Below are positions 1 through 64,000 of a stretch of DNA of 64,000 bases, piece by piece. A program made the translations under genes and the position numbers. Origin of the DNA: a virus. Lineage: Duplodnaviria; Heunggongvirae; Uroviricota; Caudoviricetes; Demerecviridae. The stretch lies in IMG/VR virus record IMGVR_UViG_2757320985_000001; one strand, 5' to 3'. The notes beneath the pieces are model-generated. The model was not told the origin of the DNA, ran no database searches, and was given only the letters and a program-made list of their open reading frames with translations. Numbering within the stretch: position 1 is the stretch's first letter; every line of letters begins with the position of its first letter.

Positions 1-79
1 GTATCCGGGTGGATCTCTTTATTCTATGTTATTTCATAGAGTTATTATAACATGCAGAAATCATAACGTCAAGTAGAGT

Positions 80-970
80 TTATTCATCGAACATGAGGTT
101 TCCTTTCATCCCCATCTCCGCATACTCCATGAGTTCTTTGATGGATTTCACAGGGTAATCTACTTTACTGAAGTTATCATAGATCTTACATGAACTCTCG
201 TACAACTCGTTAGGTATCTGCAATTTGTTATCAGTTAGCTTTTCATAACGTGGGGAAGATTTTGTACCTTCAAACAGAACTGCAATAACTGCGGCGATTT
301 GTTTGGTAAGATCATCTGCTCCTAGAATTATTCTATTAATAGCAATCGTTACTTCATGCTTAGGTTTCACAGGTGGAAGGATAGGCTTGAGATCCTTAGG
401 TAAAGGTTCTGTTCCTAGGAATCCTTCTTTTGTGCGGAACCAATAATTGTCTAGATCAGATATTGTCTTAGACTTATTCCATATAGTGAAGCAAGGTTTA
501 TTTCCCTCACGATCTCTGTATTCACGAACTGGAAGATAATGATCAGGGAATGAATTTAGTGCATCATGCATTGGTGAGCCTGTCTTTTTAAATGACAAAC
601 CGTACAACTCATTATAATTCATAACTTCATCTTCATAAACATGGAAGTCTTTATATGCTGGAAGATTAAACCATTCCTGAAGTGAATGAACTGCAAAACG
701 TTGTGCCCAAGCATGCATCACTAGAACTCTGTATTCTTTTACTTCATCTTTTGGAGAAGTACCTCTAACTGTCCTAGCTGACCGAATACAGAACATCTCA
801 ACAACACGTTTCTCGTTTAAAGAAAGCTCAGAGTAACAACGTTCATGGCAACCTTCTAGCATTTCTAGAAGTTCACGTAGTTTCTCTACATCGACCGGTG
901 GAAAAGGTCTCTCTTCCACCGCGAATTTACCAACTACACCTTTCGGCTTTCTATTACTATAAAATCCCAT
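80..970 (-). CDS. hypothetical protein, 296 aa
   Basis: Long ORF at the downstream end of a minus-strand unit. No family motif recognised. Confidence 0.5.
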   Translation of the reverse strand: MGFYSNRKPKGVVGKFAVEERPFPPVDVEKLRELLEMLEGCHERCYSELSLNEKRVVEMFCIRSARTVRGTSPKDEVKEYRVLVMHAWAQRFAVHSLQEWFNLPAYKDFHVYEDEVMNYNELYGLSFKKTGSPMHDALNSFPDHYLPVREYRDREGNKPCFTIWNKSKTISDLDNYWFRTKEGFLGTEPLPKDLKPILPPVKPKHEVTIAINRIILGADDLTKQIAAVIAVLFEGTKSSPRYEKLTDNKLQIPNELYESSCKIYDNFSKVDYPVKSIKELMEYAEMGMKGNLMFDE

Positions 971-1581
971 TAACGACCTCTAGCCTTATCTGCATCAATA
1001 GCTTCGAATACTTTCGTTAACATTTCTTCAAGCTCACCTTCTTTGCTAGGATTGCTCAAACGAATAGTATATGAGTTCCTAGAAACTCCGGAGTCTTCTT
1101 GTGCTCCGCGATCTTTTGCAAAGCCCATCATTGCAACGCCAGCTTTATTCCACTCGTCTACGCTAGATGCTTCCCCAAACTTATATGATTGCGTATTGCT
1201 TATCACGCCACCACAAGGAACATTGTGCATATCCGACATTAATCTTTTATCGGAATTATTCAGCATTGCGATTGGTCCCGACTGCCACGGATCTCGAATA
1301 GTCACTGGAGTACTCGGGCGGTTCACTTCAGTCTTCACGAGTTTGTATCCTGCATCGATCAGTGCATTAATCAGATTATCAGCCGGGATGCGAGCCGTGC
1401 CAAAGATCTTACGAGCATTCATGAGCTTAGCCTGAAACTCTTTGCAAGCCTGAAGATCAATGTGCAAAAACGACAGTTGCATAGATTTAAACTGTACTGT
1501 AGCAGTCAGATCTTTAAAGCTGTAATCCCATGTGTCGAGTTCATGATCTGCAACTACTTTAATGGTTTGTTGTGTAAACAT
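970..1581 (-). CDS. hypothetical protein, 203 aa
   Basis: ORF abuts the neighbouring genes. No motif recognised. Confidence 0.5.
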   Translation of the reverse strand: MFTQQTIKVVADHELDTWDYSFKDLTATVQFKSMQLSFLHIDLQACKEFQAKLMNARKIFGTARIPADNLINALIDAGYKLVKTEVNRPSTPVTIRDPWQSGPIAMLNNSDKRLMSDMHNVPCGGVISNTQSYKFGEASSVDEWNKAGVAMMGFAKDRGAQEDSGVSRNSYTIRLSNPSKEGELEEMLTKVFEAIDADKARGR

Positions 1582-1766
1582 TATCTATTCTCCAGTTTAT
1601 CTAACAGCTTACGAGCTGCGATATTATGTTGTTTAATTTCTCGGTTAAGAATCTGATTCTCACTATCTAATTCTAGATTCTTAACATTGAGGCGACTACA
1701 TACAATTATCAAGCCTAGAATAGTTAAGAGTGAGCCACCTAGTAGTACAAGAAGTAATGTTTCCAT
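1581..1766 (-). CDS. small membrane protein, 61 aa
   Basis: Hydrophobic N-terminal helix (LLLVLLGGSLLTILGLIIV) followed by a charged tail. Confidence 0.45.
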   Translation of the reverse strand: METLLLVLLGGSLLTILGLIIVCSRLNVKNLELDSENQILNREIKQHNIAARKLLDKLENR

Positions 1767-1999
1767 TATTTGATTCCCATGTAACGTTTAAGATATACGA
1801 TGAAGTCTTCCGGTGCATGCTCTAGGCTACCTTGAGCCACGAATAGCTTGAGAGATTCACGTTGTAGTTTAAGAGTCGCCACCTCGCCACGTAACTTTGT
1901 TAGATCCTCTGCTAATTCTCTGGCTCTACGCATAATAACGAAAGATACAAGTATTACTATGAATAACATAACTACTAAGACGCTTGCTACAATTTCCAT
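1766..1999 (-). CDS. small membrane/coiled-coil protein, 77 aa
   Basis: N-terminal TM segment (VLVVMLFIVILVSFVIM). Gene abuts its neighbour. Confidence 0.45.
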   Translation of the reverse strand: MEIVASVLVVMLFIVILVSFVIMRRARELAEDLTKLRGEVATLKLQRESLKLFVAQGSLEHAPEDFIVYLKRYMGIK

Positions 2000-2286
2000 T
2001 AGTTACTCCAAATTAACATCCAACTCTTATCAAAATTAGATGCTCTATTAATTAATTCTCCCATAGAAACGTTATTATCGTCTATGGCTTCTTGTACAAA
2101 CTCTTTACCGAAATCATCTAATAGGTATTCTGTACCATTTATAGTAATCTTGTAGAGAATTGGGACTAAAGGATGTTGATGATTAAGGGGATTCTCATTA
2201 ACAGTTATCTCATTCCTTCCCCACGTCGTCTTGAACAGTTTGTGGGATAGTAGAGCTAAGGGGTTTGACCAGACTACGTACTCCAT
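1999..2286 (-). CDS. hypothetical protein, 95 aa
   Basis: ORF sits in the operon frame pattern. Confidence 0.4.
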   Translation of the reverse strand: MEYVVWSNPLALLSHKLFKTTWGRNEITVNENPLNHQHPLVPILYKITINGTEYLLDDFGKEFVQEAIDDNNVSMGELINRASNFDKSWMLIWSN

Positions 2287-2752
2287 CTTTCTTTAACTCC
2301 TGTTTTAACTTTTGATCTTTATTATACCAAATTATGTGCTCACCGTCAACTACAAATTTGTGGAAAGGTGCTGGTACGGTATACACTCCATATTCTGTTA
2401 AGCGTGTTACAACTTTATGAGCACATAATCGGCAACCATGTCCTTCTAAGTGAGACCGTGCAGTTTGTAAGAAGTAACCATCGTGATCTGGGCAATAGAT
2501 CTCAACCTGCTGTTGCATAGTTCTATACTTAACTCTTTCATATCCAAAGAACTTACCATGTGCTTCTACAGCTCTCCTGATAAAGATTAGATTAAGTGCA
2601 TCTTGCTGGAAGTCTGGATGAAGTTGTTTGAGTTTAATTCTATTAATAGATCCATCTGATTTAGTGAATCTATTTATGGGAAACTGTAATGCTTCCTCAT
2701 AAAGTAATTCGTTTATTTTATCTCTCATAGTATACACGAAAGGCCAGAACAA
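2210..2752 (-). CDS. hypothetical protein with Cys/His cluster (CPDH...HLEGHGCRLCAH), possible Zn-binding or nuclease-like fold
   Basis: 180-aa ORF. C-x2-H ... H-x2-H-G-C-x2-C-x-H motif seen in the translation. Confidence 0.45.
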   Translation of the reverse strand: MFWPFVYTMRDKINELLYEEALQFPINRFTKSDGSINRIKLKQLHPDFQQDALNLIFIRRAVEAHGKFFGYERVKYRTMQQQVEIYCPDHDGYFLQTARSHLEGHGCRLCAHKVVTRLTEYGVYTVPAPFHKFVVDGEHIIWYNKDQKLKQELKKDGVRSLVKPLSSTIPQTVQDDVGKE

Positions 2753-2772
2753 TTAAGTCCTGGCCTCTAGGA

Positions 2773-3222
2773 TTAGTGAAGTTGCTTGCCGTTTAAGGCC
2801 ATATCAGCAGTTTCCAGAAGAGATTCAGTAATCTCACGAGAAACTAGATATTCATCAATTGAGTGGCGGCGTTTATAAGCGTAAGCATTAACAATCAGAT
2901 CTAGAGCACCGAGAACATCATGAACAGTTACTTCTTCATTATTGTCTAGCTCTTCTTGGGTAATCTCAATTAACTGGCCAACTGCCATTAAAAGCCCAAG
3001 AATATCTGCTGTTTCACCTGCCACCAGCGGATTAGCACATCCTACTGTAAGATCGAAAGCATGATTGACAATTGACTGTCCATCAACGCTTCCTTCCTCA
3101 ATCTGCTTCTCCAACTGCTTCATCTGCTCTAGCACTGGATTTTTCTTTTGTGTCATGGTAAAGATTTCCTGTATCAGTTGGAAGGAATGCCGATTGTGCC
3201 TTCGGCGGATGTTGTTTAGCAA
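2773..3222 (-). CDS. hypothetical protein (start uncertain; overlaps the 3098-3565 ORF)
   Basis: ORF track. Overlaps the upstream ORF by about 125 nt, so the true start is likely internal (MTQKKNPV... near 3156). Confidence 0.35.
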   Translation of the reverse strand: MLNNIRRRHNRHSFQLIQEIFTMTQKKNPVLEQMKQLEKQIEEGSVDGQSIVNHAFDLTVGCANPLVAGETADILGLLMAVGQLIEITQEELDNNEEVTVHDVLGALDLIVNAYAYKRRHSIDEYLVSREITESLLETADMALNGKQLH

Positions 3223-3565
3223 TCCAGTTGAGGATCAGTACACGGCTAGGGACGATATCGGTATTATACCAGAAGTCATGAACCCAATGTCGTGCATCTT
3301 CGAACTTACCGAACTTATATGCTTTCTTAAACAGTTCAAAACCAAAACAGTCAGGTGCAAAATCTACATCACGATAAGGAATTACCTTAGAACCAGTGAG
3401 ATCTTGAATCGCTGCGTTAATCTCTGTATGCGAGAACTTCGTTTCATGGAAAGTATTAAAGAAGCGGTAATTAAAACGTCCGTTCGTTTCGACAAACAAC
3501 TGGATGAATAAATCATTAAATTGGCCATCAAACCAGTAATTCTGTAATCTTTGCAGTGCTGTCAT
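3098..3565 (-). CDS. hypothetical protein, 155 aa
   Basis: ORF track. Aromatic-rich. Confidence 0.45.
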   Translation of the reverse strand: MTALQRLQNYWFDGQFNDLFIQLFVETNGRFNYRFFNTFHETKFSHTEINAAIQDLTGSKVIPYRDVDFAPDCFGFELFKKAYKFGKFEDARHWVHDFWYNTDIVPSRVLILNWIAKQHPPKAQSAFLPTDTGNLYHDTKEKSSARADEAVGEAD

Positions 3566-3762
3566 TTACGAACTCCATTTATTGCTGCGATAACGCCTTC
3601 ATACATGAAAGGAAGAACTTGTGAAATGTGGAAATCTTGGACTGTCCAACCAGCTTCTTGATACATAATGTTAATGATTGCACAACTTAACATAAAAGCT
3701 GGTAGAATTATAAAGTAATCCCACGTTGCTTTCTGCAAGTTAGGGTTATAAAAATTAATCAT
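3562..3762 (-). CDS. small membrane protein, 66 aa
   Basis: Hydrophobic core (YFIILPAFMLSCAIINIM). Confidence 0.4.
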   Translation of the reverse strand: MINFYNPNLQKATWDYFIILPAFMLSCAIINIMYQEAGWTVQDFHISQVLPFMYEGVIAAINGVRK

Positions 3763-3862
3763 CTATTTTTAAGTCTCCGTATTACTTTGGCCTGCTCAAC
3801 GATTATGAAAACGGCAACCACTAAACCGAAGACTAGGATTGCCGTAACAGTTGTTAAATCAA

Positions 3863-4195
3863 TCAAGGCAGACGCCAAACGTAATGGGCTGTCCAAAGTG
3901 TTTCTGGTTCATCGTCATGATGCATCACTAAGGACTCTGGAGAATAACTATTAGCTAGTTCTTTACGAACCATCTCACGTTCTTCACCAGTTTCAATATT
4001 TTTAACAATCACTTTCATATTAAGAGGAGTTAACTCAGAAAGCGGTCGCCATAAGTCTTCCAGATCTGTTTTAGTTTTATTCTGGATAGATTGAAGGATT
4101 TCTAGTGTCTGGGGGTCTACGTTAATAAACCCACGTTCAGTAACAAAACCTAGAAACTCGTCCAGCAGGGTTAATTCACTAAAATTAAGCTTCAT
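3863..4195 (-). CDS. hypothetical protein, 110 aa
   Basis: ORF track. Confidence 0.45.
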   Translation of the reverse strand: MKLNFSELTLLDEFLGFVTERGFINVDPQTLEILQSIQNKTKTDLEDLWRPLSELTPLNMKVIVKNIETGEEREMVRKELANSYSPESLVMHHDDEPETLWTAHYVWRLP

Positions 4196-4430
4196 CTTTC
4201 AGAATATCCTCGATCAGGTCAGAAGATTGCTGTAGTTCGTCTACAATGCGTTTTACGTCAGTTTTTGTCACTTTACCTGCCAACATCGTGAACAACATAG
4301 CAACAATGATGATAGGGACTGGCAGAACAAACAGTGCTACTTTACCAACGTTCTTTGGAGTCCAGGTGTGATACTTAGTAACCAGAATACCAACAATAAC
4401 CAGATAAAAAGCTAAGATAATTAACATCAT
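4185..4430 (-). CDS. membrane protein, 81 aa
   Basis: Two hydrophobic segments. Confidence 0.45.
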   Translation of the reverse strand: MMLIILAFYLVIVGILVTKYHTWTPKNVGKVALFVLPVPIIIVAMLFTMLAGKVTKTDVKRIVDELQQSSDLIEDILKDEA

Positions 4431-4708
4431 TTCTTAATCTCCGTGATTACCTGAGCGCGCAGGACTTTAATAGGAAGTTTAGTGTTACCAACAAGAGCTT
4501 CAATATTCTTTAGCTTTTCTTTGAGAAGATCTGAACGTCTTTGTGTGTCCTCGATATCTTTTTCAGCAGCTATATATTTTTCCCAGAGCGCATTATTGGT
4601 GGCCTTCATTGCTTCCATATTTTTATTAGCATTAAGAATGCCAATGATTCCACCAATTGCTGCTAAAGTAGTGAGAACCAGCAATCCAATTAAAATTTCT
4701 GTAATCAT
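4427..4708 (-). CDS. membrane-anchored coiled-coil protein, 93 aa
   Basis: N-terminal TM segment followed by a coiled coil. Confidence 0.45.
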   Translation of the reverse strand: MITEILIGLLVLTTLAAIGGIIGILNANKNMEAMKATNNALWEKYIAAEKDIEDTQRRSDLLKEKLKNIEALVGNTKLPIKVLRAQVITEIKK

Positions 4709-5112
4709 TTAAATACTCCATTAGCACACCACATCGAGGGTGGTACTTCTTCTACATTTCCATAAAATTTGATCTTAAATAAGACACTACCACTATTTTG
4801 GCAGAAAATCTTTCCTTCCTCTACCATAATTTTTGCTTGATTTGTGTCTCCAGATCTTAAAACATCTATTACTGTAACCCCTGTAAATCTGGAGAATTGC
4901 TCATCAGCATATTCACCTTGTTGACGGTGTCTCTGCTCCATTTCCATGGCTGCTTTCTTTGCCTCTTCCCATTTATCCTTATGTTGGGTTGGGGTTTCCT
5001 GAATTTCTACTTTATCACGCTGGTTAAGTATGAAGTCGCTAACACCGAGGGTGATAGCTAAGGAAACTAGGGCATTCAGCCCTAGTACAAGTAAGAATTT
5101 TCCGTTAGTCAT
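4705..5112 (-). CDS. signal-anchored hypothetical protein, 135 aa
   Basis: N-terminal hydrophobic segment (LLVLGLNALVSLAITLGV). Confidence 0.45.
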   Translation of the reverse strand: MTNGKFLLVLGLNALVSLAITLGVSDFILNQRDKVEIQETPTQHKDKWEEAKKAAMEMEQRHRQQGEYADEQFSRFTGVTVIDVLRSGDTNQAKIMVEEGKIFCQNSGSVLFKIKFYGNVEEVPPSMWCANGVFK

Positions 5113-5381
5113 TATTTCTTACCTTTCAGTTGCTTAACTTCACGCTCAAAAGATGCTGCACGACGTTCGGCAGTTGCCTGATGCTCTTTCGCAAAACGTG
5201 CTTCTTGTTTCGCAAGGTTGAATGCCATAGCATTCTTGTTCAGAGAATCATACATCTTTTTCATTGCCGGAATAGACATCTTCATGAGCTGACCTTCAAA
5301 ACCCTGCATATCGAGGAGAATTGCCAGAACGTTAGCCATTTCAGTTTTAGTCATGTTTTCCATTAGAATTTCCTCTCTCAT
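5112..5381 (-). CDS. hypothetical protein, 89 aa
   Basis: ORF with an upstream RBS. Confidence 0.45.
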   Translation of the reverse strand: MREEILMENMTKTEMANVLAILLDMQGFEGQLMKMSIPAMKKMYDSLNKNAMAFNLAKQEARFAKEHQATAERRAASFEREVKQLKGKK

Positions 5382-5441
5382 TAATTTATGAACTTATTAT
5401 ACAGAATTTTAAAGCTAGAAGCAACTGAATTTTTTATTTAC

Positions 5442-5873
5442 TTACCAATCGTTAACGAAACCTGAGAACTCAGAAGCAAATACTAGCTCAAATTTCTCAG
5501 CAATTTCAGGGTGATCCTTACAGATCAGTTCAATGCACTTCTCAGGTTCCATACCATCTTCTTCAGGATCACCGTAATACTTGTCCCAAAGATCATCAGG
5601 AATAACTTGCTCAGCTAGATCTTGGAAGTTCACTAACTGATAGCGTGGAGTATCCTCATTAATAAAGATCTCATGCAATTCCTCAGATACTTCTCCCTTA
5701 TAATCGGAAATTAGCAGAGCATTGCAAGCAAAACATTCCCACATCATCAAACGCTCAGAAATAGGGTTAGATTTGTCTTGAACATAGGACTGAAAGACTG
5801 CCTTAAAAGTAGCTTTAACTTGCTCAAACTTATCTGCTGTTGCGATTAAAAGTGCTTTATCAATCTTTTGCAT
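5442..5873 (-). CDS. hypothetical protein, 143 aa
   Basis: ORF directly downstream of a conserved early promoter cassette at about 5885-5945. Confidence 0.55.
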   Translation of the reverse strand: MQKIDKALLIATADKFEQVKATFKAVFQSYVQDKSNPISERLMMWECFACNALLISDYKGEVSEELHEIFINEDTPRYQLVNFQDLAEQVIPDDLWDKYYGDPEEDGMEPEKCIELICKDHPEIAEKFELVFASEFSGFVNDW

Positions 5874-5884
5874 TTTGATTCCTT

Positions 5885-5945
5885 CTCATCAATTTATAAA
5901 GTAATTATACAGAAAACTAAGCATTTTAGCAAATGAAGTTTTAAA
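5885..5945 (-). promoter_or_regulatory. early promoter cassette (-35 TTGCTT, 17 bp, TG-TATAAT, conserved leader + GAGAGG RBS)
   Basis: Member of the family repeated at least 27 times. Confidence 0.55.
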
Positions 5946-6034
5946 ATAAAAGGCCTAAGCCTAGGCCCGTAAAGAAAGAGATAAGAACTACTATACCTAT
6001 TGCTATAAATATCTCACGAGCCATGCCATCAAAA

Positions 6035-6625
6035 TCAAACATTGATATCTCCTCTCAATACCGCCGCCACATCTTCATCGATTTGGAGTATTTCACCAGT
6101 AGTGCAGTTAACCACTTTATCATAGCTTGTGAACTTGCCAGACACAATATCCTCTAGAGGAATAGGAGTCTTGCTCATCTCAAAAGAGACGTTGATATAA
6201 CGTGGGTCACGCACAGAATTGGTGTGCACATGTCCGTGAATGTTTAGCTTACCACGAAGTTCTGCTTCGTGCAATGGACAGTGTGACAGCCAAAACTTCT
6301 TGCCACCACCTGTTTGCTTACCTAGAGCCTGAATATCATCATAAACGTCTACAAGATCTTTAATACGCAGACCCTGACGTTCAGCATCGTGGTTGCCCAT
6401 GATTAATTGGTTAGGCACATTGTGGATAACCGACTTCAATTTAGCCAACCCTTCACGCCCCACGGCAATATCTCCTAGCAATACAAGTTTTGTACGCTTG
6501 CCAATGTGCTTGGACAAAGTATCTAGGATATATTCATCGTGCTCTTTCATGTTCTTAAACCACGGACGGAAGCGAAGAGTTCCAGGATGGTCTAGGTGCA
6601 AATCCGACCAGAATTTAACTTTCAT
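6035..6625 (-). CDS. calcineurin-like metallophosphoesterase
   Basis: D-x-H ... GDxxxR ... GNHD ... GHxH motifs (SDLHLDH, LGDIAVG, GNHD, HGHVH). Confidence 0.7.
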   Translation of the reverse strand: MKVKFWSDLHLDHPGTLRFRPWFKNMKEHDEYILDTLSKHIGKRTKLVLLGDIAVGREGLAKLKSVIHNVPNQLIMGNHDAERQGLRIKDLVDVYDDIQALGKQTGGGKKFWLSHCPLHEAELRGKLNIHGHVHTNSVRDPRYINVSFEMSKTPIPLEDIVSGKFTSYDKVVNCTTGEILQIDEDVAAVLRGDINV

Positions 6626-6831
6626 TACTTATTCCTTACACAAGTTGAGGTAATAGTATAACTATCGTAGAATATACCTTTTGTGAGTCCAATTTGGATG
6701 CTGGAATTATCCAGCTCACCTCCAGCTACGTCACACAAGTGTCTAGTATCTTCTGCGGTGAATCTCATACTATTATCATAAGGATCACATCCAGCTAGTA
6801 TTAGTACTGATACTAGTAGTAATCTCTTCAT
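6625..6831 (-). CDS. small lipoprotein, 68 aa
   Basis: Signal peptide with lipobox (LILAGC). Confidence 0.5.
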   Translation of the reverse strand: MKRLLLVSVLILAGCDPYDNSMRFTAEDTRHLCDVAGGELDNSSIQIGLTKGIFYDSYTITSTCVRNK

Positions 6832-7199
6832 TACAGAACTTCCTCCGCATATTTATTCCAACCCTGACAATAACTACTAATACCACGAAGTTTGAATATT
6901 TCATCATAAACCTCATGGTGCTCTTTCGCTTCTTGGTAGCCTTTGTCAACCTCTTCCTGTCGTGCTTGTTCAAATTCAACACGATTCTCTAGCATCTTCC
7001 AGACTTCTTCGTACTCTGGCCAATCATGCTCTACCACGACGGTTTTGAGATCTTCTTTACCACGTTGTGCTCGACTATACCATAGTTTGGACAAGATATG
7101 TTCCAAAGTGGTAAAGTTACTCTGAGTGATATGCCCTAATTCTAGGGCTTTCTCAATATCAGACAGCTTTATAACTACATAACGTTCTTCACGTTCCAT
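6831..7199 (-). CDS. hypothetical acidic protein, 122 aa
   Basis: ORF track. Confidence 0.45.
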   Translation of the reverse strand: MEREERYVVIKLSDIEKALELGHITQSNFTTLEHILSKLWYSRAQRGKEDLKTVVVEHDWPEYEEVWKMLENRVEFEQARQEEVDKGYQEAKEHHEVYDEIFKLRGISSYCQGWNKYAEEVL

Positions 7200-8077
7200 T
7201 ATAGAATCCTCTGTACACCACAGCTATCATCTTTGTCAGTGGTAAATGTCATAATCTTACCAGCTTCATCCTTAACTTGCGCAACCGTCAACTGCCCGTT
7301 GAAAACACCGCCAGTATCGAGATAAACACGGTTCTTGTACAGAATTGGGTAAGGAACACCAGTGTGACCATGGAATACGAAATCTACACTTTCAACTTCT
7401 GGCACTTCCACAGTCAGTTCATCTTTAAATCCTGCATAACGCTGGAAATAGGGGTGCTCTGCACCTTGCTTAGACAGATGAAAACCAATTTCCTGAATTA
7501 CATCACGATCCCATAGATATGGCTCAATGTAATAACTAGGATGATCATTAGGATCATTTTCACTTGCAGCGATATGATCAATAATATCGTCCCAATTAGG
7601 TGTATGTACATCGAATCCCGCATCTTTATATTGGAATGGTATTCCACCATGAACAACACCGTATTTCTTGCCACGATGGAGTACAGTCATGAATACTGGC
7701 ATTTTAACTGCCATATCTTCTGCGATACCTTTAATTGTATCGGTATCCAGATCATTCATTGCCCACATTCCACCATTATACATCCAGTTGGCATAGTCAC
7801 CAGCAATCATAAACTGATCATGGTTGCCACGAACGCTACGGAAGCGTGGGTTATATAAGAATTTGGCTAGAACCTGTAAGTTCTGCGGGCCACGGTCAAT
7901 TAGGTCGCCAACACAGACAACATAATCACGCTTCTCTTTATACCCTGCTAGTTTAAGAGCATCTTCCAGCATATCATTACAGCCATGAATATCTCCTACG
8001 AAGAACAGGTTAACATCATCTGGTACTACTAACATTTCATGCAGGTTAAATTCTTTTTTCATTATCGAGTCATCCAA
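7199..8077 (-). CDS. Ser/Thr protein phosphatase (PPP-family metallophosphatase)
   Basis: GDIHGC, GDLIDRG, GNHD and HGG motifs. A T5-type phage Ser/Thr phosphatase is known. Confidence 0.8.
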   Translation of the reverse strand: MDDSIMKKEFNLHEMLVVPDDVNLFFVGDIHGCNDMLEDALKLAGYKEKRDYVVCVGDLIDRGPQNLQVLAKFLYNPRFRSVRGNHDQFMIAGDYANWMYNGGMWAMNDLDTDTIKGIAEDMAVKMPVFMTVLHRGKKYGVVHGGIPFQYKDAGFDVHTPNWDDIIDHIAASENDPNDHPSYYIEPYLWDRDVIQEIGFHLSKQGAEHPYFQRYAGFKDELTVEVPEVESVDFVFHGHTGVPYPILYKNRVYLDTGGVFNGQLTVAQVKDEAGKIMTFTTDKDDSCGVQRIL

Positions 8078-8442
8078 TTAGTGTGTTTTTCAGCTTCTGT
8101 ATCGTTTGGCTCAAAGACAACGTGACAGTCTACTGCTTCCCAGAAAGATTGACGGATGATAGCATTTTGTTCTGCAATATCCAACTCTTCCCATTCTTCA
8201 AGTGTTTCTAGATCTGTATCAACTTCGGTATCACAGCCCACCAGCCCCAGAGTAACAACAATAGTAACACGGCCTTCACGTTCTTCGGGATAAGCCTCAG
8301 CATATTCCCAAGCAGCTTGCTCAACATAATATTCTTGCTCCTTTTCAGGCAGTGACCTATATTTTTCTTCTGTGATTCCCATTTCTACAGCACGAGTACC
8401 ACAGACCACGTTGTTATGTATTATAAGATATGCGTAATTCAA
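8062..8442 (-). CDS. hypothetical acidic protein, 126 aa
   Basis: ORF track. Promoter cassette lies upstream at about 8455-8510. Confidence 0.5.
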   Translation of the reverse strand: MNYAYLIIHNNVVCGTRAVEMGITEEKYRSLPEKEQEYYVEQAAWEYAEAYPEEREGRVTIVVTLGLVGCDTEVDTDLETLEEWEELDIAEQNAIIRQSFWEAVDCHVVFEPNDTEAEKHTNWMTR

Positions 8443-8504
8443 TGTGATACTCCTCTCATCAATTTATACATATATTATATCAAAATTTTTAGCAGAAAGC
8501 AAAT

Positions 8505-8535
8505 AATAAAAAAGCCTAGTCAGCTAAGACTAGGC
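8505..8535 (-). terminator. rho-independent terminator
   Basis: GCCTAGTC..GACTAGGC hairpin plus U-run on the minus strand. Confidence 0.55.
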
Positions 8536-8543
8536 TTTGGGTA

Positions 8544-8834
8544 TTAATCTTCTGGATTATCTTCCAGGAAGTTTTTGATTGCATCGTGCATAGTTTCCTT
8601 ACGAAGCTGACGACCAATCAGAATGTGGTTGGCTTCCACACGACCATTCGGGAGACGATCTGCTAGAACTACTACAGGAACCTGACGAACGCCAAATTTC
8701 TGCATAAGTTCTGTGTTATCAGTCTCTTTATGAACTTCTAGACTGTAGTCCTGTACTACTTTATCAAATACAGGCTCGAACATTTTGCACGGATTGCAGG
8801 TAGATCCCTTTAATAGATATACTAATTTACTCAT
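8544..8834 (-). CDS. thioredoxin-like protein
   Basis: C-N-P-C active-site motif in a 96-aa thioredoxin-sized protein. Lies next to nucleotide-metabolism genes. Confidence 0.65.
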   Translation of the reverse strand: MSKLVYLLKGSTCNPCKMFEPVFDKVVQDYSLEVHKETDNTELMQKFGVRQVPVVVLADRLPNGRVEANHILIGRQLRKETMHDAIKNFLEDNPED

Positions 8835-9237
8835 GTTTATTAATGGCCTCCAAAAATGCCTTCATCACTTTAACAGTTGCAGTGCTAAGATCTAAGGTAG
8901 CACCTAAGCACTCAGATACAGCAGCCTGATAAGGGGCTTTTAGCCTGCCTTCCGGTACTTGTACTTTCTTATAGGTTTTCTTTTTGACTTTATCCAGCAT
9001 CGTTTCAAGAACATTGAGAGGCAACTTCTGACCTTCAATATTCACGCCAAGCTCTTCCATTAGCATGGTATTTAAGTCAATACGAGTAAGTTTCTTGCCA
9101 TTGCTAGACATACGAATTCCCGCCTTTTTCTCAAGTTTTGCACGCTCTGGTGAATCGAGGTCACGTAATGCGATGTTCAATTCATACGGAGCCATATTGT
9201 AATGGTTAGCCATCTGAGTATAGTAACGATCTGACAT
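8827..9237 (-). CDS. hypothetical protein, 136 aa
   Basis: ORF downstream of the promoter cassette at about 9245-9300. Confidence 0.5.
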   Translation of the reverse strand: MSDRYYTQMANHYNMAPYELNIALRDLDSPERAKLEKKAGIRMSSNGKKLTRIDLNTMLMEELGVNIEGQKLPLNVLETMLDKVKKKTYKKVQVPEGRLKAPYQAAVSECLGATLDLSTATVKVMKAFLEAINKHE

Positions 9238-9312
9238 TTGTGAAACTCCTCTGATTCAATTTATACAAATATTATATAAAAATTTCAGCGGAAAGTCAAC
9301 TACTTTTTTATA

Positions 9313-9729
9313 TTAGTGTGCTTGATGTGGGAATCTCTTCCTAACTAAGTACATAGTTATTGGATATATTGAATACATAAGTATAGGGGAGAAAAGGGTG
9401 AAATAAGCCGTGACTCCCCCAGCTAACATCAGTGGTATCAATGCTAGAGTAAGGGCCATAAGAATCATACCGAATGAGACAGCCAGGGCTACTGTGATGC
9501 AGTTCTCTAACTCCATCCAAAGCCAACAATATTTCGTATTCCTCTGGCAGTTGCATTTGCAAACGCCGAATGTGCCCATAATTATATACTCTAGCCCATG
9601 AACGACTTTCTTTAATGTATCATTTTGGGTAACTAGTGCGACAACAGTGAGAATTATCATTAAGATGAAAACTACTAGGCTTATTTTCCATATTCCTAGT
9701 AATATCATGGTGAATAGTTCTGCAAACAT
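9313..9729 (-). CDS. multi-pass membrane protein (holin candidate)
   Basis: 3-4 hydrophobic helices. Lies immediately downstream of the endolysin. Confidence 0.45.
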   Translation of the reverse strand: MFAELFTMILLGIWKISLVVFILMIILTVVALVTQNDTLKKVVHGLEYIIMGTFGVCKCNCQRNTKYCWLWMELENCITVALAVSFGMILMALTLALIPLMLAGGVTAYFTLFSPILMYSIYPITMYLVRKRFPHQAH

Positions 9730-9804
9730 GGCTTTCTCCTATCATTAAGTTTTTAAAGCCCCCTTTGCTTTAAAAGGCGGGAATTACCCCGCCTTGATTT
9801 ATTA

Positions 9805-10218
9805 TCAGACTAATTCTACGTGACCACCGTCGTAAGTACCACGATCGATCTCATCATGATAATCACCAGAACTATTCCAGTCGGCACCAAAACGAAGTTT
9901 GACACCAAGTTCCTTACCAGCTTGTTCAAAAGCCTTCTTAACAGCCCAAAATGCTTCCAGATCTTTCCAATCAATCTTACCATTAATATATGGTGCAAAA
10001 TCGATAGCGTCTCCAGTTACATGCTTACTTTTGCTAGGGTCTTTCAAAAATGAAGTACCATTAGCAATGTTTTGGGCACTTTGTGCTACTGTACGAATAC
10101 CTTGTACGATTGTGAAATCATATGGGGATAGTTCTAAAGCCCTACGAGCTACCTTTTGTAGCTCGGGCTTAACAGTTGCTAATTGTTTTTCGCTATTTTT
10201 ACCAAATTTAAAACTCAT
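9805..10218 (-). CDS. lys: endolysin, L-alanyl-D-glutamate peptidase (M15 family)
   Basis: 137 aa. H-x-x-G-D-A-I-D ... D ... GGHVE motifs of VanY/M15 Zn peptidases. Same size as the T5 endolysin. Confidence 0.8.
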   Translation of the reverse strand: MSFKFGKNSEKQLATVKPELQKVARRALELSPYDFTIVQGIRTVAQSAQNIANGTSFLKDPSKSKHVTGDAIDFAPYINGKIDWKDLEAFWAVKKAFEQAGKELGVKLRFGADWNSSGDYHDEIDRGTYDGGHVELV

Positions 10219-10871
10219 ATAGATCTACCTAATGATCTTTGCTGCGGTGAGCAAAGCTTTGTTAAGTACTCCTTAAATTGTTCCGAGTCAGCTGTATCTA
10301 CGGGTTTATCCTTCCAGGCAATACCTATGTATCCAGCATAGATATTATTTAGGTTGAAATACGGACAAGTATAGACGTAATTAAAAGTAACGTTCTTAAA
10401 CGCGGGTATATTTGACCCCATATATTTATTTACTTTTACACTTAAATCCGAAGCGTAGTTAAAGCCTTCCAGGTGACGTCTATAAAGTTCAGACGTCTTG
10501 TTTACTGCTTTATCGGCCAAGTCAGCCCTATCCAATTGCGCATTGCTTTCCCATGCAATAATGTTCGAATAATCGTTTATAGCATCGGGTTTATACTTGA
10601 CTACAAAAACAGCATCCGCACCCGTCTGAGAGAAAAGAACCATGCTCTTTTCTCGTGCTACATTAGGAAAGTTATCTATCCTTTGGGTTTGAACATCCTG
10701 TAAAACCGCAGACGTGGAGAAAGTCTTTAAAAATGACATCACCTCGCTAGTGTTACTTACAAACAAGAAAATAATGACAGCAACTAAGATAGTTAGCAGA
10801 CGTTTTAGTAGCGAAGCTGGATCTTTCGCTTCTTGGAGCAGTACCGTTAATAGTTGTAGAAACTTTTCCAC
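10215..10871 (-). CDS. N-terminally membrane-anchored protein (holin candidate or lysis accessory)
   Basis: A single N-terminal TM segment (LLTILVAVIIFLFV) followed by a soluble domain. Overlaps the endolysin start. Confidence 0.4.
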   Translation of the reverse strand: MEKFLQLLTVLLQEAKDPASLLKRLLTILVAVIIFLFVSNTSEVMSFLKTFSTSAVLQDVQTQRIDNFPNVAREKSMVLFSQTGADAVFVVKYKPDAINDYSNIIAWESNAQLDRADLADKAVNKTSELYRRHLEGFNYASDLSVKVNKYMGSNIPAFKNVTFNYVYTCPYFNLNNIYAGYIGIAWKDKPVDTADSEQFKEYLTKLCSPQQRSLGRSI

Positions 10872-10989
10872 TTGTAACCTCCTCTAACCATTACCATTAT
10901 ACTAATTCTAGAGGAAAATTACAACGTGTTTTTAAAGATCACTTCTGGAGCATAATTTTTTGTCGTTGTCAAGAAGAATTTTAGGCAAA

Positions 10990-11025
10990 AGAAAAGCCAG
11001 AGTCGTTAAACTCTGGCTTAAAACT
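10990..11025 (-). terminator. rho-independent terminator
   Basis: GCCAGAGT..ACTCTGGC hairpin plus U-run. Confidence 0.55.
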
Positions 11026-11027
11026 AC

Positions 11028-11627
11028 TTACACTTCTCCATGTTCTTCTGGATGTGGAGCTTGAGCTTTACTATATTGCTCTTTGCGATAATTCGCCAAA
11101 ATTTCAATACGCTTATTGATTTCTTTGCTGTTGAGGTAGATATTCTTATTCTCTTTTACCATGTCCTCGATCTCGTCAATAGAGAAGAACGGGAAGTAAA
11201 CATCGAGCATCATATCTTCTACAAACTGGTTGTAAGATTCATAGGCTTTCTTGATTTCTTGACCTTTCTCACAGAATCCGCCAGAGAACGTATGTCCCAT
11301 AAGCGTAGCATGTGGATGTACAACCCAACCATGGCAAGACAGGAAGATTGTGCAGTAAGCAGAAGCACTAGGACCGAGCAGGTGTCCAATAACCGTTCCA
11401 CGACAGTTAGCGATTAGGTTAGATAGTTGTGCAGCAGTATCAACGTAACCACCAGGCCCATTAATCATCAGATTAATTTCATCATCTTCACCAGCCTGCA
11501 TCAGTATCATGGATAGGTCACGATACTCATCCGGTGAGCCTAATTCTTCATCAAAGAAAAAGGTATATTCGTTAGATTGGCGAACAGTGTGAAACAGGTT
11601 AGTCTTTTCTTCTTTCTTATTAGTCAT
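11028..11627 (-). CDS. ClpP-like serine peptidase (S14 family)
   Basis: INGPGG ... GPSAS(A) ... MGHTFSGG aligns to the ClpP INSPGG/GQAASM/MIHQPLGG catalytic-triad context. Confidence 0.65.
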   Translation of the reverse strand: MTNKKEEKTNLFHTVRQSNEYTFFFDEELGSPDEYRDLSMILMQAGEDDEINLMINGPGGYVDTAAQLSNLIANCRGTVIGHLLGPSASAYCTIFLSCHGWVVHPHATLMGHTFSGGFCEKGQEIKKAYESYNQFVEDMMLDVYFPFFSIDEIEDMVKENKNIYLNSKEINKRIEILANYRKEQYSKAQAPHPEEHGEV

Positions 11628-11639
11628 AGTGATCCTTAA

Positions 11640-12392
11640 TTATCCAACTAGTGGTTCTAGCTCTAAGTCACAGAAGTGGTACACATCGGTACGAAGTGCA
11701 TCAAGTCCGTTGAAGGTATTCTCAAATTTATGAGAAATGTATTTTTCAGGAATACCGCTTTCAGACGGATGATCTGTCTCGATGCGATACTTATTAGTAA
11801 TACCAGATTCAACCTTAATAAGCATGGAATCCATATCTAGAGTATTGGTTTCCATGATTAGCTCTCCCTCATTGGGGAAACGCACATCGGTAACGATTGC
11901 GACGTCTGGGTCGTCTTTATCGATGGATTGCTCCAGAATTATGAGCCAAATGCGTTCATGCACCAGCTGCCTTCCTAACTCAGTACCTACAAGCTGTAGC
12001 ATTTTTCTTGGGGAGATAAATACGCTATACAGCGCATCATCAGCTTGCCCAATTAACTGCTGAGGATCAAGGTATTTTCCTTCAAATATCGGCCAAACGT
12101 ACGAGAAGTCCTCAAACTTATCGATACCATACTTAAACCATACGTCTCTAGCTCGCTCCAATTGAGATTGTGTGACCGTAAACCATTGGTCAATCTCTTT
12201 TCCCCTGCGCTCCCCCAGAAACTCTGGAGTTACCCCGAGGATTACGGATGCAAGTTCGTAAACGGGTTTAGCAAAACTATAACGACGGGATAAACACGTT
12301 GGGAACGTGTCATTACACCAGTCAATCATTAATTCTGCAACGGTATCTTTTCCCGCACCAGCCTCACCATGTAAACCGACTAATACTGACAT
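11640..12392 (-). CDS. dnk: deoxynucleoside monophosphate kinase
   Basis: N-terminal P-loop (GLHGEAGAGKDTVAE). Size and architecture match phage dNMP kinase. Confidence 0.65.
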   Translation of the reverse strand: MSVLVGLHGEAGAGKDTVAELMIDWCNDTFPTCLSRRYSFAKPVYELASVILGVTPEFLGERRGKEIDQWFTVTQSQLERARDVWFKYGIDKFEDFSYVWPIFEGKYLDPQQLIGQADDALYSVFISPRKMLQLVGTELGRQLVHERIWLIILEQSIDKDDPDVAIVTDVRFPNEGELIMETNTLDMDSMLIKVESGITNKYRIETDHPSESGIPEKYISHKFENTFNGLDALRTDVYHFCDLELEPLVG

Positions 12393-12745
12393 TAATCTTT
12401 CCTATTTGTAATGGGTGGATAGTAAACTAAGCAACGTTTTTCTTGTAAATCTTGACGATAGAAGCAAACCATACCGGTCAGTCGTGAAATGTAAGAGTAA
12501 ACTGCTTCCTCGCATTTTGCTTTTGCATTCCAATCTTTGTAAGGTACAACAACTACTACGCCATCTTCACCATTTGTAGCTAATTTCTTTTCGAATTTGA
12601 AATCAAAGCTACACGGCTGAAGTCCTTTAGGCCAGTCAACATGAGCTTGCTTTAACTCATGAGATGGCTCTGGTTTTATTTCTTCTGCACAGCCTGTGAT
12701 TGTGATTGCGGCTGCGAGCAGTACTCCAAGTTTCCAGTTAAACAT
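12392..12745 (-). CDS. o-spanin (outer-membrane lipoprotein Rz1-like)
   Basis: Lipobox (ITITGC). Overlaps the 3' end of the upstream coiled-coil TM protein by 70 nt in a different frame. Confidence 0.6.
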   Translation of the reverse strand: MFNWKLGVLLAAAITITGCAEEIKPEPSHELKQAHVDWPKGLQPCSFDFKFEKKLATNGEDGVVVVVPYKDWNAKAKCEEAVYSYISRLTGMVCFYRQDLQEKRCLVYYPPITNRKD

Positions 12746-13125
12746 GCTAATCTTTCCTCGAACTCTTTATTCTGCTTTTTAGCAATTAATGTTACCAATC
12801 CAGGCTTTGCAGCGATAACATCTTGACGACTAAGAGCTTTATCTAACTGCTTAATCTTTTTGTCTAGATCTGCTTGCGAAATATTATTCATTGTGAAATA
12901 CTGGTTCATTCGAGTCTCACGAAGTTCACTCTCAATTTTCACTTTATTAAGAGAAGTCTCTAGAGTGGAAATCTTTTTAGTCGCAACTGCAAGATCTCCC
13001 GCTAGGGTTTCAACCTTATTTACTAAGTGATAAGCACCGAATCCGATACCTATCGCAAGACCAGCTCCCAGGATATACCACTTACCTTGCCATATTCCTG
13101 AAAGAAGTTTTTGTATCAAATCCAT
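12676..13125 (-). CDS. i-spanin (Rz-like)
   Basis: N-terminal TM segment, then periplasmic coiled-coil domains. The overlapped partner gene follows. Confidence 0.6.
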   Translation of the reverse strand: MDLIQKLLSGIWQGKWYILGAGLAIGIGFGAYHLVNKVETLAGDLAVATKKISTLETSLNKVKIESELRETRMNQYFTMNNISQADLDKKIKQLDKALSRQDVIAAKPGLVTLIAKKQNKEFEERLACLTGNLEYCSQPQSQSQAVQKK

Positions 13126-13780
13126 GCGCTGCTAACCTGTCTTTATCTGATACGGTAATCATATCAGGCTCACCAGTTCCTAGTACACCGAAGATATACT
13201 GTTCGAGAACTTGGTGTAAACGGTATAAGTTACTTTCAATTTCCTGCCACGGAATACCTGACTGATGGAAACGAATGTTTGTCTGAATTACGAAGTTACG
13301 AACATCATCGTTATCGTTCTTCTTAATACCTTTCACATATGCAATTGGTACGCGCAGTTCAGATAAGATACGTTCTGCTTTAGGTTTTGCTTCAACCAAC
13401 ATATCTCGCATGGTTTCACGAACATCACCACGATTCTTATCTAGTAAGTAAGAACGGGCATGTAATCCCATTTCTTCCATTTTATCGAACACAGCATCGA
13501 TGTTGAATGTTTTGAAACTGAATGCTGGATGCCAGCAGGACAGTTCATGTAACCAGTAAACTTCACCTGCAATAAACAGTGGATTTACTGAGTATTCGAA
13601 GTCACCACGGAAGGATAAGGAACCCTCACGAAACACCTGACGATTATGAACGATATTCTTTTCTACATCGTCAGTTACTTTTACTAGCAGCTCTTCAGTT
13701 TTACGCTCCCAGACACGATCTGGATCAAATAAACTATTCTGCAAATCGTATACATCATTGAACTTTGAAATGATTCTCAT
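13082..13780 (-). CDS. hypothetical protein, 232 aa
   Basis: ORF downstream of the promoter cassette at about 13795-13850. Confidence 0.5.
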   Translation of the reverse strand: MRIISKFNDVYDLQNSLFDPDRVWERKTEELLVKVTDDVEKNIVHNRQVFREGSLSFRGDFEYSVNPLFIAGEVYWLHELSCWHPAFSFKTFNIDAVFDKMEEMGLHARSYLLDKNRGDVRETMRDMLVEAKPKAERILSELRVPIAYVKGIKKNDNDDVRNFVIQTNIRFHQSGIPWQEIESNLYRLHQVLEQYIFGVLGTGEPDMITVSDKDRLAAHGFDTKTSFRNMAR

Positions 13781-13856
13781 AAATTATCCTTTTGCCTCAA
13801 TCTATAAACATATTATACAATACTTGTGGCATCTGAGCAACTGAAATTTTATTACA

Positions 13857-13900
13857 AAAATAGCCCAGTCGCAAAATTGCAGGCTGGGCTTTGTCATTAT
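13857..13900 (-). terminator. rho-independent terminator
   Basis: AGCCCAGCCTGC..GCGACTGGGCT hairpin plus U-run. Confidence 0.55.
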
Positions 13901-13925
13901 TATTCTTGCTAGGAGGTGATTATCA

Positions 13926-14315
13926 TCACTCTTGTTTACTTAATTCTCTAGCACGACGTAGCGATCCAGCGGTTCTCCATAGTTTAATGTCGTCAACAAC
14001 TTCTTTGTAGGGAGCAATAGTAAGACCTAGCGGCCCCGCTACCAACAGTCCAAAGAAACCAATTACACGCATGTAAAGCAAGCATTCTTTGGGAGTCATT
14101 GACTGGACAGCCTGTCTTTCCTCAGTACTGTCGAACTCGTGTTCTTGATCGTCTAAACGTAGGTACTTAATAAACCATTCAGCAGAATATTCATCCAGAT
14201 GACGAATAACTGCAATAGCATAGCCTAAACCAGTAATAAACCATGCTGCTACAATGAATAAAATAAAGCTCATGATATCTCCAGTTAAAGTTGAGGTCAG
14301 CGACCAACTCACCAC
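13926..14315 (-). CDS. membrane protein, 129 aa
   Basis: Two TM helices. Confidence 0.5.
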   Translation of the reverse strand: MVSWSLTSTLTGDIMSFILFIVAAWFITGLGYAIAVIRHLDEYSAEWFIKYLRLDDQEHEFDSTEERQAVQSMTPKECLLYMRVIGFFGLLVAGPLGLTIAPYKEVVDDIKLWRTAGSLRRARELSKQE

Positions 14316-14389
14316 TTACCGCACTAAGGGGCACGACTCCCTTATCCGTAACAGTTGCAGGTGACGCAACTCGGTCCTACGCGAGTTCT

Positions 14390-14674
14390 TTACTTACTCT
14401 GCATTTCAGCACGGAACTTTTTCATCTTACGAGTTTTACGGAAGAAGAAATAAGTAGCTACTGGCCCGAACAAGGTGTCCATAATAAGCATACCTGACAT
14501 AATGAATTTGAACATCTTTTCATCGTCAAATTCTGCTAATTCTGGTGGACGATATTTGTTTATAACATAAAGAATAACATCTTTATTTTTAGAGATATAC
14601 AGATCATCAATCAGACTGTAAATCGCGACAACTGCACCAATAACAAACCACAAAGCAAATGGAGAGATAATCAT
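14390..14674 (-). CDS. membrane protein, 94 aa
   Basis: Two TM helices. Confidence 0.45.
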   Translation of the reverse strand: MIISPFALWFVIGAVVAIYSLIDDLYISKNKDVILYVINKYRPPELAEFDDEKMFKFIMSGMLIMDTLFGPVATYFFFRKTRKMKKFRAEMQSK

Positions 14675-14967
14675 TTAAGATCCTTTTCGTCAATTAGAAT
14701 AGTAACAAACAATGGTATACAACCTGGGCACAAATCTTTACCAAACTTTTCCATTACATCCCAAAGTGGTAAGGTAATCATACCATTTTTAACTCTAGGA
14801 TCTGTATACTCAGCTATTCGTTTATCCGCGAATGTTATTGCACTAGAAGTTTCTTCGTACTGTTCTGCATAGTTAGTCCAGAACTTAATATGTTCCTGCT
14901 TGAGGAAGTCTAGTACAGCATCAGTTGCTGGAATCTGTACTAGACTGTTGAGATTTAGCTCTTTCAC
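14671..14967 (-). CDS. hypothetical protein, 98 aa
   Basis: ORF track. Confidence 0.45.
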   Translation of the reverse strand: MKELNLNSLVQIPATDAVLDFLKQEHIKFWTNYAEQYEETSSAITFADKRIAEYTDPRVKNGMITLPLWDVMEKFGKDLCPGCIPLFVTILIDEKDLK

Positions 14968-15418
14968 GTTCTGCTCTCCGACGTTTGCGTTCTTTCATCA
15001 TGTAAGCTGCTACAACTTCATGATAGTAGTCGTTAATGTTGCCTTCAGGTAAGAAATGCTTAATCGTTTCTAGCTGGCAGACAACACGGTAAAGATGTTT
15101 ATTTGGTAGGCATAGCTTCATGCCCATAACAAATCCAGAGAATCCTGGAACACTGAACATGGGTTGGGCTTCTACGTTACCCTCGGGATTGATACTAAGT
15201 TCAATCGAGATACCCATTTTCATACTATAAAGCTGGCAACCTTCACCATTACCAAATCTTGACCAAACAGTGAAATCCTCATCGATTTGATCTTGGATTT
15301 CTTCAACTGCAAGTTTAATTCTACGGTCTAAATTACTCATCTTCACCTTCAAAGCCGCAGTCATAACGGCAAGTAAAAGAATCAGAACTATTAGTACGTT
15401 GAGTAGTGATTTCACCAC
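14921..15418 (-). CDS. signal-anchored hypothetical protein, 165 aa
   Basis: N-terminal TM segment. Basic C-terminus. Confidence 0.45.
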   Translation of the reverse strand: MVKSLLNVLIVLILLLAVMTAALKVKMSNLDRRIKLAVEEIQDQIDEDFTVWSRFGNGEGCQLYSMKMGISIELSINPEGNVEAQPMFSVPGFSGFVMGMKLCLPNKHLYRVVCQLETIKHFLPEGNINDYYHEVVAAYMMKERKRRRAERERAKSQQSSTDSSN

Positions 15419-15632
15419 GTTTACTAACAGTAACAGCCGGAGTAGAGAAGTTTTTATTAGTATAGATTTCTACTTTGCCATTACGTTCTTTTACATCACG
15501 TACTTTACCATATTCGGTGATAATGCCATTCTGCTGAACTTTAACATTACCATTTTTCATAGAAACTTTGGTAGATGCCAGAGAACCGAAACTGACTGCT
15601 GAAATTACCAGAGCAATAATAAACTTATTCAT
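15333..15632 (-). CDS. secreted small protein, 99 aa
   Basis: Cleavable-type signal peptide (ALVISAVSFGSLAS). Confidence 0.45.
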   Translation of the reverse strand: MNKFIIALVISAVSFGSLASTKVSMKNGNVKVQQNGIITEYGKVRDVKERNGKVEIYTNKNFSTPAVTVSKRGEITTQRTNSSDSFTCRYDCGFEGEDE

Positions 15633-15904
15633 TATTCTTCTCCTTCACAATCGGAACAGTAGGAACCTTCTTCAGAACGGTCATGCTCTGGACACCACCA
15701 ATTACAGTTACCACACTGGAAGACTTCAGCACTACTACAAGTTTCCATTAGAAGATCTTCAATTTCAGTATCTTCCATATGTACGCCTTTCTCGGCTAAC
15801 ATTTCCTGAAATACTACAGCAGACTCGAATAAACTATTGCAACTGCCTTGCATATAGGAAACGATGAATACTCTAGCCATTTCATTAATTTCTGCTTCTT
15901 TCAT
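15632..15904 (-). CDS. Cys-rich acidic small protein, 90 aa
   Basis: CGNCNWWC ... CSDCEGEE metal-binding-like cysteines. Promoter cassette lies upstream at about 15905-15965. Confidence 0.5.
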   Translation of the reverse strand: MKEAEINEMARVFIVSYMQGSCNSLFESAVVFQEMLAEKGVHMEDTEIEDLLMETCSSAEVFQCGNCNWWCPEHDRSEEGSYCSDCEGEE

Positions 15905-15980
15905 TTCAAAGCCCTCTCATCAATTTATATAAATATTATATCAAAAGGAGAGGGTTTTAGCAAATGAATTATTTATGAAA

Positions 15981-16376
15981 TTAGTCGTAAACCCACCATA
16001 ACCCACGCTTACGCAGGTCATGATCGCGATTATAGTCGTAATTTTCTGGATCTTTCATCACACGGTGAAGTTCACGACGGTTTTCCTGACGAACCATTTT
16101 GTTAGAATGCCACTTAACACTTTTACTAATAGAATCCCACCAGTGCCCATCTTTCTTCTCGTTACGAATGATGTTTTCCTGGATCTCCTTCTCAATTTCA
16201 TCCCAAGTTTTAGCCCATGCTTCATTGGATCGAACTTGATAATATTTCCACTGCTTACCATCCCTATCCGTGTAGATATACGGAATACGGATATTAGTGC
16301 TATGAAAATTATAAGTAGAACGATGTGCATCACGCCAGTGACGATTACCAGATTGTTTACGATATGTACGGCTCAT
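15981..16376 (-). CDS. basic Trp-rich hypothetical protein, 131 aa
   Basis: ORF track. Confidence 0.45.
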   Translation of the reverse strand: MSRTYRKQSGNRHWRDAHRSTYNFHSTNIRIPYIYTDRDGKQWKYYQVRSNEAWAKTWDEIEKEIQENIIRNEKKDGHWWDSISKSVKWHSNKMVRQENRRELHRVMKDPENYDYNRDHDLRKRGLWWVYD

Positions 16377-16434
16377 ATTACCTCCATTAAGTCTCTTAAA
16401 TTAACTTAATGTGGACGAACTTCAAAATATAACA

Positions 16435-16620
16435 TTAGTAATCTCCGTTGTCGTTGTATACTACCCCACTGCTAGGGAGTTCTTCTACTGTCACATTCTC
16501 GAATTCTATAGAACTTCTATGGTTTCTAGCCAGTTCGATTGCTTCTTCCGCAGTTTCCGCAACAACAATAGCTGTACCACCTAACCACAGGCCACTATAG
16601 TTCACTTTAAAAATTTTCAT
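16435..16620 (-). CDS. hypothetical protein, 61 aa
   Basis: Short ORF followed by a terminator hairpin at about 16640-16675. Confidence 0.4.
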   Translation of the reverse strand: MKIFKVNYSGLWLGGTAIVVAETAEEAIELARNHRSSIEFENVTVEELPSSGVVYNDNGDY

Positions 16621-16639
16621 TTCGAAAATCCTATATACA

Positions 16640-16675
16640 AGAAAACCCCAGACTACTTATTCAATAGCTGGGGTT
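16640..16675 (-). terminator. rho-independent terminator
   Basis: CCCCAGCTATTGAATAAGTAGTCTGGGG hairpin. Confidence 0.5.
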
Positions 16676-16684
16676 TGTTATTAA

Positions 16685-16978
16685 TTAACCTTCACCGAAA
16701 CCTACGAAGCCATCAAATTCATCATTTGAAATACCTTCGCCATATCCGATAATCAGCTCAGTCGATTCCATCTTTTTAATCTCCGAGATTTTCATGCCTG
16801 CTTTACTATTCTTATAGTATTTGCGAGGATTCCCACACATCCAACAAGAACAGATGCAAGGAGTGGTAGTGATAATGCCTAACCGCTTAGGACTTTCTTC
16901 GTGTGGGAAGACTGTCCAATACTTCTTGCGATTGTTTCTCACACGTTGCCGGTGATGGCGTCTTAATGCTCGATCCAC
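16685..16978 (-). CDS. hypothetical basic/Cys protein, 97 aa
   Basis: ORF track. Confidence 0.45.
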   Translation of the reverse strand: MDRALRRHHRQRVRNNRKKYWTVFPHEESPKRLGIITTTPCICSCWMCGNPRKYYKNSKAGMKISEIKKMESTELIIGYGEGISNDEFDGFVGFGEG

Positions 16979-17059
16979 ACATTTCTCCTAAAACTTGGGA
17001 GATAAATGGAGTTTGCTCGACTACCTTGCGTAGCTGGGAGAAATCGTATCCAAACCCCA

Positions 17060-17428
17060 TTATATCGCCTGAGTAAATGTACGACTAATAACGTCGTTCT
17101 GTTGTTCACGCGTCAATGCGTTAAATCGAACAGCATAGCCAGAGACACGGATGGTCAACTGAGGATATTTTTCAGGATGTTTCTGCGCATCCAAAAGCTG
17201 ATCACGGCTTAACACATTGACATTTAGGTGCTGACCACCCTCGACTTGGGGAACCACTTCCACATCTACAATGCGAAAGGCCTCAGGGTCAAAGTGAGGT
17301 GTGATACCTTCTAGATCTTCAACTAGAACTTTCTGTTTAAGTTCACCATCTTTAGAGTATAGTTGAATGATCTGATTGTTATGAACAATGTTAATTACGC
17401 CAGACTTAAGACTTTGATATGCTTTCAT
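17060..17428 (-). CDS. hypothetical protein, 122 aa
   Basis: ORF track. Confidence 0.5.
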
Positions 17429-17797
17429 TAGATCTCCCTGATGTTAGAATTTGGCTCAGCTTTTTGTTAACCCAGAAGCAAGATAAAAACTGGAAGGCAG
17501 GCTTGCTTATTATCTAATCACTAGCTACTGTTGGGGTGCTAGCATTCCGGTGAGATTGATGGTCTCGATTAGATAAATAAGCACTGGAACTTTGATTTTA
17601 ACGTTGCGATCTTCCAGGTCTGTTGCAACTACGTGATTGCTCACGCTAAGACAATGGCTATCTAAAGTCTTAGCTTCTACATTTATACTCCTGGATAGCA
17701 TGGAGTTGCAGTCTACTTCCTGCTGTCACGCCCGGCCATTTATAGAATGTGGACTCTCTTCTCAGCAGGATCTGGTACAATGACCTGATCCTCTGTT

Positions 17798-17873
17798 TGG
17801 TAGTTAGTAGTGGATTTGAACCACTGTAGTCGCTCCGTATGAAGGAGGTGCATAACCACTCTGCCAACTAACT
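17798..17873 (-). tRNA. tRNA anticodon CAU (Met or Ile2/lysidine type)
   Basis: Manual fold. Acceptor AGTTAGT/ACTAACT, T-arm AGTGG-TTCAAAT-CCACT, encoded CCA, anticodon loop containing CAT. Confidence 0.6.
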
Positions 17874-17879
17874 ATAATT

Positions 17880-17955
17880 TGGTACTCCGACTTGGGATCG
17901 AACCAAGATTTGACGATTATCGGTCGCCTGTTCTAACCTGTTGAACTATCAGAGC
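17880..17955 (-). tRNA. tRNA-Ile (GAU)
   Basis: Acceptor GCTCTGA/TCGGAGT, T-arm CTTGG-TTCGATC-CCAAG, anticodon loop CCGATAA, CCA encoded. Confidence 0.6.
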
Positions 17956-17956
17956 A

Positions 17957-18250
17957 TTACATCATTTCATCCAAGTAAGAAGTATACTGATATTTAGCTT
18001 CCCCAGTTTTATCTACTTCGACTTCTGTTCTAGGTACTTTTCGTACCAGACCGTGAATCATCTTGTACTGAATAGACTTAGATGGTTCGTGATCTTTTGG
18101 AAATACTTGTTTAACCGTTACTACTTTGAAGCCTTCACGAGGTGTTAGCACAACAACTTGATCACCCTCTTTGATTTTCCAAGACTCAGGAAATTCGTAA
18201 GTGTAGCGTTGACCACCCGTTTGGAATACGACAGAAAGATAACGTTTCAT
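17957..18250 (-). CDS. hypothetical protein, 97 aa
   Basis: ORF with the promoter cassette at about 18255-18310 immediately upstream. Confidence 0.5.
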   Translation of the reverse strand: MKRYLSVVFQTGGQRYTYEFPESWKIKEGDQVVVLTPREGFKVVTVKQVFPKDHEPSKSIQYKMIHGLVRKVPRTEVEVDKTGEAKYQYTSYLDEMM

Positions 18251-18254
18251 TTGG

Positions 18255-18310
18255 TTTCCCTCTCATTAATTTATATAAATATTATAACAAGAAATAAGAG
18301 AGAAGGCAAA
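18255..18310 (-). promoter_or_regulatory. early promoter cassette
   Basis: Family member immediately upstream of 17957-18250. Confidence 0.55.
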
Positions 18311-18324
18311 TGAATTTTTAAATT

Positions 18325-18399
18325 TGGTGCTCCCACCAGGAATCGAACCCGGTTCAGATGCTTACAAGGCAACTGCATCGCCAGCAATGCTTTAGGAGC
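18325..18399 (-). tRNA. tRNA-Thr (UGU)
   Basis: Acceptor GCTCCTA/TGGGAGC (one GU pair), T-arm CCGGG-TTCGATT-CCTGG, loop CTTGTAA. Confidence 0.55.
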
Positions 18400-18566
18400 A
18401 ATAAACCCGTTATTTCAACGGGATTTCTTTTTCAAATATAGGGGACTTATCAGACATTACTGTCATAGCCAACTGCTGTAGAAATTCGAATGAGAGTTTT
18501 AAACGTTCTTCTCCTAACTCAACCTCAACGCACTTCATTCGTTTATCTACTTTTAGCTTTAGATTA

Positions 18567-18788
18567 TCAGCCATCTTCGGATTCTCTTTGCTCAGCTATT
18601 GCTAGCCAGTCTGGTAAAAGAAACTTCGTACGAAATTCTTCATATGTTTCTTCTGGATGAAAGCTATAGCCTTGCTTTTCATCATTTAATAAAACCGAAC
18701 CGTCTTCCTGTTCATAAGCTCGGTATGTTTCACCAATAATTAAAACTCGTCTATTAGGATTTTTATTACGAAACTCAAAAACGTCCAT
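18567..18788 (-). CDS. hypothetical protein, 73 aa
   Basis: ORF track. Lies between tRNA genes. Confidence 0.45.
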   Translation of the reverse strand: MDVFEFRNKNPNRRVLIIGETYRAYEQEDGSVLLNDEKQGYSFHPEETYEEFRTKFLLPDWLAIAEQRESEDG

Positions 18789-18803
18789 AACGTTTCCTTA
18801 AAT

Positions 18804-18878
18804 TGGTGCGGGATACGAGAGTCGAACTCGTGTCTACTGGTTGGAAGCCAGTTATTCTAGCCACTGAACTAATCACGC
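18804..18878 (-). tRNA. tRNA-Gly (UCC)
   Basis: T-arm ACGAG-TTCGACT-CTCGT. Anticodon stem ACTGG/CCAGT with loop CTTCCAA. Confidence 0.55.
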
Positions 18879-18885
18879 ATTCGTT

Positions 18886-18961
18886 TGGCTGGAGAAGGAG
18901 GAATCGAACCTACCATTAACGGAGTCAAAGGCCGTTGTGCTAACCGTTACACTACTCTCCA
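18886..18961 (-). tRNA. tRNA-Gln (UUG)
   Basis: Acceptor TGGAGAG/TTCTCCA, discriminator G, loop CTTTGAC. Confidence 0.55.
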
Positions 18962-18967
18962 ATTGTT

Positions 18968-19043
18968 TGGCTGGGATGCCACGGATCGAACGTGGAACCT
19001 TCGGAGTCAGAGGCCGACGATCTGCCAATTGATCTACATCCCA
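18968..19043 (-). tRNA. tRNA-Gln (CUG)
   Basis: Acceptor TGGGATG/CATCCCA, discriminator G, T-arm CCACG-TTCGATC-CGTGG, loop CTCTGAC. Confidence 0.55.
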
Positions 19044-19050
19044 ATAATTT

Positions 19051-19251
19051 TTATTCTACAGGAACCGTGGCAATTGGATCTGGTTCTTCTAGACGTTTAC
19101 CATTATGATCAACACGAATAATACCACAACCTTCACAGATTACAACAGCACCATAGCCTTCTTTAACTTCGGCTTCTGTAATCAGACCAGAAAGATCACC
19201 AGTATCTTTGCCCCACATATCGATAGAGCATTCTTTGCAGAAATCAGCCAT
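19051..19251 (-). CDS. Zn-ribbon small protein, 66 aa
   Basis: CKEC ... CEGC paired cysteines. Confidence 0.45.
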   Translation of the reverse strand: MADFCKECSIDMWGKDTGDLSGLITEAEVKEGYGAVVICEGCGIIRVDHNGKRLEEPDPIATVPVE

Positions 19252-19275
19252 ATTTTAGTTCCTGTATAAGTTAAT

Positions 19276-19350
19276 TGGTGCATCCTCAGGGAATCGAACC
19301 CCGATCGTAAAGTTCGTAGCTTTACATTCTTTCCGTTGAAATAAGGACGC
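19276..19350 (-). tRNA. tRNA-Arg (ACG)
   Basis: Acceptor GCGTCCT/AGGATGC, T-arm CGGGG-TTCGATT-CCCTG, anticodon stem TAAAG/CTTTA with loop CTACGAA. Confidence 0.5.
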
Positions 19351-19356
19351 AATATT

Positions 19357-19433
19357 TGGGGTGGCTAGTGGAATTCGAATCCACATAGGCCTGATTCACA
19401 ATCAGGATCATTAACCAATTATGATATAGCCAC
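19357..19433 (-). tRNA. tRNA-His (GUG)
   Basis: Perfect acceptor GTGGCTA/TAGCCAC with discriminator C. T-arm GTGGA-TTCGAAT-TCCAC, loop TTGTGAA. Confidence 0.6.
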
Positions 19434-19744
19434 AATTGAAAACTCGCAGGGTTAGCGAAACCATCCTCAAATAGCATTTTCTAGAATACTAATCAAGTTA
19501 TCTCCTATTGCACGAAGCTCAAGACGAGTACGAATTTTCAATTGTGGTGGCTCTCCGAAACTCTTCCCACTTACAACTAGTTGATTACTCCTAGATTGTC
19601 GCCCAGGAAATTCTCTAGAAAGGAGCACCGTTACTCTTTGAGCCATTGATGATGGGATGGTCTCTCATCCCCACTAACTACTTAATCCTTACGATTCGTC
19701 GGTTAGCACGAGCAGCGACCCTTCATATATAATTTATAGTGCTC

Positions 19745-19900
19745 AGAAGGTCATTAGAAGCACTTATCAAGAAGCAGAAGGACTCGAACCTTCAAGAGAT
19801 AGACCATTTATCTCAGCCTCGTTTTCGGGTATCTTATGAGGAGTGGATGTTCCCCTTACGCCCTTTAGGAAGCCCCGTCTACCGATTCCGGCATACTTCA
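19745..19900 (-). pseudogene. tRNA-like remnant (intact T-arm GAAGG-TTCGAGT-CCTTC, identical to the tRNA-Pro T-arm; no pairing acceptor 5' strand)
   Basis: T-arm seen at 19780-19796. Upstream RNA contains a CTCATAA-like loop but no acceptor partner for TGCTTCT. Confidence 0.3.
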
Positions 19901-19904
19901 AGAA

Positions 19905-20111
19905 TTATTTAAAACTTGTAACCTTCGGGAACCTTATCCTTAACACCAATATACTCAGCTTGGATGTAGTATGTTGCACATGATCTTTAGGTAGATCTTT
20001 ATTTACATCATTAACTTCCATCAAGGCTTCGGCCTCGGTGTCAAATGGACGATACCAGCTTTCACCACCCCAGCCACGTTCGCTTTCGGTATACTTAACA
20101 ATGTGTTTCAT
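19905..20111 (-). CDS. hypothetical protein (internal start MKHIVKY chosen)
   Basis: The ORF-track ORF 19905-20162 would overlap the tRNA at 20130-20219. The ATG at 20111 has an AAGGA RBS. Confidence 0.45.
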   Translation of the reverse strand: MKHIVKYTESERGWGGESWYRPFDTEAEALMEVNDVNKDLPKDHVQHTTSKLSILVLRIRFPKVTSFK

Positions 20112-20129
20112 AAGGTTTTCCTTATTAGT

Positions 20130-20219
20130 TGGAGGAAGGTAATGGAGTCGAACCATCACCATATCGCTACAGCGGGCAGGTTTTCAAGACCTGTTACATA
20201 CCACTATGTCCTACCTTCC
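20130..20219 (-). tRNA. tRNA-Ser (UGA), class II
   Basis: 90 nt. Acceptor GGAAGGT/ACCTTCC. Anticodon stem CAGGT/ACCTG with loop CTTGAAA. Long variable arm. Confidence 0.6.
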
Positions 20220-20226
20220 AGTTGTT

Positions 20227-20318
20227 TGGCGGAAGAAGAGAGATTCGAACTCTCAAGCCTGCTTTAACAAGTCAGCCACTTTCCAAGCGGTTTTCGTCAC
20301 CTATCGATTTGCTCTTCC
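20227..20318 (-). tRNA. tRNA-Ser (GGA), class II
   Basis: 92 nt. Acceptor GGAAGAG/TTCTTCC, T-arm GAGAG-TTCGAAT-CTCTC, loop TTGGAAA. Long variable arm. Confidence 0.5.
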
Positions 20319-20492
20319 GTAGATCTCAGGATTAAATCATAAATTTCATTAGCGGATACTGGAAGTATGAGATTATACATCTTTTGGTCATACCTCTGAC
20401 CATACTCTATAAACACATACTCTTTAGTTAATGTATTAACAGCTAACCAGATATCAGTTATAGGAGTTTTCATCATGAGTTAATTCAATGTT

Positions 20493-20573
20493 TGGTAGGG
20501 ATGGAGGGACTCGAACCCACACCCGAAGACTAGAACCTAAATCTAGCGCGTCTGCCAATTTCGCCACATCCCC
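20493..20573 (-). tRNA. tRNA with anticodon UAG (Leu-type anticodon), 81 nt with a 9-nt variable region
   Basis: Acceptor GGGGATG/CATCCCT. Anticodon stem CTAGA/TCTAG with loop TTTAGGT. Confidence 0.5.
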
Positions 20574-20580
20574 ATTTTAT

Positions 20581-20799
20581 TTAGTTAGAAATAAATAGTA
20601 ACCCTGCAACAACGGAACCTATACCACTGAATACCATTATCAGCATAGCTTCTAAGCTGATAAAGCGGACGGTATATGGCGCGCCCCAAGAATAATCAGT
20701 AAAGAAAGTTTTCTTTTCTTTAGCTAAATCTTTAATAGTTCTAAAGTAGATAGCTAGTGCTAAAGCTGCAAGAACTACAGAGGCTGCTAAGAATACCAT
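20581..20799 (-). CDS. small membrane protein, 72 aa
   Basis: Two hydrophobic helices. Confidence 0.5.
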   Translation of the reverse strand: MVFLAASVVLAALALAIYFRTIKDLAKEKKTFFTDYSWGAPYTVRFISLEAMLIMVFSGIGSVVAGLLFISN

Positions 20800-20818
20800 A
20801 TTATTTCCTTAATTTGTT

Positions 20819-20894
20819 TGGTGGAGTCACTCAGAATTGAACTGAGTTCCACTGCTTGCAAGGCAGTAAGTTTAACCAAATAACCTATGACCCC
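20819..20894 (-). tRNA. tRNA-Ala (UGC)
   Basis: Acceptor GGGGTCA/TGACTCC carries the G3:U70 Ala identity pair. Anticodon stem ACTGC/GCAGT with loop CTTGCAA. Confidence 0.6.
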
Positions 20895-20899
20895 GAATT

Positions 20900-20978
20900 T
20901 GGTGGAGAATAAGAGATTCGAACTCTTCTGATATCCTCGGTGCAAGCGAGGTGTCCACTCCAAGCAGACCCATTCCCC
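20900..20978 (-). tRNA. tRNA, 79 nt, anticodon loop CTTGCAC (UGC), also with G3:U70
   Basis: Acceptor GGGGAAT/ATTCTCC, T-arm AAGAG-TTCGAAT-CTCTT, anticodon stem CCTCG/CGAGG. Looks like a second Ala-type tRNA. D-arm unclear. Confidence 0.4.
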
Positions 20979-21184
20979 AAAATCTTTAAGTTTACTAAGG
21001 CTATTAGCTCGGTGTGCGTATTACCCTCAGACATTAGCCAGTAGAGGATAACCGCTCTTCACAAACCCGATACACTATTCAGTTGCCGCTGAATCTAGTG
21101 GACTAGTCTAGAACTTCTCCCGAGTCGTAGGGATCGTGCTTTTTGGCAGCCAGTCCTGGGTCGAGCTAATACCTTAGTGAACTT

Positions 21185-21245
21185 TGATGAGGATTTCTCC
21201 TCATCAATTTATATAAATATTATAACAAGAAATTAAGCATCAAGC
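21185..21245 (-). promoter_or_regulatory. early promoter cassette driving a non-coding leader and a tRNA sub-operon
   Basis: Family member. No ORF downstream, only non-coding RNA and the tRNAs at 20819-20978. Confidence 0.5.
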
Positions 21246-21599
21246 AAGTACATTTTTAGCGATTTCTTGTATTTCCTTAACGTCACTAACGAAAAGGTAA
21301 TCAGAGCTTCCAGAGTGCATACTCTGCATAACCACACCATCCTCTGGTGCATCTTCTTTCAGTGTGATACCTAACCAGAACTCGGCAAAACTAGGTGTTA
21401 CCTCACCTTGACTTGCCTTGAATACATCGGCTTCTGTAATCTCTTGACCAGTGGAGAGTCCCATGTATGGTACGTTCAGATCAATATCTTTGTAGAATTC
21501 AGCTAGATCTTGTTCGAAGTCCCAACCTTTAGAGATAGCGAACTCCATTGTTACATGACCGAAATAGCCTTGAACCTTGCTTGATAATTGCATTTGCAA
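21240..21599 (-). CDS. hypothetical protein, 119 aa
   Basis: ORF track. Confidence 0.5.
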   Translation of the reverse strand: MQMQLSSKVQGYFGHVTMEFAISKGWDFEQDLAEFYKDIDLNVPYMGLSTGQEITEADVFKASQGEVTPSFAEFWLGITLKEDAPEDGVVMQSMHSGSSDYLFVSDVKEIQEIAKNVLA

Positions 21600-21618
21600 T
21601 TCCTTATTTTGAGTTAAT

Positions 21619-21692
21619 TGGTACTCGGTGATAGAATCGAACTATCGCAACCGCCGTGTAAAGACGGGGTTCTCCCATTAAACTAACCGAGC
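21619..21692 (-). tRNA. tRNA-Val (UAC)
   Basis: Acceptor GCTCGGT/ACCGAGT, T-arm GATAG-TTCGATT-CTATC, loop TTTACAC. Confidence 0.55.
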
Positions 21693-21825
21693 AAAAGACG
21701 TCCTATAATATAGGCTTCAACTACAAATTCACAGAAACCTGCTAAAAACATACCTATTGTAAAATCGGCAGAGAATACATAGGAATCTTTTATTTTCTGC
21801 TTCATTAAGTAAAACCAGATAGTCA

Positions 21826-22143
21826 TTAAAATCTCTCCATTCTAAAGCCAATGAAGTAAGGTGCATTACATGGAACATGCTTAAGATCTTTAAGAGTAAT
21901 TTTACGTCCTAAGCGTCGTTCCATACAAGTGAAACATAGAACAATATCTTTGGGCTGCTCTTTTCTTATCTGATCCCAGACCCAATCTTCAACCATACAC
22001 ATTTCATGGTATTGTTCACAGTCTCGACAATAATGACACTGATGTTCTGGTACTTTTTGATTTTTAATACACAGTTCAGTAAAGCGTTTTCCGGCTCTGC
22101 CAGACATTTCTGATATTGTTTCTAGAACTTTGTTAATATTCAT
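21826..22143 (-). CDS. Cys-rich hypothetical protein, 105 aa
   Basis: HQCHYCRDCEQYHEMC ... CFTC motifs (Zn-binding-like). Confidence 0.5.
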   Translation of the reverse strand: MNINKVLETISEMSGRAGKRFTELCIKNQKVPEHQCHYCRDCEQYHEMCMVEDWVWDQIRKEQPKDIVLCFTCMERRLGRKITLKDLKHVPCNAPYFIGFRMERF

Positions 22144-22160
22144 AACAAATTCCTTTAAAT

Positions 22161-22239
22161 TGGTAGACCGCCTGGGACTCGAACCCAGAACCTTCCGGTT
22201 AAAAGCCGGGTGCTGCTAAACCAATTGAGCTAGCGATCT
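22161..22239 (-). tRNA. tRNA-Lys (UUU)
   Basis: T-arm CTGGG-TTCGAGT-CCCAG. Anticodon loop CTTTTAA, identical to enterobacterial tRNA-Lys. Confidence 0.55.
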
Positions 22240-22427
22240 ATTTAATACATGTATACTTCTTTAATAGAGTAAACTTTTAAGTAAGGATGATTAATACCAA
22301 ATTCCGCCATCACTTCGTTTTCATCTTTACCGTAATGGGCTAGTGGATACTTCTTACGATCTTTGCTAGATCGCAGGTCACTTACTTTTAAACGAAATAA
22401 TTTCATTTCGAAATCCTTCTATTAAAT

Positions 22428-22504
22428 TGGAAGCGGGTGCAGGAATCGAACCTACCTCTTTCTAGCTTATGAGACTAGCGATCTCTGCCAGAGATCTAAC
22501 CCGC
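22428..22504 (-). tRNA. tRNA anticodon CAU (Met; 1:72 mismatch, possibly initiator-like)
   Basis: T-arm GTAGG-TTCGATT-CCTGC. Anticodon stem CTAGT/GCTAG with loop CTCATAA. Acceptor GCGGGT/ACCCGC. Confidence 0.45.
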
Positions 22505-22511
22505 AATTGTT

Positions 22512-22588
22512 TGGTCTCCAATGAAGGACTCGAACCTTCAACCCCACCGCCCCAAACGGTGTACTCTAGCCAATTGAGCTAATCGGAG
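22512..22588 (-). tRNA. tRNA-Pro (UGG)
   Basis: Acceptor CTCCGAT/ATTGGAG, T-arm GAAGG-TTCGAGT-CCTTC, anticodon stem CACCG/CGGTG with loop TTTGGGG. Confidence 0.55.
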
Positions 22589-23119
22589 AATATTATCTTT
22601 TTAACCATAGTAAGGATAGACCTAACATGGTGAACCCAGTACCCAGCCCAATACTTTTCTCTATGAAATTGAAGGTATCAGTATTGACTGCTGTAATTAG
22701 TATAGGTATAGACCATACTACCATAAATACTTGAGCTATCTTATATTTCATTTTGCTTTCCTTCTCAACACTTTATAAGATATATTATACAGAGAATTAA
22801 GCGAAATAGCAAATGAGTTTTTAATAAATTTACTTATTGCGTAGGCCACCTCACGCTTCAAACGCTCTGCTGACAAAGAAGTTTGCGAGACTTCTCTTAA
22901 ATGCCAGAATAGACCCGCCGATCTATCGGAACCTACTCAATAAGTAAACTTTCGTTTACTTACACTCCTGCGTTTCCATTGGGCCTCCAAAGAGGTATCC
23001 ACGACCTGTTATTCAGAAGATTTTACCACGTTGAACGGCCGGAACTCCGTGGCTTGTTTACTATCACCTTACGGACGCATAAGTTATTACACGAATGCGC
23101 AGGCTTGGTTTGATAGATT

Positions 23120-23195
23120 TGGTGCGGTCGGAGGGACTCGAACCCTCAACTTCTGGTTGGCAACCAAAAATTATACCTTTTAACTACGAACGCAT
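23120..23195 (-). tRNA. tRNA-Gly (GCC)
   Basis: T-arm GAGGG-TTCGAGT-CCCTC. Acceptor GCGTTCG/CGACCGC (one mismatch). Loop TTGCCAA. Confidence 0.45.
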
Positions 23196-23199
23196 AATA

Positions 23200-23331
23200 A
23201 GTCAATCTAGGCAGGACTTGAACCTGCTATCACTTGTGCGGATTTACGAGAACCATTCTTTCACTCGAATCGAACGAGCTTCTACCCTCGGCAAGCTGGT
23301 GTCCCCTCTCCACCACGCTAGAATGTTTAAT
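23200..23331 (-). pseudogene. tRNA-like remnant(s) with two T-arm-like hairpins (CTCG-TTCGATT-CGAG and GCAGG-TTCAAGT-CCTGC) and no complete cloverleaf
   Basis: Manual fold failed to find acceptor partners. Confidence 0.3.
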
Positions 23332-23409
23332 TGGTACACCTGCTGAGATTCAAACTCAGGATCTTCCGATTAAGAGTCGGTTGCTTTAAATCAACTAAGC
23401 TACAGATGC
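23332..23409 (-). tRNA. tRNA-Lys (CUU)
   Basis: Acceptor GCATCTG/CAGGTGT, T-arm CTGAG-TTTGAAT-CTCAG, loop CTCTTAA. Confidence 0.5.
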
Positions 23410-23949
23410 ATTTATATCTTTATAGGACTTACCAGTCAGTCTTGTATAGCGTTTTCGCAGACCATTATCTGACATGCCCAATTCTCTAGAAGCTCTAGAC
23501 CATGAGTAATTTTTAACCCAGTACTCTATTTGTTCTACAGTAATTTCTTGTGGATTTTGACAGTGCTGTTTGCAGTAACTAGCTCTTTTAGCTATTTCTT
23601 TGTTGCAAATAGGACAGAAATTTTTATCTGAACTTAATCCACGTTCTTCTATAGTTTTGAGAATATGATCAGCTTTACTTCGTACAATCAGATTTTCAAG
23701 AGAGAAATTTAGTTTGTTTGTATCATCATGATCTACTTCTAAGTCAGAACTCAAAGATGGTAGATCTTTGTATACTCTCGCTAATACTCTGTGTAATAGA
23801 AGATGTTTTGATTTTCCATTATGTTGAACAGTAAAGAAAGGATACCCAGAAGTATTAATCTGTATTGAAAGTATACGATTAACTTTAGTACTAAATACTT
23901 CCCCAGTCTCACTTATTAAGTATTCTGGATATTCGGGTATTTCTTTCAT
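23395..23949 (-). CDS. HNH-family homing endonuclease (HNH_3 core with C-terminal HTH)
   Basis: GYPFFTVQHNGKSKHLLLHRVLARVY core. C-terminal WVKNYSWSRASRELGMSDNGLRKRY helix-turn-helix. Embedded in the tRNA array. Confidence 0.7.
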   Translation of the reverse strand: MKEIPEYPEYLISETGEVFSTKVNRILSIQINTSGYPFFTVQHNGKSKHLLLHRVLARVYKDLPSLSSDLEVDHDDTNKLNFSLENLIVRSKADHILKTIEERGLSSDKNFCPICNKEIAKRASYCKQHCQNPQEITVEQIEYWVKNYSWSRASRELGMSDNGLRKRYTRLTGKSYKDINASVA

Positions 23950-23966
23950 TACTGTTCCTTATAATT

Positions 23967-24043
23967 TGGCGCGACCGATGGGATTCGAACCCACATTCTC
24001 TCCCGTGACAGGGGAGTACCATTACCAAGCCAGCCCCGATCGC
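23967..24043 (-). tRNA. tRNA-Asp (GUC)
   Basis: Acceptor GCGATCG/CGGTCGC, T-arm GTGGG-TTCGAAT-CCCAT, anticodon stem CTCCC/GGGAG with loop CTGTCAC. Confidence 0.6.
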
Positions 24044-24052
24044 ATAATTTAT

Positions 24053-24238
24053 TTACTCAGCTTTGAGTTTTTCGATAGCTTCCTCAACCTCTTTTAGAGC
24101 TTCACGATAACGATTCAAGTTATGTAGTTCTTCCAGAAGATCAGCCTTCTGAGTTTCTACCCAACGTTCACGAACCTTAATGTTGTTTTTAATATTATCA
24201 CGATCAGCTTCTAGTCGAGCAATTGCATGAGTTGTCAC
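24053..24238 (-). CDS. coiled-coil small protein, 61 aa
   Basis: ORF track. Confidence 0.4.
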   Translation of the reverse strand: MTTHAIARLEADRDNIKNNIKVRERWVETQKADLLEELHNLNRYREALKEVEEAIEKLKAE

Positions 24239-24265
24239 ATCTATTTCCTCAGTTATTAATGAAAT

Positions 24266-24348
24266 TGGCGGGCCGTGTAGGATTCGAACCTACGTTGTCT
24301 TTCAACATGGATTAACAGTCCACCGCCAAACCGCTTGGCTAACGACCC
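24266..24348 (-). tRNA. tRNA, 83 nt, anticodon loop CTGTTAA (GUU, Asn-type) but with a 13-14-nt extra arm
   Basis: Acceptor GGGTCGT/ACGGCCC, T-arm GTAGG-TTCGAAT-CCTAC, anticodon stem GTGGA/TCCAT. Variable hairpin GTTG-AAAGA-CAAC. Confidence 0.5.
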
Positions 24349-24355
24349 TAAAATT

Positions 24356-24431
24356 TGGACGACCGCATGAGATTCGAACTCACATAAGGAGGTTTTGCAG
24401 GCCTCCGCCTAAGCCATTCAGCCAACGGTCG
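24356..24431 (-). tRNA. tRNA-Cys (GCA)
   Basis: Acceptor CGACCGT/GCGGTCG, discriminator U. Loop CTGCAAA. Confidence 0.55.
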
Positions 24432-24609
24432 ATTTATCTTGTTTTTCGAGATCAACGAACTCTAAATCGTTGAAGTCTCCTAGAGTACGGGAGTAATAAC
24501 CGTCTCCAGCATCATAGCCTGATTTACCACACTTACACATCTTAAACTCACGTAGACGTGTAAAGATATGTTCAGAACCACAACACTTAAATTTAACTAA
24601 CTTTTTCAT
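24418..24609 (-). CDS. Zn-ribbon small protein, 63 aa
   Basis: KCCGSEH ... CKCGK cysteines. 3' end overlaps the tRNA-Cys 5' region by a few nt. Confidence 0.4.
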   Translation of the reverse strand: MKKLVKFKCCGSEHIFTRLREFKMCKCGKSGYDAGDGYYSRTLGDFNDLEFVDLEKQDKSTVG

Positions 24610-24848
24610 TTAACACGCTCCGGTAAATCTTCTAGTTTATATTGAGTAGCCACATTAGCAGCATCTAATAATAAACCCATGTGTTTAAGAATCCTAGTGA
24701 TAGCCTCGCCTTCTGCTTCTTCTACAAAGCAACGTAGATTAACGAAGTCAATACCACCATCCATACCAGAGAAAATGTTTAGTAAGCGAAGCATTACCAG
24801 CTTACGTTCTTTCAATTCTTGTTCTGTCATGTTGCTTCTCCAGTTCAA
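24606..24848 (-). CDS. hypothetical protein, 80 aa
   Basis: ORF downstream of the promoter cassette at about 24845-24900. Confidence 0.5.
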   Translation of the reverse strand: MNWRSNMTEQELKERKLVMLRLLNIFSGMDGGIDFVNLRCFVEEAEGEAITRILKHMGLLLDAANVATQYKLEDLPERVK

Positions 24849-24880
24849 TTTATGTAATAATTATACAGAACTTTAAGCGG

Positions 24881-25168
24881 TTAAGCAACTACATTTTTCA
24901 GAAATATGATGCCTTTCTTTTTCTTCTTATATTTCCACGTTAACGGGTTCTGTCGATTATGAACGCTTGAGATCTTTGTCTCGTCAAAGTTCTTCAATAC
25001 CATGTAATCACAGGCCAACTGTTCTAGTGGGATGTGATCTCCGTCAAAAGCATAAACATAAGGCTGTTGACTAGCACGATAATGATAGACTTTGTTAATT
25101 CTGCGTTTCAGTGACTTATCCGCACAGTAAATAAAGAAGTTTTCAGGATGCATCAGCATCTCCTTCAA
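24881..25168 (-). CDS. hypothetical protein, 95 aa
   Basis: ORF track. Confidence 0.45.
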   Translation of the reverse strand: MKEMLMHPENFFIYCADKSLKRRINKVYHYRASQQPYVYAFDGDHIPLEQLACDYMVLKNFDETKISSVHNRQNPLTWKYKKKKKGIIFLKNVVA

Positions 25169-25170
25169 AT

Positions 25171-25245
25171 TGGTGCACCCCGTTGGTAACGATCCAACCT
25201 CTCAAGCTCTTCAGGCAAGCGCTAATCCATCTCAGCTAAAGGTGC
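25171..25245 (-). tRNA. tRNA-like gene with a non-canonical T-loop (ATCGTTA) and an irregular anticodon arm
   Basis: Acceptor GCACCTT/GGGGTGC, discriminator A, CCA encoded, D-stem GCTG/TAGC. The anticodon stem only forms 4 bp, with loop GCCTGAA. Confidence 0.35.
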
Positions 25246-25251
25246 AAATAT

Positions 25252-25327
25252 TGGCAAACCTACTAGGACTCGAACCTAGACCGTACGGTTTTGGAGACCG
25301 ACATGCTGTCCAGTAACACTCTAGGAA
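25252..25327 (-). tRNA. tRNA-Trp (CCA), acceptor stem imperfect
   Basis: T-arm CTAGG-TTCGAGT-CCTAG. Anticodon loop CTCCAAA, identical to E. coli tRNA-Trp. Discriminator G. The acceptor 5' strand could not be paired cleanly. Confidence 0.4.
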
Positions 25328-25336
25328 TGCAGAAAT

Positions 25337-25413
25337 TGGCGTCCTGTGCGGGGATCGAACCCGCAAATCCTACCTTGAAAGGGTAGTGACTTTACCAGTT
25401 TGTCTAACAGGAC
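25337..25413 (-). tRNA. tRNA-Glu (UUC)
   Basis: Perfect acceptor GTCCTGT/ACAGGAC, T-arm GCGGG-TTCGATC-CCCGC, anticodon stem CTACC/GGTAG with loop CTTTCAA. Confidence 0.65.
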
Positions 25414-25423
25414 TTAAATTTGA

Positions 25424-25511
25424 TGTTGGATGATGGAGTCGAACCACCCGAGACCCTTCCGAGTCGGCAGATTTACAGTCTGCTTCGCTACCTCTACGAT
25501 ACTAATCCAAC
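25424..25511 (-). tRNA. tRNA-Tyr (GUA), class II
   Basis: 88 nt. Perfect acceptor GTTGGAT/ATCCAAC. Anticodon stem GCAGA/TCTGC with loop CTGTAAA. Long variable arm. CCA not encoded. Confidence 0.6.
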
Positions 25512-25637
25512 ATATTTGAATGAAAAGTAAGTCGGTTAAACTCAAGGTGGAATATTTCAGGAAATCCTGACTTTACCCCTAAAAGCAACTCGCTTAGTTA
25601 CTTCTCATTCAGATATGTTTTCCAAATTAGATAACTA

Positions 25638-25675
25638 TTATATCAAGTTTTGCAGGACTGAGCAAGTCAAATTTT
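25638..25675 (-). promoter_or_regulatory. candidate tRNA-operon promoter (TTGCTC-17-TATAAT)
   Basis: Minus-strand reading: GACTTGCTCagtcctgcaaaacttgaTATAAT, upstream of tRNA-Tyr/Glu/Trp. Confidence 0.4.
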
Positions 25676-25701
25676 AAAGAACTTGCTCAGTGCTATATCA
25701 G

Positions 25702-25977
25702 TTACTCGAAGCTAGGAGTGACACTCAGTTTGAATGGAAGCTCGAACACTTCTTCATAATCATCATTGAGCGTAATTACACGACCTTCTAGCTTAGTCAT
25801 GGTGATTTCGATATCAGCCTTTGCATCAGGAGCCATACCAGCTTCCACACATTTAGCTTTAACTTCCGGCAGAAGTTCTACATCGTAGAAATAAAGCCAT
25901 TCAATCTCACCTTCCCAGCCACCCCAGGATTTACAAACAGCACTTTCAACACCAGTTGCAGTAACACGTTTTGACAT
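25702..25977 (-). CDS. hypothetical protein, 91 aa
   Basis: ORF downstream of the promoter cassette at about 25980-26040. Confidence 0.5.
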   Translation of the reverse strand: MSKRVTATGVESAVCKSWGGWEGEIEWLYFYDVELLPEVKAKCVEAGMAPDAKADIEITMTKLEGRVITLNDDYEEVFELPFKLSVTPSFE

Positions 25978-26067
25978 TCGTTAACTCCTTCATCAATTTA
26001 TATAACTATTATAGCAGAAATCTTAAGTAAAAAGCAAGTACATTTTTAAAATTTCTGCTTGGAGGAG

Positions 26068-26274
26068 TTAAACTCCTGATTCTTCTGCCAGATCAAGCCC
26101 AACCAATGTGATTGCCATAATAGCCGCGCCATGTTCTTTCTCTCCTAGCTCTTTGGCTTGAGTGAGAATATTTAGGAACTGCTTTTGAAAATCTGCAACT
26201 TCTTCTGTCATGCCTGCTTCAGCAATAATTCCTTTCAGCATAAAGCGTTGTGCCGTAATTTCAGGATTAGCCAT
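26068..26274 (-). CDS. hypothetical protein, 68 aa
   Basis: ORF track. Confidence 0.45.
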   Translation of the reverse strand: MANPEITAQRFMLKGIIAEAGMTEEVADFQKQFLNILTQAKELGEKEHGAAIMAITLVGLDLAEESGV

Positions 26275-26425
26275 TTATTATCTCCAGTTATTTAGAATGT
26301 AAGCCAAACTTAGGATCATAGCGATCGTAAGTCGTACCATTAGTTGAAGCCTTGATGTTATGAAAACGACAGTACATAAATTTACGTAGTGCTTTCTTAA
26401 TAGCTTTCATTTTATTTCCTTAATT

Positions 26426-26502
26426 TGGTAGGGGTGGTGGGATTCGAACCCACAAAACCTGAATTTTAAGTCCAGTACCTATGCCAATTCGATTACACCC
26501 CC
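26426..26502 (-). tRNA. tRNA, 77 nt, anticodon UAA (Leu-type) but class-I architecture
   Basis: Acceptor GGGGGTG/CACCCCT, discriminator A, T-arm GTGGG-TTCGAAT-CCCAC. Anticodon stem CTGGA/TTCAG with loop CTTAAAA. 5-nt variable loop. Confidence 0.5.
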
Positions 26503-26594
26503 ATGTAATCAGTTTATCAGTTGATATAAGTTGTAGCCCAGCGAAAATCCTACTACTAGCCCTACAAACCAACCAATATAATAATCTTTTAGTT

Positions 26595-26942
26595 TCATAG
26601 TTCATAACCCTGAATGTATCGAGCAAAACCAGTAATTTCAAACTGAATTGCCCAAACTACTTCCATATGTTCAATCTTCTCAAACCGAGCATCAGATTGC
26701 TCTAGGAAATAACGAGAGATTGTAGGAAATTCAATGTCGAAATCTTCCTTATCCATGCCATAGTAGAACTTTTCAGGAATATTACGAACTTCACGGAAGA
26801 AATCCTCGATCTGAAAATCCATTAGAGGATGTGTAACTTCCTCTTTGCTATCATCCGTCTGGAAGAAGCGGAAATGCACAAGGCAAGAGCCAATCAGGTT
26901 TATTGCTGGTGTAGTATAGATATCCATCTTAGCCTCGCTCAA
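26595..26942 (-). CDS. hypothetical protein, 115 aa
   Basis: ORF track. Confidence 0.5.
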   Translation of the reverse strand: MSEAKMDIYTTPAINLIGSCLVHFRFFQTDDSKEEVTHPLMDFQIEDFFREVRNIPEKFYYGMDKEDFDIEFPTISRYFLEQSDARFEKIEHMEVVWAIQFEITGFARYIQGYEL

Positions 26943-27114
26943 TATCTAGAGAAATACCACATTTAGGATTAATACCAGAACCATTACAATGTGTACAAAC
27001 GTATGTATTATACCATGTATCCCCGGGTTCAGCATCGTTCCATTCACCTGCTCCAAAGCATTTTGGACAGGCACACTCTTCTAGTTCCTGCTTCATTTCA
27101 TAGAATCTAGACAT
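26929..27114 (-). CDS. Zn-ribbon small protein, 61 aa
   Basis: CPKC ... CTHC motifs. Confidence 0.45.
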   Translation of the reverse strand: MSRFYEMKQELEECACPKCFGAGEWNDAEPGDTWYNTYVCTHCNGSGINPKCGISLDIERG

Positions 27115-27131
27115 ATAGTATCCTAGTTAAT

Positions 27132-27209
27132 TGGTGGCTCCCGGAGGATTCGAACCTACCTACCTTTCGCTTATGAGGCGACGGCTCATACCAAATGAGC
27201 TTGAGAACC
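27132..27209 (-). tRNA. tRNA anticodon CAU (third CAU tRNA; Met or Ile2)
   Basis: Acceptor GGTTCTC/GGGAGCC, T-arm GTAGG-TTCGAAT-CCTCC, loop CTCATAA. Confidence 0.5.
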
Positions 27210-27214
27210 AAATT

Positions 27215-27308
27215 TGGAGGAAGATGCCAGATTCGAACTGGCACACCGTGTCTCCACAGCTACTGGCTGTTTAGCAAACAGCTCCCTTACCTTTAGGGTT
27301 AATCTTCC
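27215..27308 (-). tRNA. tRNA-Ser (GCU), class II
   Basis: 94 nt. Perfect acceptor GGAAGAT/ATCTTCC, T-arm GCCAG-TTCGAAT-CTGGC, anticodon stem GCTGT/ACAGC with loop TTGCTAA. Long variable arm. Confidence 0.65.
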
Positions 27309-27359
27309 GAATTTATGAATATATTATACAGAAAATTTCGGCATTAAGCAAGTGAAATT

Positions 27360-27674
27360 TTACTGAACATTGCACTGATATACTTGTTTGATACGTGTCA
27401 CTGACTTCTTAGTTGGGTTGATAGAAGAACCCTGCCACCAACGTGATTCTGAGCTGAGAACAGCCCCAGGAACAGCTTGTTCTTTTGGCAGAACAATATC
27501 AAAACACTGTTCACCCATATTATCTTTAATGTGCGACCAAATGTCTAGAGTAAATCGTTCTAGCTTATTACAAACTTGAACTTGACAAAGTTCCTGTTGT
27601 GGAGCAGCAAATACAGAAGTAGATACTAGAGTCAATGCAAGTACAATGCGTTTCATGTTTGATTCCTCTCTCAA
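27360..27674 (-). CDS. secreted hypothetical protein, 104 aa
   Basis: Signal peptide (LALTLVSTSVFAAP) and 4 Cys. Promoter cassette lies upstream at about 27660-27725. Confidence 0.5.
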   Translation of the reverse strand: MREESNMKRIVLALTLVSTSVFAAPQQELCQVQVCNKLERFTLDIWSHIKDNMGEQCFDIVLPKEQAVPGAVLSSESRWWQGSSINPTKKSVTRIKQVYQCNVQ

Positions 27675-27725
27675 ATTTATAAATATATTATACAGAAATT
27701 TTCTATATAAAGCAAGTGAAAATTT
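27666..27725 (-). promoter_or_regulatory. early promoter cassette
   Basis: TTGCTT at 27710-27715 (RC), TGTATAAT at 27687-27694 (RC), GAGAGG leader. Confidence 0.6.
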
Positions 27726-27762
27726 CTGTATAATAGCCCTCGCTTAGAGGGCTATAACTACT

Positions 27763-28455
27763 TTATTTGTTAACTCTTACAAAGTAGCCTTTATAGGCTC
27801 CCATAATAGAGTTACCTAAGAACACCAGCCACATTGCTAGGATTGCATAGGAAGCACCCGTAGATTGGGCAGTTACAAGCCAAATGTACACAGTGCCAAT
27901 GTTAATAGCAATCCAGATCAGCCACTGTTCAGCGTACTGCTTAACCATAAGCCACATAGCAATCACACTACCGACCGCAGTAAATGCATCCAACATTGGG
28001 AATGGATCAGCTGTGGTAGCAAGGAAGCTGCCGTAACCTAAAGTAGCTACTGCTAGAACCCCTAGAGTCAGCAAAGCTTGAGCTTTGGTCAGAATCTTAG
28101 TTGGAACATCTGGCAGATTACTTGGCTTATTTTTATGCCATAAGTACATTCCATAAAACTGCATAGGAACGTAGTATAGTAGGTTTAGTGCAGCGTTACC
28201 ATAAAGATCTGCGTTTAAAGCTGTAATACCATATGTAAGAACACCCACTAAGCCCCAAATATAGTTGGAAACACGTCCTTTTGCAACCAGAATAACACAA
28301 ACCACATTGGTTATTGCAGTAGCCCAATCTAGAGCTGTACCATTATAGTTTGCTAAACTAATAAAGGCGACTGCTATAAACAGCCACAGATATTCCAAAG
28401 GTTTCCAGTTTTTAAAGTCATTTACAAGATAGTTAGTCATATTAAAACTCTCCAA
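27763..28455 (-). CDS. pnuC: nicotinamide riboside transporter PnuC
   Basis: 230-aa polytopic membrane protein with PnuC-like helices. Lies immediately downstream of the NadR-like gene and overlaps its end. Confidence 0.65.
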   Translation of the reverse strand: MESFNMTNYLVNDFKNWKPLEYLWLFIAVAFISLANYNGTALDWATAITNVVCVILVAKGRVSNYIWGLVGVLTYGITALNADLYGNAALNLLYYVPMQFYGMYLWHKNKPSNLPDVPTKILTKAQALLTLGVLAVATLGYGSFLATTADPFPMLDAFTAVGSVIAMWLMVKQYAEQWLIWIAINIGTVYIWLVTAQSTGASYAILAMWLVFLGNSIMGAYKGYFVRVNK

Positions 28456-29548
28456 CGTTAAAGTGATGAATCAGCCAGTCTACTGCGTTTACTGCTTCGT
28501 CCATACGAACTTTGTAGTCCGGGGAGTCGATGTAAACAGTACGCCCTTCAGGGAACTGATTTGGAAATTCTTTCTTCATCTGCTCGAACAGTTCAGAAGT
28601 AATTGAACGATCGGAGTTAATACGTAAACCATCATCTACCCACTTAACAGTAGGCGCTAGAACAATTACTAAATCGTAATGTTCTTCTTTTGCAATTGCT
28701 GTAACCACAGGATTCTTACGATGTTCATAAAGTCTGTGGTAGAACTCAGTAATAAAAGCATTTGTATCCACAAACATGATCTTATTTGCAGTACGTTCTG
28801 CTTCAAACTCTAGCTCTTTGTGTCTGAACGCAATTTTACTATAATCTTCACTGGTAAGCAGATTTTCGTTACCAACTAGATCAACTTCACAATACGTTCG
28901 GCCATATTCTTCTACCCACGAAGTGTTGTATAGCTTCGCAAGGTATTTTGTTAAAGTAGTCTTTCCCGAGCTTTCAGTCCCAATGATTACAACCTTACGC
29001 ACGTAATCTTTACGAACTACGCTAGGAAGAAACTCCCAATACTTCATAAGATCATTACGAATCATTGTAGCTGAGATTGGAACACGAGTACGATCAGAAT
29101 CTACAATATAATGACCAAACTTCGGCAGATATTTCTTATATTCTGCATCATAGTCTAGTTCGCTAGAGAAAATGGTGATCTCAGGCAAATGTCCGTAATT
29201 TTCATTAAGGATTCTAGCATATTCCGGCCAACCATTCGGATATTCAGGAATATCATCTTCAATAATGTACTCTACCGAAACGTGCTCAATATCCGCGTAA
29301 GTTTGTTCTAACCAACGAAGTCGATTCTTTAACTGTAATACTTCCTGATCACGTGTGTTCTGCTTATCCAGCCAACGATTATCATGACTAACTACAACAA
29401 TAACTCGTTCACACATAGTTGCTGCTGTGTTTATTAGGTTAATATGACCACGCGTTAATGGTGCGAACTTACCAATTACTAGACCAGTCTTAATCATATT
29501 TGATTCCTCTCTCAAATTTATAAATATATTATACAGAGAATTTAGCAT
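28442..29548 (-). CDS. nadR: bifunctional NMN adenylyltransferase / ribosylnicotinamide kinase (NadR-like, no HTH)
   Basis: N-terminal nucleotidyltransferase with GKFAPLTRGH (HxGH-type motif). C-terminal P-loop kinase (GTESSGKTTL). Confidence 0.7.
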   Translation of the reverse strand: MLNSLYNIFINLREESNMIKTGLVIGKFAPLTRGHINLINTAATMCERVIVVVSHDNRWLDKQNTRDQEVLQLKNRLRWLEQTYADIEHVSVEYIIEDDIPEYPNGWPEYARILNENYGHLPEITIFSSELDYDAEYKKYLPKFGHYIVDSDRTRVPISATMIRNDLMKYWEFLPSVVRKDYVRKVVIIGTESSGKTTLTKYLAKLYNTSWVEEYGRTYCEVDLVGNENLLTSEDYSKIAFRHKELEFEAERTANKIMFVDTNAFITEFYHRLYEHRKNPVVTAIAKEEHYDLVIVLAPTVKWVDDGLRINSDRSITSELFEQMKKEFPNQFPEGRTVYIDSPDYKVRMDEAVNAVDWLIHHFNVGEF

Positions 29549-29570
29549 TCAAGCAATCGAATTTTTAAAC

Positions 29571-29647
29571 TTTTTAGTGGAAAATCGCAGGGCACTTAAG
29601 GGTAGCAGGTGAGTGGTGAGGTCCAGAAATTGTTACCCCACTAAAAA
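29571..29647. repeat. Perfect 10-bp inverted repeat (TTTTTAGTGG / CCACTAAAAA) enclosing 57 nt
   Basis: Seen directly. Lies between the nadR start and the TTGACA promoter of the plus-strand island. Confidence 0.5.
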
Positions 29648-29672
29648 TCCGGGGGCAATTTTTAAAGACCCC

Positions 29673-29701
29673 TTGACATTTTCGCTGGGGTAGTGTAAAG
29701 T
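29673..29701 (+). promoter_or_regulatory. sigma70-consensus promoter: TTGACA, 17-bp spacer, TAAAGT
   Basis: TTGACAttttcgctggggtagtgTAAAGT. The -35 context TTGACATTTTCGC is shared with the promoter at 59241. Confidence 0.55.
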
Positions 29702-29762
29702 ATATGTTATGGATGAGTGATCAAAGAGACACACATTTTCTATATACTAGGAGGTGTCAAAA

Positions 29763-30749
29763 ATGACAGATGAAGTAACTAAGAAACCTGAGACCGTAAG
29801 TGAAGTCGCAGCAGAACTGAGACGTCATGAGGAATCAGACAAACATAAGTGGGAGAAGGTCAAAGCCTACGAAAAAGAACATCGTGAACACGATGAAGAT
29901 GATGAAGAAGATGACGATGATGAACATTGTCATAAACATGGAAAACATAAAATGCAAGAACCAGTAAACGTATTCACTAGTGGCTTCCCTGGCCTAATGG
30001 GTGGTTACCCAGCAGTTGCTAACGGTGCTTTCGGTGGTGAAGGTATGGGTCTATTCGGAGCTATCTTAATCGGTGCTCTATTAACAGGCGGATTCGGTGG
30101 TTTCGGTGGTTTTGGCCGCGGTGCTGGTGTTGCCGCTGAGGGAACTGCTGTGGACGCGATCCTTTCTAACCAGGATACTGCAAGTATTCTAGCTGCAATT
30201 AACACTGCTCGTACTGAAGCGAATCAAGGTACTGGTGCTGTTCTGAGCGCTGTTAATGGTGTAGGTGCTGCTCAAGCTTCTAGTACTCAACAGATTCTGA
30301 CTACTGTGTATGGTACTGGTGCTAACCTGTCCAACCAGATCTGTCAGGAGACTCGTAACGTTATTCAGGGTCAGTTTGATCTTTCTCGCCAGATGGATCA
30401 AGCTTTCGCTGCTAACCAGATCGCTCGTGCACAAGACAAGTTTGACTCTGCTCAGATTGCTTTCCAGCAGTCTCTTCAGACCAATAACCAGTTTGCCGCT
30501 GTTCAGGCTCAGATGTGCGCTAACCAGAACGCTATCGAACGTCAGCTTGCTGAGTGCTGCTGTGAACTTCAGACTGCGATCGCTGGTGTAACTACTGCGC
30601 GTATCCAGGACGAACTGAACGAATGCCGTCTGCGTGAAGCAATCGCTGCAGGTAGCGGTGCAAATGGTCAGGTAATCAACCAAATCGCTGTAAGCCTGGG
30701 TGCAATTACTCAGACTCTAGCAGCTCTACAGGCTAAAGTACCAGCCTAA
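29763..30749 (+). CDS. Gly/Ala/Gln-rich protein with an acidic/His N-terminus and a GFGG hydrophobic segment
   Basis: ATG at 29763 with an AGGAGG RBS (the ORF-track start at 29754 is GTG). Host-like codon usage. Function unknown. Confidence 0.6.
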   Translation: MTDEVTKKPETVSEVAAELRRHEESDKHKWEKVKAYEKEHREHDEDDEEDDDDEHCHKHGKHKMQEPVNVFTSGFPGLMGGYPAVANGAFGGEGMGLFGAILIGALLTGGFGGFGGFGRGAGVAAEGTAVDAILSNQDTASILAAINTARTEANQGTGAVLSAVNGVGAAQASSTQQILTTVYGTGANLSNQICQETRNVIQGQFDLSRQMDQAFAANQIARAQDKFDSAQIAFQQSLQTNNQFAAVQAQMCANQNAIERQLAECCCELQTAIAGVTTARIQDELNECRLREAIAAGSGANGQVINQIAVSLGAITQTLAALQAKVPA

Positions 30750-30771
30750 TCTTTAAGGGGAGGAGCCCATT

Positions 30772-31200
30772 ATGAGTAAATATGGTTTTGTGAACAACGG
30801 ATTTAATCAACCAATGGGCTCCCAGCAGCCCATTCCGGGTCTGGATAACCCCTACTTACAACAGTTGCAACAGCGTTTAGCAGAAGCGCAACAGATGCAG
30901 CAGCAACTTCAGCAAAACCCTGGAAGTGTGAGCCCTATGCAAATGATGCAGCAAATGAGTGGGCAGTCGCAAATGCCTCAACAAATGCCTCAACAAATGC
31001 AGCAACAGGTGCCACAGCAGCAAGTTCAGCAACAAACCCAACAACCGCAGGTATCTGCGGAAGGACAGGCAGTACTAGCCCTTTTCGAAGACTTCGCAAA
31101 GACAGAGGACGGGAAACAGCTTGTATCACTTATGGGTAAGTTTAATAGCTTCTGCCAAAGCCAAGTTGCAAAAGCTCAAAATGGTGGTAATAACTCCTAA
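30772..31200 (+). CDS. Q-rich (prion-like) low-complexity protein, 142 aa
   Basis: QQMPQQMPQQMQQQVPQQQVQQQTQQPQ tract. GGAGG RBS. Confidence 0.55.
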   Translation: MSKYGFVNNGFNQPMGSQQPIPGLDNPYLQQLQQRLAEAQQMQQQLQQNPGSVSPMQMMQQMSGQSQMPQQMPQQMQQQVPQQQVQQQTQQPQVSAEGQAVLALFEDFAKTEDGKQLVSLMGKFNSFCQSQVAKAQNGGNNS

Positions 31201-31209
31201 GGAGGAATT

Positions 31210-31404
31210 ATGTGTTGCAGAAAATCTGTTTCGTGCTGCCCAATGCCTGTAGCACGTTGTTGCTCTCCAGCAATGTTTACGCAAATACCGGTGTTCAATC
31301 CGTTTGCCTTTAAGCCTACTCTTATCCTGCCCCCTAGAGTAGATTTTCAGTCAAGATTGGTCTCCCGTATGGGTGGTTGCTGTACACCGAGAGTATGGTT
31401 CTAA
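31210..31404 (+). CDS. Cys-doublet small peptide, 64 aa
   Basis: Four CC doublets (MCC, SCC, RCC, GCC). AGGAGG RBS. Followed by a terminator. Confidence 0.5.
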   Translation: MCCRKSVSCCPMPVARCCSPAMFTQIPVFNPFAFKPTLILPPRVDFQSRLVSRMGGCCTPRVWF

Positions 31405-31407
31405 ACC

Positions 31408-31445
31408 AAAAACAAAAGCCCCTGCCGAAAGGTAAGGGGCTTTTT
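31408..31445 (+). terminator. rho-independent terminator (GCCCCTGCC-GAAAG-GTAAGGGGC then TTTTTC)
   Basis: Hairpin plus U-run seen directly after the 31404 stop. Confidence 0.65.
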
Positions 31446-31457
31446 CTTTTGCCTTAA

Positions 31458-31497
31458 ATACAGAAAAGCCCGCGCTCTCGGAGGAAACGCGGGCTTG
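31458..31497 (-). terminator. hairpin terminator (GCCCGCG ... CGCGGGC) after the minus-strand SPFH gene
   Basis: Inverted repeat seen directly. Convergent with the preceding terminator. Confidence 0.5.
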
Positions 31498-31519
31498 GTT
31501 CGAAGATTACGTGTAACTA

Positions 31520-32464
31520 TTACTTGTTACGCATATCCATGATCATTTGACCATCGTAGCCAGTACCGACAACAGTCTGCGGCACACCACCTTGGTATTT
31601 TTCAGCACGAAGCATTTCAACTTCCAGCTGCTTCCAACGAATCATTTCAGGAGTAATAGTACGTTGCAGAGCGGCGTTAGCTTCAGCTTCTTTCTTAGCT
31701 GCGTACAGTTTAGCATCTGCGTCACGTTCGTTAGCTACTGCCATGTTTTCACGAGCGGAACGATCTGCCTCAGCTTGCTTAACTTTCTGCTGTGCTTCTT
31801 GTTCAACACGAGCCAGTTCAGCTTTTGCAGCGTTAACTTGTTCTTCACGAACTTTGGTGTTCTGTACCTGTTCCATGATTACCGGTGGCAGAGTAATATC
31901 CTGAAGGAATACTTGCTTAACGGTGTAACCATAAGGACGCGCATACTCCTCTACTTCTTGCTGAATAGCAGTTTGCAGTTGAGCCTGAATCTTAGCGTCG
32001 AACAGATCTTGTGCTTTTGGTACAGACTTACCAAACTCACGAATCGTAGATAGCATCTTCTCTTCAACGTACTTGTTCAGAGCTTGATCCTGAGTACCTG
32101 CGTTAACACGGTTCATAGGAGCTTTAGCACCATCAAACTGCAACATAACGGTAATGTCAACTGTAGACTTAAACTTATCCTGGCTAGGAACCTGAAGTTT
32201 ATCCAGTTTCATAGAAATATCTTTCGTACTAAAAGTATCAAAAGAGGCGAATGGGTTGACAATATGGAACCCCGGCAATACAGGATTAGGACTAACTTTA
32301 CCCAGGAAAGTCTGAGTTTTAACCGTACCGTCCTGAACAACTGTATAGGAATTGAGAGCCAGAATAAGAGCGCCAAGACCAACTACAGCACCAACACCCC
32401 AACGTTTAATAGTACGAATTACTTTTTGATCGGAAGTCAGTTCTTTAGTGTTTTTAGTAAACAT
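31520..32464 (-). CDS. SPFH/band-7 (HflK/C-prohibitin-like) membrane protein
   Basis: N-terminal TM segment, SPFH core, and a long Ala/Glu/Gln-rich coiled-coil C-terminus. Confidence 0.6.
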   Translation of the reverse strand: MFTKNTKELTSDQKVIRTIKRWGVGAVVGLGALILALNSYTVVQDGTVKTQTFLGKVSPNPVLPGFHIVNPFASFDTFSTKDISMKLDKLQVPSQDKFKSTVDITVMLQFDGAKAPMNRVNAGTQDQALNKYVEEKMLSTIREFGKSVPKAQDLFDAKIQAQLQTAIQQEVEEYARPYGYTVKQVFLQDITLPPVIMEQVQNTKVREEQVNAAKAELARVEQEAQQKVKQAEADRSARENMAVANERDADAKLYAAKKEAEANAALQRTITPEMIRWKQLEVEMLRAEKYQGGVPQTVVGTGYDGQMIMDMRNK

Positions 32465-32475
32465 ATATTTCCTTA

Positions 32476-32676
32476 TTATTTAGAAGAGTTAGCTACTACA
32501 GTTACTTTAGTTGCAGAAATAAACAGGCTAGCATCCACAGCAAATTCAGGAGCTTTGATATCTCCGTTATGAAATATGACTATACCGGAGACTACTTCAA
32601 ATGCTAGCGCTGTAACATCGGTGGTATTTACTTGTGAATGTTCACCTACTACTTTTACTATATATCGTGTTTTCAC
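32476..32676 (-). CDS. NfeD-like small OB-fold protein (partner of the SPFH protein)
   Basis: 66-aa beta-rich protein encoded immediately upstream of the SPFH gene, as in bacterial nfeD-SPFH operons. Confidence 0.35.
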   Translation of the reverse strand: MKTRYIVKVVGEHSQVNTTDVTALAFEVVSGIVIFHNGDIKAPEFAVDASLFISATKVTVVANSSK

Positions 32677-32702
32677 TTTATTTTCCTAGCAGTTAATAAA
32701 AT

Positions 32703-32777
32703 TGGCCGAGGTGACAGGATTCGAACCTGCATAAAGGAATTTAGAAGACTCCTGCCTATCCCTTAGACTACACCCCG
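32703..32777 (-). tRNA. tRNA-Arg (UCU)
   Basis: Acceptor CGGGGTG/CACCTCG, T-arm GCAGG-TTCGAAT-CCTGT, anticodon stem GGAGT/ATTCC with loop CTTCTAA. Confidence 0.55.
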
Positions 32778-33299
32778 TTTAGGTATTTTTAAGAACTCTT
32801 ATAAAAGCTCTTAAAGATACCCGACGGTAGGTAGGATCAGCCCCCTCAGATTAAGCTCTGCAGCCCTTCCGTCAGACAATATCTTCCAGTTTAAGTCAGG
32901 GTGACTTTGTGGTTATGTTCTCCGTATGTGAAGAACTCGGTTAGGCTTAGGTCATGACTCCCAGCCTACTGCTGCCGCTCAACAGGAATTATCGCGAATT
33001 ACCTGTACTATTGGGCACCATTAGTGACATCTCTCATGTCAGCGTTTCCCACTCTCATATTCACGCGGTCTGTTAGAATCGCACCTCCGATTTTCGATGC
33101 GAAGCTGTATGCCTAGTCTCAGGTTAAACGGGGCACACACTAGGCAGTGATCCCGAGTTCCGAGTTTGGTTGAGGCCGTCAGGTTTCCTCGTGGTTTAGC
33201 TGTTTCGATTCTAACCTAATACTGATCAGGTGGCGTACCTCCTGAACCGTCATAGTATGTACTCCAGCAGCGAATGCTTATCCGGTATAAGCCCGAGTT

Positions 33300-33395
33300 A
33301 TCTGATTCTTTCCGACCGCAGGATTCGAACCTGCATCTTCCACCAGTTACGGTTTGATATTACCGTTTATACTAGGACGGCAGTGTTATCACATA
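33300..33395 (-). pseudogene. tRNA-like remnant (T-arm GCAGG-TTCGAAT-CCTGC, 8-nt anticodon-like loop)
   Basis: Lies in an 840-nt non-coding stretch. Acceptor stem does not pair. Confidence 0.3.
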
Positions 33396-33675
33396 AGTCA
33401 GTTCGACACCCCACTAACATAAACTAGAGAAGAGTTTACGAGATTTCGGGACAGCTCCCGAGTTTTCCGCAGATTTTCAGTTCCCTATCAATAGCAATAA
33501 GCGTTAGCTCGTAGCCTCTCTCTCAGAGTACTTACTAGTCTCCAACTCACCGACTCTATTCAGTGGAATAGCTATCCTAGTAGGAATCACTAAACTCACT
33601 CAGCGTAATCGGCTCGCTGTTCTCTAATTTATGAATCTATTATACAGAATTTTGAGGCGTTTAGCAAATCAATTT

Positions 33676-34119
33676 TTAATTAAATTCTCCAGCAACCTGA
33701 GCAGCAATGCCACCGTCGTAACGACCAGGAAACTCTTCCTTAATCGCTTTCATCAGCATACCTTTTGTAATCCCAGGGTTCAACTTAACTAATTCTGCAA
33801 AGTATTTGCGAATCTCAGAATCAGATAACTGAGGCGGCAGATACTGTTGTAGCCATTTGTTCAGTATATACTCATACTGAGCAGACTGCAAGCTATAATT
33901 ATCAAGGTCTTGACCGTGAAGTTTAGCTTTCGTCTGATTAATGCTTTTCAGTTGAGCTTTTAGATAAGATACAAACTGTTCAGAAGTAATGAAATCTTTA
34001 TCAACACGCTGAAGATCTCCGATTATGGTCTGGTAGCTTTTAGCTACTTCTTTATCAGAACCATTAAACTTAGACTCCTGCAAAGCCCTACGCAAAACAT
34101 CTAGAATATTCTCTTCCAT
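33676..34119 (-). CDS. GatB/YqeY-domain protein
   Basis: 147 aa with the YqeY-family architecture. Promoter cassette lies upstream at about 34290-34350. Confidence 0.55.
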   Translation of the reverse strand: MEENILDVLRRALQESKFNGSDKEVAKSYQTIIGDLQRVDKDFITSEQFVSYLKAQLKSINQTKAKLHGQDLDNYSLQSAQYEYILNKWLQQYLPPQLSDSEIRKYFAELVKLNPGITKGMLMKAIKEEFPGRYDGGIAAQVAGEFN

Positions 34120-34357
34120 TATTTAATTCCCAGTGCTTGGTTAAAAGATTGTTCTGTCATAACTGCCGAGACTTTAGCGAAATCAAACTTCTTAGGGTTT
34201 GTAGTAATTTCAGCAACGTTAGTAGTTTTAACTGTTTTCGTAGTACGGATACCACGAGTATTAACACCAATAATTACAACTGATTTCATATTTCGCTTCC
34301 TCTCATTAATTTATGAAAGTATTATACAGAAATTTAAGGCTTTAAGCAATCGAATTT

Positions 34358-34825
34358 TTAAGTTTTCTTAACCACAGGCTTGTAGAACGTATGGCCTTGA
34401 ATCTTCGTTGTTTTCTTAAACTTCTTTGTCCAGTACGGTTTATCTTTACCACTATGGAAGTATAACGCTCCATGTGTTGGATCTTGTGGTAAATCAACGT
34501 AGTATATCACTCTAGCTAAATTCTTAGCAATTTGCCAAGCCTCATCGGTTTTATCAACTTTTGGTCTCTTGGCCACCCAAGAGAACTGGTTAGACTGATA
34601 TACTACTTTACAGTAAGAATCAGGAAAAGTACCAGAGTTAACACGGTTTTTAGTAACCTGTGCAACTGCGATCATTCCTTTAGTGCCCTCACCTCGTGCT
34701 TCGAAGTAGATATTTTTTGCAATGCAATCAATCTGCTTTGAGTCGTAGGTCGCATGACTATTGAAGCTATAGGTTAGGGCAGCTATTAAAAGCAAAGCTG
34801 CCTTCATTTTATTTACTCCGGCCAA
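34358..34825 (-). CDS. secreted SleB/CwlJ-family cell-wall hydrolase
   Basis: Signal peptide, then the hydrolase_2 motif NIYFEARGE ... AVAQVTKNR. Confidence 0.65.
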   Translation of the reverse strand: MAGVNKMKAALLLIAALTYSFNSHATYDSKQIDCIAKNIYFEARGEGTKGMIAVAQVTKNRVNSGTFPDSYCKVVYQSNQFSWVAKRPKVDKTDEAWQIAKNLARVIYYVDLPQDPTHGALYFHSGKDKPYWTKKFKKTTKIQGHTFYKPVVKKT

Positions 34826-35130
34826 TCGTACTCAATACGATTAGGGCTTTCTTGATACCCTTCGTCTAGGAGATCATTACGCATGGTCTCTTTAGCTACT
34901 GGGTTCGAGGTTACTAGTACCACTTTCTTGGGTCTCTGACCAAATTCTAGGAGTAATCGAAGAATTTGATAACCTTCCATACCATCTACAGCCAGATCGT
35001 TATCCATATAAACGAAATGTCCGGTGGTATCGGTTGTATTCAGAAACTCAATAGCGGCTTCGGGGGTTCGAATGATAATATCCATCCCATGCAGGTCACG
35101 AACATCATCAATCAGAATATGAAAAATCAT
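34813..35130 (-). CDS. orphan receiver (REC/CheY-like) domain protein
   Basis: LIDD acidic pair, YMDNDL Asp pocket, VVLVTS Thr/Ser and a conserved Lys, in a 105-aa protein. Confidence 0.45.
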   Translation of the reverse strand: MIFHILIDDVRDLHGMDIIIRTPEAAIEFLNTTDTTGHFVYMDNDLAVDGMEGYQILRLLLEFGQRPKKVVLVTSNPVAKETMRNDLLDEGYQESPNRIEYDWPE

Positions 35131-35569
35131 AATAGCCTCGTCTCATCAATTTAAAAATATATTATATAGAAAACTAAACTAATTAGCAAATACATTTTTA
35201 AATTGAGAGACTAGTAAACCGATAAACAGCCTAGAGGCGCCACAGGCCATATCTTATGAGCCATGTACCTTTGATCTAGGGTTTGAATCATCAACGAATA
35301 CTTTGCATCTTTTAGCTTTAGAAGGTTAGAAGTTTGAGTGCTTTTAACTTTTCAGCTTTCATACTTGAGCGTTGATCTTTGAAGTTGTGTTGGTACTACC
35401 AACGACCGTTTTTACAGTTCAGCTTAAGAGGCTGGTGTAATAAACATAATCTCCAATAGATTATACTTTATAGTATGGTCAGCGGTCTTATTTAACCTCG
35501 TATTTCAACCGCTGCTGCGAGGTAAGATGCTTGGGCTTTCGTCTACCGATTTACTAGTCTTTTAAATTA

Positions 35570-36208
35570 TTACTCTACTTCGATAAAAGTAGAGGCGTTG
35601 GACTCAGACAGAACAAAGTCAACGTTGGTTGCAAAGTCCTGGTATTCTTCGTCGTGTTGCTTGATCAGCTTTTCCAGCTCCAGCGGATCGATCAGGAACG
35701 GAGTGTTCTTGAGTTCCAGCAGGTTAAGCTGCATCTTAACTTCATCCTCGGAAGTCTTCTTGTCGCGGGTAGCCATGGTATCCTGCAAACGCTCATACTT
35801 GGCATCAAACTGAGCCTTCTGAGTGTTAAACTTAACAGTAGCAGCATGGAACTGCTTACGCATGTTAGCCAGCAACTGAGCCTTGAGTTCCATAGAACGC
35901 TTAGCTTCGATTGCTTCCGCAACAGTCATAGAGCGAGAGCCGATCTCTACAACAGTTTCAGCATTGCTCTTGATCAGCGCAGCTTTCAGACGATCACGCT
36001 GGGACATCATATCCAGCAGAGACTGGAAATCAGTCTTAATACGAGTAGACAGAGCATCTACTTCGATTGCAGCGCCAACTACAACTTGGTTCTTGTCCTT
36101 ACCTTCACCAACAGCAATCAAAAGCTGTTGTTCAGTAGCTTTACGGATTTTAGCTTCCAGAGACTTGATAGTTGCCAGAGCACGAGTTTTAGAGATACGA
36201 GTAGTCAT
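35570..36208 (-). CDS. abundant-type acidic coiled-coil protein, 212 aa (host-like codon usage)
   Basis: GC-rich codon choice distinct from the neighbours. Function unknown. Confidence 0.55.
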   Translation of the reverse strand: MTTRISKTRALATIKSLEAKIRKATEQQLLIAVGEGKDKNQVVVGAAIEVDALSTRIKTDFQSLLDMMSQRDRLKAALIKSNAETVVEIGSRSMTVAEAIEAKRSMELKAQLLANMRKQFHAATVKFNTQKAQFDAKYERLQDTMATRDKKTSEDEVKMQLNLLELKNTPFLIDPLELEKLIKQHDEEYQDFATNVDFVLSESNASTFIEVE

Positions 36209-36261
36209 TATTTGCTTCCTTATATGAAGTTTGAGATTTGAATTTGTTTTAAAATGGTCTA

Positions 36262-36444
36262 TTACAGACCGATTGCCAGCAGAGTGCGCAGAACAGTATC
36301 AGAACTGTTATCAATATTCGGATTAGCGCGATTCAGCACGTTAAAGATTTTCTGGATGCCGGACTGACGCTCAGCCATACGACGCAGACCCAGGTTACGT
36401 TTTGCTACTTTACCATTTTTACGGACGTTTTTAGATACTGGCAT
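36262..36444 (-). CDS. small basic protein, 60 aa
   Basis: ORF downstream of the promoter cassette at about 36460-36515. Confidence 0.45.
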   Translation of the reverse strand: MPVSKNVRKNGKVAKRNLGLRRMAERQSGIQKIFNVLNRANPNIDNSSDTVLRTLLAIGL

Positions 36445-36514
36445 AATTATTTTCCTTTTGTTGTTCTCTCAAATTTATGAATATATTATACAGAATTTTG
36501 GAGCTGAAAGCAAA

Positions 36515-37216
36515 TCAAATTTTGATTTTTTCGATCATGACGGCTACACAATAACTTTCAACTAAAGCATCGAATGCGGGATCATGTTTCACTGGATAGA
36601 TTCCATAACGAATGGTGTCCATCTTTTCCATTTTAGCTTTTGCCCAGCTAGCACCTTCGGCTTCTAGATCTTTATAGCTATAACCAGCTTGCATCCACTG
36701 ATTACGGAAAGATCGAACGTTACCTAAGTTCCAGAATTTCCACGGAACTATTTCTTCATGGGTTCCTGCATGGAACGTATTTGCAGAGTAGATTGTCATA
36801 TCAAACTCTGGGCCATTGCCGTAATACAGAGCATTATCTCCTAGAGACAATTCCATAATGTTCTGAGCCATAGAGAAGGCAGCATAATTAGAGCCTACGT
36901 CATTAGTGCAGTGATGCTTACCATCACGGAAGGCAATCAGTTTAGGATTACGACCATTTAGAGCCTCCATAATATGGAGCGCAGATGGACTGTTTTTAGC
37001 TTGATCCATCCAGAAAGCTAGGGTAGACGCTGTAACTTTAGCACCTGCATTAAGCTGGTCTTGAACGTCTAGAGTAACGAATACCAGATCAGGATCTTTA
37101 TCAATTCCGTGCATCGCTACAAAAGCGAAAGAAGGCATTGCAATATGAGTAGTACCGCAATTTCCTGGAGTACCTAGAGATTCAATGTCCAGCATACCAA
37201 AGGGCTTGAATTTCAT
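36515..37216 (-). CDS. DEDDh 3'-5' exonuclease (DnaQ-like)
   Basis: Exo I DIESLG ... Exo III H-x4-D (HDPAFDAL). Confidence 0.6.
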   Translation of the reverse strand: MKFKPFGMLDIESLGTPGNCGTTHIAMPSFAFVAMHGIDKDPDLVFVTLDVQDQLNAGAKVTASTLAFWMDQAKNSPSALHIMEALNGRNPKLIAFRDGKHHCTNDVGSNYAAFSMAQNIMELSLGDNALYYGNGPEFDMTIYSANTFHAGTHEEIVPWKFWNLGNVRSFRNQWMQAGYSYKDLEAEGASWAKAKMEKMDTIRYGIYPVKHDPAFDALVESYCVAVMIEKIKI

Positions 37217-37246
37217 AATTATGTCCTTTATTGTTGTAGAAAACTA

Positions 37247-37459
37247 TTAAAGAGCTGTCTCTTTAATAGACTCCCACTGTTTGGGGTCTTTCAGAGGAAG
37301 TTCCTCTTCTTCAAACAGGTCTGTTCCATTTTCACTAACATCCCAGTTTTCTTCCATGATTTCTTCTAGAAGCTCATGTTTAGAAAGACGAGTGTAGTCT
37401 CTAGCAGACTTGTGAGTGCTAGCACGGTTAAAATCATTCTTTGCAACGAAGTTACGCAT
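37247..37459 (-). CDS. hypothetical acidic protein, 70 aa
   Basis: ORF track. Confidence 0.4.
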   Translation of the reverse strand: MRNFVAKNDFNRASTHKSARDYTRLSKHELLEEIMEENWDVSENGTDLFEEEELPLKDPKQWESIKETAL

Positions 37460-37500
37460 AGTTTCTCCAAATAAGAGGGGCTTTCGCCCCCTGATTTAAA

Positions 37501-37716
37501 TTACTTGCCCAGCAGTTTAAGGATATTTTCCTTAATAGTTTGAGCAGATTTTTCACTCTTATTGGTTTCAGCCAGTTTCAGAGCGAGTTCTTCCTGCTGT
37601 TTCTGAATATCAGCAGCAGTTTTCTGGTCAGCTTCAATACGAGCTTGAAGTTCATCAGTAATAGTGGTAAAGGAAGCAACGATTTCAGTAACGGAACGTG
37701 GTTTCTTAGAGAACAT
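37501..37716 (-). CDS. coiled-coil small protein, 71 aa
   Basis: ORF track. Confidence 0.4.
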   Translation of the reverse strand: MFSKKPRSVTEIVASFTTITDELQARIEADQKTAADIQKQQEELALKLAETNKSEKSAQTIKENILKLLGK

Positions 37717-37777
37717 AAAAATATCCTTAATTAGTCAGAGAAAGAGTTAGTATATGGGGCTTTCGCCCCATCAATCA

Positions 37778-38293
37778 TTACTTCGCTTTACGCTTACGAG
37801 TAGGTTTAGCGGATTTACGATCAGAAGCACCAGTAAACTTAATACCGATACCGTAGCACAGAGCGCGAACGTTGTCACGGCTATACTCTACACCGAAAAT
37901 ATTCGGTTTAACGGAGCCAAACTGTCCACGGGATTCACGCATTACGTCAGCCATTGGCTTACGCTTCTGATTGACTGCTTTTTCGTAGTCTTTCAGAGCC
38001 ATACCGTTGCGGGCGAACATCTCAGCACCGCCGTTAAAGCTCAGAGTTACCGGTACAGACTTATGACCTTCACCCTTGATGAACACAACCTGCTTAGCAG
38101 TTGCGCGAGTAGAGTTCTTGGCCTTCGGCTTCTGGCGAACCGGAGCCGCAGACTTCAGGGCAGTCTGAGCCTGAGCATCAGTAGGATGCTTACGCAGATG
38201 ACGTTCCAGACGAGCCTTACGATTGGCTTCGGTCTGAGCGAAAGTTTTAACTGCCGGAGCTGCCTGAGTTTTTGCGTTTTTCTGCTTAGCCAT
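37778..38293 (-). CDS. highly basic (Lys/Ala-rich) probable nucleic-acid-binding protein, 171 aa
   Basis: K/R/A-rich termini. Host-like codon usage. Promoter cassette lies upstream at about 38305-38370. Confidence 0.55.
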   Translation of the reverse strand: MAKQKNAKTQAAPAVKTFAQTEANRKARLERHLRKHPTDAQAQTALKSAAPVRQKPKAKNSTRATAKQVVFIKGEGHKSVPVTLSFNGGAEMFARNGMALKDYEKAVNQKRKPMADVMRESRGQFGSVKPNIFGVEYSRDNVRALCYGIGIKFTGASDRKSAKPTRKRKAK

Positions 38294-38376
38294 TATTTGT
38301 TTTCCTTTTTGTTGATCAATTTATGAGATATATTATACGAAATTTTGAAGCGTTTAGCAAATGAATTTTTTAAAAA

Positions 38377-38655
38377 TTATCTGCCGATCATCTTAGCTTG
38401 TTCCTCACTGGAAACGTACTGATAACCACCCTTGTTATATGCAGGAGCAGTACACAGTTTCTTGCGCTCAATTTCTTCTTGAGCTTTGCGTTCCCTTTCG
38501 GCTAATTCTTCATCTAGATAAACTAGACGCTGCTCCGGAGGTGGTGGAAGCCTAGTTTCTGGCTCACCAATATTTGCCTTTCTGATCTGACGCGGAGATT
38601 GTGCGCGTTTTCTCAAAGGTTTAAATCCTAATGAATTTGAGTTGTAAATTCGCAT
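38377..38655 (-). CDS. hypothetical protein, 92 aa
   Basis: ORF downstream of the promoter cassette at about 38655-38725. Confidence 0.45.
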   Translation of the reverse strand: MRIYNSNSLGFKPLRKRAQSPRQIRKANIGEPETRLPPPPEQRLVYLDEELAERERKAQEEIERKKLCTAPAYNKGGYQYVSSEEQAKMIGR

Positions 38656-38731
38656 AAAGCCCTCCTCACTTTCAATACGAATATTATACTAAATTCGAGG
38701 GCTTTAAGCAAGTGAATTTTTAAATTATTTA

Positions 38732-39220
38732 TTACATCTCAGCAAGTTCTTGCTCAGTAATTACAGTATTGCATAGAGCATCAACTTCTTCATTACCACG
38801 AATACCTGAGTGACCTTTAACCTTAACAAAGGTTGGATTGGTATCATGGAAGTTAATATACTGTTGAGTTAGTTTAAATGCTTCTTGCCAGAGTTCTAGA
38901 TTAAGAGGAGTTTCACCATCTCCCTTCTTCCAGCCTTTCTTCTGCCAAGACCACATCCAGCTTTCCATACCATTTTTGCAGTAAGCAGAATCAGTGTAGA
39001 TAATTACTGGACGATTATCTTTCTTAGTAGACCAACGAAGAACTTCTACAATTGCAGTAAGTTCCATTTCGTTATTAGTAGTTTTAGGGCTGAAGCCAGA
39101 TTTAGAGCCAATACGATCATCATTATCATTATAGACAACGAATCCCCACGCACCTAAACCAGGATTGCCTTTACATGCACCATCTGTATATATGTGGAAA
39201 ACCGACATTATTTGCTCCAA
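38732..39220 (-). CDS. rnhA: ribonuclease HI
   Basis: HIYTDGACKGNPG ... ELTAI ... IYTDS ... motifs of RNase H1. Confidence 0.85.
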   Translation of the reverse strand: MEQIMSVFHIYTDGACKGNPGLGAWGFVVYNDNDDRIGSKSGFSPKTTNNEMELTAIVEVLRWSTKKDNRPVIIYTDSAYCKNGMESWMWSWQKKGWKKGDGETPLNLELWQEAFKLTQQYINFHDTNPTFVKVKGHSGIRGNEEVDALCNTVITEQELAEM

Positions 39221-39477
39221 TCAATTTCAAGCCAAAAACCTTCACGCTGTTCATACTTAGCTTCTACAACATAACCTAGTTTGCTAAGTTTTTGCATGAC
39301 GCTATTTCTAGCGTTTTCTGAGTATTCAGTTAATCCCTGGATGTGACAGTTAAATTCTTTATCTTTAATAGCTTTGTCAATCTCTACGGCAATAAGTGAT
39401 TCTAGGTCAATTACTTCCTTTTTAATGCTAGCAATAGTATTTTGTTTTGCTTCTAAAGCAGATAAAAGAATAGACAT
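39208..39477 (-). CDS. hypothetical protein, 89 aa
   Basis: ORF track. Confidence 0.45.
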   Translation of the reverse strand: MSILLSALEAKQNTIASIKKEVIDLESLIAVEIDKAIKDKEFNCHIQGLTEYSENARNSVMQKLSKLGYVVEAKYEQREGFWLEIDWSK

Positions 39478-39479
39478 AT

Positions 39480-40058
39480 TTATTCTCCAATTACTAAAAC
39501 ATCATGTTGAGAAGATACACCACACATATAATCTGCACAATGCGTAAAAGCCAGATCAATGATTTCAAATATATCATCTACATCTAAATCTGTGGCTCGA
39601 CAATCCGCAATAGCTAAACCTGTACGAATACTGGAAAGTACATCTTCTCCTCCACAGCCTACACCGGCATATTCAACTTCTAGAATAGAAGCATTAGATT
39701 GGAAAATAAAGATTCTTCCTTTGTAGAGCATAATAAATTGTCCCAGATTAGGTTCAGCATATTTTTCATTTTTCTTTTCGCCAAAATCTTTCTGGTTAAA
39801 CATATCACGTAATTTAGGTACTATTTCCGTATATAAATATTTATCATCAGAAATATCTGCTAAACGTGGTGGTACAGTAAAGCTATGCTCTAGTAATTGT
39901 CCCATGTAGAAGGAACTAGTGTATCCGAAGTACAAATCATCAGAGATTTTGAATACTTTCGGATTTTTAACCAGCAGTTTCGTATAGCCATTAGAACCCA
40001 TACGATCACCAGCTAAGTATACTTTATCTTTATATTTAAATGCTACTATGGCTGTCAT
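39480..40058 (-). CDS. HslV-like Ntn-hydrolase peptidase (proteasome beta-subunit homologue)
   Basis: N-terminus MTAIVAFKYKDKVYLAGDRMGSNGYT parallels HslV [25 protein letters not shown], with Thr as the first residue after Met. GVGCGG Gly-rich loop. Promoter cassette lies upstream at about 40065-40130. Confidence 0.55.
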   Translation of the reverse strand: MTAIVAFKYKDKVYLAGDRMGSNGYTKLLVKNPKVFKISDDLYFGYTSSFYMGQLLEHSFTVPPRLADISDDKYLYTEIVPKLRDMFNQKDFGEKKNEKYAEPNLGQFIMLYKGRIFIFQSNASILEVEYAGVGCGGEDVLSSIRTGLAIADCRATDLDVDDIFEIIDLAFTHCADYMCGVSSQHDVLVIGE

Positions 40059-40156
40059 TATTAAATCCTTCTGTCAAATTAGAAGTATATTATATTTGAA
40101 TTTCACTCAGTAAGCAAATGAAATTTAAATATAATAGCCCCGAAGGGCTATTTGAA

Positions 40157-40510
40157 TTAGATTATAATCAAGATTATTAGGGCGTATGTCAGATAATGCA
40201 GTAACTGATCAAATCCTAAAGCTATCCAAAACTTAGCATCGCTTATAGCGTATTTACAGCGTTGTGCTTTCCAATAATCTATAATAAAGTGTAGAATTAA
40301 TTCCATAATAGCTAAAGCTATAGACATTCCTGGTGATGTGAATAGGATTAGAATTGCAAATGTTAATCCAGCATGTACTAGCGAATGGGTTAATAATGGA
40401 AGTTTCCACCCTATTTTATGCGTCTTTCTTAGCATATATGGTGTTTGGAGTGGATAATCGGCCATAAAATGTTTTAGAAAGAATATGACAAATAATAGTA
40501 TAATTAACAT
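40157..40510 (-). CDS. membrane protein, 117 aa
   Basis: Multiple hydrophobic helices. Confidence 0.5.
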   Translation of the reverse strand: MLIILLFVIFFLKHFMADYPLQTPYMLRKTHKIGWKLPLLTHSLVHAGLTFAILILFTSPGMSIALAIMELILHFIIDYWKAQRCKYAISDAKFWIALGFDQLLHYLTYALIILIII

Positions 40511-40513
40511 ATG

Positions 40514-41368
40514 TTACACCGTAAATGGATATGCAATAGCAGGATGGTGTTCATAGCCACGAACAGTAAAATCATCCTTACTTACCCACGTTAATACATC
40601 ATCCAAAGTTCTAATATTTGGATTGATTTCTAAAGTAGGAGGTGCAAAAGGTTCACGATCGAATTGCTTGTGCTCCATCAGAACATTATACTGATCTTCA
40701 TAGATATGAAGATTAATAATCTTTTGACGAGCAATACCTGGCTTAAGACCTGTAATCTGTGCCATAATAGCTAGAAGTGCATAGCATTGCACCATATTAA
40801 ATACTTGGCCCAGCAAGAAATCATTAGACCTCTGGAAAGAGTTTAGGTATAGTGTATCACCTAAAATAGAGAATTGATGGGTATGCATACACGGACGTAG
40901 GCATCCTTTACGAAATTCCCCAGGGTTCCAAAAAGTTAAAATTTCTCCACGATCGTCAATCCCTCTTTTCAAATTATGATAGACTTTGGCTAACTGATCA
41001 AATACCATACCATCAGAATTAGTCCAATGACGTCCTTGAACACCATAGACTCGTCCCATATCATCCTCGCCTTTACGGAATGGATTACCTAGCCAGGCAA
41101 TATTTTCATTTGCATTAGCATTCCATGTATTAACACCAATAGCGCGGAATTGTGCTGCTGAGTCGTACCCACGGAGATATCCGATCATTTCCATTATTGC
41201 TTGTTTAGCAAATGCTTTACGAGTAGTTACTAGCGGCAGTTCTCCTGCTCCTACGTTAAAGGTAAAGTCTGCATCAATAATGGTTAGGCAACGAACCCCT
41301 GTTCTAGGATTCGTTACCCATACACCCTCTTCAAGAATACGTTTTCCAGTTTCAATATATTGCTTCAT
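40514..41368 (-). CDS. thyA: thymidylate synthase (ThyA)
   Basis: [10 protein letters not shown] (catalytic Cys context), [13 protein letters not shown]-terminus matches ThyA. Confidence 0.85.
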
Positions 41369-41895
41369 TTAAATATCACCAATTCTTGTAAGAATGAAAG
41401 CGTTTTATCTGCATTCTGTCCTGCCACATAGTCCATTCTAGTTGCCATTGAATTAGTTAAAGTAATATGATGATGCAGATGTACATCAGCAGATAATGGT
41501 GTGGCTGAAGTAATAGTAGAGATATACGCCATATCTAGATGATTTTTGACATACATTTCAAGAAGCAGAGTTGCTCCCCCTAATACTACAGTTACCTCTT
41601 CCTTGAGAAAATCAGGCAGACGGTATCCAATGTTGCTTATGCGTGTAGCTGATCTTATAGAGTTCAGTAGTGGTCTATTTGCATAAATAAATAGGTCAGA
41701 ATCTCCTAGTATTCTTTTTTGCAGAGTCTCAGGGAATGCTAACCAAGTTCCTGCTCCTACAATAATATTGTCAGGTGCCAGAGAATCCAATGTAGCATAG
41801 AAGATATCTAGTTCTTCTTTGAAAGAACCCCAGGGGAGCTTACCATTGAGGCCGAACTCCCCATTCGGCCCAGTTGCATAGATTGCTGCTATCAT
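41365..41895 (-). CDS. frd: dihydrofolate reductase
   Basis: IAAI...G..G..LPW, VGAGTW and VLGGATLL motifs. Confidence 0.8.
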
Positions 41896-43040
41896 TAGAA
41901 CATGCCCTCAAATTCGTTACCCAGATCTTTCAGGGTATCAGCAGAAGTTTCAGTTACCTGACCCACACGATATGCTGCACCAATCTGGATTTCTTGTGGG
42001 GCAGGCTGTAAGGAAGTAGTATCCAGCCAGTTCATAATCCACGGAATAGGGTTCTTAGTAATTACAGGTAAGTGGCTTGGCCATTCTACACCAATGTGCA
42101 TAAATGCGTTACGTCCTACAAAGTAAAGGTATTCTTCAAGCAATTCTGCGTTCAAACCAATCAGACTGCGGCCTTTAAAGATAAAGTGGCCCCATTCAAT
42201 CTCAGTTTTCAGAGTTTTTAGGAGTTGTGCTGGTGCTTTAGCTAATGCTTCGTCTACCAGATCTTTATCAAACTGCTGGAACATAATCTGGATGATAGCT
42301 TTAGACATTTGAGTATGTAGAGCTTCATCTTTAGCGATTAATTGCAGGTTCTTAGCAATACCTTGCAGAATATCGTTCTCTGCTAGAGCAAAGGTACATG
42401 CAAAGGATGCGTAGAACTGCATTGCTTCCAGACCGTAGATTGCAAAGTAAGCATCTAACAGCTTAGCCTGAGTTTCACGTTTAACTTCAGGGAACTCAGT
42501 TTCTGGATAAGTATTATCACCACGATGATTACGTACTGCAAGGAAATACTGACCTAACAGATACAATTCATCAAACAGTTCAACAGAATCTGCGATACGT
42601 GCAAATGCTTCTTGGTTTTTAGTTACAGAATCAATAAATTCTGCTGGATCAGTCAGAACGTTACGAATAATATTACTATACGCACGGCTGTGCAGATCTT
42701 CGAAGTAGCTCCACTGCTTGAGCATACCCTCCAATTCAGGACGGCTTACAAGCGGCATAATAGCTGCTTCAGGAGCACGGCTAATGAAAGAATCTGTTTG
42801 GGTCTGCCATGCTAAGTTCAGGAGAGTAATTTCCTGAATATCACGCGGAAGGTTTGGCCATTGTTTCTTATCGGCTTCCAGACTGATTTCAGTTTCAGTC
42901 CAAAATTGAGAACGTTGCAGAAGTGCTAGACGCTCAAGTTCAGGATGTGCTACACGAACGTAATCTGCGATACCAAGAGAATCGCCCAGGAAAAGGTCAG
43001 CGTTAGTATGATCCCAATTCAGGTTTAGTAAAGTAGTCAT
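41895..43040 (-). CDS. nrdB: ribonucleotide reductase class Ia beta subunit
   Basis: 381 aa with the R2 di-iron ligand pattern. Lies adjacent to nrdA. Confidence 0.85.
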   Translation of the reverse strand: MTTLLNLNWDHTNADLFLGDSLGIADYVRVAHPELERLALLQRSQFWTETEISLEADKKQWPNLPRDIQEITLLNLAWQTQTDSFISRAPEAAIMPLVSRPELEGMLKQWSYFEDLHSRAYSNIIRNVLTDPAEFIDSVTKNQEAFARIADSVELFDELYLLGQYFLAVRNHRGDNTYPETEFPEVKRETQAKLLDAYFAIYGLEAMQFYASFACTFALAENDILQGIAKNLQLIAKDEALHTQMSKAIIQIMFQQFDKDLVDEALAKAPAQLLKTLKTEIEWGHFIFKGRSLIGLNAELLEEYLYFVGRNAFMHIGVEWPSHLPVITKNPIPWIMNWLDTTSLQPAPQEIQIGAAYRVGQVTETSADTLKDLGNEFEGMF

Positions 43041-43147
43041 TGATTTTCCTCTTTCTCACTATTTCAGGAATATTATAGCAAATCTGGTAGCGATTAGCAA
43101 GTAAAATTTCAAAGAAAAAAGGAGACCCGAAGATCTCCTTGTTTTTA

Positions 43148-45538
43148 TTATAGGTTACAACCACCTGATGCACAACCTGCTGCTTCTTCACCAGCTCCAC
43201 CACCATTTTCAGTGTTGAAGTTAGCGTAGTACCAAGTTTTCCAACCGTACTTAACAGCAGTCATAAAGTCACGAACTACTACTGGGCCTGGAATGATTTC
43301 ATTCTCGAACTTGGTGTAGTCATAGTACATATTCGTACTGATAGACTGGCTGAAGAATTTCTGCATGGTTGCTACCCATTTGATCCACTCGATACGATCT
43401 ACATCATAAGCCAGTTTATAGCTCATTAATGTATCCCAATCAGTTGCACCTGGAGCAATTGCAATTACTTTATTCACTGCACTACCCTTGATAGATACGA
43501 TCTTACGGGGCGGTTCGATAGAGTTAGTAACACCTAGCAGTACAGAGGAACTTTCACCTGGCATCTGAGCAGTCAGAACAGAGTTGCGCATACCATATTT
43601 CAGAATATCTGCACGCAGAGATTCCCAATCCATTTCTAGACCTACAGTTACCAGTTCATCAACAGTTTTCTTGTACGTGTCGATTACCAGAGTTCCTTGC
43701 GAAGGCTTAGTACGATTAAACCAGTCACATGCACCTTGTTCTTTAGCCAGACGTACAGAGGCTTTATGTAGGAAGTAGGACAGCTTTTCAGCTTCACGGT
43801 GAATCCAGTTACGGGCTTCAACACCTTCGTAAGCCAAACCTTCTGCTGCCATTGCACCTGCTGCGTTCATCAGACCAATACCAACGTTACGACGTTTCTT
43901 AGCCGTGTACTCCATAGTTGGGAATGGGTAATCCTGAATCTCGATGATTGTATCAACGAATTTCAGAAGAATGTAGCAAGTTTTCCCCCATTCAGCCAGA
44001 GATTCCATACGACCTAGTACAACACCACCTAAGTTACACAGAGATACTTCACCAATATCTTCTGGACGCATATCGTCTAACTGATCTTGGGTCTTATACA
44101 GCTCCGTAATGTGATGGAATGGACGGGTTGGCTGAGTAATTTCAACACAAAGGTTGGTCATACGAATCGGGTCAAGGAAGTTACCATGACGGTTAGATTC
44201 ACCAATGTGATGAGCATACATACGCCCTGTTTCCATACGGATACGTAACCAAGTATCTAGGATTTCTTTTGCAGAGATTCTAGGAGCTGCTGGAATTGTT
44301 TTTCCTTCGTGGTCGATCTTTGTAAGAGAAGCCACACGTTTCTCCGCTGCCACGTAGATTTCTTCAAACTTAGCCTCATCTTCGCCATAAAACGCTTCAT
44401 GAACTTCTGGTGCGTAGAAGTAGGACATTAGCGTAATATCTTCGTTTTTCAGGTAACGTTTTAATAGAAGGTTGTTAAAGCTCAGAGAGTAATCCATCTT
44501 ATCGATTTTATTCTCGTCTGTAGCACGTTGCTGCTTAACCTGCATCAACTGAATGATTTCAGGATCGAAGTATGGATAAGACACAGTAGCAGAACCGCCA
44601 CGGGTTTGCTGAGTGTTAGCTTTTACTGATCGGTCAATGTGTCGATAATATGGCAGTTTTCCGGAATGCGGGAATGCCCCATTTCGCACCGGATCAGCAA
44701 TTGATCGGCTTTCAAGATGATACCCGATTCCCGCTCTGGCTGCGACCATTTTGAAGACGATGTGCTCGGCTGTGTCGATTGAATCCAGCGTGTCAGTGGA
44801 ATCCACGAGACAACAACTAGCAAATCCACGGTCACTAGAGCGCAGGCCAACCAGTGGCGGCGTAGGAACGTTGATTTTGTGGAGCGACATTGCATTGTAG
44901 AGGTCGATTGCATCTAGAATTGTCCAGTTAGGTTGAGATAACATCGCCATTGCCATACCCATGTAAGCAAACTGCGGGGTTTCATAAATTTCACCAGTTG
45001 CAATATTACGACGGGAATACTTGTCGAAGAACTGTTTCAGCCCACCACTGGTGAATAAACGATCGCGATCATGATCAATAACTTGATTCAGAGCATCAAA
45101 CTGATCATCGCTAATCCATGCACTCATGTCTTCCCAGGCGCCAACACGAACCATATGATCGTGGAAGAAACGCAGAGAAGGAGGTTCAAAGGAATCATAT
45201 AGGCGTTTACGCATCTGCGCAAGACGTAATTCCTTTGCTACAGTATCATATGCTGGGTTGTCTTTGATAAGACCTTCAGCGGCTTTAATTAACACATCTT
45301 GGAGTGTATCGGAGTCTACAACACCTTTGGGTAGATTTTTCAGGGCAGCCATAACTACGGCAGACCAACTTACGTCAGTATCTTTACATGCCCATGCAGC
45401 CCAATCATTGAGTTTTTCAGGAGCAAAGTCCTGAACAGTACCGTCACGTTTAATTACTTTTTCTATACGATGGCTCATTTGGCTTTCCTTTTTGTAGTTA
45501 TCAGGATTTAGGAGATATTCTACTTTGTTTTGAGTCAT
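43148..45538 (-). CDS. nrdA: ribonucleotide reductase class Ia alpha subunit
   Basis: 796 aa. N-terminal ATP cone, catalytic core with the CNLG motif, and a C-terminal Cys pair. Confidence 0.9.
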   Translation of the reverse strand: MTQNKVEYLLNPDNYKKESQMSHRIEKVIKRDGTVQDFAPEKLNDWAAWACKDTDVSWSAVVMAALKNLPKGVVDSDTLQDVLIKAAEGLIKDNPAYDTVAKELRLAQMRKRLYDSFEPPSLRFFHDHMVRVGAWEDMSAWISDDQFDALNQVIDHDRDRLFTSGGLKQFFDKYSRRNIATGEIYETPQFAYMGMAMAMLSQPNWTILDAIDLYNAMSLHKINVPTPPLVGLRSSDRGFASCCLVDSTDTLDSIDTAEHIVFKMVAARAGIGYHLESRSIADPVRNGAFPHSGKLPYYRHIDRSVKANTQQTRGGSATVSYPYFDPEIIQLMQVKQQRATDENKIDKMDYSLSFNNLLLKRYLKNEDITLMSYFYAPEVHEAFYGEDEAKFEEIYVAAEKRVASLTKIDHEGKTIPAAPRISAKEILDTWLRIRMETGRMYAHHIGESNRHGNFLDPIRMTNLCVEITQPTRPFHHITELYKTQDQLDDMRPEDIGEVSLCNLGGVVLGRMESLAEWGKTCYILLKFVDTIIEIQDYPFPTMEYTAKKRRNVGIGLMNAAGAMAAEGLAYEGVEARNWIHREAEKLSYFLHKASVRLAKEQGACDWFNRTKPSQGTLVIDTYKKTVDELVTVGLEMDWESLRADILKYGMRNSVLTAQMPGESSSVLLGVTNSIEPPRKIVSIKGSAVNKVIAIAPGATDWDTLMSYKLAYDVDRIEWIKWVATMQKFFSQSISTNMYYDYTKFENEIIPGPVVVRDFMTAVKYGWKTWYYANFNTENGGGAGEEAAGCASGGCNL

Positions 45539-45601
45539 TTTGCAAGTACAATTTTACAGATAAAAAGAGCCCGGATATTTTCATACCCAGGCTCGTCTGT
45601 C

Positions 45602-45844
45602 TTACCATTTAAGTTTATCGGTCATATCAGTTAGTTTCTGTCGTATTTCCTTAGCCATAAGAATGTCTATAGAAGTACTCAGTTCATTATAGTTGAAAGG
45701 CCGATTTGGATTAGAGGCTACAATTTTCCACGCTAGGGTAGTCTTAGGACTTTCTTCCCCTTCCTTACGTGTAATCATATTAGCAGCACTCAATGAAGTA
45801 CGGTGGATCTTAGTTTTGCGGTGCAGATGTACGACGTTTCCCAT
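45602..45844 (-). CDS. hypothetical protein, 80 aa
   Basis: ORF track. Confidence 0.45.
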   Translation of the reverse strand: MGNVVHLHRKTKIHRTSLSAANMITRKEGEESPKTTLAWKIVASNPNRPFNYNELSTSIDILMAKEIRQKLTDMTDKLKW

Positions 45845-45845
45845 A

Positions 45846-46607
45846 TTACACCTTCCCCATATCCTTAAAGATATCGTAGAATGCTTTAGACTCTGGTGAG
45901 CGAACGTTGTCGATCAGTTCGATCATAGAGAAAGGAGAGTTTTCGTACTTCTCATAGACTTCCATAAGAAGTGCTAGACCTGAATCACCCTTGATGTCTT
46001 TCTGAGCTATATCTCCACAGATAATTAAACGACAATCTTGTCCTACACGAGTCAAAAGACAGATCATTGCTTCAACGGAGATATTCTGAGCTTCATCGAC
46101 AATTACATAGGAGTTGTTGAAAGTTCGGCCACGGGCATGTTCGATAGCCAGGAATTTAATTTTCTGACGTTCGACATATCCTTTGTAGGCGTGATCACCG
46201 ATTGCCCATTTCATGCCATCGGCTATTGGTTCCAACCAAGGCTCTAGCTTTTCTGCCAGATCACCTGGGAGCATACCAAGAGATTTACCTAGAGGTTCGT
46301 TCGGACGCACGAGGATCACTTGCTCAATATCTGAGTGAATGTCTACGAGTTCCTGAGCTGCAAGAACGGACGGAATAAAGGTTTTACCAGTACCTGGTTC
46401 ACCAATACCCACAGTCACTGTGTTGTTCTTGATCATATTGATATATGATTTTTGCTCACGGTTTTTACCAACTAGGGATTTAGCAACTGGATTGGCGTAA
46501 TCACCAGAGAAATCTGCTTGAATTACGTTACTCTCATACTTGTTGCCACGCTTTCTTGAACCATTGCGGTTCTCTCTTTTTTGACGTGCTTTTCCCATAA
46601 ATAACAC
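45846..46607 (-). CDS. phoH: PhoH-like ATPase
   Basis: Walker A GEPGTGKT. PhoH family length and architecture. Confidence 0.85.
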   Translation of the reverse strand: MLFMGKARQKRENRNGSRKRGNKYESNVIQADFSGDYANPVAKSLVGKNREQKSYINMIKNNTVTVGIGEPGTGKTFIPSVLAAQELVDIHSDIEQVILVRPNEPLGKSLGMLPGDLAEKLEPWLEPIADGMKWAIGDHAYKGYVERQKIKFLAIEHARGRTFNNSYVIVDEAQNISVEAMICLLTRVGQDCRLIICGDIAQKDIKGDSGLALLMEVYEKYENSPFSMIELIDNVRSPESKAFYDIFKDMGKV

Positions 46608-46654
46608 TCCTATAGTGTACTTCGCTAACAGAGGATCAACAAAAAGATCTTGTT

Positions 46655-46715
46655 TATCAACTTACAAATATATTATACCAATATATACGGGAGAAAGCAA
46701 CTACAATTTTAAATA
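46655..46715 (-). promoter_or_regulatory. early promoter cassette (TTGCTT-17-GGTATAAT) for phoH
   Basis: Member of the repeated promoter family. Confidence 0.6.
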
Positions 46716-46892
46716 AGCCTATGATATTGCATTTAAATAAAAAATTTGCTTGCTTTTATTGGGAGATGTATGGTACTAGATAATCATTTTATATCGCGTA
46801 CACGGGTGCGTGATTATACTATTTTTAGTAGAGGTTGGCAAATAAAATTTTTTGACTCAGATCATGTTACAGAACTTTATAGTAAAATATTG

Positions 46893-46921
46893 TTGACATC
46901 CGCCTTCGAATGAGTTATAAT
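46893..46921 (+). promoter_or_regulatory. sigma70-consensus promoter TTGACA-17-TATAAT upstream of nrdD
   Basis: TTGACAtccgccttcgaatgagtTATAAT seen directly. Confidence 0.65.
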
Positions 46922-46950
46922 AGTAGTCTTAGTTAGAGAAGGAGGGTATA

Positions 46951-48825
46951 ATGAATCGCAATGAAGAACTAAAGTATAAAGGAATGCAGTCCTTGATTCG
47001 AAACTGCAAAGAAATTATCGAAGGTTCAGCAGATGAAGAGCTGCTGTTTAATAATGCCAATAAGCCCTCAGAACGTTTCCCTACACAAAGGGATATGCTT
47101 GCAGGGGAATTGAGTAAATATCTGATTCTGGAAGAAATGCCAATCCAGATTCGAAATGCTCACATGATTGGTGATATTCACTTCCATGATGCTGATTACG
47201 CTGCGTTAGGTATGACTAACTGTTGCCTGGTTGCTTTGGAAGATATGTTGAAGAATGGTATGAAGGTTGGTAATGCTGAAATCAGTACACCAAACTCTAT
47301 TACTACTGCGGCTGCTATCACAGCTCAGATTATCACTCAGGTTAGTTCACATCAATATGGGGGTACTTCTGTAGACCGATTAGATGAAGTATTGGCTCCT
47401 TATGTTCGTAAGTCTTATGATAAGAATCATGCGTTTGCAAAGCGTTGGACTAAGGATGAAGCTAAAGCATCTGTAATGGCTACGGAAATGACTGAGAAAG
47501 AAGTTTACGATGCCTGTCAGGGCCTGGAGTATGAAATCAATACGATGTTCAACTCTAATGGTCAAAGTCCGTTTATTACCTTTGGTTTTGGTCTAGGAAC
47601 TTCTTGGGAAGCACGTCTTGTACAGAAAGCAATACTAGAAGTACGTATGGATGGTTTGGGTATCAATAAACGTACAGCTATCTTCCCTAAACTGGTATTT
47701 GTTTTGCGTGAGGGCGTAAACATGAAACCTGGTGATGTTAACTATGATATCAAGAAGTTAGCTATGAAATGTACTGCTGAACGTATGTATCCTGACTACA
47801 TCAGTTATGATAAGGTTGTAGAAGTTACGGGGGACTACAAAGTCTCTATGGGCTGTCGTTCATTCCTGGCTGCTGCGGAAGATGGTGAAACTTCTGGTCG
47901 TAACAACTTAGGCGTTGTTTCCGTAAACCTTCCTCGAATCGCTATCGAAGCGGAAGGAAATATTGATCTATTCTTCGATCTGCTTGAGCTGCGTGTGGAT
48001 ACCGCGTTAAAAGCATTGGAGTGGAGGGTTGATCGCTTAAAATACATTCAAGCTAAAGCTGCGCCCATCCTCTATATGTCAGGAGCCTTTGGATTACGTC
48101 TGGGGCCAGATGAATATGTATTTGATCATTTCTACAAGCGTGCTTCTGTATCTCTAGGATATATTGGTTGCCACGAAATGTTGCAGCTCATGTTTGGTAA
48201 AGATGTAGATACAATGTCTGAGTCTTGTATCAAGTTCGTTCAACGTGTGCTACAATACATGCGTGATCGTGCTGATCAGAAGAAGGAAGAGACTCAATTA
48301 GGGTATAGTCTGTATGCTACACCATCTGAATCTCTATGTGATCGCTTCTGTCGCCTAGACCGTGAGTATTTCCCAGAGCATGAAGATATTCTGGCTAAAG
48401 GATATTACACTAATTCCCATCACCTTGATGTAGAACGTAAGGTTGCTCCAAATGTGAAGTTTGATTATGAGTCTAACTTTACTCCTATTGCTTCTGGTGG
48501 GTGCATTTCCTATGTGGAATTACCGGATATGAAACGATTCCCTGATGCACTGGAATGGGTTATTAACTATGCTGCAAGTAAAGTTCATTACTTCGGTATT
48601 AATACTCCAGTAGACTCTTGTGGGGAATGTGGGTTCTTGGGTGAAACTATAGCTTCTGAGGATGGTTTCAAATGCCCAATTTGTGGCAATCATGATCCTG
48701 AGACTCTTGAGGTAACTCGTCGAGTTTGTGGATATCTTGGAAATCCAGGTGCTCGTCCGTTTAACCCAGGTAAACAACATGAGGTTATGGGTCGAGTGAA
48801 ACATCAAGACATTCGCGCTAAATAA
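46951..48825 (+). CDS. nrdD: anaerobic ribonucleoside-triphosphate reductase
   Basis: 624 aa. C-terminal glycyl-radical motif RVCGYLGNP. CxxC Zn ribbon upstream of it. Confidence 0.9.
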   Translation: MNRNEELKYKGMQSLIRNCKEIIEGSADEELLFNNANKPSERFPTQRDMLAGELSKYLILEEMPIQIRNAHMIGDIHFHDADYAALGMTNCCLVALEDMLKNGMKVGNAEISTPNSITTAAAITAQIITQVSSHQYGGTSVDRLDEVLAPYVRKSYDKNHAFAKRWTKDEAKASVMATEMTEKEVYDACQGLEYEINTMFNSNGQSPFITFGFGLGTSWEARLVQKAILEVRMDGLGINKRTAIFPKLVFVLREGVNMKPGDVNYDIKKLAMKCTAERMYPDYISYDKVVEVTGDYKVSMGCRSFLAAAEDGETSGRNNLGVVSVNLPRIAIEAEGNIDLFFDLLELRVDTALKALEWRVDRLKYIQAKAAPILYMSGAFGLRLGPDEYVFDHFYKRASVSLGYIGCHEMLQLMFGKDVDTMSESCIKFVQRVLQYMRDRADQKKEETQLGYSLYATPSESLCDRFCRLDREYFPEHEDILAKGYYTNSHHLDVERKVAPNVKFDYESNFTPIASGGCISYVELPDMKRFPDALEWVINYAASKVHYFGINTPVDSCGECGFLGETIASEDGFKCPICGNHDPETLEVTRRVCGYLGNPGARPFNPGKQHEVMGRVKHQDIRAK

Positions 48826-48830
48826 TGAAT

Positions 48831-48868
48831 CAGCCAGGTTGCTAGTCGACCTGGCTTTTATTTTATTT
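48831..48868 (+). terminator. rho-independent terminator after nrdD
   Basis: AGCCAGGTTGCTAGTCGACCTGGCT followed by a T-run. Confidence 0.6.
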
Positions 48869-48923
48869 GCTTTCGAGCTAAAACTTATGTATAATTGATT
48901 TATAAATTTGAGAGGAGAAAGCT

Positions 48924-49205
48924 ATGAGCGAATTGCTTCCGAAAGTAGATGTTTCCCATCTTGGAGAGCCTAGTGAAGAACGTAAGGCTCTAGATTGGTT
49001 GGGCGGATTTGATTATCGTCGTGTTGTTGCAACATGGAATGATAAGAAAGTTAAGAAGTTTCGGGTACATTATGTAGGTAAAGACAAGTGGCTCTGGATT
49101 GATTATGAAGAATCGAAGGGGTCTACTAAGGCTGTGAAAATTTATCGTATGTATGGGTATTATTATGCTCACTGTGATAAGAATGAATTTACAGTACAGA
49201 ACTAA
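48924..49205 (+). CDS. hypothetical protein, 93 aa
   Basis: Promoter cassette at about 48865-48923 with a GAGAGGAG RBS. Confidence 0.55.
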   Translation: MSELLPKVDVSHLGEPSEERKALDWLGGFDYRRVVATWNDKKVKKFRVHYVGKDKWLWIDYEESKGSTKAVKIYRMYGYYYAHCDKNEFTVQN

Positions 49206-49214
49206 GGAACAAGA

Positions 49215-49418
49215 ATGAAAAACGTAAAACATCTTAAATATCGCTTAATTTACAACGGACGTATGGAAACAGAAGATCTAGCTCAGCTAGCGATCAATTC
49301 AGATGAAGTTACAGTTCGTGCTTTGTCCATCGAGAAGCTGCGTGCTTCTTACGAAAATCGTATTATGGAATTGGAGGAAAAACTTTATGGACTTCTTGAA
49401 TCAGAATCTAAAAAGTAA
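49215..49418 (+). CDS. hypothetical protein, 67 aa
   Basis: ORF track. Confidence 0.45.
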   Translation: MKNVKHLKYRLIYNGRMETEDLAQLAINSDEVTVRALSIEKLRASYENRIMELEEKLYGLLESESKK

Positions 49419-49581
49419 TTTAGAAAATATGCTTATGGAGCAGTGGAATGCTGGGTATAATGCTGGAGTAGCTACCTGTATTGCTGGTTTGGATATGCTT
49501 ATTAAGCAAGAGAAGGTTCGCCCAGAAGAAGCAATTCTGCTCCAAAATATCATCGAAGGATTCAAGCAAGGAATCGTATAA
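49386..49581 (+). CDS. hypothetical protein, 65 aa (ATG with GGAGGA RBS; trimmed from ORF 49303-49581)
   Basis: RBS-supported internal start. Confidence 0.4.
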
Positions 49582-50432
49582 TGCGTAGACTAATCGTTGT
49601 TAGTGGTGCAGGTTTGAGTGTAGATAGTGGTGTTCGTGCTTTCCGTACTGATACTGCTAGTGGGAAATCCTTGTGGGATGAGTACGATCTAGAGGAAGTA
49701 TGTAGCTTGCCTAACTTTGAAGCTGGCTTCCGTCGCTTCTGTGGTGAAGATGATCCTAACTACTTCAGTGCTCGTTTCCCTGGCATTGATAAAGATGGTA
49801 ACGATCTGTATCTCAAGACTCATGAGTTCTACAACATGCGTCGTCAGGAATTACAGACTGTTGAGCCTAACATTGCCCATCTGCGAATTGCAGAATGGTT
49901 CCAGCGTTATGGTGCGGATAGCGTGAAGAACTTCACTACTAACGTTGATGACCTTCTGGAACGTGCTGGTATCCCTCGTGATGAAATCATTCACGCTCAC
50001 GGGTACTTGAAAGAGGTGATCTATCGTCGGGGTCGCAATCAAATCATCGAAGATGTTGGATACACTGCAATTGTTCCTGAAGATTACGAATGGATAAAAC
50101 CAAACGTGGTGTTCTTTGGTGAGACAGCTCCGTGGTACATGGGTCAAATCAACCTGTTTGATACTCTTAATAGCAATGACATGGTTATTGTGGTGGGTTG
50201 TAGCAACCAAGTTATCAACTTCAACTGGGAATTATTTCCTGCTGTATGTCGTGGAACTAAGATGATGGTTGTTAATCCTCAAGTTCGTTATGATGAACAG
50301 CTTGAGTATGAGAAACGTGGTGTTACTGTATGGAGGGTTGGAGCTGCCGAAGTTTTTGGTAATAAGCATTTCATTGGTCAAGTTGAAGCTTTTATGGAAG
50401 GAGCTATTTATGTCCCCGAAAAGACATCCTGA
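49581..50432 (+). CDS. Sir2-family (sirtuin-like) NAD-binding protein
   Basis: GAGLSVDSGVRAFR Rossmann start. PNxxH present. No obvious CxxC Zn module. Confidence 0.6.
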   Translation: MRRLIVVSGAGLSVDSGVRAFRTDTASGKSLWDEYDLEEVCSLPNFEAGFRRFCGEDDPNYFSARFPGIDKDGNDLYLKTHEFYNMRRQELQTVEPNIAHLRIAEWFQRYGADSVKNFTTNVDDLLERAGIPRDEIIHAHGYLKEVIYRRGRNQIIEDVGYTAIVPEDYEWIKPNVVFFGETAPWYMGQINLFDTLNSNDMVIVVGCSNQVINFNWELFPAVCRGTKMMVVNPQVRYDEQLEYEKRGVTVWRVGAAEVFGNKHFIGQVEAFMEGAIYVPEKTS

Positions 50433-50568
50433 TGATATAATTGTATGGCCAGATAAAACATGGTGCTATCGTGAAGAGTTGTGGGAAATGGATTATATGT
50501 CAGATGATTTCTGTGTAATCTATATAGACACACCGGAACATAAAGCGTTCCTAGAGGAGAACGAATGA
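50411..50568 (+). CDS. hypothetical small protein (RBS-supported start inside ORF 50269-50568)
   Basis: GAAGGAG RBS before the ATG at 50411. Confidence 0.35.
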
Positions 50569-50750
50569 TAAAGAAGATTTTTAAGGGTATCTGGAAAGGT
50601 CTAGTATGGTTTGTCAACCTAATCGGTATGATTACCATTTATTCTCTGTTCCTATCTGTTATGTGGGGTAAAGGTGAGCTGAAGGTTCCAATTCCTTTTA
50701 CTGATGAAGTTAAAGTCTGGACGTGGGATGCTACTGGTGGAAATAAGTAA
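50565..50750 (+). CDS. small membrane protein, 61 aa
   Basis: Hydrophobic helix (VWFVNLIGMITIYSLFLSVMW). Confidence 0.45.
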   Translation: MIKKIFKGIWKGLVWFVNLIGMITIYSLFLSVMWGKGELKVPIPFTDEVKVWTWDATGGNK

Positions 50751-51243
50751 TACTCCTATAATTTTCCTGGATATTGATGGGGTGCTCAATTCGAGCATCT
50801 CTCACCATCATGCTCCAGATAGTGAAAAGCTATTCTTTGGTGGTGATTGGGTTTACAAGCCATTACTCCAGGCTTTTCAGAACTTTCTTAAGCCATCCCC
50901 AATAATGATTGTTGGGGTATCTTCATGGTTTTCTGTACGAAATGAAATGGAGAACGTTCAGATTATGACCGGACTCGGTTTGATCGATCGTTTTCTTGGT
51001 ACAACAGATTTTACTGGAGGTGGTTTATCTCGGGGTAATTCTGTTTTACGTTTTGTCGAAAAATATAAGCTCAAGCATTGGTGTGTCCTAGATGATGCTG
51101 GTGCTATGATGTATCAATTTCCTACTGTTATTGTAAACGGCAGGACTGGAATAAACCTTCAAGATTTAAACGCTATCAGCTATATGCTGGAGTTTAGTCC
51201 AGATCTTGAAATGTGTAAGGCTCTTCAGAAACTTAAGGTATAA
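50704..51243 (+). CDS. HAD-superfamily phosphatase-like protein
   Basis: FLDIDGVLN motif I (DxDG). Start may be at the ATG near 50728. Confidence 0.5.
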   Translation: MKLKSGRGMLLVEISNTPIIFLDIDGVLNSSISHHHAPDSEKLFFGGDWVYKPLLQAFQNFLKPSPIMIVGVSSWFSVRNEMENVQIMTGLGLIDRFLGTTDFTGGGLSRGNSVLRFVEKYKLKHWCVLDDAGAMMYQFPTVIVNGRTGINLQDLNAISYMLEFSPDLEMCKALQKLKV

Positions 51244-51245
51244 GC

Positions 51246-51674
51246 ATGTTCAATAATATTTTCATGAAAGAGGTAAATCCTATGCTTCTCAACTTCTGGC
51301 GCTCTCTCCCTAATGGTATGTATAATGAAACCATCAATCTGCTCAAGATTTGGTGTGAGAATAACGATATCTTCTTATCCTTTAAAGGCCCGCTAGAGGA
51401 AGCTCCGTGTATTGGAGTTAGCGTGGATTTAGGGGAGGGAGTAGAAGAGATTGTAGACTGGAAAGAACTCGATGAAATGGGTCTGGTTTTTGCCTTGAAT
51501 CATAAGCTGTTTATGCCTGCAAATCACCGTCTTATTGTAAATTATCGCACTGGTGAAGCTCCTGCTTTCCAGGTAAATGAACGTGAGGGCTGGTCATATT
51601 CGCCCGAGGAAGTAAATGAGGGGATTCAGAAACTTCGTCGTTTCGGGTATATGATCCCAGGTTTAACTGCTTAA
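51246..51674 (+). CDS. hypothetical protein, 142 aa (paralog A)
   Basis: C-terminal half is similar to the next ORF. Confidence 0.55.
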   Translation: MFNNIFMKEVNPMLLNFWRSLPNGMYNETINLLKIWCENNDIFLSFKGPLEEAPCIGVSVDLGEGVEEIVDWKELDEMGLVFALNHKLFMPANHRLIVNYRTGEAPAFQVNEREGWSYSPEEVNEGIQKLRRFGYMIPGLTA

Positions 51675-51683
51675 GGAGGCAGA

Positions 51684-52079
51684 ATGGAACAAGTATTTTG
51701 GCGTCAGATAGATCCTAGTTTGGTAGAGCGTGCTGAGGGGCTCCTTGCACGTTGGTTGGGGGTTGACAAGGTTAGTGTAACATTTCCGTTTACTTCTGTA
51801 ACAGACCCTAGTGTAGGTGTCTTTGTGGACGAAAATGAAGATGATGGTTGGGAAGCTGACTGGAATGAATTGTCCAGCATGGGCTTGATTGTTGCCCTCA
51901 ACTTCTCTATATTCCATCCACGTGGCTTAGCCATTACACGTGACCCCGAAACTGGTGAATCCCCTTATCTTTTGCAAGTAGAAGATGATATTTGGGAGTA
52001 CACCGAAGATATTCTCGAAGAAGCTAAAGGTCAATTAAATCGCATTGGAATCTATGTCCCAGGCCTAAATGATGATTGA
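51684..52079 (+). CDS. hypothetical protein, 131 aa (paralog B)
   Basis: Shares W(K/N)EL..MGL..ALN ... TGE.P ... G(Y/I)..PGL with 51246-51674. Confidence 0.55.
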   Translation: MEQVFWRQIDPSLVERAEGLLARWLGVDKVSVTFPFTSVTDPSVGVFVDENEDDGWEADWNELSSMGLIVALNFSIFHPRGLAITRDPETGESPYLLQVEDDIWEYTEDILEEAKGQLNRIGIYVPGLNDD

Positions 52080-52085
52080 TTTTCA

Positions 52086-52130
52086 TTAGCTCAATCCTGA
52101 TTACCGAGTCATTTTGGCTCGGTTTTCTCT
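52086..52130 (+). terminator. rho-independent terminator (ACCGAGTCATTTTGGCTCGGTTTT)
   Basis: Hairpin plus T-run. Confidence 0.6.
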
Positions 52131-52149
52131 GTGCTCAAAGACACTGATA

Positions 52150-52215
52150 GCACCTTCGGAAAAATTTTACTTGCAGGATGCTCAAAATCTTGATATAATA
52201 TTTATATTGAATTGA
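52150..52215 (+). promoter_or_regulatory. early promoter cassette variant (TTGCAG-17-TATAAT plus conserved leader) with no ORF nearby
   Basis: Seen directly. The next start codon is at about 52767. Confidence 0.5.
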
Positions 52216-52766
52216 GAGACATTAGTAAAAATTGATTTTGCTAATTTTTCTTGTTTACAATCCGCAATACGGAACAGTTAGGCTGCCCCATTAAGGGTTG
52301 TTTTAACTATTACTAGTGTTTATACTGCATTAGTTAATTATCAATTAAGTGATCTGCGTACCCTGAATTCGGAAAGGTAAATCCAAACCGTGCATATTTA
52401 GCTCGTTATATAGGCAGAGCTTTATATGGGGGTGCGAACGAAAAGAGCAGCGAATGGTGACACGTCCAGTAGCCACCTACCAATAGGATAGTGAGGGCAA
52501 TCAGAATCGGCTTAGCGGCCAATGACCTAGGTTCTGATCTGGATAAGAGTTAAGAGAGCGCAGCACTGAGGTATGATAACTTATTCATACTGCTTGATGA
52601 TGATTAATGTTTGTGTAAATGGTAGTAATAGTTGTTCTATTCTTTTGAATAGTCCTAAAGAAAGATATCCGAATAACCAACATAGGAGTATTGTTGTGTT
52701 CTCAATCCTACAAGGTCACGCAGGATTTCCAGAGATAAAGCCACTGGCATCTGGAAAGAGATCAAA

Positions 52767-55484
52767 GTGGAAGACTACACCTTTGCAAAGCGATTCTCTA
52801 AAGAGCATCCAGAAGGTAAACCAGCTTCCATGCCCTTCAAATTTGATGTACTTGAAGAACTTGACCCGCAAAACCTTGCTGAAATGTTACCTATCATGCG
52901 TCGTCTTACCAAAGACCCGCATATTGTAGCTATTCGTGGTAAATGTTTAGCTCCAAAAGATAATGTGCGTCGTACCAGAGGAAACTTTAATGTATCCAAT
53001 CCTAGTCATATTATTGCTATGGACGTGGATGGTATTGTAGATACTGGTGGCTATGACAAGTTTAATCTTGTTGGCATGGCACGTCATATTATCAAGATGT
53101 TAAATAGTATTAGTGAGGATATGTTTCCTCTTGATGCAGGGTTTATTGCTCATGCATCATCTTCGGCTGGCTTAAAACCAGGTATCCGAATGCACTTAAT
53201 GCTAGAATCTAATGTCAAGGTAACGCAGGGACAGTTAAAGTTCTTATTTACATCTATCAATGACAGTAGTAAGCAAAAGTATGGTTTTGATATTGCTGAC
53301 TTAGCTTATTATTCTTCTGTTCAGCTTCACTATTTCGCAGATCCCTTATTTGATGATGGTATAGTCGATCCGTTTAAAGCGGAGAATAAACCACGTCTTG
53401 TGTATGTTAAGGGTTCGAAAGTGAATCTACCCAATAACCTAGTTGACTTTGAAACAACTAGAGGTGAGTTTAAAGAAGAATTCTACTCCTTACTTGACCA
53501 AATTAAAGGCAAGAAGGCTGCATCTGATAAAGTGGAAGAAACCATCAGCGAACTAGAAGAAGCTGAGGATGGAGTGTACCTGCGTATTATTCCAAAACTT
53601 TATCACAGAGCGTTAGAAGATGGTGTTGACTTTACGTGGTTAGAACGTGAGATTAAACCAGCTTTATCTGAGTATATTGCGACTAAAGATAATAGTCGCA
53701 ATATTCAAGATTACTTTAATAACGGTCGTAAGCAGGCTCTCAAAGCCTTTGTAAATAACTCCAAACGTGAGATTCCACCAAACTTAAAAGGTGTACCATT
53801 AAAACGTCTAGACACAGATTCTCCACCAGAAGTTCCATACCTGAAAATTAACATTGTACCACCAAAAGGACATTTAACATTTGTTAAGGCAAGTCTTGGT
53901 ACAGGTAAAACCACAGCAGTAACTAAGTGGCTAGATGCAGGTGTTCTTCCAGGAAACTTTATTGCAATCACGAATACTAGGGCACTTGTATCTTCAAACG
54001 CGAAGAAATTCGGTGCTGGTCAGTATGATAAGTCAGTTGATATGCTGAACTTCAAACGTGGTGCCATTGATCGTATGTCTTCAACTATTCACTCTATCCA
54101 TAAGTTCAAGAGCTTTGTGGGTCAGATTGATACGATCTTTATTGATGAATGTGACGCAGTAATGAATGATCTGTTATTCGCTCCGGTTGTTAAAAACCGT
54201 CGTGAATGTATACAGGTCCTTCGCGATATTCTTATTACTGCTAAAACGGTGATCTTATCTGATGGTGATATCAGTGCAGAAACGATTGAAGCCTATGGTT
54301 CTTTGATTGATTTTGATAAACCAGTTGCATTCTATAATCATCACCGTAAAATGCTGGCGAAAGCTCACGCTTATGAATTCCCTGACGAATCCAGTATTTG
54401 GGTTGCACTTCAAACATCTCTAGAGATGGGTGAGAAGTCAATCCTAGTATCTGACTGTGGACCGGATGAACTGAATGAAAAAGGAATGGCATTACGTCGT
54501 AATACTGGTGCGTTAGTTAAAGAAATTCACTCAAACTCTACGTCTGATGTAGATATCCGACGTATTCTGGATTATACAACTAATGAGCTAATTGATCAAC
54601 AGATTGATTGTTTGTTATGTAGTCCATCTGTAACGAGTGGTGTTGACTTTAACTATTTTGATAACGTATTCGTAATCACTAGAACCTCAAACCAAGCGCC
54701 AAACATGCGTTTCCAAGCAATCAGGCGCGACCGTGGTGCTCGGAACATTTATTATTTTATTGATAAATCTACGAGTGGATTTTCTGCGGGTTCCGAGCAA
54801 TATAATATTGATGAGGGTTGGGTTGAGTTAGCTCAGCAGCTGTATGCACGTCGTCGTGAACTGGAGTCCAGAAACTATACTAGTACTTTGCGTTATTATC
54901 TGCTTGATCAGGGTGCAACTATTGATATTTTCAGTGAAAGCTGGGGAACTATCGAAGGTGCAGGCAAAGAGTATACAGAAGAGCGAATCAAAGCTATTTT
55001 GCACTCAACTCCTGAATATTGCGCACCACGTCATGCAGATGCCTATGAAGCTAAATTGCTTCTGGTTCGCTATTATCACCTGGATTCTATTAAAGATGTA
55101 ACAGTGGAACACGTTGAACAATATATCAAAGATAAACCGAACGATAGAGCTGCATTTTTCCACAAGATGCACGATATGTTCTGGGAAGATATTAAGAAGT
55201 GTTCAAATGTAACAATCAAACCGTTTATCGAAGCTCTTAAGAATAAGAAGAAGGATTTCTTCCTTAAAACAGGTCAGAGTGCTAACCCAAAATATGCTCG
55301 TATGTACCTCGGCATGATGGGTATTGGTAAAGATCTGGATACGGAAAAGATTGTGGACTGGTACAGAACTTACTGTAAGATCGAATGTATGCCGATTCCA
55401 GTTAAGTTTATGACAGATGAAGAACGTCAGATGCATGAGGAAGCTCTTGCTGAATTGGGGGCTAGAAATGACAGCGAAGAATAA
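52767..55484 (+). CDS. putative replication protein: N-terminal primase-polymerase-like domain fused to a P-loop NTPase/helicase
   Basis: hIIAMDVDG (DxD-type), then Walker A SLGTGKTTAV and Walker B IFIDECDA. GTG start at 52767; an ATG near 52830 is possible. Confidence 0.5.
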   Translation: MEDYTFAKRFSKEHPEGKPASMPFKFDVLEELDPQNLAEMLPIMRRLTKDPHIVAIRGKCLAPKDNVRRTRGNFNVSNPSHIIAMDVDGIVDTGGYDKFNLVGMARHIIKMLNSISEDMFPLDAGFIAHASSSAGLKPGIRMHLMLESNVKVTQGQLKFLFTSINDSSKQKYGFDIADLAYYSSVQLHYFADPLFDDGIVDPFKAENKPRLVYVKGSKVNLPNNLVDFETTRGEFKEEFYSLLDQIKGKKAASDKVEETISELEEAEDGVYLRIIPKLYHRALEDGVDFTWLEREIKPALSEYIATKDNSRNIQDYFNNGRKQALKAFVNNSKREIPPNLKGVPLKRLDTDSPPEVPYLKINIVPPKGHLTFVKASLGTGKTTAVTKWLDAGVLPGNFIAITNTRALVSSNAKKFGAGQYDKSVDMLNFKRGAIDRMSSTIHSIHKFKSFVGQIDTIFIDECDAVMNDLLFAPVVKNRRECIQVLRDILITAKTVILSDGDISAETIEAYGSLIDFDKPVAFYNHHRKMLAKAHAYEFPDESSIWVALQTSLEMGEKSILVSDCGPDELNEKGMALRRNTGALVKEIHSNSTSDVDIRRILDYTTNELIDQQIDCLLCSPSVTSGVDFNYFDNVFVITRTSNQAPNMRFQAIRRDRGARNIYYFIDKSTSGFSAGSEQYNIDEGWVELAQQLYARRRELESRNYTSTLRYYLLDQGATIDIFSESWGTIEGAGKEYTEERIKAILHSTPEYCAPRHADAYEAKLLLVRYYHLDSIKDVTVEHVEQYIKDKPNDRAAFFHKMHDMFWEDIKKCSNVTIKPFIEALKNKKKDFFLKTGQSANPKYARMYLGMMGIGKDLDTEKIVDWYRTYCKIECMPIPVKFMTDEERQMHEEALAELGARNDSEE

Positions 55485-55701
55485 AAAGTGGGAAACAAGG
55501 AAGTTTCCCGTAAAAGAACGCAAAACTTATGTTTACGATACCGCGGAGAAACTATGTAGGGTTGTACCACCTCGTCTCGCTGGCATCCCTAACGTCTCCA
55601 TATGGTTACTTAAACAACGGAAGACTCGTGTGTCTCTTCGCATTGGCTTTGAGTTAGATAAAGTCTATGCTGAACTTGCTTCTTTGCTCAAAGAATCATA
55701 A
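55470..55701 (+). CDS. hypothetical basic protein, 77 aa
   Basis: GGGGG RBS before the ATG at 55470 inside ORF 55417-55701. Confidence 0.4.
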
Positions 55702-55769
55702 AAATTTATTTGCTTTCAGGAAAAATTTTCTGTATAATAGATTCATAAATTTGAGAGAGGAGTTTAAAT
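55696..55769 (+). promoter_or_regulatory. T5 PN25-type early promoter (TTGCTT-17-TGTATAAT, leader ATAAATTTGAGAGAGGAG)
   Basis: AAAAATTTATTTGCTTTCAGGAAAAATTTTCTGTATAATAGATTCATAAATTTGAGAGAGGAGTT matches the published T5 PN25 sequence as I recall it. Confidence 0.8.
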
Positions 55770-56474
55770 ATGGCTGGTTCTCGTAGAAAGAAACTTATCC
55801 ATGAAATCCCTGATGAAACCTTTAAAAAGGTTATTGAACATCTGGAGAATGGTGGTACTAAGAAAGCAGCATGTGAAATGCTCGGTGTTTCTTCTAACCC
55901 AACTATGGAACGAATGATCGAAGAATGGAGAGATCGTCAGGTTCAGGTTGCGGAAATGAAAAAGAAGAAGCGCGGAACACTGATTGAAGGTGTTGAGCTT
56001 GCAAACGTAATTGAACAGTATCTTTCTGGTGATTCTTTTGAAGAAATTGCTGATCGTAACTATCGTTCTGTAGCGATGATTAAATCTGTTCTGGAACGTT
56101 ATGGTGCTCTGCTTCGTTTAAACGATATTGTTGATCCATTGAATCCTCCGTTGATTCCTGATGATGCAATGGCAGAAGAATTTGAAGTTGGTGAACTTGT
56201 TTGGGTTCCTGGCTATCAGTGTATTGGTGAAATCAAGAAAGCAATGACTAACCCAGTTGGCTGCTACCGTGTTTGGTTGTTATCAGAAGGTAAACAACAG
56301 AACGTTCACTATATGCACTACGAATTAGCTTCTGTTAAACATCTGGAAAAGCTGGGAGTTGATGTTAAGGCTCTGGGCTTTAAATGGAGTCGTGAAGAAG
56401 TTATCACGTTGGTTAATGAAGCTGTTAAAGCTGCCTTGAAACTCGATAAAGAGAAAGGAAAACGCCGTGAGTAA
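55770..56474 (+). CDS. early protein with HTH motif (product of the PN25-driven gene)
   Basis: 234 aa. TKKAACEMLGVS helix-turn-helix-like segment. Confidence 0.6.
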   Translation: MAGSRRKKLIHEIPDETFKKVIEHLENGGTKKAACEMLGVSSNPTMERMIEEWRDRQVQVAEMKKKKRGTLIEGVELANVIEQYLSGDSFEEIADRNYRSVAMIKSVLERYGALLRLNDIVDPLNPPLIPDDAMAEEFEVGELVWVPGYQCIGEIKKAMTNPVGCYRVWLLSEGKQQNVHYMHYELASVKHLEKLGVDVKALGFKWSREEVITLVNEAVKAALKLDKEKGKRRE

Positions 56475-56730
56475 ACTAACTGATCTGTTAAAAGCTGGAG
56501 ACGTAAAATATCTCCAGCGAGATAGTTGGGTTAACTGGGATGTTCGTAGCTGCTACTCTACCATTATAAAGGTAGATGTTGATAATAATGATATTATCGA
56601 ATTTACTTGGTGGCCTGATGTAGATGGGTATACTAATCTCTCTTTTGAGAAAGCATCGTGGAAAACCACTGAGCTGACTCTAGAAGAAGCTCTGGCCGAC
56701 GATTGGGAGATCGTTGAACTAGATGTGTAG
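56467..56730 (+). CDS. hypothetical protein, 87 aa
   Basis: Start overlaps the upstream stop. Confidence 0.5.
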   Translation: MSKLTDLLKAGDVKYLQRDSWVNWDVRSCYSTIIKVDVDNNDIIEFTWWPDVDGYTNLSFEKASWKTTELTLEEALADDWEIVELDV

Positions 56731-56837
56731 CAGTTACTGAAAAATTTCAGTTGCTTAATCCTGTAATTCTTGATATAATATTCTCATAGTTTGAAAGAAC
56801 TATTCTGTTTAATTCTTAATTAAGGAAATCGAAAAAT

Positions 56838-57248
56838 ATGACTACTCCAACTCAGTGGACTGATGAACTGTTCGAAAAAATGTCTTCCGACTACGTTGCT
56901 CGTATGGAGCAATTCCCAGAAGATGAGCGTCCGGGCGTTAGCATGGAAATTGTTAGCGAAATTGCTCAGGAAAATGGTGTAACTCCGAACGGTTTTCGTA
57001 TGAAGCTGACCAAAGCAGGTCTGTATATCAAGAAAGCTGCTGGCTCTACTTCTAAATCAAGCGCATCTACTGGAGAAAAAGCTTCTGGTGGTTCTCGTAC
57101 TTCCAAAGCTCAGGCTCACTCCGATCTTCGCTCTGCATTCTCTGATGCTGGCTTAGCACCGGACTTCCTGGACGACGCAATCATCGACAAGCTGACCGGT
57201 AAAGCAGCTGCTCATCTAGCAGAAGCTGTCCGAGCTATCACTAAGTAA
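56838..57248 (+). CDS. hypothetical Ser/Ala-rich protein, 136 aa (host-like codons)
   Basis: Strong RBS. Low-complexity middle. Confidence 0.55.
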   Translation: MTTPTQWTDELFEKMSSDYVARMEQFPEDERPGVSMEIVSEIAQENGVTPNGFRMKLTKAGLYIKKAAGSTSKSSASTGEKASGGSRTSKAQAHSDLRSAFSDAGLAPDFLDDAIIDKLTGKAAAHLAEAVRAITK

Positions 57249-57284
57249 TTCTTAGATAAATCCACCAACACAAGGAATACAGTT

Positions 57285-57581
57285 ATGAATAAAGCTGAAA
57301 TTATTGCTCAATGCGAAAAATTTGGTGAGTTTTATCTTCATTACGAAAAACTTCGTCAGAAAGGAACCACGTACCTTCAGGGTACGATGGAATTTGATCC
57401 AGCTCAGGATAAATACCTGGCTGAGCGTATTAAACGTGAGCGCATCCGTAAGCCGAAAGAAGATGAAATCCTCGTTTTCTCTCGTACTAACGATAGCTTC
57501 CGTTTCATTCCTGTTGCGAAAGTTCGCCGTGTGACGAGCCTCCAGTCAGAGTTAGATCGTGCTTCTCCAGTAGGCCGATAA
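57285..57581 (+). CDS. hypothetical protein, 98 aa
   Basis: Followed by a terminator at about 57585-57612. Confidence 0.5.
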   Translation: MNKAEIIAQCEKFGEFYLHYEKLRQKGTTYLQGTMEFDPAQDKYLAERIKRERIRKPKEDEILVFSRTNDSFRFIPVAKVRRVTSLQSELDRASPVGR

Positions 57582-57631
57582 GAAACCAATTAGCCCCTAT
57601 ATGGGGCTTTTTGTGTATTTGGGATATGTAA

Positions 57632-57940
57632 ATGAGCGATCAGGTAAATCAAAACTATGAAGGACACGTTGACGACCAGTCCATCATGCTTTGGGAGAAG
57701 GAGGGAGAACAAGTAAGACTAACCGTATCTGAATTTCGTGGGAATCTATACATGGGAATTCGTTACTGGCTCCAAGATATTACTGGAGAGTGGTTTCCAA
57801 CGAAATCCGGCTTCTCTTTTCCTTATACCCTAGAAACTACATCACAGCTATTTTACGCTTTTACGCAAATCCTCAGTGAATCCGAGGTCTTGCATGAAGT
57901 ACAGAAACGAGCTGAAGAACTCAAAGCCAAGAATGCCTAG
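57632..57940 (+). CDS. hypothetical protein, 102 aa
   Basis: Followed by a terminator at about 57918-57952. Confidence 0.5.
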   Translation: MSDQVNQNYEGHVDDQSIMLWEKEGEQVRLTVSEFRGNLYMGIRYWLQDITGEWFPTKSGFSFPYTLETTSQLFYAFTQILSESEVLHEVQKRAEELKAKNA

Positions 57941-58007
57941 TTCTTGGCTTTTTCTTTATAAATGTACTTGCTTTCGACTCAGTTTTCATATATAATATTT
58001 ATATAAA

Positions 58008-58226
58008 TTGATGAGAGGATCAATTATGGCAATGACAATAACACTTCCAAAGATTCAAGCAAAACTTAATTTACTCTCCGTAGCAAGAATCAATTACCAA
58101 GATAGTATCGGCACTCCAAACCAGAAAGCGTACAAAGATGCGTGGTTGAAAGAAGCTGCTGATTTAGCTGGTATGGCTGCTCAGTATAACAAAGAACTCA
58201 AAATGGAAATCGCAGACGATGAATAA
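58008..58226 (+). CDS. hypothetical protein, 72 aa
   Basis: Promoter cassette at about 57960-58010. Overlaps the ligA start. Confidence 0.45.
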   Translation: MMRGSIMAMTITLPKIQAKLNLLSVARINYQDSIGTPNQKAYKDAWLKEAADLAGMAAQYNKELKMEIADDE

Positions 58227-59190
58227 TGTAAAAGACTTTATCAAACGTTGTCAAGAAGCGTACTACCAGGGAATGAGTCTTATTTCCGATGAAGAATATG
58301 ATCGTCTGATTAAAAGATTCCCGCTAGAGGAAGAAATCGGACCGAAAGGTGATATCCCTCATTTGTATCGTATGTATTCTTTGCAGAAAGTCTATTACGG
58401 TCGTGGTGATAAAGCTCCGTTCAATCCACTTGGTCAGGTTGAAACTGATAAGTTAGATGGTTGTGCGATTTCCCTATTATATATTAATGGTGAGTTTGTT
58501 CAAGCATTAACTCGTGGTAACGGTATTCTAGGGAATGATGTAACGCATAATGTTAAAATGCTGAACATCCCTAAAACTATTTCCCAAAAAGTTCCAACTC
58601 AAATCACTGGTGAAGTTCTCATTACTAAAGAAGTAGAGAACAAACGTAACTACGCTTCGGGTGCTATTAACCTGAAAGACAGCGATGATTTCATGCAACG
58701 TATTGGTGAAGGTGGTTTAATCTTCGTTGCATATGGTATCCAGTGTTCAGCGGAAACAGTCGGTATTACAGAAGCCTATTTAAAAGATATGCTTTGGCTA
58801 GAGAATGAGAACTTCTTGACAGTTGTTAATGTTCGTTCCTTCTTTAAGTGGATTCCGACGGATGGTAAAGTTGTTCGTATTAATGATAACAACAAATTCT
58901 TCCGTGAAGGTTGGACTAATAAATTTCCTCGTGGTGCATTTGCTATTAAAGAGGATGAAGAAGGCGAAATTACCACACTTGTTAAAGTTGAATGGCAAGT
59001 AGGGGCTTCTGGTAAAGTAACTCCAGTTGGTTATTTCGAACCGGTGATTATTGATGATGCCACAATCGTTAAAGCAACTCTTAATAACGTTGATTATATT
59101 AACGCTCTCGATTTAGAGATCGGTTGCCAGATTCGAGTGATTCGTGCTGGTGGTGTAATCCCTTGTATAGTAGAGCGAGTATACGACTAA
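58219..59190 (+). CDS. ligA: NAD-dependent DNA ligase, subunit A (adenylation + OB domains)
   Basis: LigA Ia/adenylation domain with the K-x-D-G lysine motif (KLDGCA) and OB fold. Stops before the Zn finger. Confidence 0.8.
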   Translation: MNNVKDFIKRCQEAYYQGMSLISDEEYDRLIKRFPLEEEIGPKGDIPHLYRMYSLQKVYYGRGDKAPFNPLGQVETDKLDGCAISLLYINGEFVQALTRGNGILGNDVTHNVKMLNIPKTISQKVPTQITGEVLITKEVENKRNYASGAINLKDSDDFMQRIGEGGLIFVAYGIQCSAETVGITEAYLKDMLWLENENFLTVVNVRSFFKWIPTDGKVVRINDNNKFFREGWTNKFPRGAFAIKEDEEGEITTLVKVEWQVGASGKVTPVGYFEPVIIDDATIVKATLNNVDYINALDLEIGCQIRVIRAGGVIPCIVERVYD

Positions 59191-59240
59191 TTCGTAACCC
59201 TTTGCTACCCGTTTACCATGTCGGAATTATAAAGTGGTTA

Positions 59241-59269
59241 TTGACATTTTCGCCGCTTAGGTATATACT
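59241..59269 (+). promoter_or_regulatory. sigma70-consensus promoter TTGACA-17-TATACT inside the ligase split
   Basis: TTGACAttttcgccgcttaggtaTATACT. The -35 context is shared with the 29673 promoter. Confidence 0.5.
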
Positions 59270-59389
59270 ATTATCATTCAGTTGAGGGATAGAAAGTTAT
59301 GGCGAGGGTAAGCAAAGTTAGTTAAAATTGTAGTTGCTAAATGCTTAAATACTTGCTATAATATTTATATAAATTGATAAGGAAGAAAT

Positions 59390-60172
59390 TTGATGAAAAT
59401 CGAAATTCCAACACAATGCCCCTCTTGTGGTTCTAAGCTAGATCTTGTCAACGGGCAATTATTCTGTAGGAATAAGTCCAACTGTCCAGCGCAATCAAGT
59501 AAGTTAATCGAGAACTTCTGCACAAAAATGAAGTTAAAGGGCTTTGGCCCGAAAACTATTGAGAAGCTGGAGCTGACTAAGATCTCAGAACTGTTTTACC
59601 TGACCGAAGAAGATTTGGTCGGAGCTGTGGGTAGCAAGGTTGCCGCTAAATTGATTAGCGAGTTAAATACTAAGGTTCGCGGAGACACTGACTTTGGTTC
59701 AGTTCTCGGTTCTTTAGGAATTACTCTTATTGGAGAGGTTGCAGCAAAGAAACTGTCCCAAAATTGCACTAGCTTCCACGATGTGAAGGCTGACGGCAAG
59801 GCTGGAGAAAATTACAAAACCTGGCTAAATTCCCCACAAGGCAAGGATGTTATTGAATTACCATGGAAATTCTCAACAGGTATTCGAGGTGCTAAAGCAG
59901 ATATAATCATTACAGATGATTTAGTTGCCCAGCCAAATGGAATCACGGTCTGTATTACCGGATCTTTGCAAGATTTTGCAAATAGAACGGATGCAACAAA
60001 CTATTTAGAAAGTCTAGGATATACGGTTAAGAAGTCCGTTACCAAAGACGTCAAATACCTAATCTGTGAGGATGAATCAAAACGTTCTTCCTCATCTTAT
60101 AAGAAAGCCGAAACGAATGGGATAGAAATCCTGTCGATTAAAGAACTATTGGAGAAAAATAATAATGTCTAA
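59390..60172 (+). CDS. ligB: NAD-dependent DNA ligase, subunit B (Zn finger, HhH, BRCT)
   Basis: CPSCGS...C Zn finger, helix-hairpin-helix region and C-terminal BRCT-like domain. Continues the LigA architecture. Confidence 0.75.
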   Translation: MMKIEIPTQCPSCGSKLDLVNGQLFCRNKSNCPAQSSKLIENFCTKMKLKGFGPKTIEKLELTKISELFYLTEEDLVGAVGSKVAAKLISELNTKVRGDTDFGSVLGSLGITLIGEVAAKKLSQNCTSFHDVKADGKAGENYKTWLNSPQGKDVIELPWKFSTGIRGAKADIIITDDLVAQPNGITVCITGSLQDFANRTDATNYLESLGYTVKKSVTKDVKYLICEDESKRSSSSYKKAETNGIEILSIKELLEKNNNV

Positions 60173-60932
60173 ACTGAACTGGAACGTAGAAGGTGTAACC
60201 GAGTCTCTGAAAGCAAAAGCCACTGCTCTGGGTGTTGCTGTAATCTCTCAAGAACAAGTAGCTGCTATCGCTGCTGAATTGGCTGCCGAGACTGGCAAAG
60301 ACGTTACCGCTCGCTCTGTTGGCTCTAAGCTGCGTAAAGAAGGTTTCGAAGTACAGAAAGCAAACGAAGTACAGAAATCCCCGTGGACTCCTGAGCAGGA
60401 AGCTGAACTGGTTGATTTCCTGAACGCTCATGCTGGTCAGTATACTTACGCTGAAATCGCTGCTGCTGTAGCTGGTGGTCAGTTCGGTGCTAAGCAGGTA
60501 CAGGGTAAGATCCTGAGTCTGGAAATGACTGCTTCTGTTAAGCCAACCGAAAAAGCTGCTGCTGTTCGTTCCTTCACTCCTGACGAAGAAACTGATTTCG
60601 TTAATCAGGTTGTTGCTGGTGCTACTATTGAAGCTATCGCTGCTCACTTCGGTCGCAATATTAAGCAGATCCGTGGTAAAGCTCTGAGTCTGCTTCGTGA
60701 AGGTCGTATCGCTGCTATGCCGGTACAGGAAACTTCAAGTGCTAAAACTCGTGAAGATCTGTTAGAAGGTCTGGATCTGGCTAACATGACTGTTGCTGAG
60801 ATCGCCGAGAAAACTGGTAAGTCTGAGCGCGGTGTTAAATCTATGCTGTCTCGTCGTGGTCTGGTTGCTAAGGACTATGATGGTGCCGCTAAGCGTGCTA
60901 AACTGGATGCAAAAGCTGCGGCTGCTGAATAA
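60165..60932 (+). CDS. Ala/Glu-rich abundant-type protein, 255 aa (possible DNA-binding early protein)
   Basis: Host-like codon usage. Internal repeat (EAIAAHFG... / AEIAAAVAGG...). Confidence 0.5.
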   Translation: MSKLNWNVEGVTESLKAKATALGVAVISQEQVAAIAAELAAETGKDVTARSVGSKLRKEGFEVQKANEVQKSPWTPEQEAELVDFLNAHAGQYTYAEIAAAVAGGQFGAKQVQGKILSLEMTASVKPTEKAAAVRSFTPDEETDFVNQVVAGATIEAIAAHFGRNIKQIRGKALSLLREGRIAAMPVQETSSAKTREDLLEGLDLANMTVAEIAEKTGKSERGVKSMLSRRGLVAKDYDGAAKRAKLDAKAAAAE

Positions 60933-60937
60933 TCTGG

Positions 60938-60985
60938 TAAATTAAACCTAAGGGGAGGGGGCTATGCTCCTTCCCCTTTTTGCAT
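60938..60985 (+). terminator. rho-independent terminator (AAGGGGAGGGGGCTATGCTCCTTCCCCTT then TTTT)
   Basis: Seen directly. Confidence 0.6.
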
Positions 60986-61014
60986 TTAGAAGGCACGAAA
61001 GCGTGCAAAGGAGA

Positions 61015-62487
61015 ATGACCTTGTTTAACGTGCAAGCTGTAGTGTTGAAGATGCTTCTCGCTTCTGAACAGAAGCAAATAGCATTGGAAACATTCTCAAA
61101 ACTGCATAAAGATCATTTTAATGACGCTTTCTCCTCAATTTACCAAGCCGTCCAGAATTATTATAAGAAATATAACGCAATGCCGTCCATTGACGCACTG
61201 ATGCTTGAGGCCAATAGGAACGCCCGCCTTTCTCAAGCTCTTGTCGTCTTAGCTAACACTCAAATTCCAGAAGTGAGCATGGAACAGGCACTTGAAGTCC
61301 TAGAAGCCGAATATACACAGGATCTATTCCTGAAACTTCTAGAAACAGACGTGCTTCAAGATTTAACAATGCTGGATCAGGGAGAAATTCTCAACCGAGT
61401 TGCCTCCCTTCACTTAAAATTAGAAGAGAAAGTAACGAATACTGGAAAGGTATTCAACGCAGACACAATGCGTATTTTCCAGAGAGAAGAAGATACCAAA
61501 CTGAACTTGATCGCTCTTGGTATTTGTAATGAGTTCGACGCTCAAATTGGTTTAGCTCGCACAGAAACGTTACTGCTTGGTGGTTGGCGTGGTACTGGTA
61601 AATCCATTATCTGTTCAAACATACAGGTTCAGCAATATTTGAATGGAGACATTGCTCCATACTTCTCAATTGAGATGAAAGAGCACGAAGTGTTTAGACG
61701 TAATCTGGCTATGTTAGCTGGAGTATCTGCATTAGCAATGCGTAATAACACTCTTGAAGGTGCTGCTCTGTTGAGATTAGCCAGAACTAGGGCTAGGATG
61801 TTTAATGGGGGTGAAGAGCTTTTCGATAACTTCGTTAAGCAATACACTATGGCTAAAATGAGTGACTTCTATGATATGGAAAGTAAACTCCTTGAAGGCT
61901 ATGAGCTTCACACTCCTATGATCATCGTTTACGATCCTGAACTGTCTATTACGACGGTTGACGTAGAATTAAATAAACTAGTTGCTAAATATGGTGATAA
62001 GGTTACTGTAGCTCTTCTAGACTATATTAACCAAACAAGACTTCCAGATTCAAAGACCATTGATATGTATGACTGGAAAGAACAGATGGTTGTTAGTTCA
62101 TCTTTCAAATCTATCTGCCAGAAACATAACGTGGCTGGTGTTGCCCCTTACCAGATTGACCAAGATGGTAGAACGCGTATGTCTAAAGGGATTCTTGATT
62201 CCGCAGATATGGCTGCTAATCTTAATGCTGCAAAAGCTGATAACGGTCAAGGTGCTATTATGTTTGACTTCGTTAAGACTCGTTCCTCTGATAGTGTGAA
62301 GTTTATGCCTAAGATGAACTGGGAAACTCTGCGAATGGATAACACTACCAACCTAGCAATGGAAGATATTGCGCAAATGGAAGCTGAGTTCGTTATTCCT
62401 ATTGAAAAGGATAAACCAGCTCAACCTAAACGTGCTAAGAAAGACAAAGCTGAAAATTCAACAGGTGAACAGGCCAGCGATATATGA
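61015..62487 (+). CDS. DnaB-like replicative helicase
   Basis: P-loop GGWRGTGKS. RecA-like core. The start chosen is the ATG with an AAAGGAGA RBS, inside ORF 60964-62487. Confidence 0.55.
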   Translation: MTLFNVQAVVLKMLLASEQKQIALETFSKLHKDHFNDAFSSIYQAVQNYYKKYNAMPSIDALMLEANRNARLSQALVVLANTQIPEVSMEQALEVLEAEYTQDLFLKLLETDVLQDLTMLDQGEILNRVASLHLKLEEKVTNTGKVFNADTMRIFQREEDTKLNLIALGICNEFDAQIGLARTETLLLGGWRGTGKSIICSNIQVQQYLNGDIAPYFSIEMKEHEVFRRNLAMLAGVSALAMRNNTLEGAALLRLARTRARMFNGGEELFDNFVKQYTMAKMSDFYDMESKLLEGYELHTPMIIVYDPELSITTVDVELNKLVAKYGDKVTVALLDYINQTRLPDSKTIDMYDWKEQMVVSSSFKSICQKHNVAGVAPYQIDQDGRTRMSKGILDSADMAANLNAAKADNGQGAIMFDFVKTRSSDSVKFMPKMNWETLRMDNTTNLAMEDIAQMEAEFVIPIEKDKPAQPKRAKKDKAENSTGEQASDI

Positions 62488-63374
62488 GTAGAATAACAGA
62501 ACTACTTGATCTGAAAGGCATTGAATACAAAGACACAGGTGGGGACATCCTCATCTGTTGTCTCAATCCAGATCATGATGATAAACACCCAAGTTTGCGT
62601 ATTGATCCTGAATCAGGTATTATGCACTGCTTGAGTTGTGGCTTCGGTAGAGGAATACCGAGCATTTACCATTATTTTAATGAGACTCAGTACAGACAGT
62701 CACCAAGATTGTCACAAGTACGTAAAAAGATTTCAGAGATTAGGAATGGATCTACGAATCTTGCAATTCCTGAATCTGCTTACCTTTTCGAAGGTGATTT
62801 CCGAGGTATCAGTTCTAAGACCTTGAAGAAATATTTTGCTTTCCAACATCAAGCAGACTGGGAAGGCAGAATTGTATTCCCAATAACAGATGCTGTTGGA
62901 CGCAATATCCTATTTCTGGGACGTTCTATAAACAGTTCTGCCCCTCCTAAATACTTAGTAAAACCAAAACAAGTTTCACCACCGATTTTCCCTGTACGAT
63001 ATAATACACCAGTTCTTGTTCTAGTTGAAGGTATCTTTGATATGTTAAATCTAGAAGATAACGGTGTGGATTATGCTTCTTGCTGCTTTGGTACACATCA
63101 GTTTACATCTGATAACATTGCTGATAAGTTCAGTCCTTACATTATTGCTGGAGTAAGAGTAGTAGTTATCCTATTAGATAATGATGCCTCTGGTAATAAA
63201 GCTGCTCAAGCACTAGCGAAGCTAATTCGTACAAAAACACGTTTAACACCTGTAGTTGGTAACTTCCTTCTTCCAGAAGGCAAAGACCCAGGTGATTTAA
63301 ATAAAGAAGAGATCGATATGTTGGCTCAACGTATTGAAATTTTAGTTGCCGAATCGCTCAAAGATTTGGTATAA
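62484..63374 (+). CDS. DnaG-like DNA primase (Zn ribbon + Toprim)
   Basis: CCLNPDHDDKHPS...HCLSCG Zn ribbon. Toprim LVLVEGIFDMLNL and DNDASG. Confidence 0.7.
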   Translation: MSRITELLDLKGIEYKDTGGDILICCLNPDHDDKHPSLRIDPESGIMHCLSCGFGRGIPSIYHYFNETQYRQSPRLSQVRKKISEIRNGSTNLAIPESAYLFEGDFRGISSKTLKKYFAFQHQADWEGRIVFPITDAVGRNILFLGRSINSSAPPKYLVKPKQVSPPIFPVRYNTPVLVLVEGIFDMLNLEDNGVDYASCCFGTHQFTSDNIADKFSPYIIAGVRVVVILLDNDASGNKAAQALAKLIRTKTRLTPVVGNFLLPEGKDPGDLNKEEIDMLAQRIEILVAESLKDLV

Positions 63375-63436
63375 TATATTGGTAAGTTAGAGAAGAAACA
63401 CTGAAGTTATACTTACTTACCAAAAGGAGACTAAAT

Positions 63437-64000
63437 TTGAAAATTGCAGTAGTTGATAAAGCTCTAAATAACACTCGTTATGATAAACACTTCCAGCTTT
63501 ACGGTGAGGAAGTTGATGTATTCCATATGTGTAACGAGAAGTTATCTGGCCGTTTGCTGAAAAAGCATATTACAATCGGAACTCCAGATAACCCGTTCGA
63601 TCCGAACGATTACGATTTTGTTATACTGGTTGGTGCTGAACCTTTCCTGTATTTCGCAGGTAAGAAAGGTATCGGTGATTATACTGGTAAACGTGTAGAG
63701 CATGGCGGCTATGCCAATTGGATTGCAAGCATTAGTCCAGCTCAGTTACACTTTAAACCTGAAATGAAACCAGTTTTCGATGCAACTGTAGAAAGTATTC
63801 ACGATATTATTAATGGTCGTGAGAAGATCGCAAAAGCTGGTGATTATCGTCCTATTACTGATCCAGATGAAGCTGAAGAATACATCAAGATGGTGTATAA
63901 CATGGTTATCGGACCTATCGCATTCGACTCCGAAACCTCAGCTTTGTACGCTCGTGATGGTTATCTGCTTGGTGTTTCTATGTCTCACCAAGAGTATCAG
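63437..64000 (+). CDS. DNA polymerase (family A, T5-type), N-terminal part; TTG start; runs off the window
   Basis: AAAGGAG RBS then TTG. N-terminus KIAVVDKALNNTRYDKHF matches my recollection of the T5 polymerase start. FDSETSAL exonuclease Exo I-like motif. Confidence 0.65.
   Translation, partial: MKIAVVDKALNNTRYDKHFQLYGEEVDVFHMCNEKLSGRLLKKHITIGTPDNPFDPNDYDFVILVGAEPFLYFAGKKGIGDYTGKRVEHGGYANWIASISPAQLHFKPEMKPVFDATVESIHDIINGREKIAKAGDYRPITDPDEAEEYIKMVYNMVIGPIAFDSETSALYARDGYLLGVSMSHQEYQ

What the first reader, a model, noticed from the sequence alone, without database searches (positions are those of the whole stretch)
52080..55484. 905-aa primase-polymerase-like/helicase fusion preceded by an orphan promoter and 570-nt structured leader
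After a terminator at 52086-52130 and a promoter cassette at 52150-52215, there is no start codon for about 550 nt. The region is GC-richer with multiple stems. The ORF then begins with GTG (alternative ATG near 52830).

The protein combines an hhhDhDG motif characteristic of archaeo-eukaryotic-type primase-polymerases with a Walker A/B NTPase. This sits in a phage that also has a DnaG primase and DnaB helicase.

The leader could be a replication origin transcribed for priming, an RNA regulatory element or riboswitch-like attenuator, or a processed ncRNA.
Basis: partly seen in the sequence, partly recalled or inferred. Interest (0 to 1): 0.65.

Follow-up and report, generated by a model that had tools for sequence, protein, structure and literature searches.

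The report
Large structured RNA leader before T5 D2
The gene is the known T5 replication-initiator helicase D2, which also has a primase-like front end, and the roughly 490 untranslated bases before it fold into a large, evolutionarily conserved RNA structure that matches no described RNA family and whose role is still open.

Summary
The window is Salmonella phage 100268_sal2, a T5-like Epseptimavirus. The ORF is the ortholog of T5 gene D2. D2 is a biochemically characterised bipolar SF2 helicase, and its amber mutants make no DNA.

**Protein.** Residues 1-230 have an archaeo-eukaryotic primase (AEP) fold with invariant DxD, S..H and D motifs. [quoted passage not shown]

**Start codon.** The GTG start at 52767 is an artefact. 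This genome has TTT where its nearest relatives have TTTT, at 52722-52724. The ancestral start is GTG 52696, just after a GGAG.

**Flanking signals.** The terminator and the T5-type early promoter are real.

**Leader.** The leader runs from about 52206 to 52695. It is a conserved RNA structure specific to the + strand.
- In 20 close relatives, 99.8% of predicted pairs hold.
- Across five phage lineages, 52 of 86 pairs show compensatory changes, against 13-18 in shifted controls.
- No Rfam family matches it.

Its function is unresolved. It could be a cis-acting leader of D2, an origin or pre-primer RNA, or a separate ncRNA. The protein is a known gene. The RNA appears to be undescribed.

The parts
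52103..52130 (+). Intrinsic terminator ending the upstream operon (stem ACCGAGTCA/TGGCTCGGT followed by TTTTCTCT)
   Evidence: T5 records annotate a rho-independent terminator at the equivalent site.
52157..52199 (+). T5-type early promoter (T5P32 equivalent): A/T-rich upstream stretch, -35 TTGCAG at 52171-52176, 17-nt spacer, extended -10 TGaTATAAT at 52191-52199. The inferred transcription start is near 52206.
   Evidence: Sequence; T5 annotations. The start site is inferred, not mapped.
52214..52252 (+). P1: 16-bp 5'-terminal hairpin (GAGAGAC-AUUAGUAAAA ... UUUUGCUAAU-UUUUCUU)
   Evidence: RNAalifold helix 1, A5 columns 3-19/25-41. Hairpins at the same place but with different sequence occur in L036, L038, L039, L042, L063, L065, L068 and L069.
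52257..52301 (+). 5' domain containing the conserved hairpin GAACAGUUAGGCUGC (52272-52286)
   Evidence: A5 helix 2. The motif is conserved in six lineages. One A-U to G-C compensatory change occurs in L068, and U.G changes to C-G in L069.
52304..52359 (+). 5' strands of the long-range closing helices (52304-52313, 52320-52335, 52349-52359)
   Evidence: These pair with 52625-52634, 52602-52618 and 52558-52566 (A5 helices 3-6). Compensatory changes are listed. The inverted repeat was also found independently.
52501..52537 (+). Island domain: outer helix 52501-52508/52530-52537 enclosing the invariant hairpin GGCU[UAGC]GGCC (52509-52520) and a 9-nt 3' bulge
   Evidence: CUUAGCGG is invariant in all 17 distinct sequences found. 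The flanking pairs covary: GGC/GCC, GAC/GUC, UGC/GCA, UCUC/GAGA. Four of the eight outer-helix pairs have double changes among close relatives, and all eight do across lineages. Duplex energy against shuffles gives Fisher p = 9e-6.
52558..52634 (+). 3' strands of the closing helices, plus the hairpin at 52571-52584
   Evidence: A5 helices 3-6 and 14.
52637..52652 (+). Invariant hairpin CUAUUC-uuuu-GAAUAG just after the structured core
   Evidence: A5 helix 15, identical in all 20 sequences, so it says nothing either way about covariation.
52681..52698 (+). Small hairpin pairing part of the Shine-Dalgarno sequence (AGGAG) with the ancestral GUG start codon (52696-52698)
   Evidence: A5 helix 16, with C-G to U.G variation only. 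The start codon is taken from T5 annotation and from the synonymous substitution pattern.
52696..52766 (+). Vestigial first 23-24 codons of D2, put out of frame in this genome by a 1-nt shorter T-run at 52722-52724
52767..53801 (+). D2 N-terminal region. The AEP-like primase-polymerase core covers about aa 25-230, with motifs D86xD88, S131..H143 and D178. An alpha-helical bundle covers about aa 237-332.
53802..55484 (+). D2 UL9-like SF2 helicase (Walker A at aa 378-382, DECD at aa 460-463) and C-terminal helical region, through the stop codon
   Evidence: The biochemistry of T5 D2 is in PMC3632103.

Best explanation
**What is shown**
- The region is the transcription unit of the T5-family replication-initiator gene D2.
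- A strong early promoter near 52171-52199 starts an RNA whose first ~490 nt (about 52206-52695) are untranslated.
- That stretch folds into a large multi-helix structure: a 5' hairpin, a conserved GAACAG..GGCUGC hairpin, about 30 bp of long-range closing helices around a ~250-300-nt multi-branched core, and an invariant GGCU[UAGC]GGCC hairpin.
- The fold is specific to the + strand and is kept by compensatory substitutions across Tequintavirus, Epseptimavirus, Sugarlandvirus, two Pectobacterium-phage lineages and an Erwinia phage.
- It matches no Rfam family.
- D2 is a three-part enzyme: an AEP-type primase-polymerase-like domain, a helix bundle, and a UL9-like SF2 helicase.

**What is inferred**
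- I favour the reading that the structure acts on the D2 transcript itself. It would set the stability, processing and translation of the initiator mRNA. The long closing helix looks like an RNase III-type substrate, and the ancestral start codon pairs with part of its own ribosome-binding site.
- The conserved loops would be contact points for a protein, possibly D2 itself, or for tertiary contacts.
- I put about 0.35-0.4 on this cis-acting role. About 0.25-0.3 goes to an origin or pre-primer RNA, and about 0.25 to a separately acting ncRNA.
For: **Identity of the region**
- The region is 100% identical to phage 100268_sal2, and about 91% identical to T5 over the 691-nt leader region.
- T5 records annotate a terminator, early promoter T5P32 and D2/obp at the equivalent positions.

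**RNA structure**
- The minimum free energy gives z = -3.66 on the + strand and -2.75 on the - strand.
- In 20 close relatives there are 100 consensus pairs. Of the cells, 99.8% are paired, against 36-49% when partners are slid. Twenty pairs have double changes, against 1-3 when slid. No shuffle out of 500 does as well.
- In 8 sequences from 5 lineages there are 86 pairs. Of the cells, 89% are paired, against 38-45% when slid. Fifty-two pairs have double changes, against 13-18. The covariation score is 0.465 against about 0.10.
- About 17 of the 100 consensus pairs are G.U. These would be A.C on the other strand, so the fold belongs to the + strand.
- The distance from the 5' motif to the AAGUUGCCACC loop is 293-311 nt in all lineages.
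- The first ~105 nt after the promoter are identical even in phages where the promoter itself has been replaced.
- No Rfam match exists at gathering thresholds or at relaxed thresholds (E up to 10 for the window region, up to 5 for nine related loci), in the window or in 16 related loci.

**Cis link to D2**
- No terminator lies between the structure and D2 in this window.
- A conserved hairpin joins the ribosome-binding site to the start codon.

**Protein**
- D86, D88, S131, H143 and D178 are invariant in 52 homologs.
- The AlphaFold model has pLDDT 89.
- Nearly all of the top 50 Foldseek hits are AEP enzymes (the exceptions are two AAV Rep68 entries at ranks 46-47).
- Distant sequence relatives carry PriCT_2 directly after the matched core.
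- The C-terminal 560 aa match the HSV-1 OBP structures best, at E = 2e-14.
- Pfam Herpes_ori_bp scores above its cut-off.
Against: **On the structure evidence**
- Both consensus structures were derived from the alignments on which they were then counted. This inflates the contrast with slid controls.
- The number of independent lineages is small, about 3 clades in A5 and 5 in A9.
- The interior of the window's own variant (V1: window, T5) differs strongly from the V2-type core. A covariance model of the V2-type 3' domain recognises the window only weakly (E = 0.12, island domain only).
- Covariation cannot tell an RNA from a folded single DNA strand of the same sense.

**On a purely cis-regulatory role**
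- In relative L063 a near-consensus sigma-70 promoter lies between the structured element and D2.
- In L071 and L073 a long non-coding region is separated from D2 by a terminator and a promoter. Homology of those regions to this element was not shown.
- A 15-helix, ~400-nt fold is far larger than known translational operators.

**On the protein**
- No curated AEP sequence profile matches the domain.

**Missing data**
- No transcript ends, processing sites or expression data were available.
Confidence: 0.55

Rival explanations
1. **Origin or pre-primer RNA.** Transcription from the early promoter produces a structured, purine-rich RNA. Like ColE1 RNA II or the T4 oriF/oriG transcripts, it would stay hybridised to the template as an R-loop. 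It would then be processed into a primer or would open the duplex. The adjacent gene product D2 (AEP primase-polymerase plus helicase) could load there and start replication. In a variant of this reading, the displaced + DNA strand folds into the same structure and serves as the loading or priming signal, as ssi sites do for RSF1010 RepB'.
For: - D2 amber mutants make no DNA, and D2's authors propose that it is an initiator (PMC3632103).
- The element sits immediately upstream of the D2 gene across Demerecviridae, the usual plasmid and phage arrangement of an origin next to its initiator gene.
- In T5 it lies at 59.0-59.6 kb of 121.75 kb, the middle of the genome. From memory, electron microscopy mapped early T5 origins near the centre (Bourguignon 1976, cited). 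I could not read that paper.
- The + strand of the core is purine-rich, with GC skew +0.16 and AT skew +0.1 to +0.2.
- An A/T-rich stretch follows the core.
- In L063 D2 has its own promoter, so there the element need not serve D2 expression.
Against: - No iterons or repeated binding sites occur in 52000-52900. Only short two-copy matches were found.
- The cumulative GC-skew minimum lies 6-8 kb to the left, where transcription diverges, not at the leader.
- T4 and T7 origin transcripts need no elaborate conserved fold.
- Nothing here shows an R-loop, a primer 3' end or D2 binding.
- T5 is reported to use multiple origins.
Confidence: 0.27
2. **Stand-alone large ncRNA.** The fold would be excised, for example by RNase III cutting the closing helix. 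It would then act in trans as a scaffold, decoy, anti-defence RNA or ribozyme. This would be comparable to the large phage-associated RNAs GOLLD and ROOL, whose functions are unknown. Its position before D2 would be only a convenient early-expression site.
For: - Its size (about 380-430 nt of core) and 15 helices are typical of ornate large RNAs.
- Its conserved loops (UAGC, AAGUUGCCACC, GAACAG..GGCUGC) are also typical of such RNAs.
- The closing helix of about 30 bp resembles the processing stems of rRNA precursors.
- Cassette-like exchange of the interior between V1 and V2, inside identical flanks, suggests an autonomous module.
- A promoter between the element and D2 in L063 shows the two can be uncoupled.
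Against: - No terminator follows the element in the window or in T5.
- The element was found only upstream of D2 homologs and nowhere else. A motif scan of IMG/VR recovered only the loci already known.
- No Rfam large-RNA family matches it.
- No expression or processing data are available.
Confidence: 0.23
3. **Non-functional DNA.** The gap would be a decayed gene, a remnant of a mobile element with terminal inverted repeats, or a recombination scar. The apparent structure would come from chance or from inverted repeats at the DNA level.
For: - The region is a hotspot for insertions. HNH endonuclease genes and a ~97-nt insert flanked by TTTTTCTT repeats occur here in relatives.
- The 21-nt arms at 52305-52325 and 52613-52633 look like terminal inverted repeats.
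- Two very different interior versions exist.
Against: - The first ~105 nt are identical among phages whose coding genes differ by 10-15%.
- Pairing is kept by double substitutions in helices far beyond the 21-nt arms, across five lineages.
- G.U pairs make the fold strand-specific, which DNA palindromes are not.
- No ORF remnant is shared between variants.
- The element length is constant, at 293-311 nt between two motifs.
Confidence: 0.04

Closest known systems
Bacteriophage T5 gene D2 (T5p106, 'replication origin binding protein', bipolar helicase; Wong et al. 2013, PMC3632103)
   Same: It is the ortholog: about 91% protein identity to the T5-type cluster, with the same neighbours, promoter, terminator and leader. 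ATP-dependent bipolar helicase activity and the no-DNA-synthesis amber phenotype are documented for T5 D2.
   Different: In this genome a one-base shorter T-run removes the first 23-24 codons from the reading frame. The 2013 paper describes only the helicase core, an HTH and coiled coils. It mentions no primase-like N-domain and no structured leader.
HSV-1 origin-binding protein UL9 (Pfam PF02399; structures 9hgj/9hgi)
   Same: It has the same SF2 helicase architecture. It gives the best Foldseek match for aa 346-905 (E = 2e-14 over about 550 columns). The Pfam hit is above its cut-off, and there is a PDB sequence hit at E = 0.005.
   Different: UL9 has no AEP domain and unwinds 3'-5' only. 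Sequence-specific origin binding by D2 has not been shown. Sequence identity is only 12-14%.
AEP primase-polymerases fused to helicases (pRN1 ORF904, poxvirus D5/E5, ASFV PrimPol, and the All3500-family AEP-SF2 fusions of Kazlauskas et al. 2018, PMC5862659)
   Same: The domain order is the same: AEP core, then a helical (PriCT or helix-bundle) domain, then an NTPase/helicase. Relatives carrying PriCT_2 are. Kazlauskas et al. describe AEPs fused to remote SF2 helicases related to UL9.
   Different: Most of these use SF3 helicases. D2's AEP core matches no curated sequence family, and its activity is untested. The phage also has a canonical DnaG-type primase and a DnaB-type helicase, so the AEP domain is not the only primase.
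ColE1 RNA II and the T4 oriF/oriG origin transcripts
   Same: Both are promoter-driven untranslated RNAs of similar length (RNA II is about 550 nt, from my own knowledge). The folding of RNA II determines use of the replication origin. Both lie in or next to replication functions.
   Different: No R-loop, RNase H site or primer end is known here. There is no sequence or Rfam similarity. Here the RNA continues into a protein-coding gene.
Large ornate bacterial and phage RNAs (GOLLD, ROOL, OLE, HEARO)
   Same: They share a size of several hundred nucleotides, many helices supported by covariation, conserved loops, an association with phages and unknown biochemical function (from my own knowledge).
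   Different: There is no Rfam match to any of them. This element is restricted to one phage family and has a fixed position in the 5' leader of one gene.

Membership tests
Archaeo-eukaryotic primase (AEP / PrimPol) superfamily | AEP catalytic fold | tested here: met
   - The AF2 model of aa 1-345 has pLDDT 89.4.
- Nearly all of the top 50 Foldseek hits are AEP enzymes (two AAV Rep68 entries at ranks 46-47 are the exception), with best E = 0.014 and probability 0.97.
- The scores are modest.
Archaeo-eukaryotic primase (AEP / PrimPol) superfamily | Catalytic motifs I (hhhDhD), II (sxH) and III (hD) conserved | tested here: met
   D86, D88, S131, H143 and D178 are invariant in 52 homologs down to 27% identity. 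That these residues lie in the active site of the model was not checked.
Archaeo-eukaryotic primase (AEP / PrimPol) superfamily | Match to a curated AEP sequence family | tested here: not met
   - No AEP family appears in Pfam at E up to 10 for 30 N-domain sequences.
- A profile search of the PDB gives no AEP hit.
- An indirect link exists. Profile relatives at E about 1e-25 carry PriCT_2 (PF08707) directly after the matched core.
Archaeo-eukaryotic primase (AEP / PrimPol) superfamily | Primer synthesis or polymerase activity | not testable with these tools
   It needs an in vitro assay. The T5 D2 paper tested only helicase, ATPase and DNA binding.
UL9-like SF2 helicases (Pfam Herpes_ori_bp, PF02399) | Profile match above the curated threshold, with Walker A, DExx and motif VI | tested here: met
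   - PF02399 scores 22.1 bits against a cut-off of 20, over aa 367-509.
- GTGKT, DECD and R654/R656 are invariant.
UL9-like SF2 helicases (Pfam Herpes_ori_bp, PF02399) | Structural similarity to HSV-1 OBP beyond the generic RecA-like core | tested here: met
   HSV-1 OBP chains take ranks 1-4, at E = 2e-14 to 2e-12 over 548-579 columns. Generic SF2 helicases begin at 2.5e-10. TM-scores are about 0.49, so domain orientations differ.
UL9-like SF2 helicases (Pfam Herpes_ori_bp, PF02399) | Sequence-specific binding to a replication origin | not testable with these tools
   No repeated candidate binding sites occur in 52000-52900. Testing needs EMSA or footprinting.
Any described RNA family (Rfam 15: riboswitches, T-box, RNase P, tmRNA, group I/II introns, GOLLD, ROOL, OLE, HEARO and others) | Covariance-model match | tested here: not met
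   - There is no hit in 51900-53000 at E up to 10, apart from a chance Hrs1 match on the other strand across the terminator.
- There is none at gathering thresholds in the window or in 16 related loci.
- There is none at E up to 5 in 9 loci.
Structured functional RNA (generic criterion) | Secondary structure kept by compensatory substitutions, more than in controls | tested here: met
   - 20 and 52 pairs have double changes, against 1-3 and 13-18 in slid controls. No shuffle of 500 does as well.
- island outer helix, Fisher p = 9e-6.
- Caveat: the structures were derived from the same alignments, and no phylogeny-aware test was available.
Transcribed origin / pre-primer RNA (ColE1 RNA II, T4 oriF/G type) | Persistent RNA-DNA hybrid and a primer 3' end at the site where replication starts | not testable with these tools
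   Only circumstantial evidence exists: the position next to the initiator gene, the mid-genome location in T5 and the purine-rich sense strand. The GC-skew minimum lies elsewhere.

The most novel reading that the evidence does not exclude
The leader is the long-sought primary replication origin of T5-like phages. It would work as a transcribed, elaborately folded pre-primer or loading RNA, or as its displaced DNA strand. The neighbouring D2 protein would recognise it through the invariant UAGC and AAGUUGCCACC loops, then use its AEP domain to prime or extend and its UL9-like helicase to open the duplex. That would be an RNA-guided initiator-origin pair, with no described counterpart among tailed phages.
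Probability: 0.2. Interest if true: 0.85.

Novelty: new variant of a known kind. Interest (0 to 1): 0.62.

Why it matters
T5 has been a model phage for seventy years, yet how it starts replication is still unknown. D2 is essential for DNA synthesis.

- **Protein.** A primase-polymerase-type domain in front of D2's UL9-like helicase gives a concrete, testable activity. A phage that already has DnaG- and DnaB-type enzymes would then also carry a second, eukaryote/archaea-style priming module.
- **RNA.** The leader adds a roughly 400-nt RNA fold, supported by covariation, that has gone unannotated in hundreds of sequenced T5-like genomes and is absent from Rfam.

Whatever its role turns out to be, it is a new large structured RNA in an experimentally tractable system. 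The possible roles are control of the initiator, origin function, or a free ncRNA. The start-codon correction also matters for annotation of this genome and its close relatives.

Tried and rejected
- **Rfam.** Scans of the window and of 16 related loci, at gathering thresholds (relaxed E-value scans covered the window region and nine of the loci), found nothing but tRNAs and chance hits.
- **Island covariance model R1.** I built it from the three V1 sequences. It was too sequence-specific and found only the hairpin in other lineages.
- **MAFFT on the island domain.** It could not bring the 3' strands of the outer helix into register across lineages. I replaced it with a duplex-energy test against shuffles.
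- **Covariance model R2 (V2-type 3' domain).**
  - It recovers its seeds. It recognises V1 (window, T5), L069 and L042 only weakly.
  - It finds nothing in the Vibrio phages or in L063, L067, L070, L071 and L073, so homology of those long leaders is not shown.
  - One hit in L065, inside coding DNA, is probably spurious.
- **Motif scan of IMG/VR.** The pattern CTTAGCGG...AGTKRCCAYC gave 66 hits, but only the T5-like loci already known carried the second motif.
- **Vibrio-phage leader.** Its minimum free energy gives z = -0.9, so there is no thermodynamic signal.
- **Small ORFs in the leader.** None reaches 50 aa, and none is kept between variants.
- **Iterons and direct repeats.** Only short two-copy matches were found.
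- **GC skew as an origin marker.** The minimum lies at 44-46 kb, where transcription diverges, not at the leader.
- **Literature lead.** 'Rad', the anti-retron factor of T5-like phages, turned out to be a protein in the tRNA region and is unrelated.
- **T5 origin paper.** Bourguignon et al. 1976 is not held in the library.

Full report
**Identity of the window**

The queried stretch is 100% identical to Salmonella phage 100268_sal2, a T5-like Epseptimavirus of the Demerecviridae. More than 500 T5-like genomes carry it. T5 itself is about 91% identical over the 691-nt leader region. The ORF at 52767-55484 is annotated there as 'replication origin binding'. In T5 the equivalent gene is D2 (T5p106, obp).

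**Check of the observation**

- The terminator (stem 52103-52123 plus a T-run) is found by the scan.
- The promoter reads TTGCAG, 17 nt, TGaTATAAT at 52171-52199, with an A/T-rich upstream stretch. The consensus scan missed it because its -35 hexamer matches only 3 of 6 positions.
- No ORF of 50 aa or more lies in the gap on either strand.
- The centre of the gap has 47-48% G+C against 33-34% on its flanks, and it is purine-rich on the + strand.
- The + strand folds better than shuffles, with z = -3.66. The - strand gives z = -2.75.

The ORF start is wrong, however. T5 and T5-like phages start D2 23-24 codons earlier, at a GTG 7 nt after GGAG. Substitutions in those codons between T5 and T5_ev212 are almost all synonymous, so they are coding. 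The window has GGATTTCCAG where its nearest relatives L010, L011 and L041 (99% identical) have GGATTTTCCAG. The one-base shorter T-run breaks the frame, which is why the first in-frame start is GTG 52767. The difference may be a real mutation or a homopolymer sequencing error. The ancestral start corresponds to 52696, and the leader is about 490 nt.

**The protein**

Pfam detects only Herpes_ori_bp (aa 367-509, 22.1 bits against a cut-off of 20). A PDB sequence search detects only HSV-1 OBP (E = 0.005). In 52 homologs down to 27% identity, the N-terminal third keeps several residues invariant: D86 and D88 in hhhhDhD, S131 and H143 in SSSAG..hH, and D178. This is the pattern of AEP motifs I-III.

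A profile search of 1.84 billion representatives finds 2421 relatives. Some distant ones carry PriCT_2, the domain that classically follows AEP cores, directly after the matched region. Another carries a DUF5906 NTPase.

The model of aa 346-905 (pLDDT 87) matches the HSV-1 OBP cryo-EM structures best, at E = 2e-14 over about 550 columns. That is four orders of magnitude better than generic SF2 helicases.

The literature shows that T5 D2 is an ATP-dependent bipolar helicase whose amber mutants make no DNA. It is proposed to be a replication initiator. That paper does not mention a primase-like domain (PMC3632103). Fusions of AEPs to UL9-like SF2 helicases have been described for the All3500 family (PMC5862659). 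The window also encodes a DnaB-type helicase and a DnaG-type primase.

**The leader in relatives**

A five-way alignment shows four features:
- The first ~105 nt after the promoter are identical, even in phages where an HNH endonuclease cassette has replaced the promoter.
- The middle ~300 nt exist in two very different versions. V1 is in the window and T5. V2 is in T5_ev212 and others.
- An island, GGCTTAGCGGCC, is kept in both versions.
- The 3' part is conserved again.

I collected loci around D2 homologs from IMG/VR (53 loci) and from assemblies. A 480-620-nt non-coding leader behind a T5-type promoter occurs in several groups:
- Tequintavirus and Epseptimavirus
- Sugarlandvirus
- Pectobacterium phages DU_PP_V and My1
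- Erwinia phage KEY
- Providencia PR1-like phages
- several metagenomic lineages

CUUAGCGG is invariant in all 17 distinct sequences found, and its flanking pairs change in a compensatory way: GGC/GCC, GAC/GUC, UGC/GCA and UCUC/GAGA. More distant D2 homologs either have no gap, or have only A/T-rich promoters next to a divergent PhoH gene.

**Covariation**

RNAalifold on 20 Tequintavirus and Epseptimavirus leaders predicts 100 pairs in 16 helices.
- 99.8% of cells are paired, against 36-49% with slid partners.
- 20 pairs have double changes, against 1-3 when slid.
- The covariation score is 0.230 against 0.048 or less.
- No shuffle of 500 does as well.
- Independent events include CG to UA in the T5-type clade and two GC to AU changes in the single sequence L026, all in the helix GAUCUGCG/CGCAGC.

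Across five lineages (V2, Sugarland, DU_PP_V, My1, KEY; 8 sequences) the ~380-nt core gives 86 pairs in 15 helices.
- 89% of cells are paired, against 38-45% when slid.
- 52 pairs have double changes, against 13-18.
- The score is 0.465 against about 0.10.
- No shuffle of 500 does as well.

The distance between the 5' hairpin motif and the conserved AAGUUGCCACC loop is 293-311 nt in every lineage. The helix around the island hairpin is more stable than shuffled flanks, with Fisher p = 9e-6 over 11 lineages.

About one pair in six is G.U. These would be A.C on the opposite strand, so the fold belongs to the + strand, the sense of transcription from the early promoter.

Four caveats apply:
- The structures were derived from the alignments on which they were scored.
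- The lineages are few.
- No phylogeny-aware test was available.
- Covariation cannot separate RNA from a folded + DNA strand.

**Relation to known RNAs**

No Rfam family matches the window or 16 related loci (gathering thresholds for all 16; relaxed E-value scans for the window region and nine of the loci). A covariance model of the V2-type 3' domain recovers all its seed lineages at 73-144 bits. It finds the window's own V1 version only weakly, at the syntenic island domain (52482-52537, E = 0.12). It finds nothing in the Vibrio phages or in L063, L067, L070, L071 and L073. The window therefore carries a divergent interior inside the shared frame. That frame consists of P1, the 5' hairpin, the closing helices and the island domain. 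Full-text searches found no description of this leader.

**What it does**

It is shown that the structure is conserved, strand-specific, and placed between the early promoter and D2. What follows is inferred.

I favour a cis role on the D2 transcript, at about 0.35-0.4, for three reasons:
- No terminator separates the fold from D2 in the window or in T5.
- A small conserved hairpin pairs part of the ribosome-binding site with the ancestral GUG.
- The ~30-bp closing helix is the kind of duplex RNase III cuts. That last point rests on my own knowledge, not on a test.

Two observations count against a purely cis role. L063 has a near-consensus promoter between the element and D2. L071 and L073 have a terminator plus a promoter after long non-coding regions whose homology is unproven. 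The fold is also far larger than known operators.

The origin or pre-primer reading gets about 0.25-0.3. Four things support it:
- D2's initiator role.
- The usual adjacency of an origin and its initiator gene.
- The mid-genome position in T5, at 59.0-59.6 of 121.75 kb.
- The purine-rich sense strand.

No iterons are present, and the GC-skew minimum lies 6-8 kb away.

A stand-alone ncRNA gets about 0.25. It is supported by the element's size, its conserved loops and the cassette-like exchange of its interior.

Junk DNA or a mobile-element remnant is unlikely given the covariation.

**Verdict**

The protein is the known T5 D2, with a now well-supported AEP-like N-domain. The leader is a large structured RNA family that appears to be undescribed and whose function is open. 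The RNA is what makes this finding interesting.

Noticed in passing
window 52722-52724 (compare L010:2913-3005): The T-run is one base shorter than in the nearest relatives. This frameshifts the first 23-24 codons of D2 in this genome and in 118970_sal2. It may be a real mutation or a homopolymer sequencing error. The deposited 905-aa annotation follows from it.
   Followed up: yes
L023:2381-2478, L030, L040 (equivalent to window ~52252): A ~97-nt insertion sits exactly between the P1 hairpin U-run and GUUUACAAUCC of the leader. It is flanked by a TTTTTCTT direct repeat and occurs in both V1 and V2 backgrounds. It looks like a small mobile insert or a recombination product.
   Followed up: partly
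L005:1016-1468, L006:1546-2125, L021:~2150-2420 (equivalent to window 52130-52200): HNH endonuclease genes with their own promoter are inserted between the upstream terminator and the leader in several T5-like phages. In L021 the P1 hairpin is duplicated. T5 itself has another HNH gene directly after D2, which the window lacks.
   Followed up: partly
L048-L052 (Vibrio pVp-1-like phages), about 650 nt upstream of their D2 homolog: A long non-coding leader lies behind a near-consensus promoter. Its first ~130 nt are conserved and its core is variable, the same layout as in T5. It lacks the CUUAGCGG island, its MFE gives z of only -0.9, and my covariance model does not hit it.
   Followed up: partly
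L071:1-1260 and L073:410-1400: More than 1 kb of relatively GC-rich (39-44% G+C over the 1 kb upstream of D2) DNA without gene calls lies upstream of D2 homologs (46-52% identity). It is followed by a terminator and a fresh promoter. L073 also has a tRNA at 336-406. Whether these regions are related RNAs is unknown.
   Followed up: no
L063:1437-1467: A near-consensus sigma-70 promoter (TTGACA, 18 nt, TATAAT) lies between the structured element, which has the island at 1091, and the D2 start. In that lineage D2 expression can therefore be uncoupled from the element.
   Followed up: partly
L069:88-150: The GAACAGCUNGGCUGC hairpin motif occurs twice in tandem, about 50 nt apart, in this metagenomic relative.
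   Followed up: no
window 17798-33381, - strand: A block of 29-31 tRNA genes typical of T5-like phages. Two of the Rfam tRNA hits (25174-25245 and 33310-33381) were not called by ARAGORN.
   Followed up: no
window ~44000-47000: The cumulative GC skew has its minimum here, where leftward (PhoH) and rightward (NrdD) transcription diverge. This is 6-8 kb left of the D2 leader.
   Followed up: partly
L065:4226-4317: Covariance model R2 gave its best non-seed hit (20.9 bits, E = 0.0014) at the D2 stop/start of the downstream ORF (D2 spans 1501-4281) of a PR1-like phage, not at the syntenic leader. It is probably spurious, since E-values from the short calibration are rough.
   Followed up: no
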